Origin: an uncultured Alphaproteobacteria bacterium
GTDB lineage: Bacteria; Pseudomonadota; Alphaproteobacteria; Rs-D84
NCBI GenBank assembly: GCA_963540515.1
Contig: CAUTNA010000003.1
Location: 7,301-71,300 of the forward strand
Reading direction: 5' to 3'
DNA length: 64,000 nt
How positions within the stretch are numbered: the first letter of the stretch is position 1; the number at the start of each line of letters is the position of its first letter. The notes beneath the pieces were generated by a model. The model did no database searches, was not told where the DNA came from, and worked only from the letters and a program-made list of their open reading frames with translations. Positions 1 to 64,000 of this stretch are shown here, piece by piece. Position numbers and translations under genes: made by a program.

Positions 1-1045
1 AATTATATCCTGTCTTTGTTGGTAATGTTATACTTGGCATAGGACTACCAAAAGTTGCTGTTACACTATCCGTACCACCTGTTCCACCTTGTTTATATAA
101 TGTAATAGTTGTTGTTTTAGCTATACAATCTGTATCATCAGAATTTGGTTTATAGCCTTTCGTACAATATAATTCTCTTGAGCCATAACTACCTTTTAAC
201 TCCCTAATTGTGTAAACAAAGGATTTAAGTCCTTCATTGCTACATATTATTCTCACTGGGGCAACTATAAAACCATTATTTAAATATTTAACTATACCTC
301 TATGTACTCGACTTGCCCTTTGAAGTCCAGGAGATTTACACCAACCATAACTAAAATGGTCTATTCTACTATTTTTATAAATATTTAACATATCATAATT
401 GTCATAGGTTGCCTTAAAATTTCGATTTATAGAAGGATAAAGATTATAAGATTTATTTTTATAATTCTTATAATCATCATTAGGCATATTTCTATACATA
501 CCTTCTTTAAGACTAGTATGACTAACTCCAGTAATTTCTTCATTTTTAACAGAATATGTAATTTTACTTCCTGAAGTATAGAAATAAAATAATCTAAAAT
601 CTTTATATTCACCTATATTACTACAACTAATTTGTACAGGATAAAAATGATCTTTTTCTTCTGCTTCTATTCTTGCAATAAATCCATATTCATCTGAATA
701 TCCCATAACTTTACAATTAGGATGGATACCAATTATACAATCAGTAATATTAAATTCTACTGCTCTTTCAGCTCCACCTAAAAAAAAATTACAAGCCTCT
801 GGACAATCATAATTACCACTACATTCAGATTCATAATTTACATTATTAAATTCTTCCTTACATCCATAGTATAAATTATTATACTCGTTTAATGAACAAC
901 AAAAAACAAAATTAGGATATAACATAAACAAGAATAAAACACTAAATTTAATTAATAATTTTGATTTTAGTTTTAAAAAAACTAAAATCTTTCTAATAGA
1001 CTGATAGAATCTTATTATCAAAAATCTATTTAATACTCTTCTCAT
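1..1045 (-). CDS. Secreted Cys-rich protein, N-terminal part only (ORF runs off the window start); the last visible residues look like a Listeria-Bacteroides (Flg_new-type) repeat
   Basis: Own translation of the minus strand from ATG (cat at 1043-1045): MRRVLNRF..., hydrophobic leader LFLFMLYPNFVFCCS, many Cys, open through position 1. The end reads TITLYKQGGTGGTDSVTATFGSPMPSITLPTKTGYN. Absent from the ORF track because there is no stop in the window. Confidence 0.6.
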   Translation of the reverse strand, partial: MRRVLNRFLIIRFYQSIRKILVFLKLKSKLLIKFSVLFLFMLYPNFVFCCSLNEYNNLYYGCKEEFNNVNYESECSGNYDCPEACNFFLGGAERAVEFNITDCIIGIHPNCKVMGYSDEYGFIARIEAEEKDHFYPVQISCSNIGEYKDFRLFYFYTSGSKITYSVKNEEITGVSHTSLKEGMYRNMPNDDYKNYKNKSYNLYPSINRNFKATYDNYDMLNIYKNSRIDHFSYGWCKSPGLQRASRVHRGIVKYLNNGFIVAPVRIICSNEGLKSFVYTIRELKGSYGSRELYCTKGYKPNSDDTDCIAKTTTITLYKQGGTGGTDSVTATFGSPMPSITLPTKTGYN

Positions 1046-1240
1046 ATGTTTGAATTTTACTAAATTATTAGCAATAACTTCAAGTTGTTTTATATAAATA
1101 ATAAAATAAATTATTAAATTTATAATTTAATTAAATTTAGCTATAAAAATTGTCAAAATCTCAGTATCCTACTTAATGATAATATAATAAATAATTAAAT
1201 CAAAGATTTATTAAAATAAGAAGTTTAAAATTAAAAATAA

Positions 1241-1264
1241 AGAACCGCAATTTCTTGCGGTTCT
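1241..1264 (-). terminator. Rho-independent terminator downstream of tsf
   Basis: Perfect hairpin agaaccgcaa/ttgcggttct with a 4-nt loop, directly after the tsf stop. A T-run follows on the minus strand. Confidence 0.7.
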
Positions 1265-1266
1265 TT

Positions 1267-2139
1267 TTATTTACCAAGCATTTTATTTACTTCATCTGCA
1301 AGATTATCTTCTCTTTTTTGGATTCCTTCTCCAAGTAAATAATAAGCGTATCCTGCAAGCTTACCACCTAATTCGGATAACACTTGTTTAACTGATTTAT
1401 TCATATCCATTAAAAATGCTTGTTCTTCTAATACTGATTCTGAATAGTATTTCTTTATACGACCTTCAACCATTTTTTCTACTACATTTTCAGGTTTACC
1501 TGATGTTGCACCAGATTCAATAAATACTTTCTTTTCACGTTCTATTGCCTTTGGATCAACTTCAGAGATATTTAAAAATTCTGGTTTGAATGCTGCAACA
1601 TGCATTGCAACCTTTTGACCAATTTCATCAATCTTTGATTTTTCTCCATCAATTGCAACTACAACTGCAATTTGTCCCATCATAGGAACTATAGCGTTGT
1701 GAACATATGCATAAATATTATCGCCTTCAACTTTTGATATACGGCGTAAATTCATATTTTCACCAATTGTTGCGATACAATTTGATATTTCATCTTTTGT
1801 ATCTTCTTGGGTTTTCTCAAAATCACCTTTATTATCAAGTGCTTTTTTAGCAATACTTGATACAAGAGATTGAAACTTATCATTTTTTGCAACAAAGTCT
1901 GTTTCTGCATTAACTTCAATAACGCATCCAACTTTATCAGATTTTATTGCAGTAACAAGTCCTGATGCTGCAATTCTTCCAGATTTAGATGCTGCTTTTA
2001 TAATTCCTTTTTGGCGAAGCCAATCTGATGCAGCTTCCACATCGCCATTATTTTCAATAAGGGCTTTTTTGCAATCCATCATACCTGCGGATGTTTTTTC
2101 ACGTAATTCTTGTATTAATTTTACTGTAATCTCTGCCAT
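1267..2139 (-). CDS. tsf: Elongation factor Ts
   Basis: MAEITVKLIQELREKTSAGMMDCKKAL... is the classic EF-Ts N-terminus. ATG at 2139 is preceded by AGGTGG. The track ORF extends to a GTG at 2148. Confidence 0.95.
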   Translation of the reverse strand: MAEITVKLIQELREKTSAGMMDCKKALIENNGDVEAASDWLRQKGIIKAASKSGRIAASGLVTAIKSDKVGCVIEVNAETDFVAKNDKFQSLVSSIAKKALDNKGDFEKTQEDTKDEISNCIATIGENMNLRRISKVEGDNIYAYVHNAIVPMMGQIAVVVAIDGEKSKIDEIGQKVAMHVAAFKPEFLNISEVDPKAIEREKKVFIESGATSGKPENVVEKMVEGRIKKYYSESVLEEQAFLMDMNKSVKQVLSELGGKLAGYAYYLLGEGIQKREDNLADEVNKMLGK

Positions 2140-2156
2140 AGTACCCACCTTATTTT

Positions 2157-3014
2157 TTATTCAGATTTTTCCATTTTTTCTGCTAATTTTTCTCTTCTTT
2201 GGTTTCTTGCTTCAGATATTTTTGACTTTTCTTTTGATTCTTTTTCTTTTATAGAATCTTCTAATTTATCAGCAGAGTCGCCCATCATATCTAATTCTGC
2301 TTTTTTACTTGCAACTCCGCCAAGTCTTTTTTCTATACCTGAAAGGATTGCATCAACAAAAAGGTCACAATAAAGTTGAATTGAACGAAGTGCATCATCA
2401 TTACCAGGAACTGGGTAATCAACCATCTCTGGATTTGCATTAGTATCACATATTGCAATTGTTGGTATATCTAAAATTCTTGCTTCTTTTACAGCATTCA
2501 TTTCTCTTGGAACATCTATTACAACAGCAACTTGAGGAACACCATGCATATCAATTATTCCACCAAAAATTGAACGAAGTTTTTCAACTTCTTTTGTCAT
2601 TATACCAACTTCTTTCTTTGTCAGTCCTAACTTATCTGCATTAACAATATCTGCTTCCATCTTTTTTAATCTGCGAATACTTTGAGACACTGTTGTCCAA
2701 TTAGTCATCATACCACCAAGCCAACGACTGTTTACATAAAATTGACCACATCTTTCGGCGGCATCTTTTACAATTTCTTTTGCTTGATGTTTTGTTGCAA
2801 TAAATAAAACTTTACCACCTGCTGCAACGATCGCTTCAAGTGCTACTAAAGCTTTATGTAAAAGAGGTGCTGTTTTATTTAAATTTATAATATGAATTTT
2901 ATCTTTAACACCATAGACGTATGGAGTCATAAGAGGGTTCCATCTGCGAGTATGATGTCCAAAGTGAACACCGGCTTCCATTAATTGTTTCATTGTAAAT
3001 GTTGGCAATGCCAT
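2157..3014 (-). CDS. rpsB: 30S ribosomal protein S2
   Basis: MALPTFTMKQLMEAGVHFGHHTRRWNP..., conserved rpsB-tsf pair; Lys/Glu-rich C-terminal tail. Confidence 0.97.
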   Translation of the reverse strand: MALPTFTMKQLMEAGVHFGHHTRRWNPLMTPYVYGVKDKIHIINLNKTAPLLHKALVALEAIVAAGGKVLFIATKHQAKEIVKDAAERCGQFYVNSRWLGGMMTNWTTVSQSIRRLKKMEADIVNADKLGLTKKEVGIMTKEVEKLRSIFGGIIDMHGVPQVAVVIDVPREMNAVKEARILDIPTIAICDTNANPEMVDYPVPGNDDALRSIQLYCDLFVDAILSGIEKRLGGVASKKAELDMMGDSADKLEDSIKEKESKEKSKISEARNQRREKLAEKMEKSE

Positions 3015-3429
3015 ATTTTATCCTTTTTTCTGTTATTACCTTGTTGTCCTTATCATAAGACCAATAAATTAATTGGACAGAAAACTAAAAGACAACTGTG
3101 TTATAAGATATAAAATATCTCTAAGATTGAGCCTAGAATAAATATATAAAAAAATCAAGAATTTTTAAATGTTTATATTAAATATATTCAAAATAAATTT
3201 AAAAATTTGTAATAGAATTTATTACAATACGAACAGGTATAATTTTATCTTTATTTAATAAATATAATCAATATCATATGAATAAAAATTAATACTTGAT
3301 ATACAAATATACATAGATCTATTTAGATAACTATAAAAAGAATCATCTATCTCAACTTCGCTCACATTCAAAAATTGGTTTGAAATTTAAATAAATCTCA
3401 ATATATCAGATGATTCTTTTTTTATTAAA

Positions 3430-4614
3430 TTAATATTTTTTTACAGGAATACTTAAAACTTTATTTACATATATAATATTAGGATTTTTTATATGATTTC
3501 TTTGTGCTATTACTGTAAAAAATACACCTTTATTTAAGAAATTTTTTGAAATCATCCATAAACAATCCCCCTTCCTAACTTTATAGAAAGTATTATTAAA
3601 ACCTGTTGATTTTGGCATTGTAAAGTTATGCTTTATTTCTGATACAATATTTCCTTCACTGTCATGCAATTTAATCAATAAAGTATATCCATTTCCTTCA
3701 ACTAACTTTTTTATATCTTTACCAATACCAAAGTTTTTATAACTTGAAACTCTTGTAAAGCCAATATATTCATCATTAAGAGTTATAGAAACTCTAAGTT
3801 TTGGAATAGCTTTACCTGTTATAACTATTCTGCCTGTATCTAAATAATCTATTTTTGATACAATTAAATCACCTTTTGAAATACTTGGTGCTTGAAGTAT
3901 TTTACTTCCATCTTTTGTGAAAAGTAAAGACATTGCACCTTCATATCCATTTTCTGGTATATAGACAAATACTTTTGCATCAGATTCTTTATTATTTTCA
4001 CTGATCAAAGTTATTGTATAGTTTCCTGGTTTTAAATTTTTCTTATTTGTATAAACGAATTCTCCATTTTCATTTGTACGTTCAGTTGCTACTATTTTTT
4101 TATTAAGCAAAATTGAAACATTTGATTTAGAAACCCATCTTCCTGCAACAACTATTACTCCCTCTTTATCTATTCTTACAATATCAAATAAAGGTGCTGT
4201 TTCTCTTTCTTCTATTCTTTCAACAGCATTTTCGATTTTTTCAATTGTGCTTATTTTTTCTACTTCTTTAACTTCGTTTTTTACCATTTTACTTGGTTTT
4301 ATAAATATTGTCCAAAGAGCTATTAATATAACTATAACAACACACAAAATAGGAAACCAATACGCTATAAGACCTGATTGAATTTGGACATTTTCATCAT
4401 TTAGCTTTTTATTTACTTGTTTCATATCATTCTCTTTTTTATTAAATATATTAAGTTTTTTTAAAAATTTCCTAGCAGATTCACGTCTCCTTGACATCCA
4501 AGAATTTTGCCTTTCTATTGCCTCAACAATTATTGTATTTGTTGATCTTTTTACTTTCCCAATTTTTTCATTTTTCTTTGCCATACAATATTTCCAAAAT
4601 TTATTTTTTGACAA
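3430..4614 (-). CDS. Membrane-anchored LysM domain protein
   Basis: One internal TM segment (YWFPILCVVIVILIALWTIFI). C-terminal LysM-like YKVRKGDCLWMISKNF...IKNPNIIYVNKVLSIP. The middle is beta-rich. Confidence 0.7.
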   Translation of the reverse strand: MSKNKFWKYCMAKKNEKIGKVKRSTNTIIVEAIERQNSWMSRRRESARKFLKKLNIFNKKENDMKQVNKKLNDENVQIQSGLIAYWFPILCVVIVILIALWTIFIKPSKMVKNEVKEVEKISTIEKIENAVERIEERETAPLFDIVRIDKEGVIVVAGRWVSKSNVSILLNKKIVATERTNENGEFVYTNKKNLKPGNYTITLISENNKESDAKVFVYIPENGYEGAMSLLFTKDGSKILQAPSISKGDLIVSKIDYLDTGRIVITGKAIPKLRVSITLNDEYIGFTRVSSYKNFGIGKDIKKLVEGNGYTLLIKLHDSEGNIVSEIKHNFTMPKSTGFNNTFYKVRKGDCLWMISKNFLNKGVFFTVIAQRNHIKNPNIIYVNKVLSIPVKKY

Positions 4615-4744
4615 AATTAGTATAAATTTATTTCTTTGTCAATGCTTTTATTGATTTATAATTTATAAAGAATATTAAATATTTGTACATTATTATAAAG
4701 TTCTCTGAAAACATAAAAAATATTTTAGTTTTTATTTTAAATAA

Positions 4745-4775
4745 AAAAAGATCTGATATTTCACAGATCTTTTTT
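4745..4775 (-). terminator. Rho-independent terminator downstream of rpsP
   Basis: Hairpin aaagatctg / cagatcttt (8-nt loop), followed by a T-run on the minus strand. Confidence 0.6.
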
Positions 4776-4796
4776 GTAATAAGTTTAAGAATAAAC

Positions 4797-5189
4797 CTAT
4801 TCTGCAGCTGATTCAGGTACAATCTCTTCTTTTTGAGCCTGTAATTTTGCTAATTTATCAGCTTTATCTTTAATCTTCATTTTTGTTTTTTCAGACTGTA
4901 AATTCTTTTTTGTTTGGTTTGGAATTTCTCTTTTCTTAACTAAATTTGCATTTGCTAAAAATCTGTAAACTCTATCAGATGCTTTTGCTCCTTTTGATAA
5001 CCATTCTTTTATTTGATCTATCTTAAGTATAACTCTTTTATCACTATCTTTTGCCTGCATAGGATCATATTTTCCAACCACTTCTAAAACATTACCAGAA
5101 TTACGTGCATTTCTAGAATCTGTTACTACTATATGATAATAAGGACGTTTTTTTGTTCCAAATCTTGCCAATCTTATAACTGTTGCCAT
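4797..5189 (-). CDS. rpsP: 30S ribosomal protein S16 with Lys-rich C-terminal extension
   Basis: MATVIRLARFGTKKRPYYHIVVTDSRNARNSG... Confidence 0.95.
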   Translation of the reverse strand: MATVIRLARFGTKKRPYYHIVVTDSRNARNSGNVLEVVGKYDPMQAKDSDKRVILKIDQIKEWLSKGAKASDRVYRFLANANLVKKREIPNQTKKNLQSEKTKMKIKDKADKLAKLQAQKEEIVPESAAE

Positions 5190-5335
5190 TTAATAACTCC
5201 ATAAATAAAAAATACGACCATCAAAAGCGAAACTCGCCAATTGATGTTCCATGCATATACCATGCACAGATAAAAAATGCTAATCTATGTGATTTGCAGA
5301 AAACATTTTAAATAATATATTTTATTTTGTCAAAT

Positions 5336-6385
5336 TTATTTATATTCGCCAATATAAATATTTTTCTTTATAGAAAGGCTTAATAAATCACTTTTATCTT
5401 CAATACATTTTGTTGAAATAGGCATATTTGGATAATTATTATCTTTGATTTTTATCCCATTCTCAAATACTTCATCTATAGAAATAGTTTTAAATTTTTT
5501 ATTTACAAAAGATGTCATTACAAAAGTTTCTTTATTTTCAATAGCATCTACTGCAAGGTCAGAATATTTAACAGATAATAATTTATCTTCTGTATTCATC
5601 TTTGTAAGAATTTGAAAAGTATCTAAAATTATATTTTTATTATAGATTCCAAGTTTTGATAATTCTCGTGAGATAATTTCTGAAATTTCTCCGGAGTGTC
5701 CACGAAGTTTAATTCCACTTGATACAACTATAATACCTGAATTTTTACCATTTTTAAGTAAATGTTTAGTAAGCTCTTTTATATCAAATTTTATCTCATG
5801 TAATAAAATTGCATCAGCATTTCCAAGAAGTCCAGAGTAAAGTGCTAAATTTCCATTATTTTCACCAAATGTTTGTAGAATAAAATACTTATTTTGATTT
5901 TGTGCTATTTTATTAAATTCAGTGCAAAAATCAGAGATTTTATCTATAGTTGAATTAAAACCAATACAGTTTTCAGTAAGTGGAATATCGTTTGTTATAC
6001 TTACTGGAATGTGAATAAGAGAAACAGAAGAAAAAACTTCTTTAAAATGATATTCATAAGATAAGGCGATTTTATCACCTAAAACAATAATAGCATCCAA
6101 ACCTAATTTAGTAATAGATTGTTTTAATTTTTTGTTAAAATTTGTAATTTCTCCATTTTTTAGAAAAGTTTCTAAAGAAGAATAATTTCCAGATAAAAAA
6201 CTATTTGATAAATCGAAATTTTTTATAAAGTCTTTTGAAATTTTTTCAACAGTTCCGTCTATTATTCCGTCAATACCATTTTGAATAACAAATAAATCCC
6301 AATTTTTTGTAATATTTAAAAGATTATAAATAATAGAATTTATTCCAAAAGAAAATTTATTAAAATTTAGAATTCCAACTTTCAT
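5336..6385 (-). CDS. Phosphofructokinase-family protein with degenerate catalytic motifs
   Basis: PFK-like blocks in PFK order: KVGILNF.., DAIIVLGDK, IHIPVSITNDIPLTENCIGFNSTID, TFGENNGNLALYSGLLGNADAILLHE. The canonical GGD, GGDGS, TIDND and MGR residues are substituted. Confidence 0.6.
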   Translation of the reverse strand: MKVGILNFNKFSFGINSIIYNLLNITKNWDLFVIQNGIDGIIDGTVEKISKDFIKNFDLSNSFLSGNYSSLETFLKNGEITNFNKKLKQSITKLGLDAIIVLGDKIALSYEYHFKEVFSSVSLIHIPVSITNDIPLTENCIGFNSTIDKISDFCTEFNKIAQNQNKYFILQTFGENNGNLALYSGLLGNADAILLHEIKFDIKELTKHLLKNGKNSGIIVVSSGIKLRGHSGEISEIISRELSKLGIYNKNIILDTFQILTKMNTEDKLLSVKYSDLAVDAIENKETFVMTSFVNKKFKTISIDEVFENGIKIKDNNYPNMPISTKCIEDKSDLLSLSIKKNIYIGEYK

Positions 6386-6467
6386 ATATTTATAAGACTA
6401 TTATCAAAATTTAAGAATATCAAGAGAACAATACTAAAAATATTAGAGAGTGATAACTATAATAAAA

Positions 6468-7196
6468 TTACATTACAAAGTTTTCACCAAGGTACACCCG
6501 TTTTACATCTTTGTCTTTTACAATTTCTTCTGTTGTACCTTGTTTTAATATAATTCCATTGTGAAGAATATAACTTCTGTCTGTAATTCCTAATGTTTCT
6601 CTTACATTGTGATCAGTTATTATAACTCCAAGACCTCTATTTTTTAGTTGAGACACTAAATTTCTTATTTCATTTACTGCAATCGGATCAATTCCTGCAA
6701 AAGGTTCATCCAACAATATAAATTTGGGATCATTTGCAAGCGCTCTTGCTATTTCAACTCTTCTTCTTTCTCCACCTGATAGAGCAGTTGCAGGACTATA
6801 TCTTAATCTAGTAATAGAAAATTCTTCTAATAAAGAATCTAGTTTTTCTTTTCTTTTCTTCTTATCCTTTTCAACGATCTCTAAAATTGACATTATATTT
6901 TGTTCAACATTAAGACCTCTGAAAATACTGTTTTCTTGAGGAAGATAACCAATATGGAGTCTAGCTCTTTGATAAAAAGGTAATTTTGTTATATCTTGAG
7001 AATTTAAAAATATACTTCCTGAACTTGCAGATAGTTGTCCTGTTATACAATAAAAAGCCGTTGTTTTACCAGCACCATTTGGACCAAGTAATCCAATAGA
7101 TTCACCTTGTTTAACTTCTAAAGATATATCTTTTATAACAAGTTTTTTTCCATAAAACTTTGATAAGTTTCTAACTTTTAGTATACTATTTTTCAT
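6468..7196 (-). CDS. lptB: LPS export ABC transporter ATP-binding protein
   Basis: Walker A GPNGAGKTT, signature LSGGERRRVEIARAL, Walker B ILLDEPFAGIDP. About 240 aa, the typical LptB size; overlaps the upstream LptC-like gene by 4 nt. Confidence 0.9.
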   Translation of the reverse strand: MKNSILKVRNLSKFYGKKLVIKDISLEVKQGESIGLLGPNGAGKTTAFYCITGQLSASSGSIFLNSQDITKLPFYQRARLHIGYLPQENSIFRGLNVEQNIMSILEIVEKDKKKRKEKLDSLLEEFSITRLRYSPATALSGGERRRVEIARALANDPKFILLDEPFAGIDPIAVNEIRNLVSQLKNRGLGVIITDHNVRETLGITDRSYILHNGIILKQGTTEEIVKDKDVKRVYLGENFVM

Positions 7197-7672
7197 AATT
7201 TAATAATTAATTCTTTTGTAAATAATTTATCACCATTATTAGATATTACATTAACATCACCAAAAAATATTAACTTTTTCTCTTTTATTAAGTACTTTCC
7301 TTTTAAAGCTGTTATTTTACTATTTATCTTTTTATCTTTGTTAAACCTTACAACATTGCCTTCAATATTTTCAATAAATAAAATGTCAGAATTGTTATTT
7401 TCTTTATAAGCTTTAGCTATTTTTACATTGAAAGGTTCTTTATTTTTATCTAATCCAGCAAATGATGCTTCTGTAATTGTTAGTTGATTATTCATAATTT
7501 CACCAAGATCAACAAAAGATAGTGGAGTCCAAACAATTTGTTTTGTAAAAAATATTCCTGCAACAATTGTTGCAACCATAATCAGTCCTGAGCCTGTAAA
7601 GAAAAACTGCCAAAGTCTAGCCAATCTTTTATACTTATTAAATATAATTATATTTCTGTTTTTTATTGCCAT
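7193..7672 (-). CDS. LptC-like bitopic periplasmic protein
   Basis: N-terminal TM anchor plus a beta-rich domain of about 110 aa; translationally coupled (ATGA overlap) to lptB. The assignment rests on position and architecture. Confidence 0.5.
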   Translation of the reverse strand: MAIKNRNIIIFNKYKRLARLWQFFFTGSGLIMVATIVAGIFFTKQIVWTPLSFVDLGEIMNNQLTITEASFAGLDKNKEPFNVKIAKAYKENNNSDILFIENIEGNVVRFNKDKKINSKITALKGKYLIKEKKLIFFGDVNVISNNGDKLFTKELIIKL

Positions 7673-7752
7673 ATCCTCGAAAGTATATATTTGGTATATT
7701 TAAAAAGCAATTTTATATTTTTTTGTTTTATGTTATAATACCCTCAGAGAAA

Positions 7753-8562
7753 ATGTTAAGATTTACTAAGATTTTTATAATTTTACTTACAATGTTTGTA
7801 TCTGTTGATGTTTTTTCAGCAGTTAAGATAAATAAAAAATCTTCTGTATCAACTACAAAATCAAAAGATTCTGGATTAGTTGATAGTGTCAAAGGATCAA
7901 GTTTAGTACCTGGAGTTATTGGACTTGTTGGTTCTGTTATGGATATAAATGCAAAGCAAAAAGCACTCACTGCTAATTGTGTACCTTCAAGTTCAGAGAT
8001 AAATTTTATAAACAATATGATAAAAGAATATGCAAAGTCTGGGGGAAGTAAAGATAATTTGTTATCTGGACATAGTTCTTGCGGTGATAAAGAAAGTTAT
8101 TTAACAAGTGTAAAACTATTATCTTCTTCAAAAGTTCCAGAGTGTTATGAAAGTTTTCCTAAATCAGATTCAGCTAAAATTTGGGATGGATATCCTATGG
8201 TAAAAACTGCAAAAATGTGTCCAAATGGTGATCTTGTTTGTCCAGGTAAAGAAATAACAGTTTCAAATGCTTATGACTTATTTGGGATTATATCTTTCTT
8301 TTTTTCTTCAGAAGATTATACAGAAAGTGAGGCAAGACAAGTTGCTGGTCTCTTAAAAAAGACAGAAGATTGTTCAAAATCATCGCTCGATAGGAAGAAA
8401 AAGGAACTTTGGACTAATTTTATAGCAAATACAGCTGGAAATATTGGAAAAAATACAAATACTGGAAATATTATACAACAAGTTGGTGCTATTTCTGGAA
8501 GTGGTGTTGGAGGAATTCTAAATACAATTGCTCCAGTTGCTACACAGTTTATGGATAAATAA
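7753..8562 (+). CDS. Secreted hypothetical protein (Cys-containing, Gly/Ser-rich C-terminus)
   Basis: The internal ATG at 7753 gives the signal peptide MLRFTKIFIILLTMFVSVDVFSA. The longer track ORF (7666) would overlap the divergent lptC-like start. Confidence 0.6.
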   Translation: MLRFTKIFIILLTMFVSVDVFSAVKINKKSSVSTTKSKDSGLVDSVKGSSLVPGVIGLVGSVMDINAKQKALTANCVPSSSEINFINNMIKEYAKSGGSKDNLLSGHSSCGDKESYLTSVKLLSSSKVPECYESFPKSDSAKIWDGYPMVKTAKMCPNGDLVCPGKEITVSNAYDLFGIISFFFSSEDYTESEARQVAGLLKKTEDCSKSSLDRKKKELWTNFIANTAGNIGKNTNTGNIIQQVGAISGSGVGGILNTIAPVATQFMDK

Positions 8563-8641
8563 TTATTTTGACAAAATAAAGTTTTTGCTTTACTGCTTTT
8601 ACCTTAATTTATATAATCGGGCAAACTTGAGGTTTATTTTT

Positions 8642-10123
8642 ATGAAATTTAAATTAATTTTTATCTTTATTTTGTTTTTATCTTCTTGTTCGAATTTAAA
8701 AAATAAGTCGCAGGATAATCTTGATGTGGTTGAAACTCCAACAGTTGATTATATTGAAAAGTTAGATGTTTATTCTGCAACTCATAAAGATTCTTTTTTA
8801 AATCAATTGGCTATGAATTACCGTTCTTATGCGATTTATAATGCAAGAACAAGTGGTTATCCTGATATTGGTGAGGCTTTTGCGAATAAAGCTATAACTG
8901 CATTTTCGGGAGATACTCCTTACCCTGAAACTTTGGATAATTGGGATATAGAAGATGAAAAAGCAAAATTTGATTTTATAGTATCTTATAAGAATTTAAT
9001 GGAGCAGTTAAAAAGAGATGTTTCTATTAAAAATCCTCCAATTGCGGCAGAAGCCCAAGCAAAATTTGATTGTTGGTTATCCGCTTTTGCGTCAAATCAA
9101 TTTGCAACTGCTGATGAATGCAGAATAAGGTTTAATAAAGCTATGAATGCACTTAAGAATGGAGGTAAAATTGTAAAAACAAATACTCCTTCATCTAATA
9201 TAGTTGAAAATAATAAAGTTGAAACAGTTGAAGAAATTGAAACAGAAGAAGAACTTTATTATCCAGAGACTGGAAAATATGCTTCTTTAAATAAAAGTGT
9301 TAGAAATACAGAGGGTCTTGTTATAGTGAACAATGTAAATATTCCTGAAAATTTAATAAATCCAGTTCCTGTATCTCCTGTTGTTTTCAATCAAAATATT
9401 TATGGAAATGATAAAGGAAAATCTAATGAAAATTCTGATATTAAGATTGTAGAAGAAAAATCATTACAACCTTCTGGTACTACAACGATTGAAACTCTGA
9501 CAGCTGAAACTGAAACAACTGTAAATTCTCGTGAAGAAAGTATTTCTCGTGCTGAGTTTATAGATATGATGATGACTATGAGATCTGAGATTGAAGCAAT
9601 AAATGCCAGACTTGATAAGATGGAAAAAGCGTCATTAGAGAAAACAGTTTTAAAGGTTCAACAGATTCCACTAGAACCTAAGCAACATGTTATGGAAGAA
9701 ATTTTAGAGGTAAGATTTGATTTTAATAAAACAAAAATAAAACCAGAATATGAAGATCTGATAAAAAAATTGGCAACAGCAACTCAAGAAAATAAAAATA
9801 TAAAAGTTTCCGTAATTGGACATACTGATACCGTTGGAAGTACCTCTTACAATTATGCATTGGGTGGAAAACGTGCTGAGGCTGTTCAAAAAATGCTTAT
9901 AAAATATGGAATACCTGCTGGTCAAATTGTTGCAGTATCTGCTGGGGAAAAAGACAATAAAATAAATCTTGGTGATGGTGTTTCAAGCCCTGAAAATAGA
10001 AGAGCAAAAGTTATAAAAGAAGTACATTATACAGAACAGCCAAAGCAAGAGACTTCTATAAAAATAGAAAAAGAAGTCTGTAATTCTGATAATTGTAAAG
10101 TTGAGGAAATAAACTCGAAATAG
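8642..10123 (+). CDS. OmpA-family peptidoglycan-binding lipoprotein
   Basis: ATG at 8642 gives the lipobox LFLSSC. The C-terminus carries an OmpA-like domain: VIGHTDTVGSTSYNYALGGKRAEAV...ENRRAKV. Confidence 0.85.
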   Translation: MKFKLIFIFILFLSSCSNLKNKSQDNLDVVETPTVDYIEKLDVYSATHKDSFLNQLAMNYRSYAIYNARTSGYPDIGEAFANKAITAFSGDTPYPETLDNWDIEDEKAKFDFIVSYKNLMEQLKRDVSIKNPPIAAEAQAKFDCWLSAFASNQFATADECRIRFNKAMNALKNGGKIVKTNTPSSNIVENNKVETVEEIETEEELYYPETGKYASLNKSVRNTEGLVIVNNVNIPENLINPVPVSPVVFNQNIYGNDKGKSNENSDIKIVEEKSLQPSGTTTIETLTAETETTVNSREESISRAEFIDMMMTMRSEIEAINARLDKMEKASLEKTVLKVQQIPLEPKQHVMEEILEVRFDFNKTKIKPEYEDLIKKLATATQENKNIKVSVIGHTDTVGSTSYNYALGGKRAEAVQKMLIKYGIPAGQIVAVSAGEKDNKINLGDGVSSPENRRAKVIKEVHYTEQPKQETSIKIEKEVCNSDNCKVEEINSK

Positions 10124-10176
10124 GTTGATTTAAATAAAAATTATGTTATTTTTATAAGCTATAAATAATAGAAGTT

Positions 10177-10338
10177 ATGAGTAAAGAAGATTTTAAAAAA
10201 GCATCAGAAATTTTAAAGACTAAGAAGACAAGTTTCTCGAAAGCTAAGAGCGAGGTTATTGATCTTGTTAGTATTTTAAAAGAACATGGTGCTGATATTT
10301 CAAAATCTGTCTCTTTTTCTGATGAAAATGAAATTTAA
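10177..10338 (+). CDS. Small hypothetical protein (53 aa), upstream of rho
   Basis: Own translation: MSKEDFKKASEILKTKKTSFSKAKSEVIDLVSILKEHGADISKSVSFSDENEI. Below the ORF track size cut-off; no recognisable motif. Confidence 0.3.
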   Translation: MSKEDFKKASEILKTKKTSFSKAKSEVIDLVSILKEHGADISKSVSFSDENEI

Positions 10339-10414
10339 TTTTATTTGAGTTTTTTGTATATTTTGTTAGTATGTTCTCTGAATCTATTCTGATTTTAAAT
10401 TTAAAGGTTATTTT

Positions 10415-11683
10415 ATGCATCTAAATGAATTGAAGTCTAAGTCTGCTCTCGCACTTTTAAATATGGCTGAGGAGATGGGTATTGAAAACCCATCACAATT
10501 AAATGTTCAACAGTTAAGATTTGCTGTTCTTCGTGTAATTGCTTCTGATAAAAATAATACTTTAATAGGTGATGGTGTTTTAGAACGAATACAAGATGGG
10601 TTTGGGTTTTTGCGTGCTTCAGAAAGTAATTATTTAGCTGGACCGGATGATTTATATGTATCTCCATCTCTTATAAAAAAATATGGTCTTAAAACTGGAG
10701 ATTATGTTGAGGGACAGATTCAAGCACCTCAAAATGAATCAGAAAAATATTTTGCCTTAGAGACTATTGAAAGAGTAAATGGTGATTCTCCTGATAAATT
10801 ACGTCATCGTGTTTCATTTGATGATATGACTCCTCTTTATCCTGATGAATTATTAAAAATGGAAGTAGAAAATGATAAAGATAAAAACAGAGCTTTATCT
10901 GCAAGAGTTATTGATTTAATATCTCCGACAGGAAAAGGACAAAGATCTTTAATAGTTGCTCCTCCAAGAACTGGTAAAACAGTAATGCTACAAAATATTG
11001 CTAATTCTATATCATCAAATTATCCAGATGTTAATTTAATGGTATTACTTATTGATGAAAGACCAGAAGAAGTGACAGATATGAAGAGAAGTGTTAGAGG
11101 AGAGGTTATATCAAGTACTTTTGATGAACCTGCTTCTCGTCATATACAAGTTGCAGAGATGGTTATAGAAAAAGCTAAAAGATTAGTGGAAGCAGGTAAA
11201 GATGTTGTTATATTGCTTGATTCTATAACAAGGCTTGGACGTGCTTACAATACTGTTGTACCAAGTTCTGGTAAAGTTTTAACAGGTGGTGTTGATGCTT
11301 ATGCACTCCAGAGACCAAAAAGATTTTTTGGTGCTGCAAGAAATATAGAAGGTGGTGGTTCTCTTACAATTATAGCAACAGCTTTAATTGAAACAGGATC
11401 AAAAATGGATGAAGTTATTTTTGAAGAATTTAAAGGAACTGGAAACAGTGAAATTATTTTAGATAGAAAATTATCAGACAAACGTGTTTATCCTGCAATA
11501 GATATAACAAAATCTGGAACAAGAAAAGAAGATTTACTTGTATCAAAAGATACTCTATCAAAAATGTATGTTTTAAGGCGAATCGTTAACCCTATGGGAA
11601 CACTTGAGGCTATGGAATTTTTATTAGATAAAATTAGAACTACAAAAACTAATGCAGATTTTTTTGCAGTTATGAATAGTTAA
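10415..11683 (+). CDS. rho: Transcription termination factor Rho
   Basis: [10 protein letters not shown]...[14 protein letters not shown] (Rho N-terminal/CSD); Walker A PPRTGKT; [10 protein letters not shown]; conserved C-terminus [17 protein letters not shown]. Confidence 0.97.
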
Positions 11684-11815
11684 TTGCAAATTATTTGTAT
11701 TTTTTGATGTTTTTTAGTTATTTTACTCTTTACTAATTTTTTGAATTTATATAAAATGTATCAAGGACATTGAGTTGTTCTTAAATAAAAAAAGTATATG
11801 TAAAGGAGAGAAAGA

Positions 11816-12118
11816 ATGGTATTTTCATTCTTAGGAAAATCTAAAAAGAAAGAGGATCCAAAGCCAGTTGCAAAACCTGCAACAGCAAAAAAGCCAGCTG
11901 TTAAAAAAGTTGCAACAAAACCAGCTGTAAAAAAGCCTGTTGCTTCTAAAGCAACCAGTGCAAAACCAGTTGTTAAAAAGGTTGCTGTTAAAGCTCCTGC
12001 AAAGCCAGTTGCAAAACCTGCAACAGCAAAAAAGCCAGCTGTTAAAAAAGCTGTTGTTGCAAAGAAAGCACCTGCTAAAAAGGCTTGTGGTTGCTCATCT
12101 TGCAAAAAATCAAAATAA
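11816..12118 (+). CDS. Lys/Ala/Pro-rich histone H1-like basic protein
   Basis: Repeats of AKPATAKKPAVKK type. GGAGAG SD upstream; terminator downstream. Ends in CGCSSCKKSK. Confidence 0.75.
   Translation: MVFSFLGKSKKKEDPKPVAKPATAKKPAVKKVATKPAVKKPVASKATSAKPVVKKVAVKAPAKPVAKPATAKKPAVKKAVVAKKAPAKKACGCSSCKKSK
11861..12050 (+). repeat. Exact 49-nt in-frame direct repeat inside the Lys/Ala-rich gene
   Basis: aagccagttgcaaaacctgcaacagcaaaaaagccagctgttaaaaaag occurs at 11861-11909 and again at 12002-12050, an offset of 141 nt (47 codons). Confidence 0.9.
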
Positions 12119-12147
12119 TTTTAATTTTTATTTTATGATTTTTTATT

Positions 12148-12185
12148 ACCTATAGATTATAAGTTCTATAGGTTTTATTTTTTTT
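12148..12185 (+). terminator. Rho-independent terminator
   Basis: Hairpin acctataga / tctataggt followed by tttattttttttt. Confidence 0.6.
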
Positions 12186-12232
12186 ATTAAAGTTTTATTT
12201 GAAGTTTTGTTTAAAGTTTATATACTAAAATT

Positions 12233-13122
12233 ATGATTAAAACTAAGTCAGGTTTTGTTGCAATTGTTGGTCCTACCAATTCTGGTAAGAGTACTTTTAT
12301 AAATGCAATTTTTAATAAAAAAATATCAATTACTTCTCATAAAGTCCAAACAACCAGAACAAGAATTAAAGCTGTTAAAATGTTTGGTGATGTTCAGATC
12401 ATATTTTTTGATACTCCTGGAATATTTAAACCAAATAGGAGATTAGATAGAGCTATGGTTGGTACAGCTCTTGATTCCATAGGACAAACGGACGCAATAC
12501 TTCTTATGATAGATGCAAAGAAAGGCATAACAAAAACAGTTAAAGATATAATTTCAAAATTTAAAAATTTAAAAAATGTATTTGCTTGTTTGAATAAAAT
12601 TGATCTTGTCCCTAAATCAAATTTATTAGAGTTAGCACAAGAATTATCAAGTCTTTATTCTTTTAAAGAAATATTTATGATTTCTGCATTAAAGAAAGAT
12701 GGAATTGATTCAATACTTAAATCTTTGTCTTCTGTTATGCCAGAATCTTGTTATTTATTTGATCCAAAAGACAGTATTGATATACCTGATGAATTGTATT
12801 TATCAGAGCTTACTCGTGAAAAAATTTATAAATATATACATAAAGAATTACCATATTTAATAAATGTGATAACTGAAAAAGTTGATGTTGACAGTGATGG
12901 AATTTTAGATATTTATCAAAAGGTACTTGTTAAATCTGTTTCTCATAAAAAAATATTAATTGGAAGAGGTGGGGATCAATTAAAAAAAATAGGGATGGAG
13001 GCAAGATTTGATATTCAAAACCAATGGGATGTAAATGCTAGATTACATTTGTTTGTAAAAGTTGATCCAAAGTGGGAAGAGGATAAGGAAAATTATATTC
13101 TGCAAGGTTTGGATTTTGTAAA

Positions 13123-13126
<4 letters not shown>
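12233..13126 (+). CDS. era: GTPase Era
   Basis: G1 motif GPTNSGKST, DTPG, NKID, C-terminal KH domain (ILIGRGGDQLKKIG). Confidence 0.95.
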
Positions 13127-15248
<2,122 letters not shown>

Positions 15249-15346
15249 TTTTTAAATAAGTTAATTTCTTATAAAATAACAATCGATACTCAATATTAAA
15301 AATAATTTTATAAGTTTTTAAGTTAATTAGTTAAATAGTATTTAAT

Positions 15347-15375
15347 AAAAAAGCCAATTTTAAATTGGCTTTTTT
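15347..15375. terminator. Bidirectional terminator between convergent tgt and 15379-16209
   Basis: Hairpin agccaat / attggct flanked by an A-run (left) and a T-run (right). Confidence 0.6.
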
Positions 15376-15378
15376 ATC

Positions 15379-15597
15379 TTATTTAATACCGACACTAAAC
15401 TCATCACCATAAGAGGCTACTGATTGACCGTTTATTGTACACTGTATATCTTCATAACCATTTTTTACTTGTACTTTCTTCATTACTGTACTTGTTATAA
15501 GTCCTCCAGCAGTTCCTAATACTACTCCCGCTATACTGTCTGATAATAATCTGTGTTTATTAAATTTTCCATCTTTATCTTTCCATACACTTGTCTT
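15379..15597 (-). repeat. 219-nt conserved C-terminal coding module, copy A
   Basis: The reverse complement aligns base-for-base with 30501-30719 (about 5 mismatches by eye) and with 34054-34272 (about 10 mismatches). Confidence 0.9.
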
Positions 15598-16209
15598 TAA
15601 ACCCTTCAGTAATGATTTCATTTTATAATAAGCCAATGCTGCTTTTGCTTTATTGTATAATTCATCTGGTATAGTATTTTTAAACAGAATTGCTTGAGAA
15701 TATCTGTATTTTGAACTCTCTACATCGAAAACTATTTGTCCAAGATTAAAACTTATAGTAGTTACATCTTTTGGTAAAGAATCTGAGGTAAAAGAATTTC
15801 TTAATATATTATACATTTCGTTGAGCCTTCCTTGATTCAGGACATAAGTGTTATATTGTTGAGGTCCAGAAAAACTAGCAGAAGCTGTTAAAAAAATAAG
15901 ACTATTATCTTTTATTCTTTTACTGAATCTTCCAACTACATCTTTCACTAAAGGTGCACATTCAGGATCTTCTTCAACTTTAGATACATCAATTCCATGA
16001 TATATTCTTAAAAGTATAATCTTATCATTTTCACCATAGCCATAACATAGTTGACCATTTTTTTTATACTTTACTTCTCTGGTCTTGTTAGGAATCGTCC
16101 AAAAGGTTTTTTCTTTCTCAATTTCTGGACTATCTCGAGTAATAGAAAAAGCAGAATAAAAAGGCAAAATGAATAATAATGATAAAAATAGTATTAGTTT
16201 AATTCTCAT
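15379..16209 (-). CDS. Secreted protein, copy A of the constant-tail family
   Basis: Signal peptide MRIKLILFLSLLFILPFYSAFS and a unique head. The C-terminal 72 aa KTSVWKDKDGKFNKHRLLSDSIAGVVLGTAGGLITSTVMKKVQVKNGYEDIQCTINGQSVASYGDEFSVGIK are shared with 29703-30719 and 33595-34272. Confidence 0.75.
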   Translation of the reverse strand: MRIKLILFLSLLFILPFYSAFSITRDSPEIEKEKTFWTIPNKTREVKYKKNGQLCYGYGENDKIILLRIYHGIDVSKVEEDPECAPLVKDVVGRFSKRIKDNSLIFLTASASFSGPQQYNTYVLNQGRLNEMYNILRNSFTSDSLPKDVTTISFNLGQIVFDVESSKYRYSQAILFKNTIPDELYNKAKAALAYYKMKSLLKGLKTSVWKDKDGKFNKHRLLSDSIAGVVLGTAGGLITSTVMKKVQVKNGYEDIQCTINGQSVASYGDEFSVGIK

Positions 16210-16334
16210 TTTATATGATCCTATAATTTACAGACAATTATATCAAATTTAATCCACTATTAAAATTAAAATTTTATCATTTGAAAATAATTTATTTAAA
16301 TGTTAATCTTAGATCTAAGCAAGGTTATTATACT

Positions 16335-17129
16335 ATGAAAATAATAAATTTTATTTTTTCTGTTAGTTTTTTGTTTTTTAATTCTGCTTATTCTTTTGTT
16401 TTTGGAAATCATCCAACAATATGCAAACCAAAGGCTTTTTCAAGTTGTTATAATGTATCTTACAATACACCAGGCTATTTATTTATAGATTTTGAAAAAG
16501 AAAAATTAAAATTTTTAAAAGGTGGAAAAATTGATGAAAATGATGATGCTTATAAAGCTTTGAAACAAAAAAATATAGATCAGTTTGATGAACTGGCAAA
16601 ATGTAAAGGTAAAAAAATAATATGTAAAGATGCTCTTAATGGTGTTTTTGAGAATAAAATTTTATCTAAAGATGAGATAAATGATCCGAGTATTGTATCA
16701 CAAGATTTTGATTTTGATGTATTTTTAAAAAATAAAAATTGTTTTGGTGTAAGAAAGACAATAGATAATGGTATTTATGCTCTTAAAGATAATAAATATG
16801 TTAAAGTTTGGTGTAAAAATATTCCAATGGAACAAACTGAGGATTTACCTAATGGTAAGATTATTTCTGATAGTATGTATCAACCAACTTGTGAAAATTT
16901 AGCACAAAAAAATATTTTAGATATTCAAAAAGCTAATTGTTTTGGAGAATTATTAAGTTCTGATTATAGTTTTGTTTGTGATACAAATTCATCTGGGACA
17001 TTACCAAAATACATTATTAAAAATCCAAATACTATTAATTCTTTTAATCAAATAACTTCTGATGAAGTTAATATGATATTTAATCATATGAAAAGATCTG
17101 CTGAAAAAACTCGTAGAAAAAGAGGATAA
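16335..17129 (+). CDS. Secreted Cys-rich hypothetical protein
   Basis: ATG at 16335 gives the signal peptide MKIINFIFSVSFLFFNSAYSF. About 10 Cys in the mature part; basic C-terminus. Divergent from copy A. Confidence 0.6.
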   Translation: MKIINFIFSVSFLFFNSAYSFVFGNHPTICKPKAFSSCYNVSYNTPGYLFIDFEKEKLKFLKGGKIDENDDAYKALKQKNIDQFDELAKCKGKKIICKDALNGVFENKILSKDEINDPSIVSQDFDFDVFLKNKNCFGVRKTIDNGIYALKDNKYVKVWCKNIPMEQTEDLPNGKIISDSMYQPTCENLAQKNILDIQKANCFGELLSSDYSFVCDTNSSGTLPKYIIKNPNTINSFNQITSDEVNMIFNHMKRSAEKTRRKRG

Positions 17130-17132
17130 ATT

Positions 17133-17885
17133 ATGAAAGAAAATATGTTTACTGAGTCTAAATTTAAAAATATTTTTATTCCAATAATACTTTCATTCAG
17201 TTTAGCACTATCTGGTTATTTTATAGGTAATGGAATATTTAAGTCTATGACTAAAAGAACTGTGACAGTTAAAGGACTTGCAGAAAAAGATGTAAAAGCT
17301 GATTTAGCTGTTTGGAATATACATATAAGTAAAGTTGGTTCAAGTTTATTATCTATTCAAAAAGATTTAAATACAGATATACAAAAAGTAAAAAAGTTTT
17401 TTATTTCTCAAGGTTTTAAGGATTATGAATTACAAGATTTACGTATTCAAGTAAAAGATAGAAGTACAGATTATTTATCCCGTGATGAAATGAAAAGTTT
17501 AGAAAATAAACGCTATGTTATAGAGACAGGTGTTTTAATACGATCTAATAATGTTAATTTAGTAGATTCTGTTTCAAGAAAGCTTGGAGATTTGGTAAGT
17601 CAAGGAATTGCTATAACAAATGATTATTCTGGTCCAATTTATATATTTAATGGTTTAAATGATATAAAAACAGAGATGATCCAGCAGGCAACAAAGAATG
17701 CAAAGGTATCAGGTGAGCAATTTGCAAAAGATGCAGATACAACACTTGGTAAGATTTATACTGCTAATCAAGGTGTTTTTTCTATAGAATCAAGAGATCC
17801 AATTGATAATTGGTCAAATAATGAAAAACAATCCATAGATAAAAAAGTCAGAGTTGTTTCAACGATTACATTTTATTTAAAATAA
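17133..17885 (+). CDS. SIMPL-domain (DUF541-like) periplasmic protein
   Basis: N-terminal TM/signal anchor, then TVTVKGLAEKDVKADLAVWNIHIS... and C-terminal KVRVVSTITFYL, the pattern of the 26-kDa periplasmic immunogenic protein family. Confidence 0.75.
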   Translation: MKENMFTESKFKNIFIPIILSFSLALSGYFIGNGIFKSMTKRTVTVKGLAEKDVKADLAVWNIHISKVGSSLLSIQKDLNTDIQKVKKFFISQGFKDYELQDLRIQVKDRSTDYLSRDEMKSLENKRYVIETGVLIRSNNVNLVDSVSRKLGDLVSQGIAITNDYSGPIYIFNGLNDIKTEMIQQATKNAKVSGEQFAKDADTTLGKIYTANQGVFSIESRDPIDNWSNNEKQSIDKKVRVVSTITFYLK

Positions 17886-18025
17886 AATAATAAAATAAAA
17901 AAAGATATTTTACCTCGTCCATCTTGAGTTAATATCTATTTATTTGAAACAGATGATAAAAATCAAATTTTTAGCTATTTGAAAATGAAAAACTTCTTCT
18001 TAGTTTTTGATAAAATAGGAGTTTT

Positions 18026-18475
18026 TTAATAAATCTTTTGAAATACTTCGCATACCATTGGAGCTTGTTCATAAAAATCTTTTCCTATCGATTTATATCT
18101 TTCAGAAAAGTATCTATCATGAACCTCTCTCCAATACTGATAACTTCTATCACCTTCACCCTCATGCCATGCGTGTTCAGGTGTAATTAAATTATAAGGA
18201 ATAATATATACTAGTTTTGTTTGCGTAATACATACAGGCTTTTTAGAACCATTGAGAATTATATTATAATCCAAAGCCTTTGGTATATCTTCTCCTATTT
18301 CATATAGTTCAAATGCTGAAGTTGTAGCTGTCTTAATATTACAATTAACTAATTCTGCCAATTTATCAGCCATATCTTTTGTATTGCCGAAACTAAAATA
18401 TTGATATTTTATATCTATTGGTAATTTCTTTTCATTGCAAAATTTAATCCAAAATTCTTTTATTTTATCATCCAT
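18026..18475 (-). CDS. ASCH domain protein
   Basis: FSFGNTKDMADKLAELVNCNIKTATTS...TPEHAWHEGEGDRSYQYWREVH matches the COG4405/ASCH pattern. Confidence 0.8.
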   Translation of the reverse strand: MDDKIKEFWIKFCNEKKLPIDIKYQYFSFGNTKDMADKLAELVNCNIKTATTSAFELYEIGEDIPKALDYNIILNGSKKPVCITQTKLVYIIPYNLITPEHAWHEGEGDRSYQYWREVHDRYFSERYKSIGKDFYEQAPMVCEVFQKIY

Positions 18476-18806
18476 TCAAATTACCTAAATAACTTCTAAT
18501 TTATGTTAATTATTTGTTTTTTGCAGTTCCTTAATACAATTTTAACTTCTGTTTATTTTATTTTCAAATAAAAAGGAATTTTATAAAAATATATAATATT
18601 TGAGGCAATATCCAAATCTTCAATTTCAGAAGAATTTAATTGTGATATTAAGCAGAGTTAAAAAAATGGCTACTTATAGATAATGTCAATAAAATGGGGA
18701 GGAGGATGAGCTTATACTATGAAAATTTTAAATTTAATAAAATAAAGTACTGTACGCAAATCAAGTAGAATAGAAGAGATTTTGAAAGGGTAAATATTTA
18801 AAAAAC

Positions 18807-18882
18807 TGGTGGGATTGCAGGGATTCGAACCCTGGACCCAATGATTAAAAGTCATTTGCTCTACCAACTGAGCTACAATCCC
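18807..18882 (-). tRNA. tRNA-Lys (anticodon UUU), CCA encoded
   Basis: Reverse complement GGGATTGTAGCTCAGTTGGTAGAGCAAATGACTTTTAATCATTGGGTCCAGGGTTCGAATCCCTGCAATCCCACCA folds as a cloverleaf; anticodon loop CTTTTAA. Confidence 0.95.
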
Positions 18883-19014
18883 AAAGAGTCTCTACGTATT
18901 TTATAACTTTTTGAATATAAGTCAAACTATTTTTTTATAAAATTATTTGCCTTTAATAGCTTGTATTTACTTGATTTATAACTATAATAATATTGTAGAG
19001 TAAAAGGTTTTATT

Positions 19015-21495
19015 ATGGATACCAGCAGTATAAGAAATCAGCTTTTATTATTCTTCAGACAAATGCATTTCAATAATATGCCAGATGATGTAATGGCTCG
19101 TTTTAAAGATTTTTCTAAAAACGATGACTTTACTAAAAATATGGAGAATTGGAAAAAGGATTTATTGGATCAAAACGGTAATCCTAATGATTTGCCAGAC
19201 TTAAGTTCTTCTTTATCAGATGATGAATGGAAATATTTATATAAAGTTTTTAGAGATACTTTTCGTAGTATGGATGAAAATAAAGATTCCTTTTTGGATG
19301 ATAAAAAAGTTTCAACTTTTTTCAATGACAGTTTTGGACCTAATAAATTATTTTCAAGTGGAAATTTGTCTCCCAGATTTATTCAAGAATTAAGTTCTTT
19401 ATATAATAAAATAGAACAAGAAGCATTAAGTTTAAATAATGGTGATACTGCTAAGTTCTATAAAAAAATATTAGGTGATTTAAAAAGAGATATCTCTAGT
19501 AATCTTTTAAATAATATAAAGACAGGAAATATTAATATAAACGATGAAAAAGATATACAGAAGTTTTTAAGTGCGGTTAGGGATTCTCTACCATATGATG
19601 ATGAACATCAAGCTGAGTATTCATTAATAAATGACAAGTTATATGATATTGGACAAATTTTAGAGCAAGACAGAGAATTTATTAATCAAAATAAATTAGA
19701 GTTTTTTAAAAAAAATTACAAATCTATCTTTAAAACTCTTTATACTAATAAAAATATTCGTAATACCTTTTCAAATAATGGTGGAAGCTTAATAACAAAC
19801 AGAATAGAAAGAGCTGTTGAATTAACTGATTATGATAATGAACAAAGTGAAGATTATATTCCCTCAAAAAAACAAGATAAATTGACATTTTCTCAAGAAT
19901 TGAAAAAATGGAAAGATGATACTTACGAAGATTATCTTGAAAAATATATGACTTTAAAAGGTGATAGATTATTTATCTCTTTTGAAGCAAAAAATATAGT
20001 TAAAGCAATAAGTTCTGCAAAGATTAAACCAACCGATGGTTTAGGTAAAATATTAGAAGAATCAGGAAAAATAAAATCAAGTTTAAAAACTAAATCTCCT
20101 AAAAGTTTGATAGCTTTTAAATATTTTGAAGAAATTTTTTCTGATTTTAAAGAAACAATGCCAAAAGCTTTTAATGGAGCTCTTAAAAATGGCAGTCAAT
20201 TGTGTGCTATTGTTTCTGAGATGATTGTATCAGCTATAAAGAAAAATAAAGTGCATGAAGCAAAAGTCGCCATGGAAATTTTAGCTATTATAAGATATGG
20301 CTATACAACAAGTAAAACAATGGATGCTTTGTCAAAAGATAGTTTTCAAATATTTTCAGATAAAGGACTTTCTTGGAATAAAAATGAGGGTGTTCAGTAT
20401 GTAACAAAAGCTTTTGATAAAACTTTAAAGTTTGCAACTTTAGGAATTGGTTATGGTATAACTGCACTTTCAAATAGTATTAATAGAACAGGAACAAAGT
20501 TTAAAGGTGCATCAAGTAAGTTAAAAAAAGTAATTAAACAAAGTGATTTGGAAAGAGATAATAATATCAAAGATTTAAAGAATAAAATAAATATAAACCA
20601 AGACGAAATATCGCAAGTTCAATCATATACATCAAGTTTGATTAACAAAAAACAAATCCTAGATAGTAAAATACAAGATAATAATACTCAGATTAATAAT
20701 TTAAATAGAGACGTAACTAACTTGGATAATGCAAAAAGTAATTTGAATAATAAAGTAGATCAAGCAAAAGAGCAAATTAAGAAATTAACTGATTATATAA
20801 ATAAAGTAGATGAACAGAAAAAAAAGTTAGAATATAAACTAAATGAAGTAAATGCTCAGATTCAAGAGGCAGATAATCGCATACAATTCTTAAATAATAA
20901 AGAAAATATGTTAAATGATAAGATAAGTAAAACAAATGATACAAAAAAAATTAATAGATTAAATGGGTATGTTAGTGTTCTTGAATCTAAGAAAAATGAA
21001 AAAATAAATGAGATAAACAATAATAATGCAAAAATTAGTAAATTGAATTCATATATTGTTAGTATTGAGACTCAGATAAATAAAAGGAAAAATGATATAA
21101 ATAATGCTAATAATCAGATTAATAATTTAAAAAATTATATTACTAGTATTGAATATCAGATAAACACAAGAGAAAATAGAATTGAAAGATTAAATGAAAG
21201 GAATGATAAGTTTCAAAACTATGTCAATACTATAGAGAATAAAACAAATGAGAAAAATGACTATATAAATTTCTTAAATGATAAGGGAAATGAATTAAAT
21301 GATAATCTTCAAGATTTAAATGCTATAGATAATTTAGAAAAATATAAAGAGTTAATGGCTTATTGGGATCTTGTAGTATCAACAAAATTGGATAGTTTTA
21401 GATTTGGATCAAAGAAATTAAAACAAAAGATATTTGATCTTAATAAAAATAATTTTATACAAAATTGGAATTCAAATTATCAAATGGTGGCATAA
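19015..21495 (+). CDS. Large (826 aa) hypothetical protein with Asn-rich coiled-coil C-terminal third
   Basis: Long uninterrupted ORF. The N-terminal ~500 aa have no motif I recognise. Residues ~520-770 show heptad-like N/I/L/K periodicity. Confidence 0.7.
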   Translation: MDTSSIRNQLLLFFRQMHFNNMPDDVMARFKDFSKNDDFTKNMENWKKDLLDQNGNPNDLPDLSSSLSDDEWKYLYKVFRDTFRSMDENKDSFLDDKKVSTFFNDSFGPNKLFSSGNLSPRFIQELSSLYNKIEQEALSLNNGDTAKFYKKILGDLKRDISSNLLNNIKTGNININDEKDIQKFLSAVRDSLPYDDEHQAEYSLINDKLYDIGQILEQDREFINQNKLEFFKKNYKSIFKTLYTNKNIRNTFSNNGGSLITNRIERAVELTDYDNEQSEDYIPSKKQDKLTFSQELKKWKDDTYEDYLEKYMTLKGDRLFISFEAKNIVKAISSAKIKPTDGLGKILEESGKIKSSLKTKSPKSLIAFKYFEEIFSDFKETMPKAFNGALKNGSQLCAIVSEMIVSAIKKNKVHEAKVAMEILAIIRYGYTTSKTMDALSKDSFQIFSDKGLSWNKNEGVQYVTKAFDKTLKFATLGIGYGITALSNSINRTGTKFKGASSKLKKVIKQSDLERDNNIKDLKNKININQDEISQVQSYTSSLINKKQILDSKIQDNNTQINNLNRDVTNLDNAKSNLNNKVDQAKEQIKKLTDYINKVDEQKKKLEYKLNEVNAQIQEADNRIQFLNNKENMLNDKISKTNDTKKINRLNGYVSVLESKKNEKINEINNNNAKISKLNSYIVSIETQINKRKNDINNANNQINNLKNYITSIEYQINTRENRIERLNERNDKFQNYVNTIENKTNEKNDYINFLNDKGNELNDNLQDLNAIDNLEKYKELMAYWDLVVSTKLDSFRFGSKKLKQKIFDLNKNNFIQNWNSNYQMVA
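20959..21294 (+). repeat. Four tandem 28-aa (84-nt) degenerate repeats inside the coiled coil
   Basis: LNGYVSVLESKKNEKINEINNNNAKISK / LNSYIVSIETQINKRKNDINNANNQINN / LKNYITSIEYQINTRENRIERLNERNDK / FQNYVNTIENKTNEKNDYINFLNDKGNE. Confidence 0.8.
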
Positions 21496-21512
21496 AAACA
21501 AAAGGATGAAAA

Positions 21513-22751
21513 ATGTATGTACTTGCTTTAAATTGTGGTTCTTCTACTTTAAAATTTCAATTATTTGATATAGATACTAAAGTTCCTGTATTTAAAGGAA
21601 ATGCTGAAAAAATAGGTGAAGAATCATCTTTTATAAAGTTTGGTACACTGGATAAAAGTGATAAACTTATTACTAATTTAGATAATCATCTTATTGCTTT
21701 AAATAAAATTATAGATTTACTTAAATCAAATGGAGTTAATTTACAAGATATAAAAGCTGTTGGACATCGTATTGGACATGGTGGAGATAAATTCGCATCT
21801 TCAGTTGAAATAACAGATGAAGTAATACAAACTGTAAAAGATTTATCTGATTTGGCTCCTCTTCATAATCCTGCAAATTTAACTGGTATTATGGCAGCAA
21901 AAGAGATTTTACCAAATGCAACTCAGGTTGGTGTTTTTGATACTGCTTTTCATCAAACAATTCCAGAATATGCTTTCCGTTATGCGGTACCGAACGCTTG
22001 GTATAAAGAACTTGGAGTTCGTAAATATGGATTTCATGGAACATCACATCTTTATGTTTCAAAAAGGGTTGCAAAAGTTCTTGGAAAGCCAGCAGAAAAA
22101 TGTAATATAGTATCTCTTCATATAGGATCTGGTGCTTCTGCTTGTGCAATTAAACATGGAAAAAGTATTGATACGTCACTTGGTATGACACCACTTGAGG
22201 GTTTGATTATGGGTACAAGATGTGGAGATTTAGACGCTTCTGTTCCTTTTTATGTAAAAGAGAAGTTAGGGCTTTCTGATAAACTTATTATGGAGTTTTT
22301 AAATAAAAAATCTGGTGTGCTTGGTATAACTGAATGTTATGCAGATAGAAGAGATGTTCAAGAACATATTGAAGATGATGACAGATGCAGGCTTGCTTTT
22401 GATATGGAAGTTGCAAGAATTAAAAAGTTTGTTGGATCGTATATTGCTGCAATAGGAGAACCTGTTGATGCAATAGTATTTACTGCGGGTGTTGGTGAAA
22501 ATGGCTTTGAATTAAGAGAAGCAGTTTGTGAAAATATGGAACATTTGGGTATTGAACTGGATAAAGAGATAAATGCTAAAACTGCAACTTATCGTGGATG
22601 TAATGAGACAGAGATAAGTAAGAAATCAAGTAAGATAAAAGTATTTATGGTTCCAACAAATGAAGAATTGGTTTTATTAGAAGATACAATTGCTATTATG
22701 AATGGTAATTATAATCCAGATCATTTAAAAATGAATTATAGTTTTATTTAA
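21513..22751 (+). CDS. ackA: Acetate kinase
   Basis: MYVLALNCGSSTLKFQLFD, GHRIGHGG, FDTAFHQT, GFHGTSH, EELVL. Confidence 0.95.
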   Translation: MYVLALNCGSSTLKFQLFDIDTKVPVFKGNAEKIGEESSFIKFGTLDKSDKLITNLDNHLIALNKIIDLLKSNGVNLQDIKAVGHRIGHGGDKFASSVEITDEVIQTVKDLSDLAPLHNPANLTGIMAAKEILPNATQVGVFDTAFHQTIPEYAFRYAVPNAWYKELGVRKYGFHGTSHLYVSKRVAKVLGKPAEKCNIVSLHIGSGASACAIKHGKSIDTSLGMTPLEGLIMGTRCGDLDASVPFYVKEKLGLSDKLIMEFLNKKSGVLGITECYADRRDVQEHIEDDDRCRLAFDMEVARIKKFVGSYIAAIGEPVDAIVFTAGVGENGFELREAVCENMEHLGIELDKEINAKTATYRGCNETEISKKSSKIKVFMVPTNEELVLLEDTIAIMNGNYNPDHLKMNYSFI

Positions 22752-22759
22752 AAATTGTG

Positions 22760-22797
22760 GAAGTAAGATTTTAATTTTAAATCTTACTTCTTTGTTT
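22760..22797 (+). terminator. Rho-independent terminator after ackA
   Basis: Hairpin gaagtaagatt / aatcttacttc followed by tttgttt. Confidence 0.6.
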
Positions 22798-22878
22798 AGT
22801 TATTATTTTAAAACTCTTTAAAATTATGAATATTGTTTTAAATTAAAAGGAAATAGCAATTTTATTGAAGGTATATTT

Positions 22879-24048
22879 ATGTCAGAAAAAATATTTAAAA
22901 TAGAAAAAGGTGGAAAACCAGTTGATGGATCATTTAAAAGAATTTCAAATTTTGAAGATGAAAATTTTAAGTTGGATCCACATTCTTTTGTTGTTTGTGG
23001 GGAAGATATATCTGATTTAGATTTTTCAAATCAAAAAGATGCTTTAGATTTTCTTACATTTGATAATAGAGCTATTTTTCCAAATATTGATAAACTTCCA
23101 CTTGGTTTTGATCCAAATAAAATTTTAGAAGAAGGAAAAAATCCTGGACTTGGTATACGAAATTTACATAAAAAAGGTATAACAGGAAAAGGAATAAATG
23201 TTGCAATTATAGATCAAAGATTAGATACACAGCATCTTGAATTTAAAGATAATTTAATAAATTATAGGGATTGTTTTCTTTCATCTTTTGAAAATAATGC
23301 GGATTTTCATGGAAATGCAGTATCCAGTTTATTATGTGGAAAATCAATAGGAGTATCTCCAGATGTTAAATTAGTATATTTCGCTACAAGCAGTATGCTT
23401 GGAGAACCTAATGAAAAACCATTATTACAAGGTGATAGAAAAATATATGTTTCTTCTTATATAAAAGCATTAAAAAGGATTTTATTTATAAATTCAAAAT
23501 TATCATCAGAAAGGGAAAGATTTTCTGTTGTATCAATCAATTTGGCTGGTTTACATAATAATCAAGAATATATAGAATTAATAAAAGAATTAATAAGTAA
23601 AGGTGTTTTTGTTATATCTTGCGATTCTAGTATTTTTTATGATGGTAAAAGTTTTTGTACTTTAGATCGTAAGATAAATTCAAATCCAGATGATATAAAT
23701 TCTTATTTACCTGGTTATTGGTGGAAAAATAAATCTTTGGAAAATTGTTTGTTAATTCCTGCAGGAGGACGTACAGTTGCAGGATATTTTGGACACAATA
23801 ATTATATATATATTGGAGCAGGTGCAGGAATGTCATGGTCAACACCATATTTAGCAGGTGTTTATGCTTTGATGAAACAGGTATATTTTAACATTACTCC
23901 AAAACTCTTTTGGGATATATGTTTTAAAACTTCTGAGCCTCTTATATATAATGATAAAAAATATGGTATGGTTATACAACCAGAGAGAATGGTAAGATTT
24001 TTAGAAAATGAATTATTAAAAAAAATCCATAAAGATATATCTTTATAA
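22879..24048 (+). CDS. S8 (subtilisin-like) serine peptidase family protein, no obvious signal peptide
   Basis: Catalytic-triad contexts in D-H-S order: VAIIDQ, DFHGNAVSS, GMSWSTPYLAGVYAL. Confidence 0.7.
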   Translation: MSEKIFKIEKGGKPVDGSFKRISNFEDENFKLDPHSFVVCGEDISDLDFSNQKDALDFLTFDNRAIFPNIDKLPLGFDPNKILEEGKNPGLGIRNLHKKGITGKGINVAIIDQRLDTQHLEFKDNLINYRDCFLSSFENNADFHGNAVSSLLCGKSIGVSPDVKLVYFATSSMLGEPNEKPLLQGDRKIYVSSYIKALKRILFINSKLSSERERFSVVSINLAGLHNNQEYIELIKELISKGVFVISCDSSIFYDGKSFCTLDRKINSNPDDINSYLPGYWWKNKSLENCLLIPAGGRTVAGYFGHNNYIYIGAGAGMSWSTPYLAGVYALMKQVYFNITPKLFWDICFKTSEPLIYNDKKYGMVIQPERMVRFLENELLKKIHKDISL

Positions 24049-24145
24049 AGTTTGTTTATTACAATATATAATAAATAAGCTTTAGATATGAATTTATATT
24101 AAAATTTTTTATAAAGTATAACTAAAAAGATTATCTAAAAATAAA

Positions 24146-24176
24146 AAATCACTAGTTAAACCAGTGATTTTTTTTA
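24146..24176. terminator. Bidirectional terminator between convergent genes
   Basis: Hairpin atcact / agtgat with an A-run upstream and T8 downstream. Confidence 0.5.
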
Positions 24177-24202
24177 TATAAAGTAAAAAATTTTTATTTT
24201 AT

Positions 24203-24571
24203 TTAAATATTACAGTTATAAGCATAACTTGATGGCATTTTATATAGATTATCTGTAACTGCATCAACAAATACTGGTATTAATCCAAGAAAAAATCCAG
24301 GAAATACATCAAGAAAAATTGCAACAACATTAGGCTTATTGTTTATATTTACCTGAGGACAATCAGAGCGTGGGTTTGAAATTGATAAATTATTATCTGA
24401 ATAAACAACTAAATTTTTATTTGATGATATTTTATAAATTCCAGAACTGGAAGTTACTGTTATAGTATCTTTTGAATTATTAAATATATTCGTTTCATGG
24501 TTTGAACCAATTCCCATAGCACCACATCCACTAAGAGATACAATAATCATTAAATTTAATAATTTTTTCAT
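24203..24571 (-). CDS. Small lipoprotein
   Basis: Lipobox MKKLLNLMIIVSLSGC. Last gene of the five-gene same-strand cluster after obg. Confidence 0.6.
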   Translation of the reverse strand: MKKLLNLMIIVSLSGCGAMGIGSNHETNIFNNSKDTITVTSSSGIYKISSNKNLVVYSDNNLSISNPRSDCPQVNINNKPNVVAIFLDVFPGFFLGLIPVFVDAVTDNLYKMPSSYAYNCNI

Positions 24572-24650
24572 ATAATTTTATTCCTTTGATAATACAAATT
24601 TACTATTAGGTGTTTTTCTAATATATCTATTTATATTTATCAAATCAAAT

Positions 24651-25298
24651 TTAAAATTTATAAAGATAGCCTATATTTAAACTAGTGATAGTGGTTATAT
24701 AAAACAATGGGAAATCTAAACTTTTATTTATGATTAAATATGCATTTGGTTTTAAAGATAGTAAAATTGAGTTATTTTCATTTATATTATAACTAAGTCC
24801 AAATATTATTCCAAAATTAAGATAATATCTTTCATAAAAATCATTTAACAATTCACTTTTATCTGTTGTTGTTTTGGTTAATCCTAAAACTCCACCAAGC
24901 TCGAAATCAAAAGATTTATTAAGATTTGTTAGGGATGATATATTTAACAGAAAATTATTTGACTCTGATCTAAAAGAAATACTTTTGTTTATATTATAGA
25001 AATTGATATTTCCATAACCTTTTGAATTTGAAAACTCAAATCCAATTTTTAGATTATCTAAAATTATACCTGTTTGAATATCAAATTTTTTATTTAAAGA
25101 ATTTGATATAAATAATTTTGAATTATACTTATCTTCTAACAAATTAAAATTTTTTGTCCTAATATTTTGTAATCCAATATTTAAGTTAATATAAATATTT
25201 GAATCTTCTGTATCGAATAAATTATCTATTACACTTTTAGCAAATAGATTTTGAACAAAGAAAGTAGATAAGATAACTATTAATAACTTTTTTGACAT
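24651..25298 (-). CDS. Outer-membrane beta-barrel protein (small porin/OmpW-like size)
   Basis: Signal peptide MSKKLLIVILSTFFVQNLFA, alternating hydrophobic beta pattern, C-terminal beta-signal-like NIGYLYKF. Confidence 0.6.
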   Translation of the reverse strand: MSKKLLIVILSTFFVQNLFAKSVIDNLFDTEDSNIYINLNIGLQNIRTKNFNLLEDKYNSKLFISNSLNKKFDIQTGIILDNLKIGFEFSNSKGYGNINFYNINKSISFRSESNNFLLNISSLTNLNKSFDFELGGVLGLTKTTTDKSELLNDFYERYYLNFGIIFGLSYNINENNSILLSLKPNAYLIINKSLDFPLFYITTITSLNIGYLYKF

Positions 25299-25879
25299 TC
25301 AAATTCCATATAATTATGATAACGATTTAAAATATTTTTATTTCTGAACTTATGAATTGCAAGAAATTTTGATATTTGTATGAAAAAAATACAATATTCT
25401 TCAAATATTTTATTCATATTTTTTGTTTTATCATAATATTTTGAAAATTCTGCTAATTCCACAAAAGTCTCCATTTCTGGTTCGTATTCATTTTCTGTAT
25501 TATAAATAAAACTATATTTCATAATTATTTCACGCATTTTTAAAAAATCAAATAACATATCTAATAATTTATTTCTTATATTTGGTTTATTAAAATGATT
25601 TAAATCATTTATCATTCTTTCTATTGCACCACGTGCAAATTGAATATTTATATGAAGTGGATTGGTATCTTTATAATTTAAAAGTCTTCTGAATTGTTCA
25701 TATTCACTAACTAATTTCTGATCATTCAATAATTCTTTAATTTCCCTTATTTTTATCCTAGTACTAATTATTTTTTTCATAATATAACTTCTTTCTATAA
25801 TTTTGGATAAGAATTTCATTCTAATAAAGTTTTTTTCTAATTTCAAATATACTTGATATACATAAAGAAACTCGTTCAC
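25280..25879 (-). CDS. Hypothetical cytoplasmic protein (start uncertain; internal Met candidates)
   Basis: ORF only, helical-looking. Overlaps the upstream gene by 59 nt and the downstream gene by 19 nt. Confidence 0.45.
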   Translation of the reverse strand: MNEFLYVYQVYLKLEKNFIRMKFLSKIIERSYIMKKIISTRIKIREIKELLNDQKLVSEYEQFRRLLNYKDTNPLHINIQFARGAIERMINDLNHFNKPNIRNKLLDMLFDFLKMREIIMKYSFIYNTENEYEPEMETFVELAEFSKYYDKTKNMNKIFEEYCIFFIQISKFLAIHKFRNKNILNRYHNYMEFECQKSY

Positions 25880-26441
25880 TTAAATTTTTCCTATAATTTT
25901 CTTTAAACGTATCATCAATTGTTGTATAATGTCCGCCTGTTAATTCGAATATTTGTATTTGTTGTTCATTTAGAAAACCAAGTCCATTATGATCTAGAAT
26001 ATGATTTATCTCATGTGCAAGTGTTCCTAAAAACTCGCTTAAAGTAAATTTATGATCAGAATTAAGCCAAATTTCTCCTTCCTTTTTTTCTGTGTCTTTA
26101 TTAAATGAATATCCTTTATCATCGTATTCTTTTTCTTTTATACAAGCAAACCCTAAGCAATTTTCATTTTCAGGAAGTTCTTTTTTGAATGAAACAAATT
26201 TTAAATCTACTTTTAATCCATACTTTTTTAAATTAAAATATTTCTGTAAAATTGTTTTTGCAAATTCTTTAATTTCTTTTCCTAATTCATCATCTTCTTT
26301 TCTTAATTTATTGTCTTGATTTTTTTTATTTTCAATTTCTCTTTTTTTCAAATTAAAAATTTCTATAAATGACTGAAATTGTTTTGCATAATTAGATAAA
26401 AATTTTTCTGTCTTTATTAAATATATAATTTCTTTAAACAT
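25821..26441 (-). CDS. Putative zinc metallopeptidase-like protein (HExxH)
   Basis: Motif LGTLAHEINHILDHNG. No signal peptide; N-terminal charged coiled-coil-like region. Confidence 0.55.
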   Translation of the reverse strand: MFKEIIYLIKTEKFLSNYAKQFQSFIEIFNLKKREIENKKNQDNKLRKEDDELGKEIKEFAKTILQKYFNLKKYGLKVDLKFVSFKKELPENENCLGFACIKEKEYDDKGYSFNKDTEKKEGEIWLNSDHKFTLSEFLGTLAHEINHILDHNGLGFLNEQQIQIFELTGGHYTTIDDTFKENYRKNLSERVSLCISSIFEIRKKLY

Positions 26442-26929
26442 TTTTTAGAATATTTTATAACTCCATTTAAATCAATTGCATCTTGAAAGTAAATTGATGT
26501 TTTAGATCGTTTTGATAAATCTAAACCTTTCAAATATTTTAATATTTTATTAAAAAAAATATCTTTATATTCTGGAAAATTTTTATCTAAAGTTTTTTTC
26601 TTTATAATAAATAAACTTTCTGTTTCTGTATATTCTATGTTATTTATATAAAGATAATGCTTTATATATTCAAATATCCTTTTACTATATTTTTTGAAAA
26701 TAGATTTATCTATATTATATGAAATAGTTATATTTTTCCTATCAAAACCAAACGAACAAAACATAGAATTAAGATGTCTAAATTCACCTAAATCAATATA
26801 TTTATCTTCATATTGTTTAGATAGATAATTTTCTAGTTTATCCAAAACTGGAAAACCCGTTCCATTAATAACAGGATTTTTATTAAAACTGTAAGAGCAA
26901 CCGATCTCAAAATATCCTTTCTCAATCAT
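26417..26929 (-). CDS. Hypothetical protein, first gene after obg
   Basis: ORF only; 25-nt overlap with the next gene; no motif recognised. Confidence 0.5.
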   Translation of the reverse strand: MIEKGYFEIGCSYSFNKNPVINGTGFPVLDKLENYLSKQYEDKYIDLGEFRHLNSMFCSFGFDRKNITISYNIDKSIFKKYSKRIFEYIKHYLYINNIEYTETESLFIIKKKTLDKNFPEYKDIFFNKILKYLKGLDLSKRSKTSIYFQDAIDLNGVIKYSKKCLKKLYI

Positions 26930-26977
26930 AATGCTAGATAGTTTATACTTAAATATTAATTTGTCAATATTATGTTT

Positions 26978-27976
<999 letters not shown>

Positions 27977-28029
27977 CTAAAAAACTTGATTTTTCCAGTT
28001 ATTTAATTAAAATGACTATGTCACTTTTG

Positions 28030-28380
28030 TGATGATAATTCTGAACTCGTTGCGGAATAACCGTTTTGGACTGGGGGGCAGTTCCCCACAGCTCCACCAT
28101 CTTTAAGGGTGAGTTTAGAGATTATAAATAAGTTTTATAATTTGTTTATGATCTTCTGGGGCTGAAATTAGTATCGACAGACGTAATAAAGGCAAATCGA
28201 CTGAATTCGGGTAGTTTCGTAAGAACTGATAAAAACTGAATGGCGATAGAATCGCTGCGAACGATACAGTTCGCTTTGCAATGGCTGCCTAATTAGGTTT
28301 TGAGACATTACTGGCAATTGTTGGTAGTCTCGATTGCTTTTGCGGGGTTTCCTATCACCTGGCAACAGAAGATAGGGTTT
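28030..28380 (+). ncRNA. ssrA: Two-piece (circularly permuted) tmRNA gene: acceptor piece ending CCA at 28099, ~58-nt intervening segment, coding piece starting GGGGCTG at 28158
   Basis: The 3' piece ...TGGGGGGCAGTTCCCCACAGCTCCACCA has a T-arm plus acceptor strand. The downstream 5' end GGGGCTGAAATTAGTATCGAC pairs with CAGCTCC, including the G3:U70 wobble. The tag ORF ends MAA-TAA. The outer boundaries are approximate. Confidence 0.8.
28257..28292 (+). other. tmRNA tag reading frame ANDTVRFAMAA-stop (the resume codon may be the preceding GCT)
   Basis: GCG AAC GAT ACA GTT CGC TTT GCA ATG GCT GCC TAA. The AND... start and ..AA end are typical of alphaproteobacterial tags. Confidence 0.7.
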
Positions 28381-28406
28381 TATTTATTAAAGAAAACGAG
28401 GAAAAA

Positions 28407-28649
28407 ATGGGAAAACTTAGAAAAATATTTTTTAATTCTATATTTGTACTTTTATATCTATCTTTCTTAGCTCAATTTATTTATATTTTAATTAGAGTAG
28501 GCAGAACAGATTTGAGTGAAAAAATTGGATTTTTAGGACTTATTTCTATTGAATGGTTGATTTTGATGACTTCTAGATTTATGTATAGAAAAGTAGGGTC
28601 AAATAATTCTTATTCTGGTGGAAATTCTCATAACAGAAGATTTAATTAA
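28407..28649 (+). CDS. Small membrane protein (2 predicted TM)
   Basis: GAGGA SD 5 nt upstream, two hydrophobic segments, good terminator downstream. Confidence 0.5.
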   Translation: MGKLRKIFFNSIFVLLYLSFLAQFIYILIRVGRTDLSEKIGFLGLISIEWLILMTSRFMYRKVGSNNSYSGGNSHNRRFN

Positions 28650-28669
28650 TATTTATAGAAATCTTTAAT

Positions 28670-28695
28670 CCCGCTCTTAATGCGGGTTTTTATTT
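28670..28695 (+). terminator. Rho-independent terminator
   Basis: cccgc-tcttaat-gcggg followed by ttttttattt. Confidence 0.65.
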
Positions 28696-28697
28696 AA

Positions 28698-28720
28698 ATA
28701 AAAAAGCCTCTTTAGAGGCT
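28698..28720 (-). terminator. Rho-independent terminator for 28739-28987
   Basis: agcctc-ttta-gaggct, with a T-run on the minus strand. Confidence 0.6.
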
Positions 28721-28738
28721 TTAAAAAACTAAAAAAAT

Positions 28739-28987
28739 TTATTTTTTGTTTTTCTTAACTGTTGATTTAGTTATTTTAGTTTTAGGTGTCTTTTTTACAG
28801 ATGTATTTTTAAATTCTGTATATAATTTTTGACCACATACATAGCAACCAAATGCAGATAAAGCTGTTATAGTACCTGCAAGTAATCCATCACAGAAAAT
28901 GGCAAATAAAATTACAAAAAAACATAATCCAATAACATATTGAGGATTTTTTTGGATAATTGATGATATTTTCTTTAAGTTATTCAT
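28739..28987 (-). CDS. Small membrane protein with Lys-rich tail
   Basis: AAGGAA SD; two hydrophobic segments; C-terminus KKTPKTKITKSTVKKNKK. Confidence 0.5.
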   Translation of the reverse strand: MNNLKKISSIIQKNPQYVIGLCFFVILFAIFCDGLLAGTITALSAFGCYVCGQKLYTEFKNTSVKKTPKTKITKSTVKKNKK

Positions 28988-29010
28988 TTTTATTCCTTAA
29001 TTTATAAAGT

Positions 29011-29595
29011 TTAAAATATAATATTACCTTCTAATTTTGATCCTTTTGGAAAATTACCAAAAGATACATTTTCTGTAATATATATATTGCCTGTTATTGT
29101 AAACTTACCACAGAATTTTAATCTTCCAAGATTTCGTAAAAATAAATTTCCTTTTATAGATACATCACAAGGCAAAGTATAATTATACATATTTTGTACA
29201 TATAAATTACCAACCAAGTTTTCATTCTGTCTTATAGAATCTATACTATTTTTTCCATCTACAATAACATCACCATATCTATTATAAACCTTATCCTTAT
29301 TCTTGCAATTTATATTTTTATTAATAGGTATATTTTCTTTTATCTTTATTTTATTTGACTCTATCTTGTGTGTATTTTTATAAACAACAATAAGTTTTGT
29401 CTTATTTGTTTTATTAGTTGATTTGTATGCATTAATTATTTCGAAAGTTAGAATTGTAAAAAATACAAATAAAAATGAAAGTAATGTCACATTTGATATT
29501 CCAACAATATCAGTCGATTTAATATAATTTTTTAAATTATCTAAAAAATATTTAAATTTATTTTTTAAATTTCTTAGTTTTTCTTTTACATTCAT
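29011..29595 (-). CDS. Membrane-anchored protein with repeated G-N-[LI]-[YF] beta-helix-like C-terminal region
   Basis: One TM (VTLLSFLFVFFTILTF). C-terminal recurring units VGNLYVQN / IKGNLFLRN / ITGNIYITEN / LEGNIIF, reminiscent of bactofilin or other beta-helix repeats. Confidence 0.45.
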   Translation of the reverse strand: MNVKEKLRNLKNKFKYFLDNLKNYIKSTDIVGISNVTLLSFLFVFFTILTFEIINAYKSTNKTNKTKLIVVYKNTHKIESNKIKIKENIPINKNINCKNKDKVYNRYGDVIVDGKNSIDSIRQNENLVGNLYVQNMYNYTLPCDVSIKGNLFLRNLGRLKFCGKFTITGNIYITENVSFGNFPKGSKLEGNIIF

Positions 29596-29702
29596 ATATT
29601 ATACCAGTTTTGACTAAATATATTTACGCAAAATATATTTGTCAAGTTATTTATAACTTGTATGAAAAAAATATAATCTTTGATATAATTACCTAGATAA
29701 TT

Positions 29703-30719
29703 ATGAAATTTATAAGAATATTTTACATATTTTTAATTTGTGTTTTATCTTTACATTCTTTTGGACAATCAAAAGAATGTAGATTTGAAAAGATTGATGA
29801 AAGTACTACTATTACCAAAAATTTATTATTATCAGGAGTATCTCCTGATCTAGTTGTCTATATTTGTGAAAATACTTGTATAAACGATATTGAAGGTAAT
29901 AGTACTGATAATATTGATTATATTTGTTTATGTGAAAAAAATGATTGTACTTGGTTTGCCCATAGAGATAGAAATGGAAAATCTGAAGGTAATAAATATA
30001 TTGGAACAAATAGTGTTTGGATTTGTGATATAGGAGATCATGAAAAAATGTTTAATATCAAGGGGTTATTAAACGATAATGCTGTAAAAATATATTTATC
30101 AGAAGTTAAATATTTTTGTAATTCTTTAATTCCAAATGTCACAGAAGGTTTTTACAAGTATAATAATAGATTTTTCGCTGATAGAGAAAGTTTTGTATAT
30201 AAAAAATATTCAGATATTAATAGATTAGGAGGTTATTTGTATTCTAGTATTTTAATCAGTAGAAAAGAAAATAAAAATAATGAAGAGATATTTTATAAAA
30301 TAATGTCTAATTCAAATTATGATGAAAAAGAAAAAATAGATCTATTGCAACAACAATTAGATGGAAAACAAATTAATCTTAAAGAAAATGATGTGGCAAA
30401 AAATCAAATATCTAATAAAGAACAGAATTACAATATTAAAGATATAAAAGGAAAAATAGAAAATATAAAAGATAGAATATTAGAAGTACAAAATAAATTA
30501 AAAACAAGTGTATGGAAAGATAAGGATGGAAAATTTAATAAACACAGATTATTATCAGACAGTATAGCGGGAGTAGTATTAGGAACTGCTGGAGGACTTA
30601 TAACAAGTACAGTAATGAAGAAAGTACAAGTAAAAAATGGTTATGAAGATATACAGTGTACAATAAACGGTCAATCAGTAGCCTCTTATGGTGATGAGTT
30701 TAGTGTCGGGAGAAAATAA
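29703..30719 (+). CDS. Secreted protein, copy B of the constant-tail family (Cys-rich head)
   Basis: Signal peptide MKFIRIFYIFLICVLSLHSFG, Cys-rich head, Asn/Lys-rich coiled linker. It then carries the same 72-aa tail as 15379-16209 and 33595-34272, ending SVGRK. Confidence 0.75.
   Translation: MKFIRIFYIFLICVLSLHSFGQSKECRFEKIDESTTITKNLLLSGVSPDLVVYICENTCINDIEGNSTDNIDYICLCEKNDCTWFAHRDRNGKSEGNKYIGTNSVWICDIGDHEKMFNIKGLLNDNAVKIYLSEVKYFCNSLIPNVTEGFYKYNNRFFADRESFVYKKYSDINRLGGYLYSSILISRKENKNNEEIFYKIMSNSNYDEKEKIDLLQQQLDGKQINLKENDVAKNQISNKEQNYNIKDIKGKIENIKDRILEVQNKLKTSVWKDKDGKFNKHRLLSDSIAGVVLGTAGGLITSTVMKKVQVKNGYEDIQCTINGQSVASYGDEFSVGRK
30501..30719 (+). repeat. 219-nt conserved C-terminal coding module, copy B
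   Basis: Near-identical to the reverse complement of 15379-15597 and to 34054-34272. Homology begins at codon AAA ACA AGT GTA TGG and ends at the stop codon. Confidence 0.9.
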
Positions 30720-30749
30720 CTTAATAATAAAAAAATGAAAGGAGTAGAA

Positions 30750-31133
30750 ATGAACAAATATATATTAGCTTTATTGATTTTACCAATTGCTTTTACATTA
30801 AATGATGCAATGGCTAAAATAAAAAATTGTCCTTGTGGTAATGTTATTGGGGATTGGGATGATTACAATATTGATGGTTTACATAAAAAAGATAAAAGTT
30901 TGTTTCGTATAGATGTAAGCAATAAAAAGAGTAAAAATCTTGTCGCTAATTTTGCAACTTGTAGGTGTAGTGCAAATTGTGTTAAATCTAAAAAAAGATC
31001 TTCTGTTGTATTAACAAGTAATCCACCAGTTTATGTTGATTATGTTTGTTCAAAAAACAAGAATGGATATATGTGGCTTAGAACCGAGATAAGAGGAAAA
31101 AAGGTTAAAAATAGCAAACCAATGCCATTATAA
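30750..31133 (+). CDS. Small secreted Cys-rich basic protein
   Basis: AGGAG SD 6 nt before the ATG at 30750; signal peptide MNKYILALLILPIAFTLNDAMA; CPC and CRC motifs. Begins 30 nt after copy B. Confidence 0.55.
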   Translation: MNKYILALLILPIAFTLNDAMAKIKNCPCGNVIGDWDDYNIDGLHKKDKSLFRIDVSNKKSKNLVANFATCRCSANCVKSKKRSSVVLTSNPPVYVDYVCSKNKNGYMWLRTEIRGKKVKNSKPMPL

Positions 31134-31161
31134 TTATCTTTCAATAAAGATAAACAATTTA

Positions 31162-31190
31162 AAAGACACATTTTTGTGTCTTTTTATTTT
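31162..31190. terminator. Bidirectional terminator between 30750-31133 and prfB
   Basis: gacaca-tttt-tgtgtc flanked by A-run and T-run. Confidence 0.6.
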
Positions 31191-31204
31191 AGATAAAAAC
31201 TCTA

Positions 31205-32279
31205 TTAAATTATACTTTTTAAGTATTCCAGCATAAAGTTATCTATATCACCATCAAGAACTTCATCTGAATTTGTATTTTCAAAACCAGTGCGTACATC
31301 TTTTACTAATTTATAGGGGTATAAAACATAGTTTCGTATTTGACTTCCCCATTCAATTTTTTTTTGGTTTTCTTTTTCTTTGTCTTCAATTTCTTTTCTT
31401 TTCTTTAATTCTAAGTCATAAAGACGGCTTTTCAATATTTTCATTGCCATTTCTTTATTTTGAATTTGAGATCTTTCATTTTGGCATGTTACAACAGTAT
31501 TTGTTGGAATATGTGTTATTCTTACTGCACTGTCTGTTTTATTTACATGTTGTCCACCAGCACCACTGGACCTATATGTATCTATACGAAGATCTTTATC
31601 ATTTATTTCAATTTCTATATCGTCATTAATATCTGCCCAGACATCTATTGAGGCAAAACTTGTTTGACGCTTTCCATTTGCATTAAATGGAGATATTCTT
31701 ACAAGTCTATGAACTCCAATTTCTGATTTGAGCCAACCATAAACATTTTTACCTGATATTTTATAGGTTATATTTTTAAGTCCAGCAGTATCCCCAATCC
31801 TCTCGTCCACAACTTCTAATTCAAAATTATGCCTTTCTGCCCATCTTTTATACATTCGTGATAACATTTCTGCCCAATCTTGTGCCTCAGTGCCACCAGC
31901 ACCTGCTTGAATAAATATAAAAGCATTATTGTCATCTATAGTTTCTTTGAAAAGTGTCAAAATTTTTAAATTATTAATTTTCTCAGATAAAATATTTATA
32001 TCTTTTTCAATTAAAGTATCATTTGGGTCTAATTCATATAATTCTTTTAAATAATTAAAGTCTGATTCTAAACTTAAAAAATCTGTTAAAGTTTTTTCAA
32101 GGTTTGATTTTTTCTGAAGTATTTTTTTAGCTTTTTCTGCATCTGTCCAAAGTTCTGGATTGTTTATATTTTTGTTTAATTCTTCGATTTCTTTCTCTAT
32201 ATAAGGAATGTCAAAGAAACCCCCTTATTGATAAGAGATTATCTTTTAAATAGTTAAAAATATTTATATCAACTGACAT
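31205..32279 (-). CDS. prfB: Peptide chain release factor 2, requiring the programmed +1 frameshift
   Basis: Frame 0: MSVDINIFNYLKDNLLSIRGFL then TGA. The +1 frame continues DIPYIEKEIEELN... into the track ORF 31205-31960, which carries the GGQ motif (SGAGGQHVNKTDSAVR). Confidence 0.95.
32210..32225 (-). promoter_or_regulatory. RF2 autoregulatory recoding site (SD-like AGGGGG, then CTT TGA C)
   Basis: The minus strand reads AGG GGG TTT CTT TGA C. This is the canonical slippery CUU-UGA-C with an internal Shine-Dalgarno 3 nt upstream. Confidence 0.9.
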
Positions 32280-32388
32280 AAGATTTATATTAATTAAAAA
32301 CTGATAAAAATCAATTAATATAAATTAATATTTTATATTTTATTAATTTATGATAAAATCTATAATTAAGATAATGTAGGTTAAGGTT

Positions 32389-33585
32389 GTGATTTTTTCT
32401 AAATTATATATTTTTTCTTTTTTATCTCTATTTTTTATGCAATCCAGTTTTGCTGTATCTGCTGGTATGATTGGAGTTCCAGATCAGGCACGAGGTGCAG
32501 TTGATAACTCACGAGGTAAAAGAATGACTCAAATGTATTTTAGTAGTCAAAGAAAAAACTATTATTTACTAAATCAACCTGATGTTGATAGTGCATGCAG
32601 AGATAAAATATATAAATGTTTATCTAATTATTGTGGTGATGTAACTGCGGTTCCTGGTCAAAGAGGCACAAGATGTACATATACATCTGAAACTGAATTA
32701 TATAATTATGCAACTTTATGTATTCAAAAAGATATAAGTGTATTACTTCCACAATATCAAAATGATTCAATTAATCGTGATGGAGGCGGTGGATCTAATA
32801 CTGCTGCACATTTATGTCCAAAATATATACAACAAGAAGTTTTATCTTATTTATCTATGTCAAATATGGCGGATCAATTAAGTAAATCAAGATCAAGTTT
32901 ATGTATTCAAAGAAAGCAAGAATTAGAAGCTGCACTTGCATGTCATGCTGTATCAGTCAGTTATGGTAATGAAACAACTAGTATGCTTACCAGCAGACTT
33001 ACTGATTCATGTGGAAATGGTGTACCAGGAGGATCCGCTGAAATGGTATCTCGTTTTGCAAATGCTGGAAATCTTGGGGCAAATATTTGGGGTTGGGCTG
33101 AAAAGATTGTAAGTATGGAAATGAATAAAAAAGGGGCAGATTGGAGAAATGCAATTGATTCAATACTTGCAAATTATACTAATAGAATGAATTTGGCTTG
33201 TGGAGATAATATGAAATTAAATACAGTTTCTAAGGAATCAAATTCTTCTATTAATCAAAATGGTATGGTTAATAAAACAAGTTTTCCAAATGCGAAAAAA
33301 GAAGTTTTTAATAATTTATGGTTAAAAGTTCAAAGTATGATTGATATTTATGATAGTGAAATTGCTAATCAAGTAGTTCAAGCAGGACTTACAAACGATA
33401 TTACAACACAGAATGAATTTTTATCTACTTCTCAAATGGATAATATGCAGAAGGCGTATAAAAGTGGAACAAAAGTTTTTATACTTTCAGATTCTGCAAG
33501 ATGTTTTATAACAGTATTTGGAGAACTTTCTGATGATGAAAAATCATTGGTTGCCCAAACATTTGCAGGGTGTGTAAATAGGTGA
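32389..33585 (+). CDS. Secreted Cys-rich hypothetical protein (398 aa)
   Basis: GTG start after AAGG; signal peptide LSLFFMQSSFAVSAG; about 14 Cys. The stop lies 9 nt before the start of copy C. Confidence 0.6.
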   Translation: MIFSKLYIFSFLSLFFMQSSFAVSAGMIGVPDQARGAVDNSRGKRMTQMYFSSQRKNYYLLNQPDVDSACRDKIYKCLSNYCGDVTAVPGQRGTRCTYTSETELYNYATLCIQKDISVLLPQYQNDSINRDGGGGSNTAAHLCPKYIQQEVLSYLSMSNMADQLSKSRSSLCIQRKQELEAALACHAVSVSYGNETTSMLTSRLTDSCGNGVPGGSAEMVSRFANAGNLGANIWGWAEKIVSMEMNKKGADWRNAIDSILANYTNRMNLACGDNMKLNTVSKESNSSINQNGMVNKTSFPNAKKEVFNNLWLKVQSMIDIYDSEIANQVVQAGLTNDITTQNEFLSTSQMDNMQKAYKSGTKVFILSDSARCFITVFGELSDDEKSLVAQTFAGCVNR

Positions 33586-33594
33586 GGTATATTT

Positions 33595-34272
33595 ATGAAA
33601 AAGTTTTTAATTTTTATGTTTTTTATATCTTTTTCTGTTTTGGATACGAAAGGTGTGTTTTCAGAAGAGCTTAACCAACAAGATTCTATTCAGAATTTAA
33701 ATGACAGTTTAAGAGAAGATAATGAAAGTTTAAGATCTCAAATTACTCAAAAAGAGGAGGAAATAGAACAAAAAGAACAAGAATTAGCTGAAAAGCAAAG
33801 TGAACTAGAAGCTGCACAACTAGAAGCTAAAGAAAAAGGTAGTGAGTTAGAAGATACAAAATCAAAATTACGAAAATTGCAGAGAAAAACAAAGATATAT
33901 AGTAATACAGATAATTGGCCTAATCCAAAAGGACATGATACAAGTATAACACCTATTAGTCTTGGTGTAAGTACTAAAGATTCAAATAAAAATAACAAAG
34001 AAATTTCAAATAAGAAAATTGAAGAATTAAGTAATAAAATAAAATCGGGTTTAAAAGTAAGTGTATGGAAAGATAAAGATGGAAAATTTAATAAACACAG
34101 ATTATTATCAGACAGTATAGCGGGAGTAGTACTAGGAACTGCCGGAGGACTTATAACAAGTACAGTAATGAAGAAAGTACAAGTAAAAAATAGTTATGAA
34201 GACATACAGTGTACAATAAACGGTCAATCAGTAGCATCTTATGGTGATGAGTTCAGTGTCGGTATTAAGTAA
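33595..34272 (+). CDS. Secreted protein, copy C of the constant-tail family (coiled-coil head)
   Basis: Signal peptide MKKFLIFMFFISFSVLDTKG, Glu/Lys/Gln coiled coil, then the same tail (KVSVWKDKDG...EFSVGIK). Confidence 0.75.
   Translation: MKKFLIFMFFISFSVLDTKGVFSEELNQQDSIQNLNDSLREDNESLRSQITQKEEEIEQKEQELAEKQSELEAAQLEAKEKGSELEDTKSKLRKLQRKTKIYSNTDNWPNPKGHDTSITPISLGVSTKDSNKNNKEISNKKIEELSNKIKSGLKVSVWKDKDGKFNKHRLLSDSIAGVVLGTAGGLITSTVMKKVQVKNSYEDIQCTINGQSVASYGDEFSVGIK
34054..34272 (+). repeat. 219-nt conserved C-terminal coding module, copy C
   Basis: Aligns without gaps to copies A and B. The differences are mostly third-position synonymous. Confidence 0.9.
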
Positions 34273-34296
34273 ATTATATTTTTTAAGGACTTTTAT

Positions 34297-34326
34297 AAAC
34301 TCAACCTTTGTGTTGAGTTTTTTTAT
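34297..34326 (+). terminator. Rho-independent terminator after copy C
   Basis: aaactcaac-ctttgt-gttgagttt followed by a T-run. Confidence 0.6.
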
Positions 34327-34778
34327 TTATTATCTAAATCTATAATTTTATTAATATTTATATTATTTATAAAAGTTTCATCATGAGATACAATCAAAAT
34401 TGCACCTTTGTATTGATTTAATGCATCTTCTAAAACTTCAATACTTTTAATATCTAAGTTATTAGTTGGTTCATCAAGTAACAATATATCTGCATCACTT
34501 GCAAAAGCTTTATTAAGTTCAATTAATTGTTGTTCTCCTCCACTTTTATTATCAGATATATTTATCTGATTTAATAAATAAGTGCTTGCATTTGAAATAA
34601 TTTTACTACTGGATATTTCTAATTTATTTGATAGAAGCTCTAGGAGAGTGCTTTTTCCAACTCCATTTTCCCCAATGATTGCGACTTTTGATTTATCATT
34701 AAAACTGATTGATAAATCATAAAATAAACATTCTTGCCCACAAGAAAAAGAAACATTTAATAAAGATATTGATTTCAC
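34323..34778 (-). CDS. Unusually short stand-alone ABC ATPase domain protein (151 aa)
   Basis: GTG start; Walker [10 protein letters not shown], signature SGGEQQ, Walker [13 protein letters not shown]-loop VSHD. The spacing between Walker A and the signature is much shorter than in normal ABC domains and resembles an ABC-F half. Confidence 0.6.
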
Positions 34779-34911
34779 GATAAAGCCTTTAATATAATTT
34801 TATTTTTTTGAAATTCTCAATTTTTTTATAAAATTATATTATTAACATCAGCCTTTACCCTTAATTTTAAAATGTCCTCTAAACGTATAATACTTTTTTA
34901 AAGTAAAGTAT

Positions 34912-35259
34912 TTATTTTATAACGGATATTACTATATCAAGAACACCATATTTATCAATTTCATCTTTTGGATAATATTTTGTCATCTCAATATCTATAT
35001 TATCTTCTTTACTAAATCCACAATTTTCTTTACCAGTAATGTTTGTAAGTTCTGAAAAACTATTAAAATTACACAGTCCTATAACTTTACAAGTTATTTG
35101 TTCTTTTGTATTAACATTTGTAAATAAAATAATATCATTCAATTTTATATTTTTTCTTTTTTCATCATTTAAACGAAGTTCTATAGTTTTCAAATTATTT
35201 TTAATTTGATTAAATGGAAGTTCATTTAAATTCATTTCAATTTTCATATTAAAATCCAC
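34912..35259 (-). CDS. Small ASCH/PUA-like domain protein
   Basis: LNELPFNQIKNNLKTIELRLNDEKRKNIKLNDIILF... matches the ASCH-like beta-barrel pattern. Follows rfbB directly. Confidence 0.5.
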   Translation of the reverse strand: MDFNMKIEMNLNELPFNQIKNNLKTIELRLNDEKRKNIKLNDIILFTNVNTKEQITCKVIGLCNFNSFSELTNITGKENCGFSKEDNIDIEMTKYYPKDEIDKYGVLDIVISVIK

Positions 35260-35263
35260 ATTT

Positions 35264-36268
35264 TTATAAATACCACTTTACCGTTTTTATAATACCTGTA
35301 TCAAATGTCTCTTCTGCTTTCCAACCTAGTTCTGTTTCAAGTTTTGTTGCATCAATTGCATATCTGAAATCATGTCCAGCTCTGTCTTCCACAAATTCGA
35401 TTAATTCAGAGTATTTGGCTCCATTTTTACGTGGCATTTTTTCATCTAAAATTTCACAAATTTTATTAACAATTGTTATATTCTTTCTTTCATTGTGTCC
35501 GCCAATATTATATGTCTCACCTGATTTTCCTTTATGAAATATTAAATCAATTGCTTTGCAGTGATCTAAAACATATAACCAATCTCTTATATTTAATCCT
35601 TTTCCATAAATAGGTAATGGTTTTTCTTCTAATGCCTGTTTTATTATATGTGGAATTAGTTTTTCATTATGTTGCTTTGGTCCATAATTATTAGAACAAT
35701 TTGATGTAGTAATATTCATTCCAAATGTATGATGATAAGCGCGTACTATAAAATCAGAACTTGCTTTACTTGCAGAATAGGGCGAGTTTGGGGCATAAGG
35801 TGTTTTTTCTGTAAAATATCCAGTCTCTCCTAGTGTTCCGTATACTTCATCAGTTGAAATATGATGAAAACGACAATCTTCATAACCAAGTTTTATTTTA
35901 TTGGGGGCCTCCATCCAAGATTTAAACGCAACATCAATTAAATTAAAAGTCCCGTTTATGTTGGTTTTTATAAAGGCATCTGGATTTTTTATTGAATTAT
36001 CAACATGGCTTTCTGCTGCGAAATGAATAACTCCTTTTATATCATTTTCTTTAAATAATTTTTCTATCAAAAGTCGATCACAAATATCACCTTGTATAAA
36101 CTTATAATTATTCATCTTTTCACATTCTTTAAGATTATCTAAATTCCCTGCATAAGTTAATTTATCTAAATTAATAATATTATAATTAGTATATTTTTCA
36201 CAAAAATATGGAATGAAATTTGAACCAATAAATCCAGCCCCTCCTGTTATTAAAATTGTCTTAGACAT
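35264..36268 (-). CDS. rfbB: dTDP-glucose 4,6-dehydratase
   Basis: MSKTILITGGAGFIGSNF, YSASKASSD, PKQHNEKLIP. Start taken at ATG 36268 (the track ORF extends to 36289). Confidence 0.95.
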   Translation of the reverse strand: MSKTILITGGAGFIGSNFIPYFCEKYTNYNIINLDKLTYAGNLDNLKECEKMNNYKFIQGDICDRLLIEKLFKENDIKGVIHFAAESHVDNSIKNPDAFIKTNINGTFNLIDVAFKSWMEAPNKIKLGYEDCRFHHISTDEVYGTLGETGYFTEKTPYAPNSPYSASKASSDFIVRAYHHTFGMNITTSNCSNNYGPKQHNEKLIPHIIKQALEEKPLPIYGKGLNIRDWLYVLDHCKAIDLIFHKGKSGETYNIGGHNERKNITIVNKICEILDEKMPRKNGAKYSELIEFVEDRAGHDFRYAIDATKLETELGWKAEETFDTGIIKTVKWYL

Positions 36269-37080
36269 TTTTTTAATCCTTCGCTCCAATGGTTAATTTC
36301 TATATTAAATGTTTCTTTAATTTTTGTTTTATCTAAAACACTATAAAAAGGTCTTGTTGCTTTAGTTGGATATTTAAAACTTGGAATTGGATTTACCTTA
36401 CAATTAAGATTTGATAACTCCATAATTCTTACAGCAAAATCATACCATGAACAAACACCTTCATTAGTATAATGATAAATACCTTTATTAGTTTCGTTTA
36501 TTTGTGGTAATATTTTTACGATAGCATCGGCTAAATCTCCTGCATAAGTTGGTGATCCAATTTGATCTGAAACAACATTAATTTTTTCTTTTTCTTGTCC
36601 GAGTCTTATCATTGTTTTTAAAAAATTATTACAATAAGAGGAATAAAGCCATGCTGTTCTTAGAATAATTGCATTATTTGAATTTTTTAAAATTTCTTCT
36701 TCACCTTTTCTTTTTGTTTTTCCATAAACAGAAATAGGATTGGTATTATCTTCTTCTTTATATGGTTTATTAGAATTGCCATCAAATACATAATCTGTTG
36801 AAATATGAATAAGTTTTAATCCCATTTTAGCTAAATTATAAGGACCAATAACATTTGTTTTGTATGCAGTATCAAGTGTCTCTTCTGCTTTATCAACAGC
36901 AGTGTATGCTGCACAATTTATAATAGTTTTAATGTCATTATTTTTTATAAATGAATTGACTGCATCTAAATCTGTTATATCTAAATCTGATGACCCAACA
37001 GATATTGCCTCTGGTAAGAGATTTTTTAATTCTCTGCCTAATTGACCAGTTGCTCCAGTTATTAATATTTTATCTTTCAT
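36250..37080 (-). CDS. rfbD: dTDP-4-dehydrorhamnose reductase
   Basis: MKDKILITGATGQLG, ISTDYVFDG, YGKTKRKGEE, RTAWLYS. Confidence 0.9.
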   Translation of the reverse strand: MKDKILITGATGQLGRELKNLLPEAISVGSSDLDITDLDAVNSFIKNNDIKTIINCAAYTAVDKAEETLDTAYKTNVIGPYNLAKMGLKLIHISTDYVFDGNSNKPYKEEDNTNPISVYGKTKRKGEEEILKNSNNAIILRTAWLYSSYCNNFLKTMIRLGQEKEKINVVSDQIGSPTYAGDLADAIVKILPQINETNKGIYHYTNEGVCSWYDFAVRIMELSNLNCKVNPIPSFKYPTKATRPFYSVLDKTKIKETFNIEINHWSEGLKKCLRQF

Positions 37081-37636
37081 CAGGAATATCTTTTAATTTA
37101 TTAGCCATTCTATCTTTTTCAGATGTAATAACCTTATTATTTGGTATTTTCCAGTCTATACCAATTTCTTCGTCATCATATCTTATACCAAACTCAGATT
37201 CCTTGCAGTAAAAATTATCACATTTATAAGCAAAAACGGCTGTTTTACTTAAGACAGAAAATCCATGTAAAAAACCTCTTGGAATAAATAATTGACATTT
37301 ATTTTCATCTGATAATTCAACTGCAACATGTTTACCAAATGTTTTTGAATTTTTACGAATATCTACTGCTACATCTAAAACACTACCTTCTAAAACTCTT
37401 ACAAGTTTTGCTTGTGCGTGTTCTCCAAGTTGACAGTGTAGACCTCTTATAACGCCATAGCAAGATTTGGACTGATTATCTTGTACAAAGCGATTTTTTA
37501 TTCCATTTTTAATAAATTCTTCTTCATTATAACTTTCAAAGAAGTATCCCCTAGAATCCTCAAAAAATTTTGGTTCTATAATAATAACATCATCAATTTC
37601 TGTTTTTATAAAATTAAAACTCATGTTTTTCCTCAT
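37070..37636 (-). CDS. rfbC: dTDP-4-dehydrorhamnose 3,5-epimerase
   Basis: FEDSRGYFFESYN, RGLHCQ, AKLVRVLEGSVLDVAVDIR, GFLHGF. The start is possibly the internal MSFNF. Confidence 0.92.
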   Translation of the reverse strand: MRKNMSFNFIKTEIDDVIIIEPKFFEDSRGYFFESYNEEEFIKNGIKNRFVQDNQSKSCYGVIRGLHCQLGEHAQAKLVRVLEGSVLDVAVDIRKNSKTFGKHVAVELSDENKCQLFIPRGFLHGFSVLSKTAVFAYKCDNFYCKESEFGIRYDDEEIGIDWKIPNNKVITSEKDRMANKLKDIPDER

Positions 37637-38498
37637 AAACTTTTTTTAAATATTTTTTATAATCTCCATCTTTAAGAGAATCTATTGTTTTCTTCATTTG
37701 TTCATCACTCATAAAACCTTTATGATATGCGATTTCTTCAATACATGCAATTTTTAATCCTTGTCTTTTCTCTATGATTTGTACAAATTGTCCTGCTTCC
37801 ATTAAACTGTCAGGTGTACCTGCATCAATCCAAGATGTTCCTCTTCGCATTGGTATAACATTAAGCCTTTCTTCTTTTAAATATAGATTATTTAAATCTG
37901 TTATTTCTAATTCACCCCTTTTTGATGGCTTTAAATTTTTGGCTTTTTGGGCAACATCGCTTGGATAAAAATAAAGACCGACAGATGCATAATTAGATTT
38001 TGGCTTAATTGGCTTTTCTTCTATTGAAATTGCTTTGAAATCTTTATCAAATTCAACAACACCAAAACGTTCTGGGTCGGACACGTGATGAGCAAAAATT
38101 GTTGCTTGTTTTCCTTTGTTTTTTATAACTTCGTCTTTAAATATTTTTATCTGTCCCCCCATATAAAAAACATTATCCCCTAAAATAAGGCAGACATCAT
38201 CATCTCCAATAAAATCCTCACCAATTATAAAAGCTTCAGCAATTCCTTTTGGTTCGTTTTGTACTTTATATTGTATGTTAAGTCCTAAATGTTTTCCGTT
38301 GCCAAATAATTTTTCAATGTTTGGTATGTCTCTTGGAGTTGATATAATCAAAATATCATTGATACCAAATAACATTAATGTTGATAATGGATAATATATC
38401 ATTGGTTTATCATAAACAGGTAATAATTGTTTAGATGTTGTTTTTGTAAGTGGATATAGTCGAGTTCCACTACCACCCGCTAATATTATTCCTTTCAT
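37614..38498 (-). CDS. rfbA: Glucose-1-phosphate thymidylyltransferase
   Basis: MKGIILAGGSGTRLYPLT..SKQLLPVYDKPMIYYPLS, RGELEITD. Confidence 0.95.
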   Translation of the reverse strand: MKGIILAGGSGTRLYPLTKTTSKQLLPVYDKPMIYYPLSTLMLFGINDILIISTPRDIPNIEKLFGNGKHLGLNIQYKVQNEPKGIAEAFIIGEDFIGDDDVCLILGDNVFYMGGQIKIFKDEVIKNKGKQATIFAHHVSDPERFGVVEFDKDFKAISIEEKPIKPKSNYASVGLYFYPSDVAQKAKNLKPSKRGELEITDLNNLYLKEERLNVIPMRRGTSWIDAGTPDSLMEAGQFVQIIEKRQGLKIACIEEIAYHKGFMSDEQMKKTIDSLKDGDYKKYLKKVYEEKHEF

Positions 38499-38516
38499 CT
38501 TTTACCTCTTTATTTA

Positions 38517-41500
38517 TTAAATAATATCTTTATATTTATTGAAAAATAAATTAATTCTATCTAGTACTTTATTTGTTTTTTTATCTCTTTTATTATCTTT
38601 TGTAAATAATGATATTGGTGGTAATATTTCGCTAAAATTTGTACCTACATCTTGTACAAATCCATTTTTAAAAGAATTTTCAATAAAATTATAAGTTTCT
38701 TTTTCTTTTAATTTTTCTTCTGATATTATTTTATCTAGATCAATTTTTCTTTGTTGGTTTATATAATTTTTCCATTCTTCATATATATCAGAATTTGGTA
38801 TTAAAGAATTTATAAAATTAATAATTAAATCTTTTTTACTTCTAAGCTCTATACTTGAATCTATAGATTTTTCTATATTTATAATAATTTCCTTATCCTT
38901 TTTATCTGTTTCTTGATATTTCTTTACCAACATAAGAATATAATCTATATTTATTTCAACTTGTTTTATTAATTCTATTTCAAAGACAAGGTCATCATTA
39001 ATATTTTCAGTATTACTTTTATTTTTGTTTCTCCACGATTCATACAATTCAATATACATACTGTGATAATCTTGAGTATCTCTTTGAGTTAATATTTCTT
39101 GTCCTTTAAAATCATCAAAAGTTTCCAGTATATTTCTTAACTTTAAAATATTTCCATATAATTTAATAAAATCTTTTTGGTCTTTTTCTGTATTTATCAT
39201 TTGTCCAACAGGATATTTATTTTGTAATTCTGAAATTAAATCTAGATAGGATCTTACATCAAGACCTTTATCATCTTTATAACCATACTTATAATATTCA
39301 TCAAATGTTTTTAATAAGACAATACCTTTTGCATCCTTATTCCCAAATAGAGCGATACTTTTATTTGTTTCTTCTTCAAGATTTCTAAAACAAACAATAT
39401 TTCCAAATGCTTTTATACTGTTTAATATTCTGTTTGTTCTTGAATATGCTTGCAGTAGTCCTTGCATTTTTAAATTTTTATCAACCCATAAAGTATTTAA
39501 TGTTGGTGCATCAAATCCAGTTAAAAACATATTAACAACAATAAGTAAATCAATATCTCTGTTTTTTACTCTTAAAGATACATCCTTATAATAATTTTGA
39601 AACTTATCACTGGAAGTATCATAAGTAGTATTAAATAGTTTATTGTAATCTTTTATTGCTTCTTCTAAAAAATCCCTACTGCTTTTATCAAGCGCTTCTG
39701 TGTTTTCTGGATTTTCATCATCAAAATTATCTATACTATTGTCATCAGTATTGGGTGAATAACTGTAAATAAGAGCAATTTTTAATTTTTTATTAATATC
39801 TTGTTCCATTTGTTTTTGAAACTCTGTATAGTATAATTTTGCCGCCTCAATTGAAGAAACCGCGAATATAGAATTAAATCCTGTCATTCTTATTTTTTCT
39901 TTTATTTCTTCAATTTTTTGTTTTTTTGATTTAGATATTTCTTTTATATTGGTCAATTTATTAAATTCGTAGGAACTTGTATTTCTTTTAGTATATTGAT
40001 TAAAGTGGGTTAGAATATAATCAACTATTTTTGATATCCTTAGAGGGGACATTAAAGCTTTCTCTCTGTTTATATCCTGAACCTTTTCATCTTTTATATT
40101 TTCCTCTGCTTTCATAGTAGAATGATAATAAACCTTAAAAGGTAAAACATTTTTATCATTAGTAGCATCCACAATTGTATAAGTATGCAGTTTATCTCCA
40201 AATATTTGCTCTGTTGTTTTTAAAATAGTTGTTCCACTTTTATAAGCGTTTTCAGAAAAAATAGGTGTTCCTGTAAATCCAAATAAATTATATTTTTTGA
40301 AATTTTTTATAATAAGACTGTGTTGATCTCCAAATTGGCTTCTATGACATTCGTCAAATATAAAAACAATGTGCTTATTATAGACAGGATGATCTTTATT
40401 TTGTTTTATAAAATAAGTAAGTTTTTGGATTGTTGTGATTATAATCCTAGCATTGGAATCCTCTAATTGACCTTTTAATACAGCGGTGCTTGTATTACTG
40501 TTTGCGGCACCTTTTTCAAAATTGTCATATTCTTTCATTGTTTGACAATCAAGATCTTTTCTATCAACAACAAATAAAACTTTATCTATTTCAGGAATTT
40601 CTGTTGCAAGTTGTGCAGTTTTAAAACTTGTTAATGTTTTTCCGCTTCCTGTTGTATGCCAAACATAACCACCCGCATTAATAGTTCCATAAGTTTTATT
40701 ATTTATTGAAATTTTTATTTTATTTAAAATTTGTTCCGCAGCAAATATTTGGTAAGGTCTCATAACTAATAAAATATTATCAGTCGTAAATACACAATAT
40801 TTTGTTAAAATATTTAAAATCGTATGTTTTGCAAAGAAAGTTTTTGTAAAATCTATTAAATCTGTAATAGGTTTATTTTTTGAATCTGCCCACCAACTTG
40901 TAAATTCAAAACTGTGACTTGTTTTTTTGTTTGATGTTTTATTTAATTCTTTTATATGGCTTTCTCTGGTAGTATTACTATAATATTTTGTATAAGTTCC
41001 ATTTGAAATTACAAAAATTTGTATATATTGAAATAATCCATATTCAGACCAGAAACTTTCTTTTTGATACCTGTTTATTTGATTAAAAGCTTCTTTTATA
41101 TCAATACCCCGTCTTTTTAGCTCTATATGAATAAGAGGAAGACCGTTAACCAATATAGTTACATCATATCTATTTTTGTGATTTCCTTCTTCTGCAACAT
41201 ATTGATTTATAACTTGTAAATAATTATTATGGATGTTGTCTTTATCTAAAAGTTTAATATTTTTTGTTGTTCCATCTTTAAGTTTATATGTTTTAGTAGA
41301 ATCTTTTTGTATTGTTTTTGTCTTTTCTGCTATTGCGTCTTTTCCAGTTTCTTGACCTTTTATGTGTGTTTTAAAGAACTCATTCCATCCATCATCATCA
41401 AATTTATAATTATTCAATTTTTCTATTTGATGTCTCAAATTAGTTATTAATTCTTCTCCTGTATGTATTGGTAAATACTCATAAGCTTGAGATGTAAGTT

Positions 41501-41642
41501 GTTTAATAAATTCTTTTTCTAAATCGGATTCTGTTTGATAATTTGTTTCTTTAGTTCTTTCAGAGTTATATTCTGAAACAATTGTACTTTCTGGATTTTC
41601 TGAAATTAATTTATATTGTTTATCCATATCTGTTGGTTCCAT
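38517..41642 (-). CDS. hsdR: Type I restriction enzyme R subunit (1041 aa, EcoR124-like size class)
   Basis: Walker A HTTGSGKTLTSF, DEAD-box FIFDECHRSQFG. The N-terminal nuclease region and C-terminal helical domain are typical of HsdR. Abuts the hsdS stop. Confidence 0.95.
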   Translation of the reverse strand: MEPTDMDKQYKLISENPESTIVSEYNSERTKETNYQTESDLEKEFIKQLTSQAYEYLPIHTGEELITNLRHQIEKLNNYKFDDDGWNEFFKTHIKGQETGKDAIAEKTKTIQKDSTKTYKLKDGTTKNIKLLDKDNIHNNYLQVINQYVAEEGNHKNRYDVTILVNGLPLIHIELKRRGIDIKEAFNQINRYQKESFWSEYGLFQYIQIFVISNGTYTKYYSNTTRESHIKELNKTSNKKTSHSFEFTSWWADSKNKPITDLIDFTKTFFAKHTILNILTKYCVFTTDNILLVMRPYQIFAAEQILNKIKISINNKTYGTINAGGYVWHTTGSGKTLTSFKTAQLATEIPEIDKVLFVVDRKDLDCQTMKEYDNFEKGAANSNTSTAVLKGQLEDSNARIIITTIQKLTYFIKQNKDHPVYNKHIVFIFDECHRSQFGDQHSLIIKNFKKYNLFGFTGTPIFSENAYKSGTTILKTTEQIFGDKLHTYTIVDATNDKNVLPFKVYYHSTMKAEENIKDEKVQDINREKALMSPLRISKIVDYILTHFNQYTKRNTSSYEFNKLTNIKEISKSKKQKIEEIKEKIRMTGFNSIFAVSSIEAAKLYYTEFQKQMEQDINKKLKIALIYSYSPNTDDNSIDNFDDENPENTEALDKSSRDFLEEAIKDYNKLFNTTYDTSSDKFQNYYKDVSLRVKNRDIDLLIVVNMFLTGFDAPTLNTLWVDKNLKMQGLLQAYSRTNRILNSIKAFGNIVCFRNLEEETNKSIALFGNKDAKGIVLLKTFDEYYKYGYKDDKGLDVRSYLDLISELQNKYPVGQMINTEKDQKDFIKLYGNILKLRNILETFDDFKGQEILTQRDTQDYHSMYIELYESWRNKNKSNTENINDDLVFEIELIKQVEINIDYILMLVKKYQETDKKDKEIIINIEKSIDSSIELRSKKDLIINFINSLIPNSDIYEEWKNYINQQRKIDLDKIISEEKLKEKETYNFIENSFKNGFVQDVGTNFSEILPPISLFTKDNKRDKKTNKVLDRINLFFNKYKDII

Positions 41643-42764
41643 TTATATTTTATTAAAAGATAAAAGTTTATTACGATAGTATTTATATTGTTGTTGTCTT
41701 GCATTTATTTCAGCAGGAAGTCCAATAGAAATATCATTAACTAAAGACTCAAACTTATCTAATATATTTACTATTCTTTCTTGTTCGGAGAGTGGAGGTA
41801 CTGGTACTTTAAAATTAGAAAATTTTGAAATCCATTGTCTTGAATGTTCTAAAGTTGAATATTTTATAATTTTCATAATATAGTAAATATATTTAAAGCA
41901 AAAATCTTCATTTTTTGGTTTTAAAATTTTTATAGCAGATGACTTAACTTTAAAATTAAAATCAACCCAATGAAAAGATGTTGTAAAGTCATCAAATATA
42001 ATTACAGGATTATTTTTATCTGCTATAAAAATCCCATTTTTTTCTTTTGTATAACCTAATATAAAAGTTTTTCCTGCTGTTAATACAGGTACTCCTTCAT
42101 CTTTAAGATTATCTTTTTCAATTATAAACTTAGAAGGTTGTATATAATCTAATAATTCATCTAAAGAAATCCAAGGGACGATATTATCTTGTTCTGTACC
42201 AAAATCTAATAGTTTATCTCTGTAATAATGATATTGTTTTTTTCTTAATACCAGCTCCGCCTCCAGCTCCGCCTCCAGCTCCGTAAAAGTATCTAATATA
42301 TTAACTATCTCTTCCTGTATAGCAATAGGGGGTATAGGTATTTCGATCGTTTTTAAGTTTTGTTGATTTAGCTTTGGTGGTAATCCTCTTACAAGTGAAG
42401 AAATATCAACAGTTGATAGGTAATAATATAAATATCTTAATTTAATAATATTTTCTTTTTCTTTTAATACATGAGCATGATTATTTACCCATATTTTGCC
42501 AATAGACCAATTTAATACAGGTGTTTTATCATCGTTTATAACACTTCCATCTTCACCAATTAATAAATATGTACCATCAAATATATAATCATTAACATAA
42601 TCTTGTATACCATTTGCCCCATAATATGGGTATTGCCCTTTTATTCTCTTATCTTTTGAAACAGGTAATCTTTGATTATCTAATATGACGCATATATCAC
42701 CCAATTCCTTATACTCGACCCCATCACTACAATACTCTTTTATCAATTCTTCTATTTTACTCAT
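41643..42764 (-). CDS. hsdS: Type I R-M specificity subunit
   Basis: Two target-recognition halves, each followed by a conserved helix (...ELEAELEAELVLRKKQYHYYRDKLL and ...ARQQQYKYYRNKLLSF). 8-nt overlap with hsdM. Confidence 0.9.
   Translation of the reverse strand: MSKIEELIKEYCSDGVEYKELGDICVILDNQRLPVSKDKRIKGQYPYYGANGIQDYVNDYIFDGTYLLIGEDGSVINDDKTPVLNWSIGKIWVNNHAHVLKEKENIIKLRYLYYYLSTVDISSLVRGLPPKLNQQNLKTIEIPIPPIAIQEEIVNILDTFTELEAELEAELVLRKKQYHYYRDKLLDFGTEQDNIVPWISLDELLDYIQPSKFIIEKDNLKDEGVPVLTAGKTFILGYTKEKNGIFIADKNNPVIIFDDFTTSFHWVDFNFKVKSSAIKILKPKNEDFCFKYIYYIMKIIKYSTLEHSRQWISKFSNFKVPVPPLSEQERIVNILDKFESLVNDISIGLPAEINARQQQYKYYRNKLLSFNKI
42251..42283 (-). repeat. Tandem 12-nt repeat (2.75 copies) encoding (ELEA)n in the central conserved region of hsdS
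   Basis: The plus strand reads ccagctccgcct ccagctccgcct ccagctccg, conspicuously GC-rich in an AT-rich gene. Confidence 0.9.
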
Positions 42765-44355
42765 CTTGATTCTCTAAATCTGTAATTATTGCGTCTATTT
42801 TGTTTCTTAAATCATTTTGTTTTATTACAATTTTCTTTATATCTTCATTCAATACCTTAATATCAATTTTTTCTTTTTCGTCTTTTTGTTCTATATAACT
42901 GGAAACAGATAAATTATAGTCATTATTCTTAATATCTTCATTTGAAACCAGTTTTGTAAAATGCTCTGTATTTTCTCGCTTAATATATTCGTTTAAAATA
43001 TCTTCAATATTTTTATCTGATAGTTTATTTTTATTACCAGAATGTATGAATTCATTCGTTGAGTCAATAAATAATACTTTATTATCTTTCTTACTTTTTT
43101 TCAAAACTATAATACATGTCGCAATAGATGTCCCAAAAAATAAGTTTGCTGGTAATTGTATAACACAATCAACAAAGTTATTATCTATCAAATATTGTCT
43201 TATTTTTTGCTCTTTACCACTTCTATAAAGAACTCCTGGAAACTCAACTATTGCTGCTGTTCCATCTACTGCAAGCCAAGAAAGCATATGCATTGTAAAT
43301 GCAAGGTCTGCTTTACTCGAAGGCGCAAGGACTCCCGCAGGAGAAAATCTTTCATCATTTATAAGTAATGGATTTTTATCACCTTCCCAAGAAATAGAGT
43401 AAGGTGGATTTGATACTATTGCTTCAAAAGGTTCATCATCCCAGTGTTTTGGATTTATTAAAGTATCTCCCAATGCAATATCAAATTTTTCATAATTAAC
43501 ATTATGTAAAAACATATTTATACGGCATAGATTATAAGTAGTTATATTTATTTCTTGAGCATAAAAACCGTTCTTAACATTATTTTCCCCTAATATTTTG
43601 GCAAATTTTAATAATAAAGATCCAGAACCTGCGCAAGGATCATAAACTTTATTTACTTCTTTTTTAAAATTTCCTTCTTTAGTTGTATCAACCAATGTTA
43701 ATTTTGTAAGTAGTGTTGAAACTTCTTGAGGGGTAAAAAATTCACCACCGGATTTACCAGCATTTGATGCGTACATTGTCATTAAGTATTCGTATGCATC
43801 ACCAAATAAATCAATAGTATTATCTGTAAAATTACCAAGTTTTAAATCCCCGATTGCATTTAAAATTTTTACTAATTTTGCATTTCTTTCAGATATATTA
43901 GATCCTAATTTATTGCTGTTTACATCGATATCCGCAAATAATCCTTTAAAATCATCCTCACTTTGTGCACCTTGAGTTGAAAGTTCAATATTTCTGAAAA
44001 CCTGTGATAAAGTTTGATTTAAATCTTTGTTATTTTTTGCATTATTTCTTACATTACAAAATAATTCACTTGGTAAAATGAAAAAACCCTTTTCTCTAAT
44101 AAAAGATTGTTTTCCAAGTTCTGCTAGTTCATCGGTTTGTTTTGTGTAATCAAAATCAACTTTCCCAACATCGTATTGGTTCTTATTTGCATAAGATATA
44201 ATATTTTCGCTGATATACCTGTAAAACAAAAATCCTAAAACATAAGACTTAAAATCCCATCCATCAACAGAACCTCTTAAATCATTAGCAACTTGCCATA
44301 TAGTTCTGTGTAATTCTGATCTTTCTTGTTCCTTTATCATCTTAATTTTCTCCAT
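42757..44355 (-). CDS. hsdM: Type I R-M N6-adenine DNA methyltransferase subunit
   Basis: HsdM N-terminal LHRTIWQVANDLRG, AdoMet motif YDPCAGSGSLL, catalytic IVSNPPYS. Confidence 0.95.
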   Translation of the reverse strand: MEKIKMIKEQERSELHRTIWQVANDLRGSVDGWDFKSYVLGFLFYRYISENIISYANKNQYDVGKVDFDYTKQTDELAELGKQSFIREKGFFILPSELFCNVRNNAKNNKDLNQTLSQVFRNIELSTQGAQSEDDFKGLFADIDVNSNKLGSNISERNAKLVKILNAIGDLKLGNFTDNTIDLFGDAYEYLMTMYASNAGKSGGEFFTPQEVSTLLTKLTLVDTTKEGNFKKEVNKVYDPCAGSGSLLLKFAKILGENNVKNGFYAQEINITTYNLCRINMFLHNVNYEKFDIALGDTLINPKHWDDEPFEAIVSNPPYSISWEGDKNPLLINDERFSPAGVLAPSSKADLAFTMHMLSWLAVDGTAAIVEFPGVLYRSGKEQKIRQYLIDNNFVDCVIQLPANLFFGTSIATCIIVLKKSKKDNKVLFIDSTNEFIHSGNKNKLSDKNIEDILNEYIKRENTEHFTKLVSNEDIKNNDYNLSVSSYIEQKDEKEKIDIKVLNEDIKKIVIKQNDLRNKIDAIITDLENQDE

Positions 44356-44430
44356 AATAGATCTGATAATAGTTTTGATTTTTTTTACTTATTTTTCAAT
44401 ATAATTGTATTAAGTATCTGTTTATTAGTT

Positions 44431-44507
44431 TGGTGGAGCTGATGGGACTCGAACCCACGACCCTTTGCATGCCATGCAAATGCTCTAGCCAACTGAGCTA
44501 CAACCCC
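44431..44507 (-). tRNA. tRNA-Ala (anticodon GGC), CCA encoded
   Basis: Reverse complement GGGGTTGTAGCTCAGTTGGCTAGAGCATTTGCATGGCATGCAAAGGGTCGTGGGTTCGAGTCCCATCAGCTCCACCA. G3:U70 pair present; anticodon loop ATGGCAT. Confidence 0.93.
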
Positions 44508-44589
44508 TTAAGTTCAATAGTATATTTCTGCTTGAAAAATGTCAATTTAATTTGCTAATCTTACAAAGTGGTTAAATGGGAGATTTTAA

Positions 44590-45150
44590 GTGGATTATTC
44601 ATCTTTAAAATTAGAAGCGAATACTAAGACAGAACAAACAATTGAAGTTCTTCGCAATGAATATGCTGGACTTCGTACAGGACGTGCATCTGTTCATCTT
44701 TTAGACGGTATAAAAGTTCAAATATATGGAACTGAAATGCCAATATCTCAAGTTGCAACCGTTTCCGCGCCAGAGTCTCAATTATTATCAATTTCTGTTT
44801 GGGATGTATCAAATGCCTCTGAAATAGAAAAAGCTATTCGTGAATCTGGACTTGGTTTAAATCCTATGACTGCAGGAGGCGTTATCAGATTAAATTTACC
44901 ACCGCTTACAGAAGAAAGAAGAAAAGAGCTTGTAAAGGTTTCTGGTAAATATGCGGAGGAAGCAAAAATATCTATGCGTAATATCAGACAAGATTTAATG
45001 GCAAAGATTAAAAAAGCAGAAAATGATAAAGAAATATCTGAAGATGATGCTCGTAAATATGAAGCAGATCTACAGAAAGTTTTTGAAGCAAAAACTCTCG
45101 AGGTAGATCAAATAGCAAAGCAAAAAGAAATTGATATAATGGCTGTTTAA
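44590..45150 (+). CDS. frr: Ribosome recycling factor
   Basis: GTG start; LRNEYAGLRTGRASVHLLDGIKV..YG...PISQVATVS, IRLNLPPLTEERRKELVK. Confidence 0.95.
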   Translation: MDYSSLKLEANTKTEQTIEVLRNEYAGLRTGRASVHLLDGIKVQIYGTEMPISQVATVSAPESQLLSISVWDVSNASEIEKAIRESGLGLNPMTAGGVIRLNLPPLTEERRKELVKVSGKYAEEAKISMRNIRQDLMAKIKKAENDKEISEDDARKYEADLQKVFEAKTLEVDQIAKQKEIDIMAV

Positions 45151-45171
45151 TTTTTATTAAAAGGCAAAAAA

Positions 45172-45924
45172 ATGTTTAATTTTTTTAAGAAAGATAAACC
45201 TTTAACTAAAATTCCAAAACATATTGCTTTTATTTGTGATGGTAATCGCAGATGGGCAGAATCACGTGGTATGCCACCACTGTTTGGACATAAAGCAGGA
45301 ATATCAAATTTTGAAAATTTAACAAAATGGTTTTTAAATAAAGGTGTTGAGACTATTACATTTTTTATATTTTCAACAGAAAATTGGTCAAGAACAAAAG
45401 AAGAAGTCGATTTTTTAATGAACCTTTTTTATACCGAAATGAAGAATAATTTAAAGCATGCGATAAAAAATAATATTCGTTATAGAGTTATTGGATCACG
45501 TGATAGACTTCCTAAAAAATTAGCAGATATTTGTGATGAGTTAGAGGAAAAAACTTCTGAAAATGTCTCGGGTACTGTTGTTTTTGCTCTTAATTATGGT
45601 GGACAGGATGAAATTTTAAATGCTGTAAATGAAGCAATTAAAAATGGTCAAGTTTTAAATAAAGAAGAATTTGAAACATTTTTAGATACATCAGATTTAT
45701 TACCTATTGATTTACTTGTTAGAACAAGTAATGAAAACAGAATTTCAAATTTTATGCTCTGGAAGCTTGCTTATGCAGAATTGTTGTTTATTAAGCCTCA
45801 TTGGCCAGAATTTGTAAAAAGTGAAAAATTGTGGAGTTTTGTTTTAGAGGAATATTCAAAAAGAAATAGACGCTTTGGTGGTGGTAAAAAACTTAATTAT
45901 TCTGGTAAAAAAACTAAGAAGTAA
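45172..45924 (+). CDS. uppS: Undecaprenyl diphosphate synthase
   Basis: PKHIAFICDGNRRWA, FSTENWSR, RTSNENRISNFMLW. Confidence 0.95.
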   Translation: MFNFFKKDKPLTKIPKHIAFICDGNRRWAESRGMPPLFGHKAGISNFENLTKWFLNKGVETITFFIFSTENWSRTKEEVDFLMNLFYTEMKNNLKHAIKNNIRYRVIGSRDRLPKKLADICDELEEKTSENVSGTVVFALNYGGQDEILNAVNEAIKNGQVLNKEEFETFLDTSDLLPIDLLVRTSNENRISNFMLWKLAYAELLFIKPHWPEFVKSEKLWSFVLEEYSKRNRRFGGGKKLNYSGKKTKK

Positions 45925-45928
45925 TAAA

Positions 45929-46576
45929 ATGATGAATATAACAAAAAGAATATTAGTATCGATTTTCTTATTTTCAGCAGTTGTTGGTATATTTTTCTTA
46001 GAAAAATCTGGTATTCATATTACAAAGTTTATAACTTTTGGTATATCTCTTGGTATGATTTTGGAGTTTATTTATTCACTTACTAGACTTGATAAAAAAG
46101 TTTTTAACAATTCTAATATAGTTTTATGCTTTGTCTTTATTTTGTTGCTTATAATTTTATCAATGTGTGCATATAAAATAGGGACAAGACCTTGGATTGT
46201 TTTAATGATGTTAATTATAATAAGTTCTGCAGATATGGCTGGATATATTTTTGGAAGTCTTTTTAAAGGTTCAAAAATGTGGGAAAGTTTGTCTCCAAAT
46301 AAAACTTGGTCAGGACAAATTTTTGGTATTATTTTTGGAACTATTTCTATAGTGTTATTTGGTTTTATAGTATCAAAGACTTTTATGCCTCAGATGCTTT
46401 GGATTGGAATAGGGGTATCTTTACTTTCTCAATATGGTGATTTAACTGCCAGTTTTATTAAAAGAAAATTGGGAATAAAAGATTTTGGTAATATTTTGCC
46501 AGGACATGGTGGACTTTTGGATAGGTTTGATGGTTGGATATATGTTCTTCCTATAATCTATTTTGTAATGTTATAA
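45929..46576 (+). CDS. cdsA: Phosphatidate cytidylyltransferase
   Basis: Multi-TM; C-terminal signature SFIKRKLGIKDFGNILPGHGGLLDRFDG. Start taken at ATG 45929 (the track ORF 45875 overlaps uppS). Confidence 0.9.
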   Translation: MMNITKRILVSIFLFSAVVGIFFLEKSGIHITKFITFGISLGMILEFIYSLTRLDKKVFNNSNIVLCFVFILLLIILSMCAYKIGTRPWIVLMMLIIISSADMAGYIFGSLFKGSKMWESLSPNKTWSGQIFGIIFGTISIVLFGFIVSKTFMPQMLWIGIGVSLLSQYGDLTASFIKRKLGIKDFGNILPGHGGLLDRFDGWIYVLPIIYFVML

Positions 46577-46587
46577 AGGGTTTTATT

Positions 46588-47649
46588 ATGAGTATTATTT
46601 ATATGGTTTTAGCGCTTTTAATTGTTATGGGCGTTGTTGTATTTATTCATGAACTTGGTCATTTTTTAGCAGCCAGACTTTCAAAGGTTAAAGTTAATAC
46701 TTTTTCTATTGGTTTTGGTCCTGCTCTCTTAAAATGGCATGATAAGAAAGGCACTTGTTGGCAAATCTCTCTTCTTCCTTTTGGTGGTTATGTTTCTGTT
46801 TATGGTCAAGAAGATATGTTTAATAGAAAAAAGTATCAAGAGCTTTCAAATGAAGAAAAAAAAGGTCATTATTTATCTGCTCCTGCTTGGAAACAGTTTA
46901 TAATAGTCTTGGCTGGTGTTTTTATGAATTTTGTTTTAGCTTGGTTTATATATTCATCACTATTTGCATTTAAGCCAAAACAAATACAACTTCCTGTTGT
47001 TGGACAAGTTATTCAAGAAAGTTCAGCTTTTAAAGCAGGTATAAAACCAGGAGATACTATTCTTACAATTGATAATAAAAAAATAACTCATTGGGGAGAT
47101 ATAATAATTGCAAAAGAACTTGCCTCAAATAGGGATGCTAAAATAGCATTGGTTCGTAATTCAGAACTTGTTCAAGTAAGTGTTTCTCCCGCAGAAAAAT
47201 GGGGATTGATTGCAGACGGTAGTAAAGTTGAATTTCATAAAAAAGGTTTTTTGGGTGCGTTATATTCAGGTGCAAGAGAAACTTACAGACAATCAAAAAC
47301 ACTAATTACAGTATTAAAGCAAATAATTACAGGAGAAAGATCAACTAAACAACTTGGATCTTTTATTAGTATAGCTCAAGTTTCAGCAAAGGCTATGGAA
47401 ACTGGTTTGGTTGCACTTCTTTCAATAATTGCTCTTATATCTGTAAACTTAGCGGTTGTAAATTTACTTCCAATACCTGCGGTTGATGGAGGGTATTTGA
47501 TGGTTTTGTTAATTGAAGCTATCATTCGCAGAAAGTTAGGTGGTAGAGGAATGGAATTTACTATTCTTATTGGTTGGTTTTTTATAATATCTCTTATGTG
47601 TCTTACTATGTGGAATGATATAAGTCGTATATTTGGAATATCTTTATAA
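46588..47649 (+). CDS. rseP: RIP zinc metalloprotease RseP
   Basis: HELGH in the first TM (VFIHELGHFLAARL), a PDZ region, and C-terminal NLLPIPAVDGG. Confidence 0.9.
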   Translation: MSIIYMVLALLIVMGVVVFIHELGHFLAARLSKVKVNTFSIGFGPALLKWHDKKGTCWQISLLPFGGYVSVYGQEDMFNRKKYQELSNEEKKGHYLSAPAWKQFIIVLAGVFMNFVLAWFIYSSLFAFKPKQIQLPVVGQVIQESSAFKAGIKPGDTILTIDNKKITHWGDIIIAKELASNRDAKIALVRNSELVQVSVSPAEKWGLIADGSKVEFHKKGFLGALYSGARETYRQSKTLITVLKQIITGERSTKQLGSFISIAQVSAKAMETGLVALLSIIALISVNLAVVNLLPIPAVDGGYLMVLLIEAIIRRKLGGRGMEFTILIGWFFIISLMCLTMWNDISRIFGISL

Positions 47650-47653
47650 GTTT

Positions 47654-49903
47654 ATGAAAAAAATACTATTATTAGTTTTTTTATTAACATCAAATAGTAG
47701 TTTTGCTGCTGTTATAAATTCTATCAAAGTATACGGCAATTTGCGTATGGATAAAGAATCTATAGCAATACTTGCTGATGTAAAAAACGGTGATAATATA
47801 AATTCATATGAGTTAAATAATATAGTAAAAAAACTTCAAGAATCAGGATATTTCTTAAATGTTTCTGCAGATATTAATGGAAATACTTTAAATATATCTG
47901 TATCCGAGGCACCAATTGTAAGTAAAGTTACAATTGAAGGAAATGATGAAATATCAAGAGATGATTTAAAAAAAGAAATTCAGTTAAAAGATTTATCAGT
48001 TTATAGTGAATCTGTTATTGGTATGGATATTAAAAGGATGCTTACTTTATACCAAAGGAAAGGATTTTTTGGAACAAAAATTGAACCACAAAAAATAACT
48101 TTAGATGATAATAGAGTAAATATTGTTTATTCAATAAAAGAAGGACACCCAACATATATTGAATATATAAATTTTGAAGGAAATAAAAAATTCTCTTCAT
48201 CTAGTTTAAGAGGTGCAATACTATCCAGACAACATAGATGGTGGAGAATATTTTCTTCTTTTGATGTTTTTGATGAAGATAGAATAAAATATGATCAAAG
48301 TTTACTTGGACAATTTTATCTAAGACATGGTTATGCTGATTTTACTATTAAAGAAGCAAAGGGAGAATTTACAGAAAACAGAGAATATTATTCTGTAAAA
48401 TTTACAGTTGATGAAGGTAATAAATATTATTTTGGAAAAATATCAATTAAAAATCCTTTTGATGATGTAAAAGATGAAGATATTTTAAAAGTTATAAAAA
48501 CAAAAGAAGGAAATACTTATAATACAGATAAAATTGAAACAACTATATCTAATATTCGCCTTATTATATCTGATAATGGATATTCTTTTATTAATGTTGA
48601 ACCAAAAATAAAGAAAAATTCAGAAAATAGAACAATTGATATTGAATATGATATTGAAAAAACAAAAAGAATGTATTTATCAAGTATTGATATAAAAGGT
48701 AATGTAAGAACTTTTGACAGCGTTATAAAACATATGTTACCTATGAGAGAATCTGATCCATTTTCACTTCAGACTATTGAAAATGGACGCCAAAGACTTA
48801 TGCGTAGTAGATTCTTTAAAGATGTCCAGATGGTACCTCTTCGTATAGAAAATGAAGATTTAATTAATTTAGAGTTGAGAGTTTCTGAACAACCAACAGG
48901 AGAATTGAGCGGTGGAGTTGGTTGGTCTAATATTAACGGTTTTATGATAGATGCAGGAATTACTGAAAATAACTTTATGGGACGTGGTCAAATAGTTCAA
49001 CTTAAAGCCTCTATTGCAGAGTATCAGAAAAATGTAGGTTTTAGTTTTACAGAGCCATATTTGTTTGACAGAGACTTATCTGGTGGATTTGATGTTTCAT
49101 ATACTCGTTATGATTATGGAACTTTTAAAGGGCTTTCTTATGATAAAGATGCTTTAAATATTTCTGGTAGACTTGGATGGCTTCTTACAGATAATTGGAG
49201 TCAAACACTTAGATTAAGTGCAACTTTTGACAAAAATTTTGATCGTGATTCATATGGAAAAAATGAGAGTTTGTATACTTTGAGTACTAATTTTAGATAT
49301 TATAATTTAGATACTAACTTTGCACAAAATACTCATACTGGTATTACCAGTAATATTTTCTTTAGTTATACTGGATTTGGTGGAACTCAGAATTTCCTAA
49401 AATTTGGTAGTGATATAACAGGACTTGTTAATTTTTTTGATGATAGATGGCAATTAAAATCAAGTCTAGATTTTGGATATATGCAAGAAATTGGAAGATA
49501 TATACCAAGAGTTTATAGATTCTTTTTAGGTGGAGAGACCTTGCGCGGTTTTGATGTTGCGGGAGTAGGTAGTAGAAATCCTTATTATAATGTAAATCTT
49601 GGAGGATTATGGAAGTTAAATGGGACAACACAACTTAATTTTCCAATATTTATACCTGATGAATATCAAGTAAAGGGATTTATTTTTACAGATTATGGAA
49701 TTTTAGGCAGACCACCTAAGAAAGATTATAAATTTGGATCATCTCCTAATTTTATAGATCAAGATTTAAGAACATCTGTTGGTTTTGGAATATTTTGGAA
49801 TACACCTATGGGACCTATGAATTTCTCTTGGGGTTGGCCAATTCGTATAAATCCATACGATATTGAAAGAAAGTTTTTATTGTCATTTGCTACACAGTTT
49901 TAA
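47654..49903 (+). CDS. bamA: Outer membrane protein assembly factor BamA
   Basis: Signal peptide MKKILLLVFLLTSNSSFA, POTRA repeats (I..I.V.GN), C-terminal barrel ending LLSFATQF. Conserved position after rseP. Confidence 0.93.
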   Translation: MKKILLLVFLLTSNSSFAAVINSIKVYGNLRMDKESIAILADVKNGDNINSYELNNIVKKLQESGYFLNVSADINGNTLNISVSEAPIVSKVTIEGNDEISRDDLKKEIQLKDLSVYSESVIGMDIKRMLTLYQRKGFFGTKIEPQKITLDDNRVNIVYSIKEGHPTYIEYINFEGNKKFSSSSLRGAILSRQHRWWRIFSSFDVFDEDRIKYDQSLLGQFYLRHGYADFTIKEAKGEFTENREYYSVKFTVDEGNKYYFGKISIKNPFDDVKDEDILKVIKTKEGNTYNTDKIETTISNIRLIISDNGYSFINVEPKIKKNSENRTIDIEYDIEKTKRMYLSSIDIKGNVRTFDSVIKHMLPMRESDPFSLQTIENGRQRLMRSRFFKDVQMVPLRIENEDLINLELRVSEQPTGELSGGVGWSNINGFMIDAGITENNFMGRGQIVQLKASIAEYQKNVGFSFTEPYLFDRDLSGGFDVSYTRYDYGTFKGLSYDKDALNISGRLGWLLTDNWSQTLRLSATFDKNFDRDSYGKNESLYTLSTNFRYYNLDTNFAQNTHTGITSNIFFSYTGFGGTQNFLKFGSDITGLVNFFDDRWQLKSSLDFGYMQEIGRYIPRVYRFFLGGETLRGFDVAGVGSRNPYYNVNLGGLWKLNGTTQLNFPIFIPDEYQVKGFIFTDYGILGRPPKKDYKFGSSPNFIDQDLRTSVGFGIFWNTPMGPMNFSWGWPIRINPYDIERKFLLSFATQF

Positions 49904-50021
49904 AATATTTAGTTTATTGATTAAAAATTTAATTAGTTCAATTATAAAATTTTAATTTTATAATTGATAAGTAGTATACTAATGTTTTATTATCATTCTT
50001 ATAAGAATATAAAGGGCAGAG

Positions 50022-50168
50022 ATGAAAAAAATATTATTTATATTTTCTGTTATTTTAACTCTTGCAGGTTGTGGTCAAGTTTATGATAAAGAACCTGTTG
50101 GTGTTGGTTATGATAATGATGAATTGAAATTAAGTCCATGTGCATGTATTAAGGTTTATAAGGCTTAG
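50022..50168 (+). CDS. Small lipoprotein (48 aa)
   Basis: Own translation: MKKILFIFSVILTLAGCGQVYDKEPVGVGYDNDELKLSPCACIKVYKA. Lipobox LTLAGC. Stops 5 nt before the next gene. Confidence 0.55.
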   Translation: MKKILFIFSVILTLAGCGQVYDKEPVGVGYDNDELKLSPCACIKVYKA

Positions 50169-50173
50169 ATATT

Positions 50174-50848
50174 GTGGAATACCCAGATAATTTTGATACT
50201 ATAGCTTTCCCATTTGGAAAAGATCTTGCTTTGATGAGAACAATAGCTATTTGGGTTTCTATGCTTTTTATTATAATAGCTTTTTTATCTTTTTTAATAG
50301 TATGGATATCAAAATCAGATAAATTAAAAGCGTATGTATTGTCAACAGACAGAGATACACAAAGAATAGTACTTGTTTCAAATAAAAAAGAAATACAAGA
50401 TAATTTACCAGAAAGAGTGCTTCAAGAATCGTTAATTGTAGGATTTTTAAATAATTGGTTTAATGTTTCTTCTAAAGATTCAGAAAATACACTTTGGAAA
50501 AAGTGTAATAGAGAAGAATGTACTTCTGAAGATCTATCTAATACTTGTGCAATTTATTGTAATAGTTCTGAGGAATTATATTCAAAATTCCTTTATAATA
50601 CTGTACCTATATATAATCATATTCTTGAAAATGGTGATAAATGGAATCTTATTAAAGATAGTCTTGAGATTAAACTATTAGGTAACATAACAAATTTTTA
50701 TGGTTTTTGGAGTGTTAAAGGAATTGTTAAAACAACATCTAGAAAAATAAATTTTGTTGGTTTTATAACAGTTTTAAAAAATGTTAATTTATATCCTAAA
50801 AATTTAGGGTTTTATATACAAAGTTTTAGTTCGTATGGGTTAAATTAG
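50174..50848 (+). CDS. Bitopic membrane protein, VirB8/DotI-like architecture (paralog 1)
   Basis: Short cytoplasmic N-terminus, one TM (IAIWVSMLFIIIAFLSFLIVWI), periplasmic domain of ~170 aa. KAYVLSTDRDTQRIV and C-terminal NLGFYIQSF resemble VirB8 blocks. The function is inferred only. Confidence 0.5.
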   Translation: MEYPDNFDTIAFPFGKDLALMRTIAIWVSMLFIIIAFLSFLIVWISKSDKLKAYVLSTDRDTQRIVLVSNKKEIQDNLPERVLQESLIVGFLNNWFNVSSKDSENTLWKKCNREECTSEDLSNTCAIYCNSSEELYSKFLYNTVPIYNHILENGDKWNLIKDSLEIKLLGNITNFYGFWSVKGIVKTTSRKINFVGFITVLKNVNLYPKNLGFYIQSFSSYGLN

Positions 50849-51489
50849 TGAATAAATTAAAAGTTTTTTTTATAAGTTTATTGTTAATTATAATGACTTT
50901 GATAATTGTATTCTTAAGTACTGTTTTATACTCTGCATCATCTAAAAGAAGAATAGAACCTTTTATTTTTCAACCTTCATTTTTATCTGTTAATAGAATT
51001 GAAACTCCTATAAATATTAATTCTATACCAGAAGATGTTTTATTAAATAAATTAATTTATAATTTTATTATAGAGTATTTTTATGTTATTCCATCTAAAG
51101 AAAATATTGAAGAAAGAATTCTTAAGAGTTCTGTTATATCATCAATGACATCAAAACAAGTTTTTAATAATTGGGTTAATACAGAAGCAAAACTAATAGA
51201 AGAAATGATAAAAAATAACAAATATAGAACAGTATCTATTACAGATAAAATTGAGAAAAGAGGAGAGTTTTTTGAAGTTTATTTCGAACTAAAAACTTGG
51301 GAAGAATCTAATAATTTATTGTATAAACCAAAAATAGAAAAAGGACATTTTCTAATTAAACTAGTTTTTGAAAAAGGACTAAGAGAACTTAGAGGTGGTA
51401 AAAAATTTGATGTAAATGAATATTTAGATTCTGGTGGTAATCCTGCATCTGTATTTAAATTTCAAGTAAAAGAATTACATAGGTATTAG
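50848..51489 (+). CDS. Bitopic membrane protein, VirB8/DotI-like architecture (paralog 2)
   Basis: Same layout as paralog 1. IPEDVLLNKLIYNFIIEYFYV aligns with LPERVLQESLIVGFLNNWFNV of the neighbour. C-terminal GGNPASVFKFQVKEL. Start overlaps the previous stop. Confidence 0.5.
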   Translation: MNKLKVFFISLLLIIMTLIIVFLSTVLYSASSKRRIEPFIFQPSFLSVNRIETPININSIPEDVLLNKLIYNFIIEYFYVIPSKENIEERILKSSVISSMTSKQVFNNWVNTEAKLIEEMIKNNKYRTVSITDKIEKRGEFFEVYFELKTWEESNNLLYKPKIEKGHFLIKLVFEKGLRELRGGKKFDVNEYLDSGGNPASVFKFQVKELHRY

Positions 51490-51493
51490 AAGT

Positions 51494-52240
51494 ATGAAGT
51501 TTTTTATATTAATATTTTTATTTTTTATAAATATTTCTTATGCAGAGGACAGTTTTATACAAGAAAGTAGTGATCCTGATTTAAACCCTGAATCTGTCAG
51601 TTTAAATGATGGAGCAAGTGTTGCAAATGTGTCAAAGTTTGATATTGCAGGAGTCAGTCTTGGAATGTCATTTGAAAACGTTCAAAGATTATTTTTTAAG
51701 ATAAAATCAGTATATGTTCCAAGAAAGAAGAATAGTATTGTTTATACAATGCATAAAGATTGGAAATACAATCTTGATTATGAATGTAGAAGACAAAAAA
51801 TTGTTATTCCAAGTGAACTTGAAAAATGTATAAATACTTTGGGAAGAAAAAGAGGACTTCTCTATGCTTCGGAATTACATCTTGAACGTTTAAATACAGG
51901 TGAAACTATAGAAGTATATTTTACAAGTAATGCAACAGATAATGTTGTTTGGCGAGTTGTTTATAAAAATGATGTAAATGAATTAGAAGGAGATGGAGAA
52001 AAATTTGCAAATCAAAGAGAAAAAAAAATACTTTCTTTTTGGCAATCAGTTATAGATAAATATGGTGTTCCAAATTCTGGAAATGATAAGTGGATAAGTA
52101 CGACAAATGCTTTTGATCCAATGATGAAAGCATATTATGGAAGTTTGGATTTAATTGATAATGGAAGAAATTCTTCAGATTCATCAAAAAATATAGAGAC
52201 AGCAAGAAAAAATTTTAATTCAAAACCATATGCTTTTTAA
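51494..52240 (+). CDS. Secreted hypothetical protein
   Basis: Signal peptide MKFFILIFLFFINISYA; contains a BamE-like IAGVSLGMSFENVQ motif; ends PYAF. Coupled to the two preceding genes. Confidence 0.55.
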   Translation: MKFFILIFLFFINISYAEDSFIQESSDPDLNPESVSLNDGASVANVSKFDIAGVSLGMSFENVQRLFFKIKSVYVPRKKNSIVYTMHKDWKYNLDYECRRQKIVIPSELEKCINTLGRKRGLLYASELHLERLNTGETIEVYFTSNATDNVVWRVVYKNDVNELEGDGEKFANQREKKILSFWQSVIDKYGVPNSGNDKWISTTNAFDPMMKAYYGSLDLIDNGRNSSDSSKNIETARKNFNSKPYAF

Positions 52241-52577
52241 ATCAAGTTATATATCAGGAATATTTGCAGAAACTATAGTAAGTTTATATTTGAGGTTGCA
52301 TTTCTATAAAATATTAAAAAGAAGATATAAAACAGGTAATTATACGGGCAGGGCAGAGATAGATATAATTGCAAAAAGAAAAAATTTAATAATATTTGTT
52401 GAAGTTAAATACAGAAAAAATTTAGATTGTGCATTGAATGCAATTACAGAAAATCAAAAGAGAAGATTAATAAGAGCTGCAGAGACTTTTTTATTACAAC
52501 ATTATCCAAATTCTGATGCGAGATTTGATTTAATAGCAGTTTGTCCACCAAAAATATTTTGGATAAAAAATATTTAA
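52230..52577 (+). CDS. yraN: YraN-family (UPF0102) endonuclease-like protein
   Basis: GIFAETIVSLYLRLHFYKILKRRYK...GRAEIDIIAKRKNLIIFVEVKYR...RFDLIAV. Confidence 0.85.
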   Translation: MLFKSSYISGIFAETIVSLYLRLHFYKILKRRYKTGNYTGRAEIDIIAKRKNLIIFVEVKYRKNLDCALNAITENQKRRLIRAAETFLLQHYPNSDARFDLIAVCPPKIFWIKNI

Positions 52578-52736
52578 GTTTATTTAATATCTTTACTATA
52601 TTAATTCTAATTTAGAGAAAATGTTATTAATTTTTAATTAGTAAATTTTTTATTATTTAAAATTAAATAAAAAAATTCTTGTAAAAATTCTATTTTTTTA
52701 CTAGTCTTTGAAGTGTTCAATATAAAAGGAGAAAAA

Positions 52737-53558
52737 ATGATTTGGACAATACTTGTTTTGGTATTGGGAATCGCTTTGTATATGTTCAGCGGATCATTCG
52801 TTAAACAATCTGGCAAAACTCAAGAACCAAAATCAAAATTGGTAAAAAATGCAGTTAAAATATTATCTGTTATATTAGTTGCAGGTAGTGTTTGTCGTTT
52901 ATCTGTTCCATATTATTTAGTATCTGTAAATCCTATGATTTTACAGGATATGGCAACAAATATGCGTGAACAACAAAATGAAGAAAACAGTAAAATGGTT
53001 CGCAAATATGTTCGTTCTAATATGAAGGAAATGATGCAAGATGCTCCTGTTTTCGGAAATCTTGAAGGAAAGAAAACAATATTCTTGTTCTCTGATTATT
53101 CTTGTCCATATTGCCGTCGTGTACATGCAGAACTCAAACGTGTTATGAATGAAGATAAAGAAGTACGTGTTGTATTAAAGAACTTCTCTGTTCACGGACC
53201 TCTTTCTGATGCTCCTGCAAAGATTATCATAGCTGCAAAATTACAAGATAAAGAAAAAGCAGAAAAACTTGATAATATGTTAATGACAAGAGAATTTTAT
53301 TCTCAAGCTGACTTAAAAGATCAATCAAAAATTGGCGAAAAAGTTCAAAAGAATGTTTTGAAATTTGCTAAAGAGGTTGGTTTAGATGTTAAAAAATTGG
53401 AAGAAGATATGAATGGTGAAGCTGTAATGCGTGAACTTACAAATGTTCGTGAATTAGTAAGCCGTTTCCAAATATCTGGAACTCCATTTTTGATTATTGG
53501 TGATAAAGCATTCCCTGGTGCAATACCATATGGTCAAATAGTTGATGCTTTAAAATAA
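52737..53558 (+). CDS. DsbA-family thiol:disulfide oxidoreductase with N-terminal membrane anchor
   Basis: AAGGAG SD 7 nt before the ATG at 52737; CPYC active site (LFSDYSCPYCRRVH); C-terminal GTPFLIIGD. Confidence 0.85.
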   Translation: MIWTILVLVLGIALYMFSGSFVKQSGKTQEPKSKLVKNAVKILSVILVAGSVCRLSVPYYLVSVNPMILQDMATNMREQQNEENSKMVRKYVRSNMKEMMQDAPVFGNLEGKKTIFLFSDYSCPYCRRVHAELKRVMNEDKEVRVVLKNFSVHGPLSDAPAKIIIAAKLQDKEKAEKLDNMLMTREFYSQADLKDQSKIGEKVQKNVLKFAKEVGLDVKKLEEDMNGEAVMRELTNVRELVSRFQISGTPFLIIGDKAFPGAIPYGQIVDALK

Positions 53559-53562
53559 AAAA

Positions 53563-53588
53563 ATCCAGCGAAAGCTGGGTTTTTTTAT
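53563..53588 (+). terminator. Rho-independent terminator
   Basis: atccagc-gaaa-gctgggt followed by T7. Confidence 0.7.
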
Positions 53589-54083
53589 TCTTATCTTTAT
53601 TTTATCTAACTTATCATTGATAATAATTTTTTTTATATTACTATAATGTCAATGTTAGTTTTTAAAGAACTGATATACTAATTTGTATAGATAATAAAGA
53701 ATTTTATAAAAAGAAAAAATTAAGAAATAAAAAGTTAAAGTTTATGAAAGATAATATAAAAGAGTTAGCATTTTTTATAATTATTGCAACTGGTTTCTTA
53801 GCAAAGTTATTGTTTAATATTTTATTTGGTAACTCTAAATCTAAGTAAAAATCAGAAAAATAAAAAAATATTAGTAATTTTTAATTATTTGTATGGTTTA
53901 CTGTAGATAATTTAATTAAAATTTCCCGTTATACTTCAAAAAATGAATATTTGTCGAATCTACATCAAATTTTTTGCATAAAATCTGAATCTTGTCCAAA
54001 ATTTACAACAATTTCAATAATATTTTTTATATGTCTATATTAGATATATTTTTATTTTATTAACTCTTTTATAGATTACAATA

Positions 54084-56030
54084 TTAATATTTTCTTTGTT
54101 TTAAAAATTTATCTTGCATGACAATTCCAAGATATTGTTTTGATATATCTTTCATTTTTATTTTTAATTTATGCCATAGATATAATTTTTTTGGATAAAC
54201 AATGGCTTCAAAAAATAGTTCAGTTGCTTTAAAAGGTACATTTAATTTTAATAAATATTCCAAATGCCAAGATGCTTCACAAGAACATAATTTAATGGCA
54301 AATTTTGCTCCAATATCTTTATCTAATTTTTCACAAACATACGAAGAAAACATAATTGGTGTTGTGAGTCCTCTATAATCTTTACCTTTTCTATTAAAAT
54401 ATCTCTTTATAAATTGTTCTTTTCTATACATACCTTCAGTATCTCCAAATTTGCTATTAAGAATTGTTCCTGCTTTTCCTTCATGACAAACAATATATGG
54501 TATTTTATCATCATACATAAAATCAGATACATAAAAATCTTTAATAAAATAAGAATCAGAATCTATTATAAGATAGAAATCTGCAATTTTTGTTTTATAA
54601 AATTTTAATTTTATTATTTGTTGATCAAGCCATCCATTTCCAAGAGAGTCCGATCCTAATATTTTCTCTTCTTCTATAAACTCTATTTTATAATCTTCTT
54701 TTCCATCAATAAGGTTTGATTTTATAGTTTTTATTTCCAAAGATGGACAAAGTATATAAAAAGGTATTTTATCAACATTATGTCTATCTATACTATTTTT
54801 TAAAATTTTAATAGCTTCTAAGTTTTTTAGATATGTTTTACACATTATAACCATATTTGTTTTAAGTCCAGTTTTGTGATCAGAATTTATTGCAATTTTT
54901 AAATTATCTAAAGATCTTTTATAAACTTTATCTGCTTCTTTTTTTAATCCTTTACAAATAGATACATATTTATTTAATTTCATATTTATAGCTTTTTCCA
55001 TAGCATCAAATATATTATTTTCTGAATATAAAACTGAATTTGATTCTGATAATCCATAATGTTTAGCAAACATATCATTTATGATTAATGGTTTTCTGAA
55101 TCCATAAGATAATTGTAAATTACCAGAAGTACAAGTTGTTAGATATATTTTGTGTTCTTCTGAGTATGGATCTAGTGCAGTAATAATAAAATCAGATTTT
55201 TCTATTTCTTCATACATTTTTTTAAATGATAATCTTCCGAGATGTATAATATATTTTTTTAAATTTTCTGGAATGTCTATTTTTCCATTTCCTATAATTT
55301 TTATAACAAAATCTTTACCTTCGGATATTAATTTTGAAGTAGCTTTTATCATATCTGAATAATTTCTCGAATCTTTACTTATTCTTCCTATTGCAAGAAA
55401 AATAGTTTTATTATTTTTTTTAAAAACATTTTTTGTATCATAAAAATAACATGGATTTAATTGTGGCATTTCTGGAATATCGGATAATGTGAAAATTCTA
55501 TTCTGTTTTACTAGTGTCTGTTCTGAAAATTCTTTAAAAAATCTACCTGGATCATGGTCTATAAATAAACAACCTTTTTTTGCATATGGTGTGAATTTTA
55601 AGTAGTCACAAAAATGTTTATGTGTTTCAAAATCCCAAATTACACTTGTTTCAATAAAAATATATTCATATTTATGGGATTTATTATTTAGTAAGAACTT
55701 TCTTATTATAGGTAGACTTCCTGAAAATATACGAGGCTTGTTTTTAAATTTACAAAATGGATCTTCTATAACATTTTCATACCTTGTTATGATATCAACA
55801 TTATATCCTAAATCTTGAAAATATTTTGTATAACCAGGTAAACATTCACCATGACTAAAATGAGGTTCTACAATTAAAATAGAATTTTCTCTGACAATAT
55901 CCTTTTTTGTAAACTTTCTTAAATTTCTATATTTAAAATCGTATTTAAGATTTTTTATCTTCCTAGCTATAAATTTACGAACAGGACGAATAGTTAAAAT
56001 GTTTCTAATAAGTTTAAAATATTCTTTCAC
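54084..56030 (-). CDS. Putative two-domain glycosyltransferase (648 aa)
   Basis: The N-terminal half is GT-B/GT4-like (FLAIGRISKDSRNY...IIGNG...LGRLSFKKMYEEIEKSDFII). The C-terminal half has a DxD-like IIDSDSYF. GTG start. Confidence 0.55.
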   Translation of the reverse strand: MKEYFKLIRNILTIRPVRKFIARKIKNLKYDFKYRNLRKFTKKDIVRENSILIVEPHFSHGECLPGYTKYFQDLGYNVDIITRYENVIEDPFCKFKNKPRIFSGSLPIIRKFLLNNKSHKYEYIFIETSVIWDFETHKHFCDYLKFTPYAKKGCLFIDHDPGRFFKEFSEQTLVKQNRIFTLSDIPEMPQLNPCYFYDTKNVFKKNNKTIFLAIGRISKDSRNYSDMIKATSKLISEGKDFVIKIIGNGKIDIPENLKKYIIHLGRLSFKKMYEEIEKSDFIITALDPYSEEHKIYLTTCTSGNLQLSYGFRKPLIINDMFAKHYGLSESNSVLYSENNIFDAMEKAINMKLNKYVSICKGLKKEADKVYKRSLDNLKIAINSDHKTGLKTNMVIMCKTYLKNLEAIKILKNSIDRHNVDKIPFYILCPSLEIKTIKSNLIDGKEDYKIEFIEEEKILGSDSLGNGWLDQQIIKLKFYKTKIADFYLIIDSDSYFIKDFYVSDFMYDDKIPYIVCHEGKAGTILNSKFGDTEGMYRKEQFIKRYFNRKGKDYRGLTTPIMFSSYVCEKLDKDIGAKFAIKLCSCEASWHLEYLLKLNVPFKATELFFEAIVYPKKLYLWHKLKIKMKDISKQYLGIVMQDKFLKQRKY

Positions 56031-56061
56031 CTAATACTCCATTAATAAAAATTTATTCTTT

Positions 56062-56700
56062 CTAAAAACTGCTTACTAAGAGTCTTAATTTTTCGATTAA
56101 TTTTATACCATCCTCTCCAAATAGAGGAAGATATGTTTCAAATTCTGGTAATTCAGCTTGGATTTTTGCTTTATTTATCTCATTTATATTATCTTCTTGT
56201 GATAATATTTCTCTCGCATTATCCCAGAGAGTGTATGCTTTATCAGTTTTTAAAACATTATTCCAAATATTTATAAATTCACTATCTGATAAGGAATTTT
56301 TAATTTCCTCACGCCAATATTTTCCAAAACTTTTAACAGATGATAAATTTTTTATTAAAGATAAACCTTCTTCATCTGGTGTAAATTCTGATAAAGCATC
56401 ATATAGTTCTTCTAATTCCTTATTTGATAAAATATTAGTTTTAGTTTTCTTTTCCATTGCCCCACCATAAGGTAACAACTCGTGTGCTATAGAATCAATT
56501 TTTGTTATACCTTTTTGTAAATTTCGTATATGTTTTACAAGTAAACTACCTGTTGGTAATTCTTCTAATAAAGATAATACTTCTTCATTTGCCTCTTGTA
56601 AAAAAATTGGATTAACTGCTTTCCAACCACCAATAATTACATGTTGTTGTCTGTATAAATTAATAAGCCTTTGCGCAATTGTTAGTGTTTCAGATTTCAT
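56062..56700 (-). CDS. Hypothetical helical protein (212 aa)
   Basis: ORF only. 4-nt gap after the XRE-family gene, so probably co-transcribed. Confidence 0.5.
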   Translation of the reverse strand: MKSETLTIAQRLINLYRQQHVIIGGWKAVNPIFLQEANEEVLSLLEELPTGSLLVKHIRNLQKGITKIDSIAHELLPYGGAMEKKTKTNILSNKELEELYDALSEFTPDEEGLSLIKNLSSVKSFGKYWREEIKNSLSDSEFINIWNNVLKTDKAYTLWDNAREILSQEDNINEINKAKIQAELPEFETYLPLFGEDGIKLIEKLRLLVSSF

Positions 56701-56704
56701 AATT

Positions 56705-57703
56705 TTACTTCATTGTAATCGCAACTATTTTATGTATTGTTTTACCGAATACTTTTTCGTCAGGTGAAAATATATTTCCATAAAATCTATTTGAATCTTT
56801 TTTTACAACAGCAATATATGCATTTGCAGTTGAATCTGGTTTCATTTTTGTAAAATCTTCATCTATGAAAATAGCTAGATCTCCGATATTTACTTTTTTT
56901 GTTACATCTATAAACACAATTGAATTTTCTGATAAAAAATTATGAGTTCTCTTTATATTTGGAATAACAGCATACATATTACTGGAATTTTTAAACTCAG
57001 ATAGTATAAGTTTAGAGTCTGATTTTTGAAAAGTTATACCTTTATCATCTGGAGTACCAAAAACAGGGACTAATTTTGATCTGGCATTATCATAAAGGGT
57101 TGTTGCATATAAACTGTCTTTTGAGTTAACAAAAGATTGAGATGCTTTTGGTTCTAATAAAGACTTATTTTTTTCTTTTGTTTTTTCTAATTGCTTTGAT
57201 ATTGCTCCAGATTTATATAAATTTGCAACTTTATCGAATAATTCTTTAGATGTTAGTTTCAGTGCTATTGCAAGAGGTTCTAATTCATCTTTGTAAATCT
57301 CTCTTTGACCTTTTTCAAGTTTATGATAAACAGATAAAGTCATTTTTGCATCTTTTGCAGTCTCTGCAATTGTTTTACCAAGAGATTCTCTTATATTTCT
57401 AATTGCAATTCCAAATACTTTCAGACCATTATTTTCATTATTTTTTAATCTTCTTTTTATTTCATCTTTCCATCTATCTGCCATTTCATCAGACTTATGA
57501 ATAAATATATCAGATAATTTACATTTAAGAATATTCGATATTTTTAAAAGTTGTTCTTGATTAACTCGTCTTACTCCTTTCTCTATTTTTGATATAGCAG
57601 AAAGAGAAAGTCCAACTTCTTTTGCAAGCTCAGTCATCTTTATTTTTGATGCAATGCGAATATTTCGTATATTATTTGGAAAAATGATTTCTTCTAATGC
57701 CAT
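56705..57703 (-). CDS. XRE-family regulator with two HTH domains and a beta-rich C-terminal domain
   Basis: HTH 1: IRNIRIASKIKMTELAKEVGLSLSAISKIEKGVRRVNQEQLLKISNIL. HTH 2: IRNIRESLGKTIAETAKDAKMTLSVYHKLEKGQREIYKDELEPLAIAL. The C-terminal ~130 aa are LexA/S24-like in size but have no clear Ser/Lys dyad. Confidence 0.75.
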   Translation of the reverse strand: MALEEIIFPNNIRNIRIASKIKMTELAKEVGLSLSAISKIEKGVRRVNQEQLLKISNILKCKLSDIFIHKSDEMADRWKDEIKRRLKNNENNGLKVFGIAIRNIRESLGKTIAETAKDAKMTLSVYHKLEKGQREIYKDELEPLAIALKLTSKELFDKVANLYKSGAISKQLEKTKEKNKSLLEPKASQSFVNSKDSLYATTLYDNARSKLVPVFGTPDDKGITFQKSDSKLILSEFKNSSNMYAVIPNIKRTHNFLSENSIVFIDVTKKVNIGDLAIFIDEDFTKMKPDSTANAYIAVVKKDSNRFYGNIFSPDEKVFGKTIHKIVAITMK

Positions 57704-57755
57704 AGTAAAACCTACATTTCTTTATAAAAATACTAGGTTAAAATATATAATTTTG

Positions 57756-59300
57756 TCAAGATAAATCGTCTGGAATATCTGATAAATCTATATCTATATC
57801 TTTTTGTTCTTCATTATTATTGATTCTTTCATTTATTATTGGTGCAGATGTATTATCTTCATCTTCAAATAAACTGTATTCACCTTTGAATAGAAGTTTT
57901 ATTGATTCTGTTTTTCCATGTCTATTTTTTCCAATTATAATTTCAGCTTTACCTTTTGATGCTTCATATTTCTTTTTCCATTCATCAGATTCTTTATTTA
58001 ATTGAAGATCAGATCTACTTGAAATTTTATCTTTAGGATCTCTATCTTTTAAGTAGTATTCTTCACGATATGTGAACATTACAATATCGGCATCTTGTTC
58101 AATAGAACCAGATTCACGAAGATCTGATAATTGAGGTTTTTTATCACTTCTATCTTTTGATTCTACGTTTCTTGAAAGCTGGGATAATGCAATTACGGGA
58201 ACTTCTAATTCTTTTGCAAGTATTTTAAGTCCTCTGGTTATTTCTGAAATTTCTTGAACTCTATTATCACTTCGTCTTCCGCCTGCTGGAGTTATCAGTT
58301 GAAGATAGTCAATTACAATCAAAGAAATTCCATTAAATTGTCTAGCAAGTCTTCTTGCTCGCGTTCTTATCATAGGAACAGAAATTCCAGGAGTATCATC
58401 AAATATTAATGGAAGTCTTGAAAGACCATCTGAATATTGACTCATTTTTGCAAAATCTTCATCAACCAAATTACCACTACGCATAGATGTTGTAGGTATT
58501 CTTGATTGAGAAGATAAAACACGGGTTGCAAGTTGTGAACTTGACATTTCAAGACTGAAAAATACTACAACACCTTTATATTTTTCATTGGCTCTTTTGG
58601 AAAATATAGCACTTGCTGCATTTACTGCAATGTTTGTTGCAAATGCTGTTTTACCCATACCAGGACGTCCTGCTATTATAATTAAATCAGATTTATGCAG
58701 TCCTGATATTGATTGATCAAGTCCTGAAAATCCAGTAGTAAGTCCTGATAATTTACCATCTGCTTTATAAGCAATTTCTATTTCTTCAAGTGCATCTTTT
58801 AAAGATGAAGAAATAGATATTGGACCTTTATCAGTTGTTCCAGAAACCGCCAAATCAAATAATTTTTTCTCAGCTAATTCAATTTGATTTGATACAGGAT
58901 TATCTAAATCTTCCAAATATGCATTATTCTCTATATCTTGCCCAAGATTTATTAAATCTCGTCTGATAGAATTATCGTAAACTATTTTGGCATATTGATC
59001 CATATTTGGAATATTTGATCCAATAGATGATAATTCTGTAAGATAATTGATTCCCCCAACTGATTCTAGTATTCCTTGTTGTTCAAGGTAATTTTTAACT
59101 GTTACTATATCAAAAGGTATTCCACGTTCGAATTGTTTTTCAGCAAGTTTATAAATTTCTTGATGAGCAGGGTGAGTAAAATGATAATATCTTAAAAATT
59201 CAATAATTTTTTCTAAATTTCTGTTATTAGATAGAATTGATGATAGAACTGCTTGTTCTGCTTCTAAATTACTTGGTAATGCTCTTGAAATTAAACCCAT
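57756..59300 (-). CDS. dnaB: Replicative DNA helicase
   Basis: LPSNLEAEQAVLSSIL, Walker A GRPGMGKTAFA, IVIDYLQL, SQLSR, ADIVMF. Acidic C-terminal extension. Confidence 0.97.
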   Translation of the reverse strand: MGLISRALPSNLEAEQAVLSSILSNNRNLEKIIEFLRYYHFTHPAHQEIYKLAEKQFERGIPFDIVTVKNYLEQQGILESVGGINYLTELSSIGSNIPNMDQYAKIVYDNSIRRDLINLGQDIENNAYLEDLDNPVSNQIELAEKKLFDLAVSGTTDKGPISISSSLKDALEEIEIAYKADGKLSGLTTGFSGLDQSISGLHKSDLIIIAGRPGMGKTAFATNIAVNAASAIFSKRANEKYKGVVVFFSLEMSSSQLATRVLSSQSRIPTTSMRSGNLVDEDFAKMSQYSDGLSRLPLIFDDTPGISVPMIRTRARRLARQFNGISLIVIDYLQLITPAGGRRSDNRVQEISEITRGLKILAKELEVPVIALSQLSRNVESKDRSDKKPQLSDLRESGSIEQDADIVMFTYREEYYLKDRDPKDKISSRSDLQLNKESDEWKKKYEASKGKAEIIIGKNRHGKTESIKLLFKGEYSLFEDEDNTSAPIINERINNNEEQKDIDIDLSDIPDDLS

Positions 59301-59384
59301 TTAATACCCCTTTGATTTGGAGATTTTTGTAAGCCGATGATAGAATTTAAGAGTATATTAAATAAATTGATTTTCAATATATTT

Positions 59385-59415
59385 ATAAAAAAACCTCATT
59401 CTTTTGAATGAGGTT
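59385..59415 (-). terminator. Rho-independent terminator for the small lipoprotein gene
   Basis: aacctcatt-cttttg-aatgaggtt, with T7 following on the minus strand. Confidence 0.6.
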
Positions 59416-59425
59416 TTAAAAGTAA

Positions 59426-59569
59426 TTATTTTGAACAACTACCGATTAATTTAGAAATAGAAATATCTTTGTGTAACAAGAAGTCATATTCACAATTTCC
59501 TTGTTTATATGAACCTGTACAAGCAGCAAGTGTTAAAACAGCAACTAAAGCTAACATTAATTTTTTCAT
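59426..59569 (-). CDS. Small lipoprotein (47 aa)
   Basis: Own translation: MKKLMLALVAVLTLAACTGSYKQGNCEYDFLLHKDISISKLIGSCSK. AAGGAG SD; lipobox LTLAAC; own terminator. Confidence 0.55.
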   Translation of the reverse strand: MKKLMLALVAVLTLAACTGSYKQGNCEYDFLLHKDISISKLIGSCSK

Positions 59570-59767
59570 ATCCTGTCTCCTTAAGTTTGGACAATATGAA
59601 TCTTAGCATACAAAAAAATACTATTCAATAATTTTTATATTGATAAATAATTGTAGTTTTTTAGTTATAAAATCTGTATAAGAAAAGGGGTAAAGTAGAA
59701 TGAAATGGGAATTACAAGAGATAAATAATAGAGTCATTGTAATTTAAATTAGTTTATAAATTATATA

Positions 59768-59795
59768 TTGAAAATTTTTATTATTTTGTTATACT
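59768..59795 (+). promoter_or_regulatory. Candidate sigma-70 promoter for tRNA-His
   Basis: TTGAAA (59768-59773), 16-nt spacer, TATACT (59790-59795), 13 nt before the tRNA 5' end. AT-rich context makes chance matches likely. Confidence 0.35.
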
Positions 59796-59808
59796 TTTAG
59801 TGATTTAT

Positions 59809-59886
59809 GGCGGATATAGCTCAGTTGGTTAGAGCGCAGGTTTGTGGTACCTGATGTCGTCGGTTCAAATCCGATTATCCGCCCCA
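59809..59886 (+). tRNA. tRNA-His (anticodon GUG) with genomically encoded G-1 and CCA
   Basis: G-GCGGATA-TA-GCTC..GAGC-G-CAGGT-TTGTGGT-ACCTG-ATGTC-GTCGG-TTCAAAT-CCGAT-TATCCGC-C-CCA. The extra 5' G lies opposite discriminator C. Confidence 0.95.
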
Positions 59887-59908
59887 CTTATTAAATTTTC
59901 TTAATTAC

Positions 59909-60556
59909 TTAAAACTTTAATATATTCCTGATTACTGGTATTGGTTTATTTATCTCTAGTGATATATTTTCTAATAATCTTTTTGTAGTATCTAATGAAA
60001 CTGGCATTTTTAATAACTTATTATCGTATATTTTTCCACAATTCTCACAAACAGCTCTTCCTGTTTTGGGTGATATGTATTTTAATTTATCTATATTTCC
60101 ACAATTACAACATTTTGATACATCTATTGCATAACCAAGATTTTTAAGAAAATTAATTTCCCAATTTAAATACATTTGTTCTATTTTATTCAATTCTAAA
60201 GTTTCTATAAAATTTAAAGTATCGTTAAATAATTCTTGATATTGTTCTCGTTCTGGCAAAAAACTATTAATCAATTCAAATAAATTAGATATTGCAAAAC
60301 TTGATTTAGCAATTGATATATGTTTAGCTATTAAATTTTTTTTCTCTTCAAAATGAAATATACCAAGTTGTGTATCTATTCTTGCAATCCAAGATACATT
60401 TCCAAAATTACCAACAAATGTTTTATTTTTTTTTATTTGACCTGATTTAATTATTCCTGAGATTACACCAAAATCTTTTGTAAAAATTTTTGCTATTAAA
60501 TCCTTATCCGAAAAAGGAGTAAGGCTTGTTATAAATCCGATTGAATCAAGTTGCAT
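59909..60556 (-). CDS. recO: DNA repair protein RecO
   Basis: MQLDSIGFITSLTPFSDKDLIAKIFTKDFGVISG (OB-fold N-terminus), zinc-finger CCNCG...CENCG. Start taken at ATG 60556 because the GTG at 60577 lies inside the rplI terminator hairpin. Confidence 0.85.
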   Translation of the reverse strand: MQLDSIGFITSLTPFSDKDLIAKIFTKDFGVISGIIKSGQIKKNKTFVGNFGNVSWIARIDTQLGIFHFEEKKNLIAKHISIAKSSFAISNLFELINSFLPEREQYQELFNDTLNFIETLELNKIEQMYLNWEINFLKNLGYAIDVSKCCNCGNIDKLKYISPKTGRAVCENCGKIYDNKLLKMPVSLDTTKRLLENISLEINKPIPVIRNILKF

Positions 60557-60568
60557 ATTATAAATTAA

Positions 60569-60590
60569 AAATCCCACAAAAGTGGGATTT
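60569..60590 (-). terminator. Hairpin/terminator directly after rplI
   Basis: aaatcccac-aaaa-gtgggattt; short T-run on the minus strand. Confidence 0.5.
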
Positions 60591-60591
60591 A

Positions 60592-61131
60592 TTATTTTTC
60601 TTCTTCAGTTTCTTCCACTTCTTCGACTTTGTTTTTATTAGAAAAGTCTAAAACTTTACCTTCTACTAAAGAATTTATTTCATCTTGTGTTTGTGCTACA
60701 TAAACTTTAACAGTTATAACTACATCAACATGTAAAGCTATTTTTACATCAAAAACACCAACAGATTTAATTGGACTTCCCAAAATAACCTGAGAAGATT
60801 CTAACTTTATACCTGTTTCTTCTTTTATTGCTTTTGCAATATCTCTATTTGAGACAGAACCGTAAAGTTGTCCAGTATCTCCTGCTTGTCTTATCATATA
60901 TATTTTTGCAGTTCTTACTTTTTCACTATTTTTTTCAGCATCAAGTTTTAAACCTTCTTGAGCTTTTAAAAGTGCTTCACGTTTTGTCTCAAAAATAGCT
61001 AAGTTTTCCTTAGAAAAACGCATAGCTTTTTTATTTGGAAATAAATAATTTCTTGCAAAACCTGTTTTTACTTCAACACTGTCTCCAATATTACCAAGTT
61101 TAGCAATTTTTTCTGTAAGAATAATTTTCAT
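60592..61131 (-). CDS. rplI: 50S ribosomal protein L9 with acidic tail
   Basis: MKIILTEKIAKLGNIGDSVEVKTGFARNYLFPNKKA. Confidence 0.95.
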   Translation of the reverse strand: MKIILTEKIAKLGNIGDSVEVKTGFARNYLFPNKKAMRFSKENLAIFETKREALLKAQEGLKLDAEKNSEKVRTAKIYMIRQAGDTGQLYGSVSNRDIAKAIKEETGIKLESSQVILGSPIKSVGVFDVKIALHVDVVITVKVYVAQTQDEINSLVEGKVLDFSNKNKVEEVEETEEEK

Positions 61132-61190
61132 AATTATCTGTCCTTATTTTTTATAACAAGTTAGGAATAAATTCCAAATTTATCTTTTTA

Positions 61191-61418
61191 TTAACCTAAA
61201 TGATTACGAACAAATGGCATAAGTCCCAAGTGTCTTGCACGTTTAATAGCGGTTGCAAGTGTTCTTTGATCTTTTTGTGATACTCCGCTTATACGACTTG
61301 GTACAATTTTACCACGTTCTGTAATGTAATGACTTAATAATTTTGTATCTTTGTAATCAATAATTTTACCTTTTAAAGGATTTGATTTTTTACGATAAAT
61401 TGCTGCTCTTACTGCCAT
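61191..61418 (-). CDS. rpsR: 30S ribosomal protein S18
   Basis: [50 protein letters not shown]. Confidence 0.95.
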
Positions 61419-61756
61419 TATTCAACCTCTTCAGTATTCTTTTTCATCATAATAGATGGAGTTTTTGATAATTCAGAAACTCGGATATTTAAAAATCTGA
61501 TTATATCTTCATCTATTCTTAATTTTCTTTCATATTCTCTTATATTCTCACCAGGCATTTCCATATTGAACATTATATAATGTGCCTTTCTGTTTTTTCT
61601 GATAACATAAGCAAGGTTTTTAAGTCCCCAAAATTCTGTAGACTTTACAGACCCTTTTAATTCTTTAATAATATTTTCAAATTTATTAGCTTTCTCTTTT
61701 ACTTGAGATTCAGCCATATCTTGGCGAAATACCAAGACACTTTCATAATATGCCAT
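61418..61756 (-). CDS. rpsF: 30S ribosomal protein S6
   Basis: [14 protein letters not shown]...[26 protein letters not shown]. 1-nt overlap with rpsR. Confidence 0.95.
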
Positions 61757-61786
61757 TTTATTTCCTTTGGTCTTTTTGTTATTTTG

Positions 61787-61807
61787 GCTGATTAAAAAAT
61801 AATCAGC
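61787..61807 (-). promoter_or_regulatory. Hairpin in the rpsF 5' leader (possible S6:S18 autoregulatory element)
   Basis: Perfect 8-bp stem gctgatta / taatcagc with a 5-nt loop, about 30 nt upstream of the rpsF start and just before its AAAGGAAA SD. Confidence 0.3.
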
Positions 61808-61912
61808 AGGAACGAAGATATTATTGAAAATATATTTAATAAAATCAACTAAATAATCTATGTTGACTTTACATTATGATTTTTACTAGGATTAATTCAG
61901 TAGGTTGAAAAT

Positions 61913-62689
61913 ATGAATAATCAGTTCCACAGAAATTTAAATAGAATGACCTTATTCTCGGCGTTTGTATTGGTTGTTTTGATACTCTTTAGAACTCAAT
62001 TTTTAGATGTTGCAATTACAAATGTTTGGTTAAACGGAGTAATTATAGGAAGTACTATTTTTGGTATAGGACTTTGTTTTGTTGATATGTTTAAATTACT
62101 CCCAGAATACAGATGGATGCGTAAATATTTTAGAGGTGAAAGAAATTTGAAATTACCTCCTAAACTCTTGCGTCCTGTTGCTATTATTCTTGGACAGAGT
62201 AAAAACGGTGTTATGTCGGCATCAACTCTTCATGATTTTTTGAATATAATAATAAGTCGTTTTGAAGATCAAAGAGATACAATCAGGTATATTACTAATA
62301 CATTAGTATTTTTGGGATTGCTTGGTACATTTTGGGGATTAATTAATACGATTGGAGGATTTTCAGAACTTATAAAAATGTTAAATTTTGATGATGAAAA
62401 TGTTATGAATTCTCTACAATCTGGACTTACTAAACCTCTTGCTGGTATGGGAGTTGCATTTACGAGTTCGCTTTTTGGAATGACTGGAAGTCTTATAGTT
62501 GGATTTTTAGGGCTTCAAGTACAACTTGCTCAAAATACAATATTCAGAGAATTAGAAGAAAATTTATCACAAAGATCAAAAATTTTAGAATCAGATGAAG
62601 AAAGTGTTTTATCTTCTATATCTAAGACTGCAGAAAGACTTGCAAATTCAGTTGAAAGTCTAGAAAGAAGTGTTTCTAAAATTAAATAA
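61913..62689 (+). CDS. MotA/TolQ/ExbB-family proton channel protein
   Basis: Three or four TM segments. Family signature region LGLLGTFWGLINTIGGF ... LAGMGVAFTSSLFGMTGSLIVGFLG. Confidence 0.8.
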   Translation: MNNQFHRNLNRMTLFSAFVLVVLILFRTQFLDVAITNVWLNGVIIGSTIFGIGLCFVDMFKLLPEYRWMRKYFRGERNLKLPPKLLRPVAIILGQSKNGVMSASTLHDFLNIIISRFEDQRDTIRYITNTLVFLGLLGTFWGLINTIGGFSELIKMLNFDDENVMNSLQSGLTKPLAGMGVAFTSSLFGMTGSLIVGFLGLQVQLAQNTIFRELEENLSQRSKILESDEESVLSSISKTAERLANSVESLERSVSKIK

Positions 62690-62709
62690 AAAAATTGGAG
62701 GAGAGAGAA

Positions 62710-63783
62710 ATGTTAAACTCAAGACTAACAGAAAAAACAAACAGATGGCCAGGATTTGTAGATTTGTTCTCTAATCTTGTAATGATACTAATATTTTTGT
62801 TAATAGTTTTTGTATTTTTATGGACAACTACCAATGTATTTAATAAAGGTGGAACTAAAAAGATAGAAGAACTAAAAAGAAGTAATGAAGTCCAAGCTGG
62901 TACTATTGCTCAGATGAGTGAGGATGAAAGAGAAGCAAAAGATTTACTTATTATGGCAAAAAGTGAGATTGAAACTTTGCAGTCAGATGTTGGTAAATTA
63001 ACTGAACAGTTGCAAGAAAAAGATATTTCTTCTAAAGACATGATTGCTGGTTATGAATCAAGAATTTCTGAATTAGAAAGTAATAAATCAAGTATGCAGG
63101 CAATAATTGATAGTCTTAATCAAGAATTAACTATGGCTAAATCTGATGATGAAAAAAAGAATTTACAGGCTGAGATAGAATCATTGACTCAAAAAATATC
63201 AGATTTGCAAGCTCTTCTTGATAGTTCAGAAGAAAAAGCAAGACAACAAGATATTCAGTATACAGAACTTTCACAAAGATTAAATAAGGCACTTGCTGAT
63301 AAGGTTGCAGAATTAAATAAAGTTGCAGAATTTCAATCTGAATTTTATAAAGCAATAAAGCTGGCACTTGGTGATAGAACAACAATTCGTCAAGAAGGGG
63401 ACAGGTTTATAATCTCCAGTGATATTTTATTTGGTTCAGGACAATATAAATTATCACCTGAGGGTAAAAAACAATTACAATTAATTGCAAATGTTATAAA
63501 AGACTTAGAAAATAAAATTCCAAGTAGTATAAATTGGATTATAAGGGTTGATGGACATACAGATAAAGTAAAAGTTGTATCAAATAATAGGGCTTTTAAA
63601 AACAATACTGAGTTATCTTTACTAAGGGCAACTGCTGTTGCTGATACTTTATCTTATTTTGGAGTTTCTAAAAGAAGACTAATTCCAAGTGGTTTTGGTG
63701 AGATGTATCCAGTAGAACTTGGAAATACTCAGAAAGAATTACAAAAAAACAGAAGAATTGAACTTCGTTTAACAAACAGATAA
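62710..63783 (+). CDS. MotB/OmpA-family peptidoglycan-binding protein with ~150-aa coiled-coil insert
   Basis: GGAGGAG SD before the ATG at 62710. MotB-like N-terminus RWPGFVDLFSNLVMILIFLLIVF, long E/K/Q/L coiled coil, then an OmpA-like C-terminus (FGSGQYKLS...VDGHTD...LSLLRATAV...NRRIELRL). Confidence 0.8.
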   Translation: MLNSRLTEKTNRWPGFVDLFSNLVMILIFLLIVFVFLWTTTNVFNKGGTKKIEELKRSNEVQAGTIAQMSEDEREAKDLLIMAKSEIETLQSDVGKLTEQLQEKDISSKDMIAGYESRISELESNKSSMQAIIDSLNQELTMAKSDDEKKNLQAEIESLTQKISDLQALLDSSEEKARQQDIQYTELSQRLNKALADKVAELNKVAEFQSEFYKAIKLALGDRTTIRQEGDRFIISSDILFGSGQYKLSPEGKKQLQLIANVIKDLENKIPSSINWIIRVDGHTDKVKVVSNNRAFKNNTELSLLRATAVADTLSYFGVSKRRLIPSGFGEMYPVELGNTQKELQKNRRIELRLTNR

Positions 63784-63854
63784 AGAAACATCTTGAGTTA
63801 TCTATATATATTTTTCTAAGATAACTCAAGGTATTTTTATTGTGAAGTTTAAAA

Positions 63855-64000
63855 ATGTTAAATTGTACCAATACACTTTTATTTTATTTCAATAAATTAT
63901 TAAAATTTTTTATATTTATACTTTTTGTATCAATAAATTTTAATGCTTATTCACAAGAACCACCACTACCACCAGAAGGACCACCACCTCCTCCTCCGAG
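63855..64000 (+). CDS. Secreted proline-rich protein, N-terminal fragment (runs off window end)
   Basis: Own translation: MLNCTNTLLFYFNKLLKFFIFILFVSINFNAYSQEPPLPPEGPPPPPP... Signal-peptide-like start, then a Pro run; GC-rich relative to its surroundings. Confidence 0.45.
   Translation, partial: MLNCTNTLLFYFNKLLKFFIFILFVSINFNAYSQEPPLPPEGPPPPPP

Follow-up and report, generated by a model that had tools for sequence, protein, structure and literature searches.

The signals GlyGly-CTERM, PEP-CTERM, LPXTG and MYXO-CTERM are C-terminal elements made of a motif, a helix and a basic patch, and each is found on many unrelated Sec-exported proteins of one genome. In trimeric autotransporter adhesins such as YadA, the assembly of which depends on oligomerisation, a signal peptide, a variable head, a coiled-coil stalk and a constant C-terminal anchor follow one another in that order. 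Gly-rich, marginally hydrophobic GxxxGxxxG helices are carried by exported envelope proteins that are outer-membrane lipoproteins, namely SlyB/PCP, YfgH and the Rickettsia 17-kDa antigen; the SlyB/PCP-type lipoproteins form oligomers, combine an N-terminal lipid anchor with a two-helix zipper hairpin and are in some cases joined to OmpA-like domains (YiaD). Pal, MotB and YfiB expose OmpA_C-like domains that a linker tethers to the membrane from an N-terminal anchor. A constant anchor with variable exposed parts and gene conversion is also known for multigene families such as the Helicobacter outer-membrane proteins Hop/Bab, Anaplasma Msp2/P44 and the Giardia VSPs, the last of which end in an invariant C-terminal membrane helix and a short tail.

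The window studied here, which is the whole 64-kb stretch of DNA that was analysed, carries three genes, A, B and C, that lie exactly at the coordinates and on the strands of the preliminary description and encode exported proteins ending in the same tail. A two-piece tmRNA indicates an alphaproteobacterial host, and since the window encodes BamA, this organism has an outer membrane (diderm). The relevant features are as follows.

15379..16209, minus strand: family member C (276 aa), in which a signal peptide precedes a divergent Pal/OmpA_C-like head (2 Cys), a coiled coil and the tail
15379..15600, minus strand: tail of C (repeat); 15600 is the exact breakpoint of a between-strain allele replacement
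15601..16268, minus strand: head-plus-5'UTR cassette of C, replaced by another allele in the conspecific contigs L083 and L084
15787..16065, minus strand: OmpA_C/Pal-like region of C, residues 49-141 (hhalign)
16281..17129, plus strand: 282-aa exported Cys-rich protein without the tail, divergently transcribed from C
29703..30719, plus strand: ORF of family member A (338 aa), made up of a signal peptide, a globular orphan head (8 Cys), a coiled-coil linker and the tail
30498..30719, plus strand: tail of A, 73 codons and stop (repeat, 94-97% nucleotide identity)
30735..31133, plus strand: ORF of a 132-aa exported protein with signal peptide and 6 Cys, without the tail, 16 nt downstream of A
31205..32278, minus strand: prfB, between A and B, with the canonical +1 frameshift site AGGGGG..CTT TGA C
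32389..33585, plus strand: 398-aa exported protein with 12 Cys, without the tail, 10 nt upstream of B and in one transcription unit with it
33595..34272, plus strand: family member B (225 aa), whose signal peptide is followed by a Cys-free Glu/Lys coiled coil and the tail
34051..34272, plus strand: tail of B (repeat), followed by a terminator-like hairpin at 34297-34320
47633..49903, plus strand: BamA, 5 POTRA domains and Omp85 (context only)
52713..53558, plus strand: membrane-anchored DsbA-like thiol oxidase (Pfam DSBA at E=7e-19)

The gene of the 132-aa protein is probably co-transcribed with A, and a terminator-like hairpin lies past it at 31161-31184. The 398-aa protein is 98% identical in strain L088, where the syntenic prfB carries PCRF and RF-1 domains. 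The flanking of prfB by two family genes, pointed out earlier, is real and the A-prfB-B arrangement is kept in sibling strains, but prfB is an incidental neighbour.

A repeat finder run on the window located the shared block at 30498-30723, 34051-34276 and 15371-15600 (226-230 nt, 94-97% identity), and a 226-nt match at this identity is not explicable by chance. As had been proposed, homology switches on at the same codon in all three genes and off at the stop codon: in a three-way DNA alignment, identity begins at the codons for L-K-(T/V)-S-V-W-K and stops at the stop codon, with unalignable DNA on both sides. Indeed, the ungapped identity downstream of the block (0.33-0.38) is the background for DNA of 27% GC. 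The heads of A, B and C have no BLAST similarity among them; since these heads are mutually unrelated, and the flanks likewise, the three genes are not whole-gene duplicates. No copies of the tail or of the heads beyond A, B and C are present in the 64 kb. The module had been given as 72 aa; the tail itself stands, with 73 residues in the window, but at the family level the conserved module reaches about 90 aa, being longer than the DNA block by roughly two upstream coiled-coil heptads.

A, B and C each begin with basic residues and then a hydrophobic segment, as signal peptides typically do, in agreement with the Sec-type export assigned to them before, and about 80% of the family heads start with a signal-peptide-like N-terminus. 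These signal peptides are of the ordinary type, with cleavage at A-x-A-like sites and no lipobox. Typical heads consist of repeated 4-Cys modules on a coiled-coil stalk, and the number of Cys in the mature head is even in 203 of 216 proteins (94%). The head of A has a sole homologue, the conspecific P0264 (96% identity), while P0146 is 100% identical to C. The head of C, previously called mixed, is indeed unrelated to the other two but appears to be a divergent Pal/OmpA_C-like domain: it is matched by the profile of an OmpA-like head subfamily (hhalign probability 97%), without a direct Pfam match, and this profile in turn matches Pal, YfiB and OmpA chains in the PDB at E about 1e-10. About 10% of the family heads, C included, have this Pal/OmpA-like (OmpA_C-like) fold, and Pfam OmpA was found in 7 of 103 members. 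The head of C is without the Asp of the motif G.(T/A)D..G...YN..LS..RA; as this residue of the peptidoglycan-binding motif of OmpA-type domains is missing from both alleles of the C locus, it is uncertain whether these bind peptidoglycan. Taken together, the Sec export, the even Cys counts and the Pal/OmpA-like heads assign some members at least to the periplasm and argue against a pure surface-display or toxin reading. The DsbA-like oxidase of the window could supply the periplasmic disulfides needed by the Cys-rich heads; in other genera, an OmpA-like family member lies directly downstream of the ortholog of this gene.

The tail extends far beyond the window. A tail HMM, which matches A at E=4e-43, retrieved a sharply bounded family of 954 protein clusters at E<=1e-3 and 926 at E<=1e-10, and in nearly all matches listed the end of the tail is no more than a few residues away from the C-terminus. 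By tblastn, at least 311 genomic loci were confirmed, and all genomes found are MAGs of Alphaproteobacteria from gut or rumen (Ca. Enterousia, order Rs-D84); the tail is thus widespread in related genomes. It had no match in Pfam or NCBIfam (E<=1) or in the PDB, and marginal matches only in PHROGs. Judged from sequence, the tail is an undescribed lineage-wide module of Rs-D84/Enterousia.

The module starts with a short coiled coil, followed by the invariant motif W..G.FN..RL.SD, a GxxxGxxxG hydrophobic helix, KK and a beta-rich end of about 33 residues with one invariant Cys. Conservation, computed on 221 distinct tails, is extreme: the residues W, G, F, N, R, L, S, D, A, V, G, C, V and D are invariant, and around the whole circumference of the helix the entropy stays at about 0-0.5 bit. 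The glycine zipper noticed before is present as (G/A/S)xxxGxxxG in the helix A-G-V-V-L-G-T-A-G-G, with G66, G70 and G74 kept in 203-221 of the 221 tails, and the upstream heptad positions are I28/A31/L35/I38/F42. The final residue is Q, K or R, and 214 of 216 proteins have exactly one Cys in the tail. The minimal member, P0015 (126 aa), is composed of a signal peptide, a helix and the tail only, which indicates that the tail works without a head.

Within genomes the tails are 76-100% identical at the nucleotide level, versus a mean of 62% between genomes. Third-codon-position identity reaches 0.9-1.0 for the tails of neighbouring paralogs and, within the species, tails do not cluster by locus; these patterns show that the tails are made uniform by gene conversion within genomes. 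Between genomes, identity at codon positions 1/2/3 is 0.75/0.81/0.42, a profile that points to protein-level selection on the tail.

The heads are interchangeable, as suspected earlier: at the C and B loci, conspecific strains carry other heads on the same tail, with flanks 96-99% identical. The C cassette is replaced in L083 and L084 by the P0114 allele, whose head is about 27% identical, with blastn breakpoints at 15600 and 16269; the flanks are 92-98% identical at the nucleotide level and Tgt is 99.5% identical at the amino acid level. At the B locus, L089 and L090 carry a 386-aa member (P0147) and an extra 205-aa gene, and in L089 the 5' end of the 132-aa protein gene is duplicated together with an A-type tail. 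The 282-aa protein next to C evolves fast (86.5% amino acid identity, versus 96-99.6% for adjoining genes). The tails, together with a conserved 5' end or intergenic DNA, act as homology arms for head exchange between strains. Programmed antigenic variation was rejected: the window has no cassette archive, and no notable tandem or homopolymer tracts or other evidence for programmed switching were found at A, B and C. Strain-level head replacement is commoner in surface-exposed than in periplasmic proteins, an observation that counts against the anchoring module proposed below.

The comparison with the systems introduced above bears out that the tail is distinct from LPXTG, PEP-CTERM, GlyGly-CTERM, T9SS and autotransporter C-termini, no Pfam or NCBIfam model of which matches it. 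It resembles the CTERM signals, MYXO-CTERM included, in its presence on many unrelated Sec-exported proteins of one genome and in the order of motif, helix and basic patch. Unlike them, it has a conserved coiled coil before the motif and about 33 near-invariant residues past the basic patch, is without their signature motifs and model matches, and no cognate sortase-like gene was found. In particular, the LPXTG motif of sortase A substrates occurs in no tail and the host is diderm; for GlyGly-CTERM/rhombosortase, the GG is mid-helix with about 33 residues following and no TIGR03501-type match at E<=1; for PEP-CTERM/exosortase, both the motif and a model match are absent. A T9SS C-terminal domain is dismissed by the lack of a model match (TIGR04183, Por_Secre_tail), by the alphaproteobacterial host and by a tail that is mostly helical in a low-confidence AlphaFold2 model.

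The succession of signal peptide, variable head, coiled-coil stalk and constant C-terminal anchor is shared with YadA. However, about 33 residues past the helix are too few for four transmembrane strands, the end is Q, K or R and not aromatic, the YadA_anchor and Autotransporter models do not match, and disulfide-rich heads are unfavourable for autotransport; autotransporters of type Va/Vc were rejected (no PF03797 or PF03895 match at E<=1). The helix is similar to the Gly-rich zippers of SlyB/PCP, YfgH and the 17-kDa antigen, but here it is single and C-terminal, behind an ordinary signal peptide without lipobox, and glycine zipper 2TM/SlyB-like lipoproteins are discarded in the absence of matches to PF05433, PF13488, PF13436 and PF13441. 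As in Pal, MotB and YfiB, the OmpA_C-like heads are predicted to be membrane-tethered via a linker, though from a C-terminal anchor, and the alleles of the window species lack the conserved Asp. The likeness to Hop/Bab, Msp2/P44 and the VSPs, with variable, often Cys-rich heads on a near-identical C-terminal segment, paralog recombination and heads that differ between strains, is an analogy only, without sequence homology and without a silent cassette archive in the window.

On balance, we think it probable that the tail, specific to this lineage and about 90 residues long, is a C-terminal module that attaches Sec-exported envelope proteins to a membrane and joins them as parallel oligomers. 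Membrane insertion, oligomerisation and the role of the Cys are what we infer here, unlike the anatomy, distribution, export signals, Cys parity, OmpA-like heads, gene conversion and head replacement of the family, which the data show. After crossing via Sec by means of its signal peptide, such a protein would fold its head in the periplasm with DsbA-made disulfides; the a/d-heptad helix and the glycine-zipper helix would then bring two or more chains together as a pair or bundle and lie in a membrane. The invariant Cys would be cytoplasmic if the helix is a type I inner-membrane span, or otherwise could form a tail-to-tail disulfide. Since every paralog has the same tail, the tails would either co-assemble or dock to one common partner, and this could account for the near-invariance of all helix faces and of the last 33 residues. 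The helix is marginally hydrophobic (Kyte-Doolittle about 1.4; simple Hessa-scale sum about +4.4 kcal/mol for the consensus 19-mer) and has no positive-inside bias, with 2.8 K+R on each side, so a classical inner-membrane stop-transfer anchor is not assured. AlphaFold2 returned a low-confidence monomer (pLDDT 64.5, pTM 0.30) despite an alignment of 126 sequences.

Another explanation, which we regard as rather doubtful, is that the tail is a sorting signal for a dedicated, putative machinery by which folded heads with their disulfide bonds reach the cell surface and stay attached there, by a logic resembling GlyGly-CTERM/rhombosortase with the T2SS or the T9SS C-terminal domain; the family would then be strain-variable surface proteins. 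The layout of motif, hydrophobic helix and basic patch is that of C-terminal sorting signals, and the marginal hydrophobicity suggests that the helix could exit the Sec channel. Heads of 4-Cys modules on stalks fit this proposal, and so do the exchange of heads among strains of one species and their evolution at a faster pace than that of adjoining genes, both expected of exposed proteins, as well as a secretin and a TcpQ-like protein encoded in a relative's genome. However, about 33 strongly conserved residues past the basic patch are unlike all known CTERM signals, no sorting-signal model matches at E<=1, OmpA/Pal-like heads are periplasmic domains and the 126-aa member has no cargo. The dedicated partner presumed in the preliminary description did not materialise: no sortase- or translocon-like gene was found in the neighbourhoods of family genes and no conserved processing enzyme adjoins any of about 90 of them; they stand among housekeeping genes, with one ortholog adjoining dnaA in about 48 of 79 loci. 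Surface display is possible, while a new diderm sorting or anchoring system built on the coiled-coil and glycine-zipper tail, with heads at the surface as disulfide-linked oligomers, seems rather unlikely.

The tail is still less likely to be a soluble periplasmic oligomerisation domain, with the Gly-rich helix buried in a helical bundle capped by beta hairpins and no membrane involved. The heptad coiled coil directly upstream, the invariance of all helix faces, the marginal hydrophobicity without charge asymmetry and a single Cys suited to an interchain disulfide in the oxidising periplasm would all agree with such a domain. On the other hand, the 19-residue uncharged stretch between D and KK has the form of a classic membrane helix, GxxxGxxxG zippers typify the packing of helices in membranes, and AlphaFold2 gave no compact soluble fold.

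Far less probable is a membrane-damaging, bacteriocin-like module, in which the glycine zipper would be the toxin or pore and the variable heads would bind receptors. Glycine zippers are known in several pore-forming toxins and contact-dependent bacteriocins, and the heads do vary, but no immunity-like small membrane protein adjoins the genes, their neighbours being either Cys-rich exported proteins or housekeeping genes; throughout the order, one ortholog keeps its synteny with dnaA, some heads are OmpA-like, and PHROGs gave marginal matches only, with no relative in a viral contig scan. The earlier idea of a polymorphic-effector system falls with the same order-wide syntenic core ortholog and periplasmic Pal/OmpA-like heads (about 10%), and its polarity is reversed: unlike CDI, Rhs or MafB toxins, here the N-terminus varies and the C-terminus is constant, without an adjoining immunity gene. 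Finally, the idea that the block is chiefly a DNA element (a recombination site, the end of a mobile element or an RNA), with coding only incidental, would suit its sharp boundaries and the near-identity of synonymous sites within a genome, but this is effectively refuted by the saturation of these sites between genomes (0.42, against 0.75 and 0.81 at codon positions 1 and 2), the block being moreover always in frame up to the stop codon, with no overlapping Rfam family and no transposase genes or terminal repeats around it.

Rs-D84/Enterousia are common uncultured inhabitants of gut and rumen. With genomes below 1 Mb and no synthesis of amino acids, nucleotides or fatty acids of their own (PMC12306168), these bacteria have to depend on partners. 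With several copies per genome, one of them fixed next to dnaA, the tail family probably makes up much of their envelope proteome, and the tail is a marker by which these proteins can be listed from any metagenome in one step. In it, nature also offers a clear case of a coding segment acting as structural module and, at the same time, as homology arm for head swaps. Furthermore, the tail points to a conserved tail-to-tail or tail-to-partner interaction, which may be a target or a cargo-display device. Should it turn out to anchor proteins in the outer membrane or at the surface, it would be a new class among the few bacterial C-terminal anchoring devices and, as a new sorting system, it would provide small-genome gut symbionts with a surface coat that varies, comparable among bacteria to the VSP coat of Giardia.

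The three open reading frames and the shared 3' block that the preliminary description had reported were confirmed, and lie in the window together with the other features considered here, as follows.

Features of the window
29703-30719, + strand: A, family member, ORF of 338 aa
33595-34272, + strand: B, family member, ORF of 225 aa
15379-16209, - strand: C, family member, ORF of 276 aa
30735-31133, + strand: exported protein of 132 aa, 3' of A, 6 Cys, no tail
32389-33585, + strand: exported protein of 398 aa, 5' of B, 12 Cys, no tail
16281-17129, + strand: exported protein of 282 aa, divergent from C, no tail
31205-32278, - strand: prfB, between A and B, with a +1 frameshift site
52713-53558: membrane-anchored DsbA-like oxidase
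27982-28379, + strand: two-piece (permuted) alphaproteobacterial tmRNA (Rfam RF01849, 146 bits)
24203-24571, - strand: 122-aa protein with a classical lipobox, L-S-G-C

A repeat finder delimits the block as copies of 226-230 nt (30498-30723, 34051-34276 and 15371-15600) with 94-97% identity. In a three-way DNA alignment of A, B and C, identity sets in at the codons for L-K-(T/V)-S-V-W-K and ends at the stop codon, and nothing aligns outside the shared block on either side. No similarity is detectable between the three heads, the variable N-terminal parts that precede the 73-residue tail, and since the heads are unrelated, a simple whole-gene duplication is rejected. A has an orphan head, the sole homologue of which is a conspecific protein, P0264 (96% identity). 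Exact-product look-ups gave no match for A, C or the 132-aa protein, and that for obg matched one 1.8-kb contig only. A reading of the block as a non-coding DNA element is rejected on its codon-position pattern. Indeed, between genomes, tail identity at codon positions 1, 2 and 3 is 0.75, 0.81 and 0.42, so that conservation of the tail acts on the protein and not on the DNA.

A profile search run exhaustively over 1.84 billion representative proteins recovered 954 clusters at E ≤ 1e-3, or 926 if the cut-off is E ≤ 1e-10, and the tail family is sharply bounded. Among the matches listed, the tail match stops a few residues or less from the C-terminus in nearly all cases. At least 311 tail loci were confirmed when one genome per species was scanned; all relatives found there are gut and rumen MAGs bearing the label Candidatus Enterousia or uncultured (Alpha)proteobacteria, their lineage being the order Rs-D84. 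The source annotation of the family proteins is "hypothetical protein" throughout. Two tail-bearing contigs, L071 (CAYIZJ010000007.1) and L077 (OZ246409.1, a 716,531-bp chromosome), have record titles reading "uncultured Muribaculaceae bacterium"; since one of them is a 716-kb chromosome, both are probably mislabelled Rs-D84-type genomes.

Searches of Pfam and NCBIfam at E ≤ 1 with the three proteins and their neighbours returned nothing matching the tail, and a PDB profile search with the tail gave no match. In PHROGs the matches were marginal ones in B, two of them to its coiled coil and one, for residues 133-212 including the tail, to a function-unassigned family (E=0.003). A scan of viral contigs found no relative. 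An exact 32-mer of the tail had 0 matches in the metagenomes scanned; a JGI contig of the window species carries it, and its sample evidently lies outside that set. No description of the tail module was found in the literature on Enterousia, Rs-D84 and glycine-zipper C-terminal anchors. The finding is real, and no curated family accounts for it.

The window itself (GC ~27%) encodes rho, era, queA, tgt, obg, rml genes, dnaB, a type I restriction system, RseP and BamA; this gene content and the tmRNA identify it as chromosomal DNA of a diderm alphaproteobacterium, and the RF01849 match independently places it in the Alphaproteobacteria. Rs-D84 genomes are smaller than ~1 Mb and lack flagella, the TCA cycle and respiration as well as synthesis of amino acids, nucleotides or fatty acids (PMC12306168). 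Several other genes of the window deserve mention. A 100-aa basic protein (11816-12118, +) of extreme Lys/Ala/Pro richness, with 54-nt repeats (KPVAKPATAKKPAVKKV) and a C-terminal CGCSSC, is akin to histone H1-like nucleoid proteins and has a conserved counterpart in L083, a contig of a conspecific strain. An 826-aa protein (19015-21495, +) without signal peptide or Pfam domain, conserved in the conspecific contig L088, ends in ~300 residues of Asn/Lys-rich coiled coil. Two adjacent genes downstream of bamA (50174-51489, +) have weak VirB8-like matches (E ~1e-3), and close to the end of the window is a gene of the MotA/TolQ/ExbB family (61913-62689, +).

The anatomy of the module, ~90 aa at family level, was derived from 221 distinct tails. 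It starts with about two coiled-coil heptads (a/d positions I, A, L, I, F/L), followed by S-V-W-K-x-x-E-G-x-F-N-T-A-R-L-x-S-D-S with W, G, F, N, R, L, S and D invariant. An uncharged 19-residue helix then carries a GxxxGxxxG zipper (I-A-G-V-V-L-G-T-A-G-G-L-I-T-S-x-V-V) and is nearly invariant on all faces. The C-terminal part consists of K-K-N-Q and then ~30 residues that show turn-forming G/N/D spacing, alternating hydrophobics and one invariant Cys. A G-D-E-F-R-V near the C-terminus matches the loose beta-signal G-x-x-Hy-x-Hy, to which we give no weight, the motif being short and the C-terminal end not aromatic. AlphaFold2 models of the tail attained a pLDDT of 57 from 27 sequences and of 64.5 from 126 (pTM 0.29-0.30); the better one (pTM 0.30) has helices at 6-27 and, longer, at 42-74 and a hairpin at 80-90, and its Foldseek search against the PDB returned a single meaningless match (E=7.5).

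The consensus helix is marginally hydrophobic (Kyte-Doolittle ~1.4; simple Hessa-scale sum ~+4.4 kcal/mol), far from the classical single-span anchors with which it was compared as controls, and positive charge is equal on its two flanks. Two arrangements fit the data. The tail could be a type I inner-membrane anchor with its Cys-bearing end in the cytoplasm, or it could be exported whole and oligomerise, with tail-to-tail disulfides and outer-membrane association. The conserved coiled coil, glycine zipper, invariant helix faces and odd Cys point to parallel oligomers or to docking on one common partner. The tail as a general substitute for lipoprotein anchoring is rejected on account of the lipobox protein at 24203-24571; given this classical lipobox, the lipoprotein pathway appears to have been retained in addition to the tail family.

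A signal-peptide-like N-terminus is present in about 80% of heads. With signal peptides trimmed off crudely, the head Cys count is even (0 to 44) in 203 of 216 proteins, and exactly one Cys is present in the tail of 214 of the 216. Together with the DsbA-like oxidase, the export signals and even counts indicate that heads fold with disulfides outside the cytoplasm, and the single tail Cys is therefore unpaired with the head. Among 103 members searched against Pfam, seven have an OmpA domain and 13 a DUF5874. The OmpA-like subfamily profile matches Pal, YfiB and OmpA structures at ~1e-10, and the head of C matches this subfamily with a probability of 97%, so at least that part of the family bears a periplasmic-type head. 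Typical large members have repeated four-Cys modules followed by a coiled coil; these tandem units of ~35-40 aa (C..G.W....C.C....G.C; residues ~150-370 of the member P0027) resemble EGF-like stalk modules, and a full-length profile search of the Cys-rich family against the PDB gave no match. At the other extreme, the 126-aa P0015 consists of signal peptide, helix and tail, and nothing else.

Comparison of conspecific strains revealed that heads are replaced at the C and B loci. At the C locus, both flanks of L083 and L084 match the window at 92-98% identity (Tgt 99.5% and the SIMPL protein 99.6% in amino acids), yet the member in place there is P0114, with an OmpA-like head that shares only ~27% identity with the head of C. 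The breaks in nucleotide homology fall precisely on the first tail codon (15600) and, 60 nt 5' of the start codon, on position 16269. At the B locus, collinearity of L089 and L090 with the window (~96-97%) extends to 33661, within the B signal peptide, and resumes at 34298; between these breakpoints lie the 386-aa member P0147 and a further exported gene of 205 aa. The stretch from the P0147 pre-tail through the tail into the start of the following gene has its match at the A locus (88% identity to window 30441-30792). L088 retains A and B with heads more diverged than their neighbours, for instance 88.8% identity for the B head versus ~98% for flanking genes. Heads are indeed exchangeable, with the tail serving as one homology arm.

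A second strain-variable region lies close to the B locus, namely the type I restriction-modification locus (window 38517-44355, -; L089 16929-21161), which in L089 and L090 contains a resolvase-like gene together with another hsdR/hsdM set in the opposite orientation. An ABC-F-type ATPase is a 151-aa ORF in the window (34323-34778, -) but has 452 aa in siblings (L088 14623-15981, L089 11872-13230); ~0.9 kb is missing, so that the gene carries a deletion or is a pseudogene in the window strain.

Tails are 76-100% identical in nucleotides within a genome, as against a mean of 62% between genomes, where only 0.27% of pairs exceed 90%. Neighbouring paralogs share a block of ~200-310 nt with a third-codon-position identity of 0.9-1.0. 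In six contigs of the window species, the tails are not sorted by locus; for example, the L088 B tail has 8 differences from window B and 4 from window C, and the L089 A tail has 5 from C', the C-locus member of L083, and 7 from window A. Such locus-independent grouping is the signature of ongoing gene conversion between loci.

No dedicated operon for the family was found among the loci examined. A member adjoins dnaA, usually directly downstream, in ~48 of 79 GTDB loci, and one ortholog is therefore a fixed core gene. The dnaA-adjoining member, found in this position across the order, is Cys-rich; in the relative L001 (8473-10381) it forms a divergent pair with a 126-aa head-less member, their tails being 100% identical in nucleotides. 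Five loci from other genera have the OmpA-like member directly 3' of a dsbA-like gene. In the window, each member is accompanied by an exported protein without tail, which may be its partner; the 282-aa and 132-aa ones (86.5% and 88.6% amino-acid identity between strains) evolve faster than housekeeping neighbours. Terminator-like hairpins lie 3' of the A pair and the B pair. The intervening prfB is an ordinary gene with the usual programmed +1 frameshift site (Shine-Dalgarno-like AGGGGG, then CTT TGA C, near 32210-32225), and the order A-prfB-B is also present in sibling strains.

These data bear unequally on the functions first proposed. A dedicated sorting system is unsupported, no conserved partner gene being found beside ~90 family genes, where the only recurrent features are dnaA-region synteny and, 5' of the OmpA-like subfamily, the dsbA-like gene. 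What could be tested supports neither surface display nor polymorphic effectors, the latter reading being unlikely. The reading of interchangeable heads on a constant anchoring tail is supported, as the tail is constant across unrelated heads and heads are replaced at the C and B loci. Collectively, we rate the family as a multigene envelope family whose constant anchor is homogenised by gene conversion. Multigene envelope families with an anchor homogenised in this way are known; the tail anchor module itself is without a described relative.
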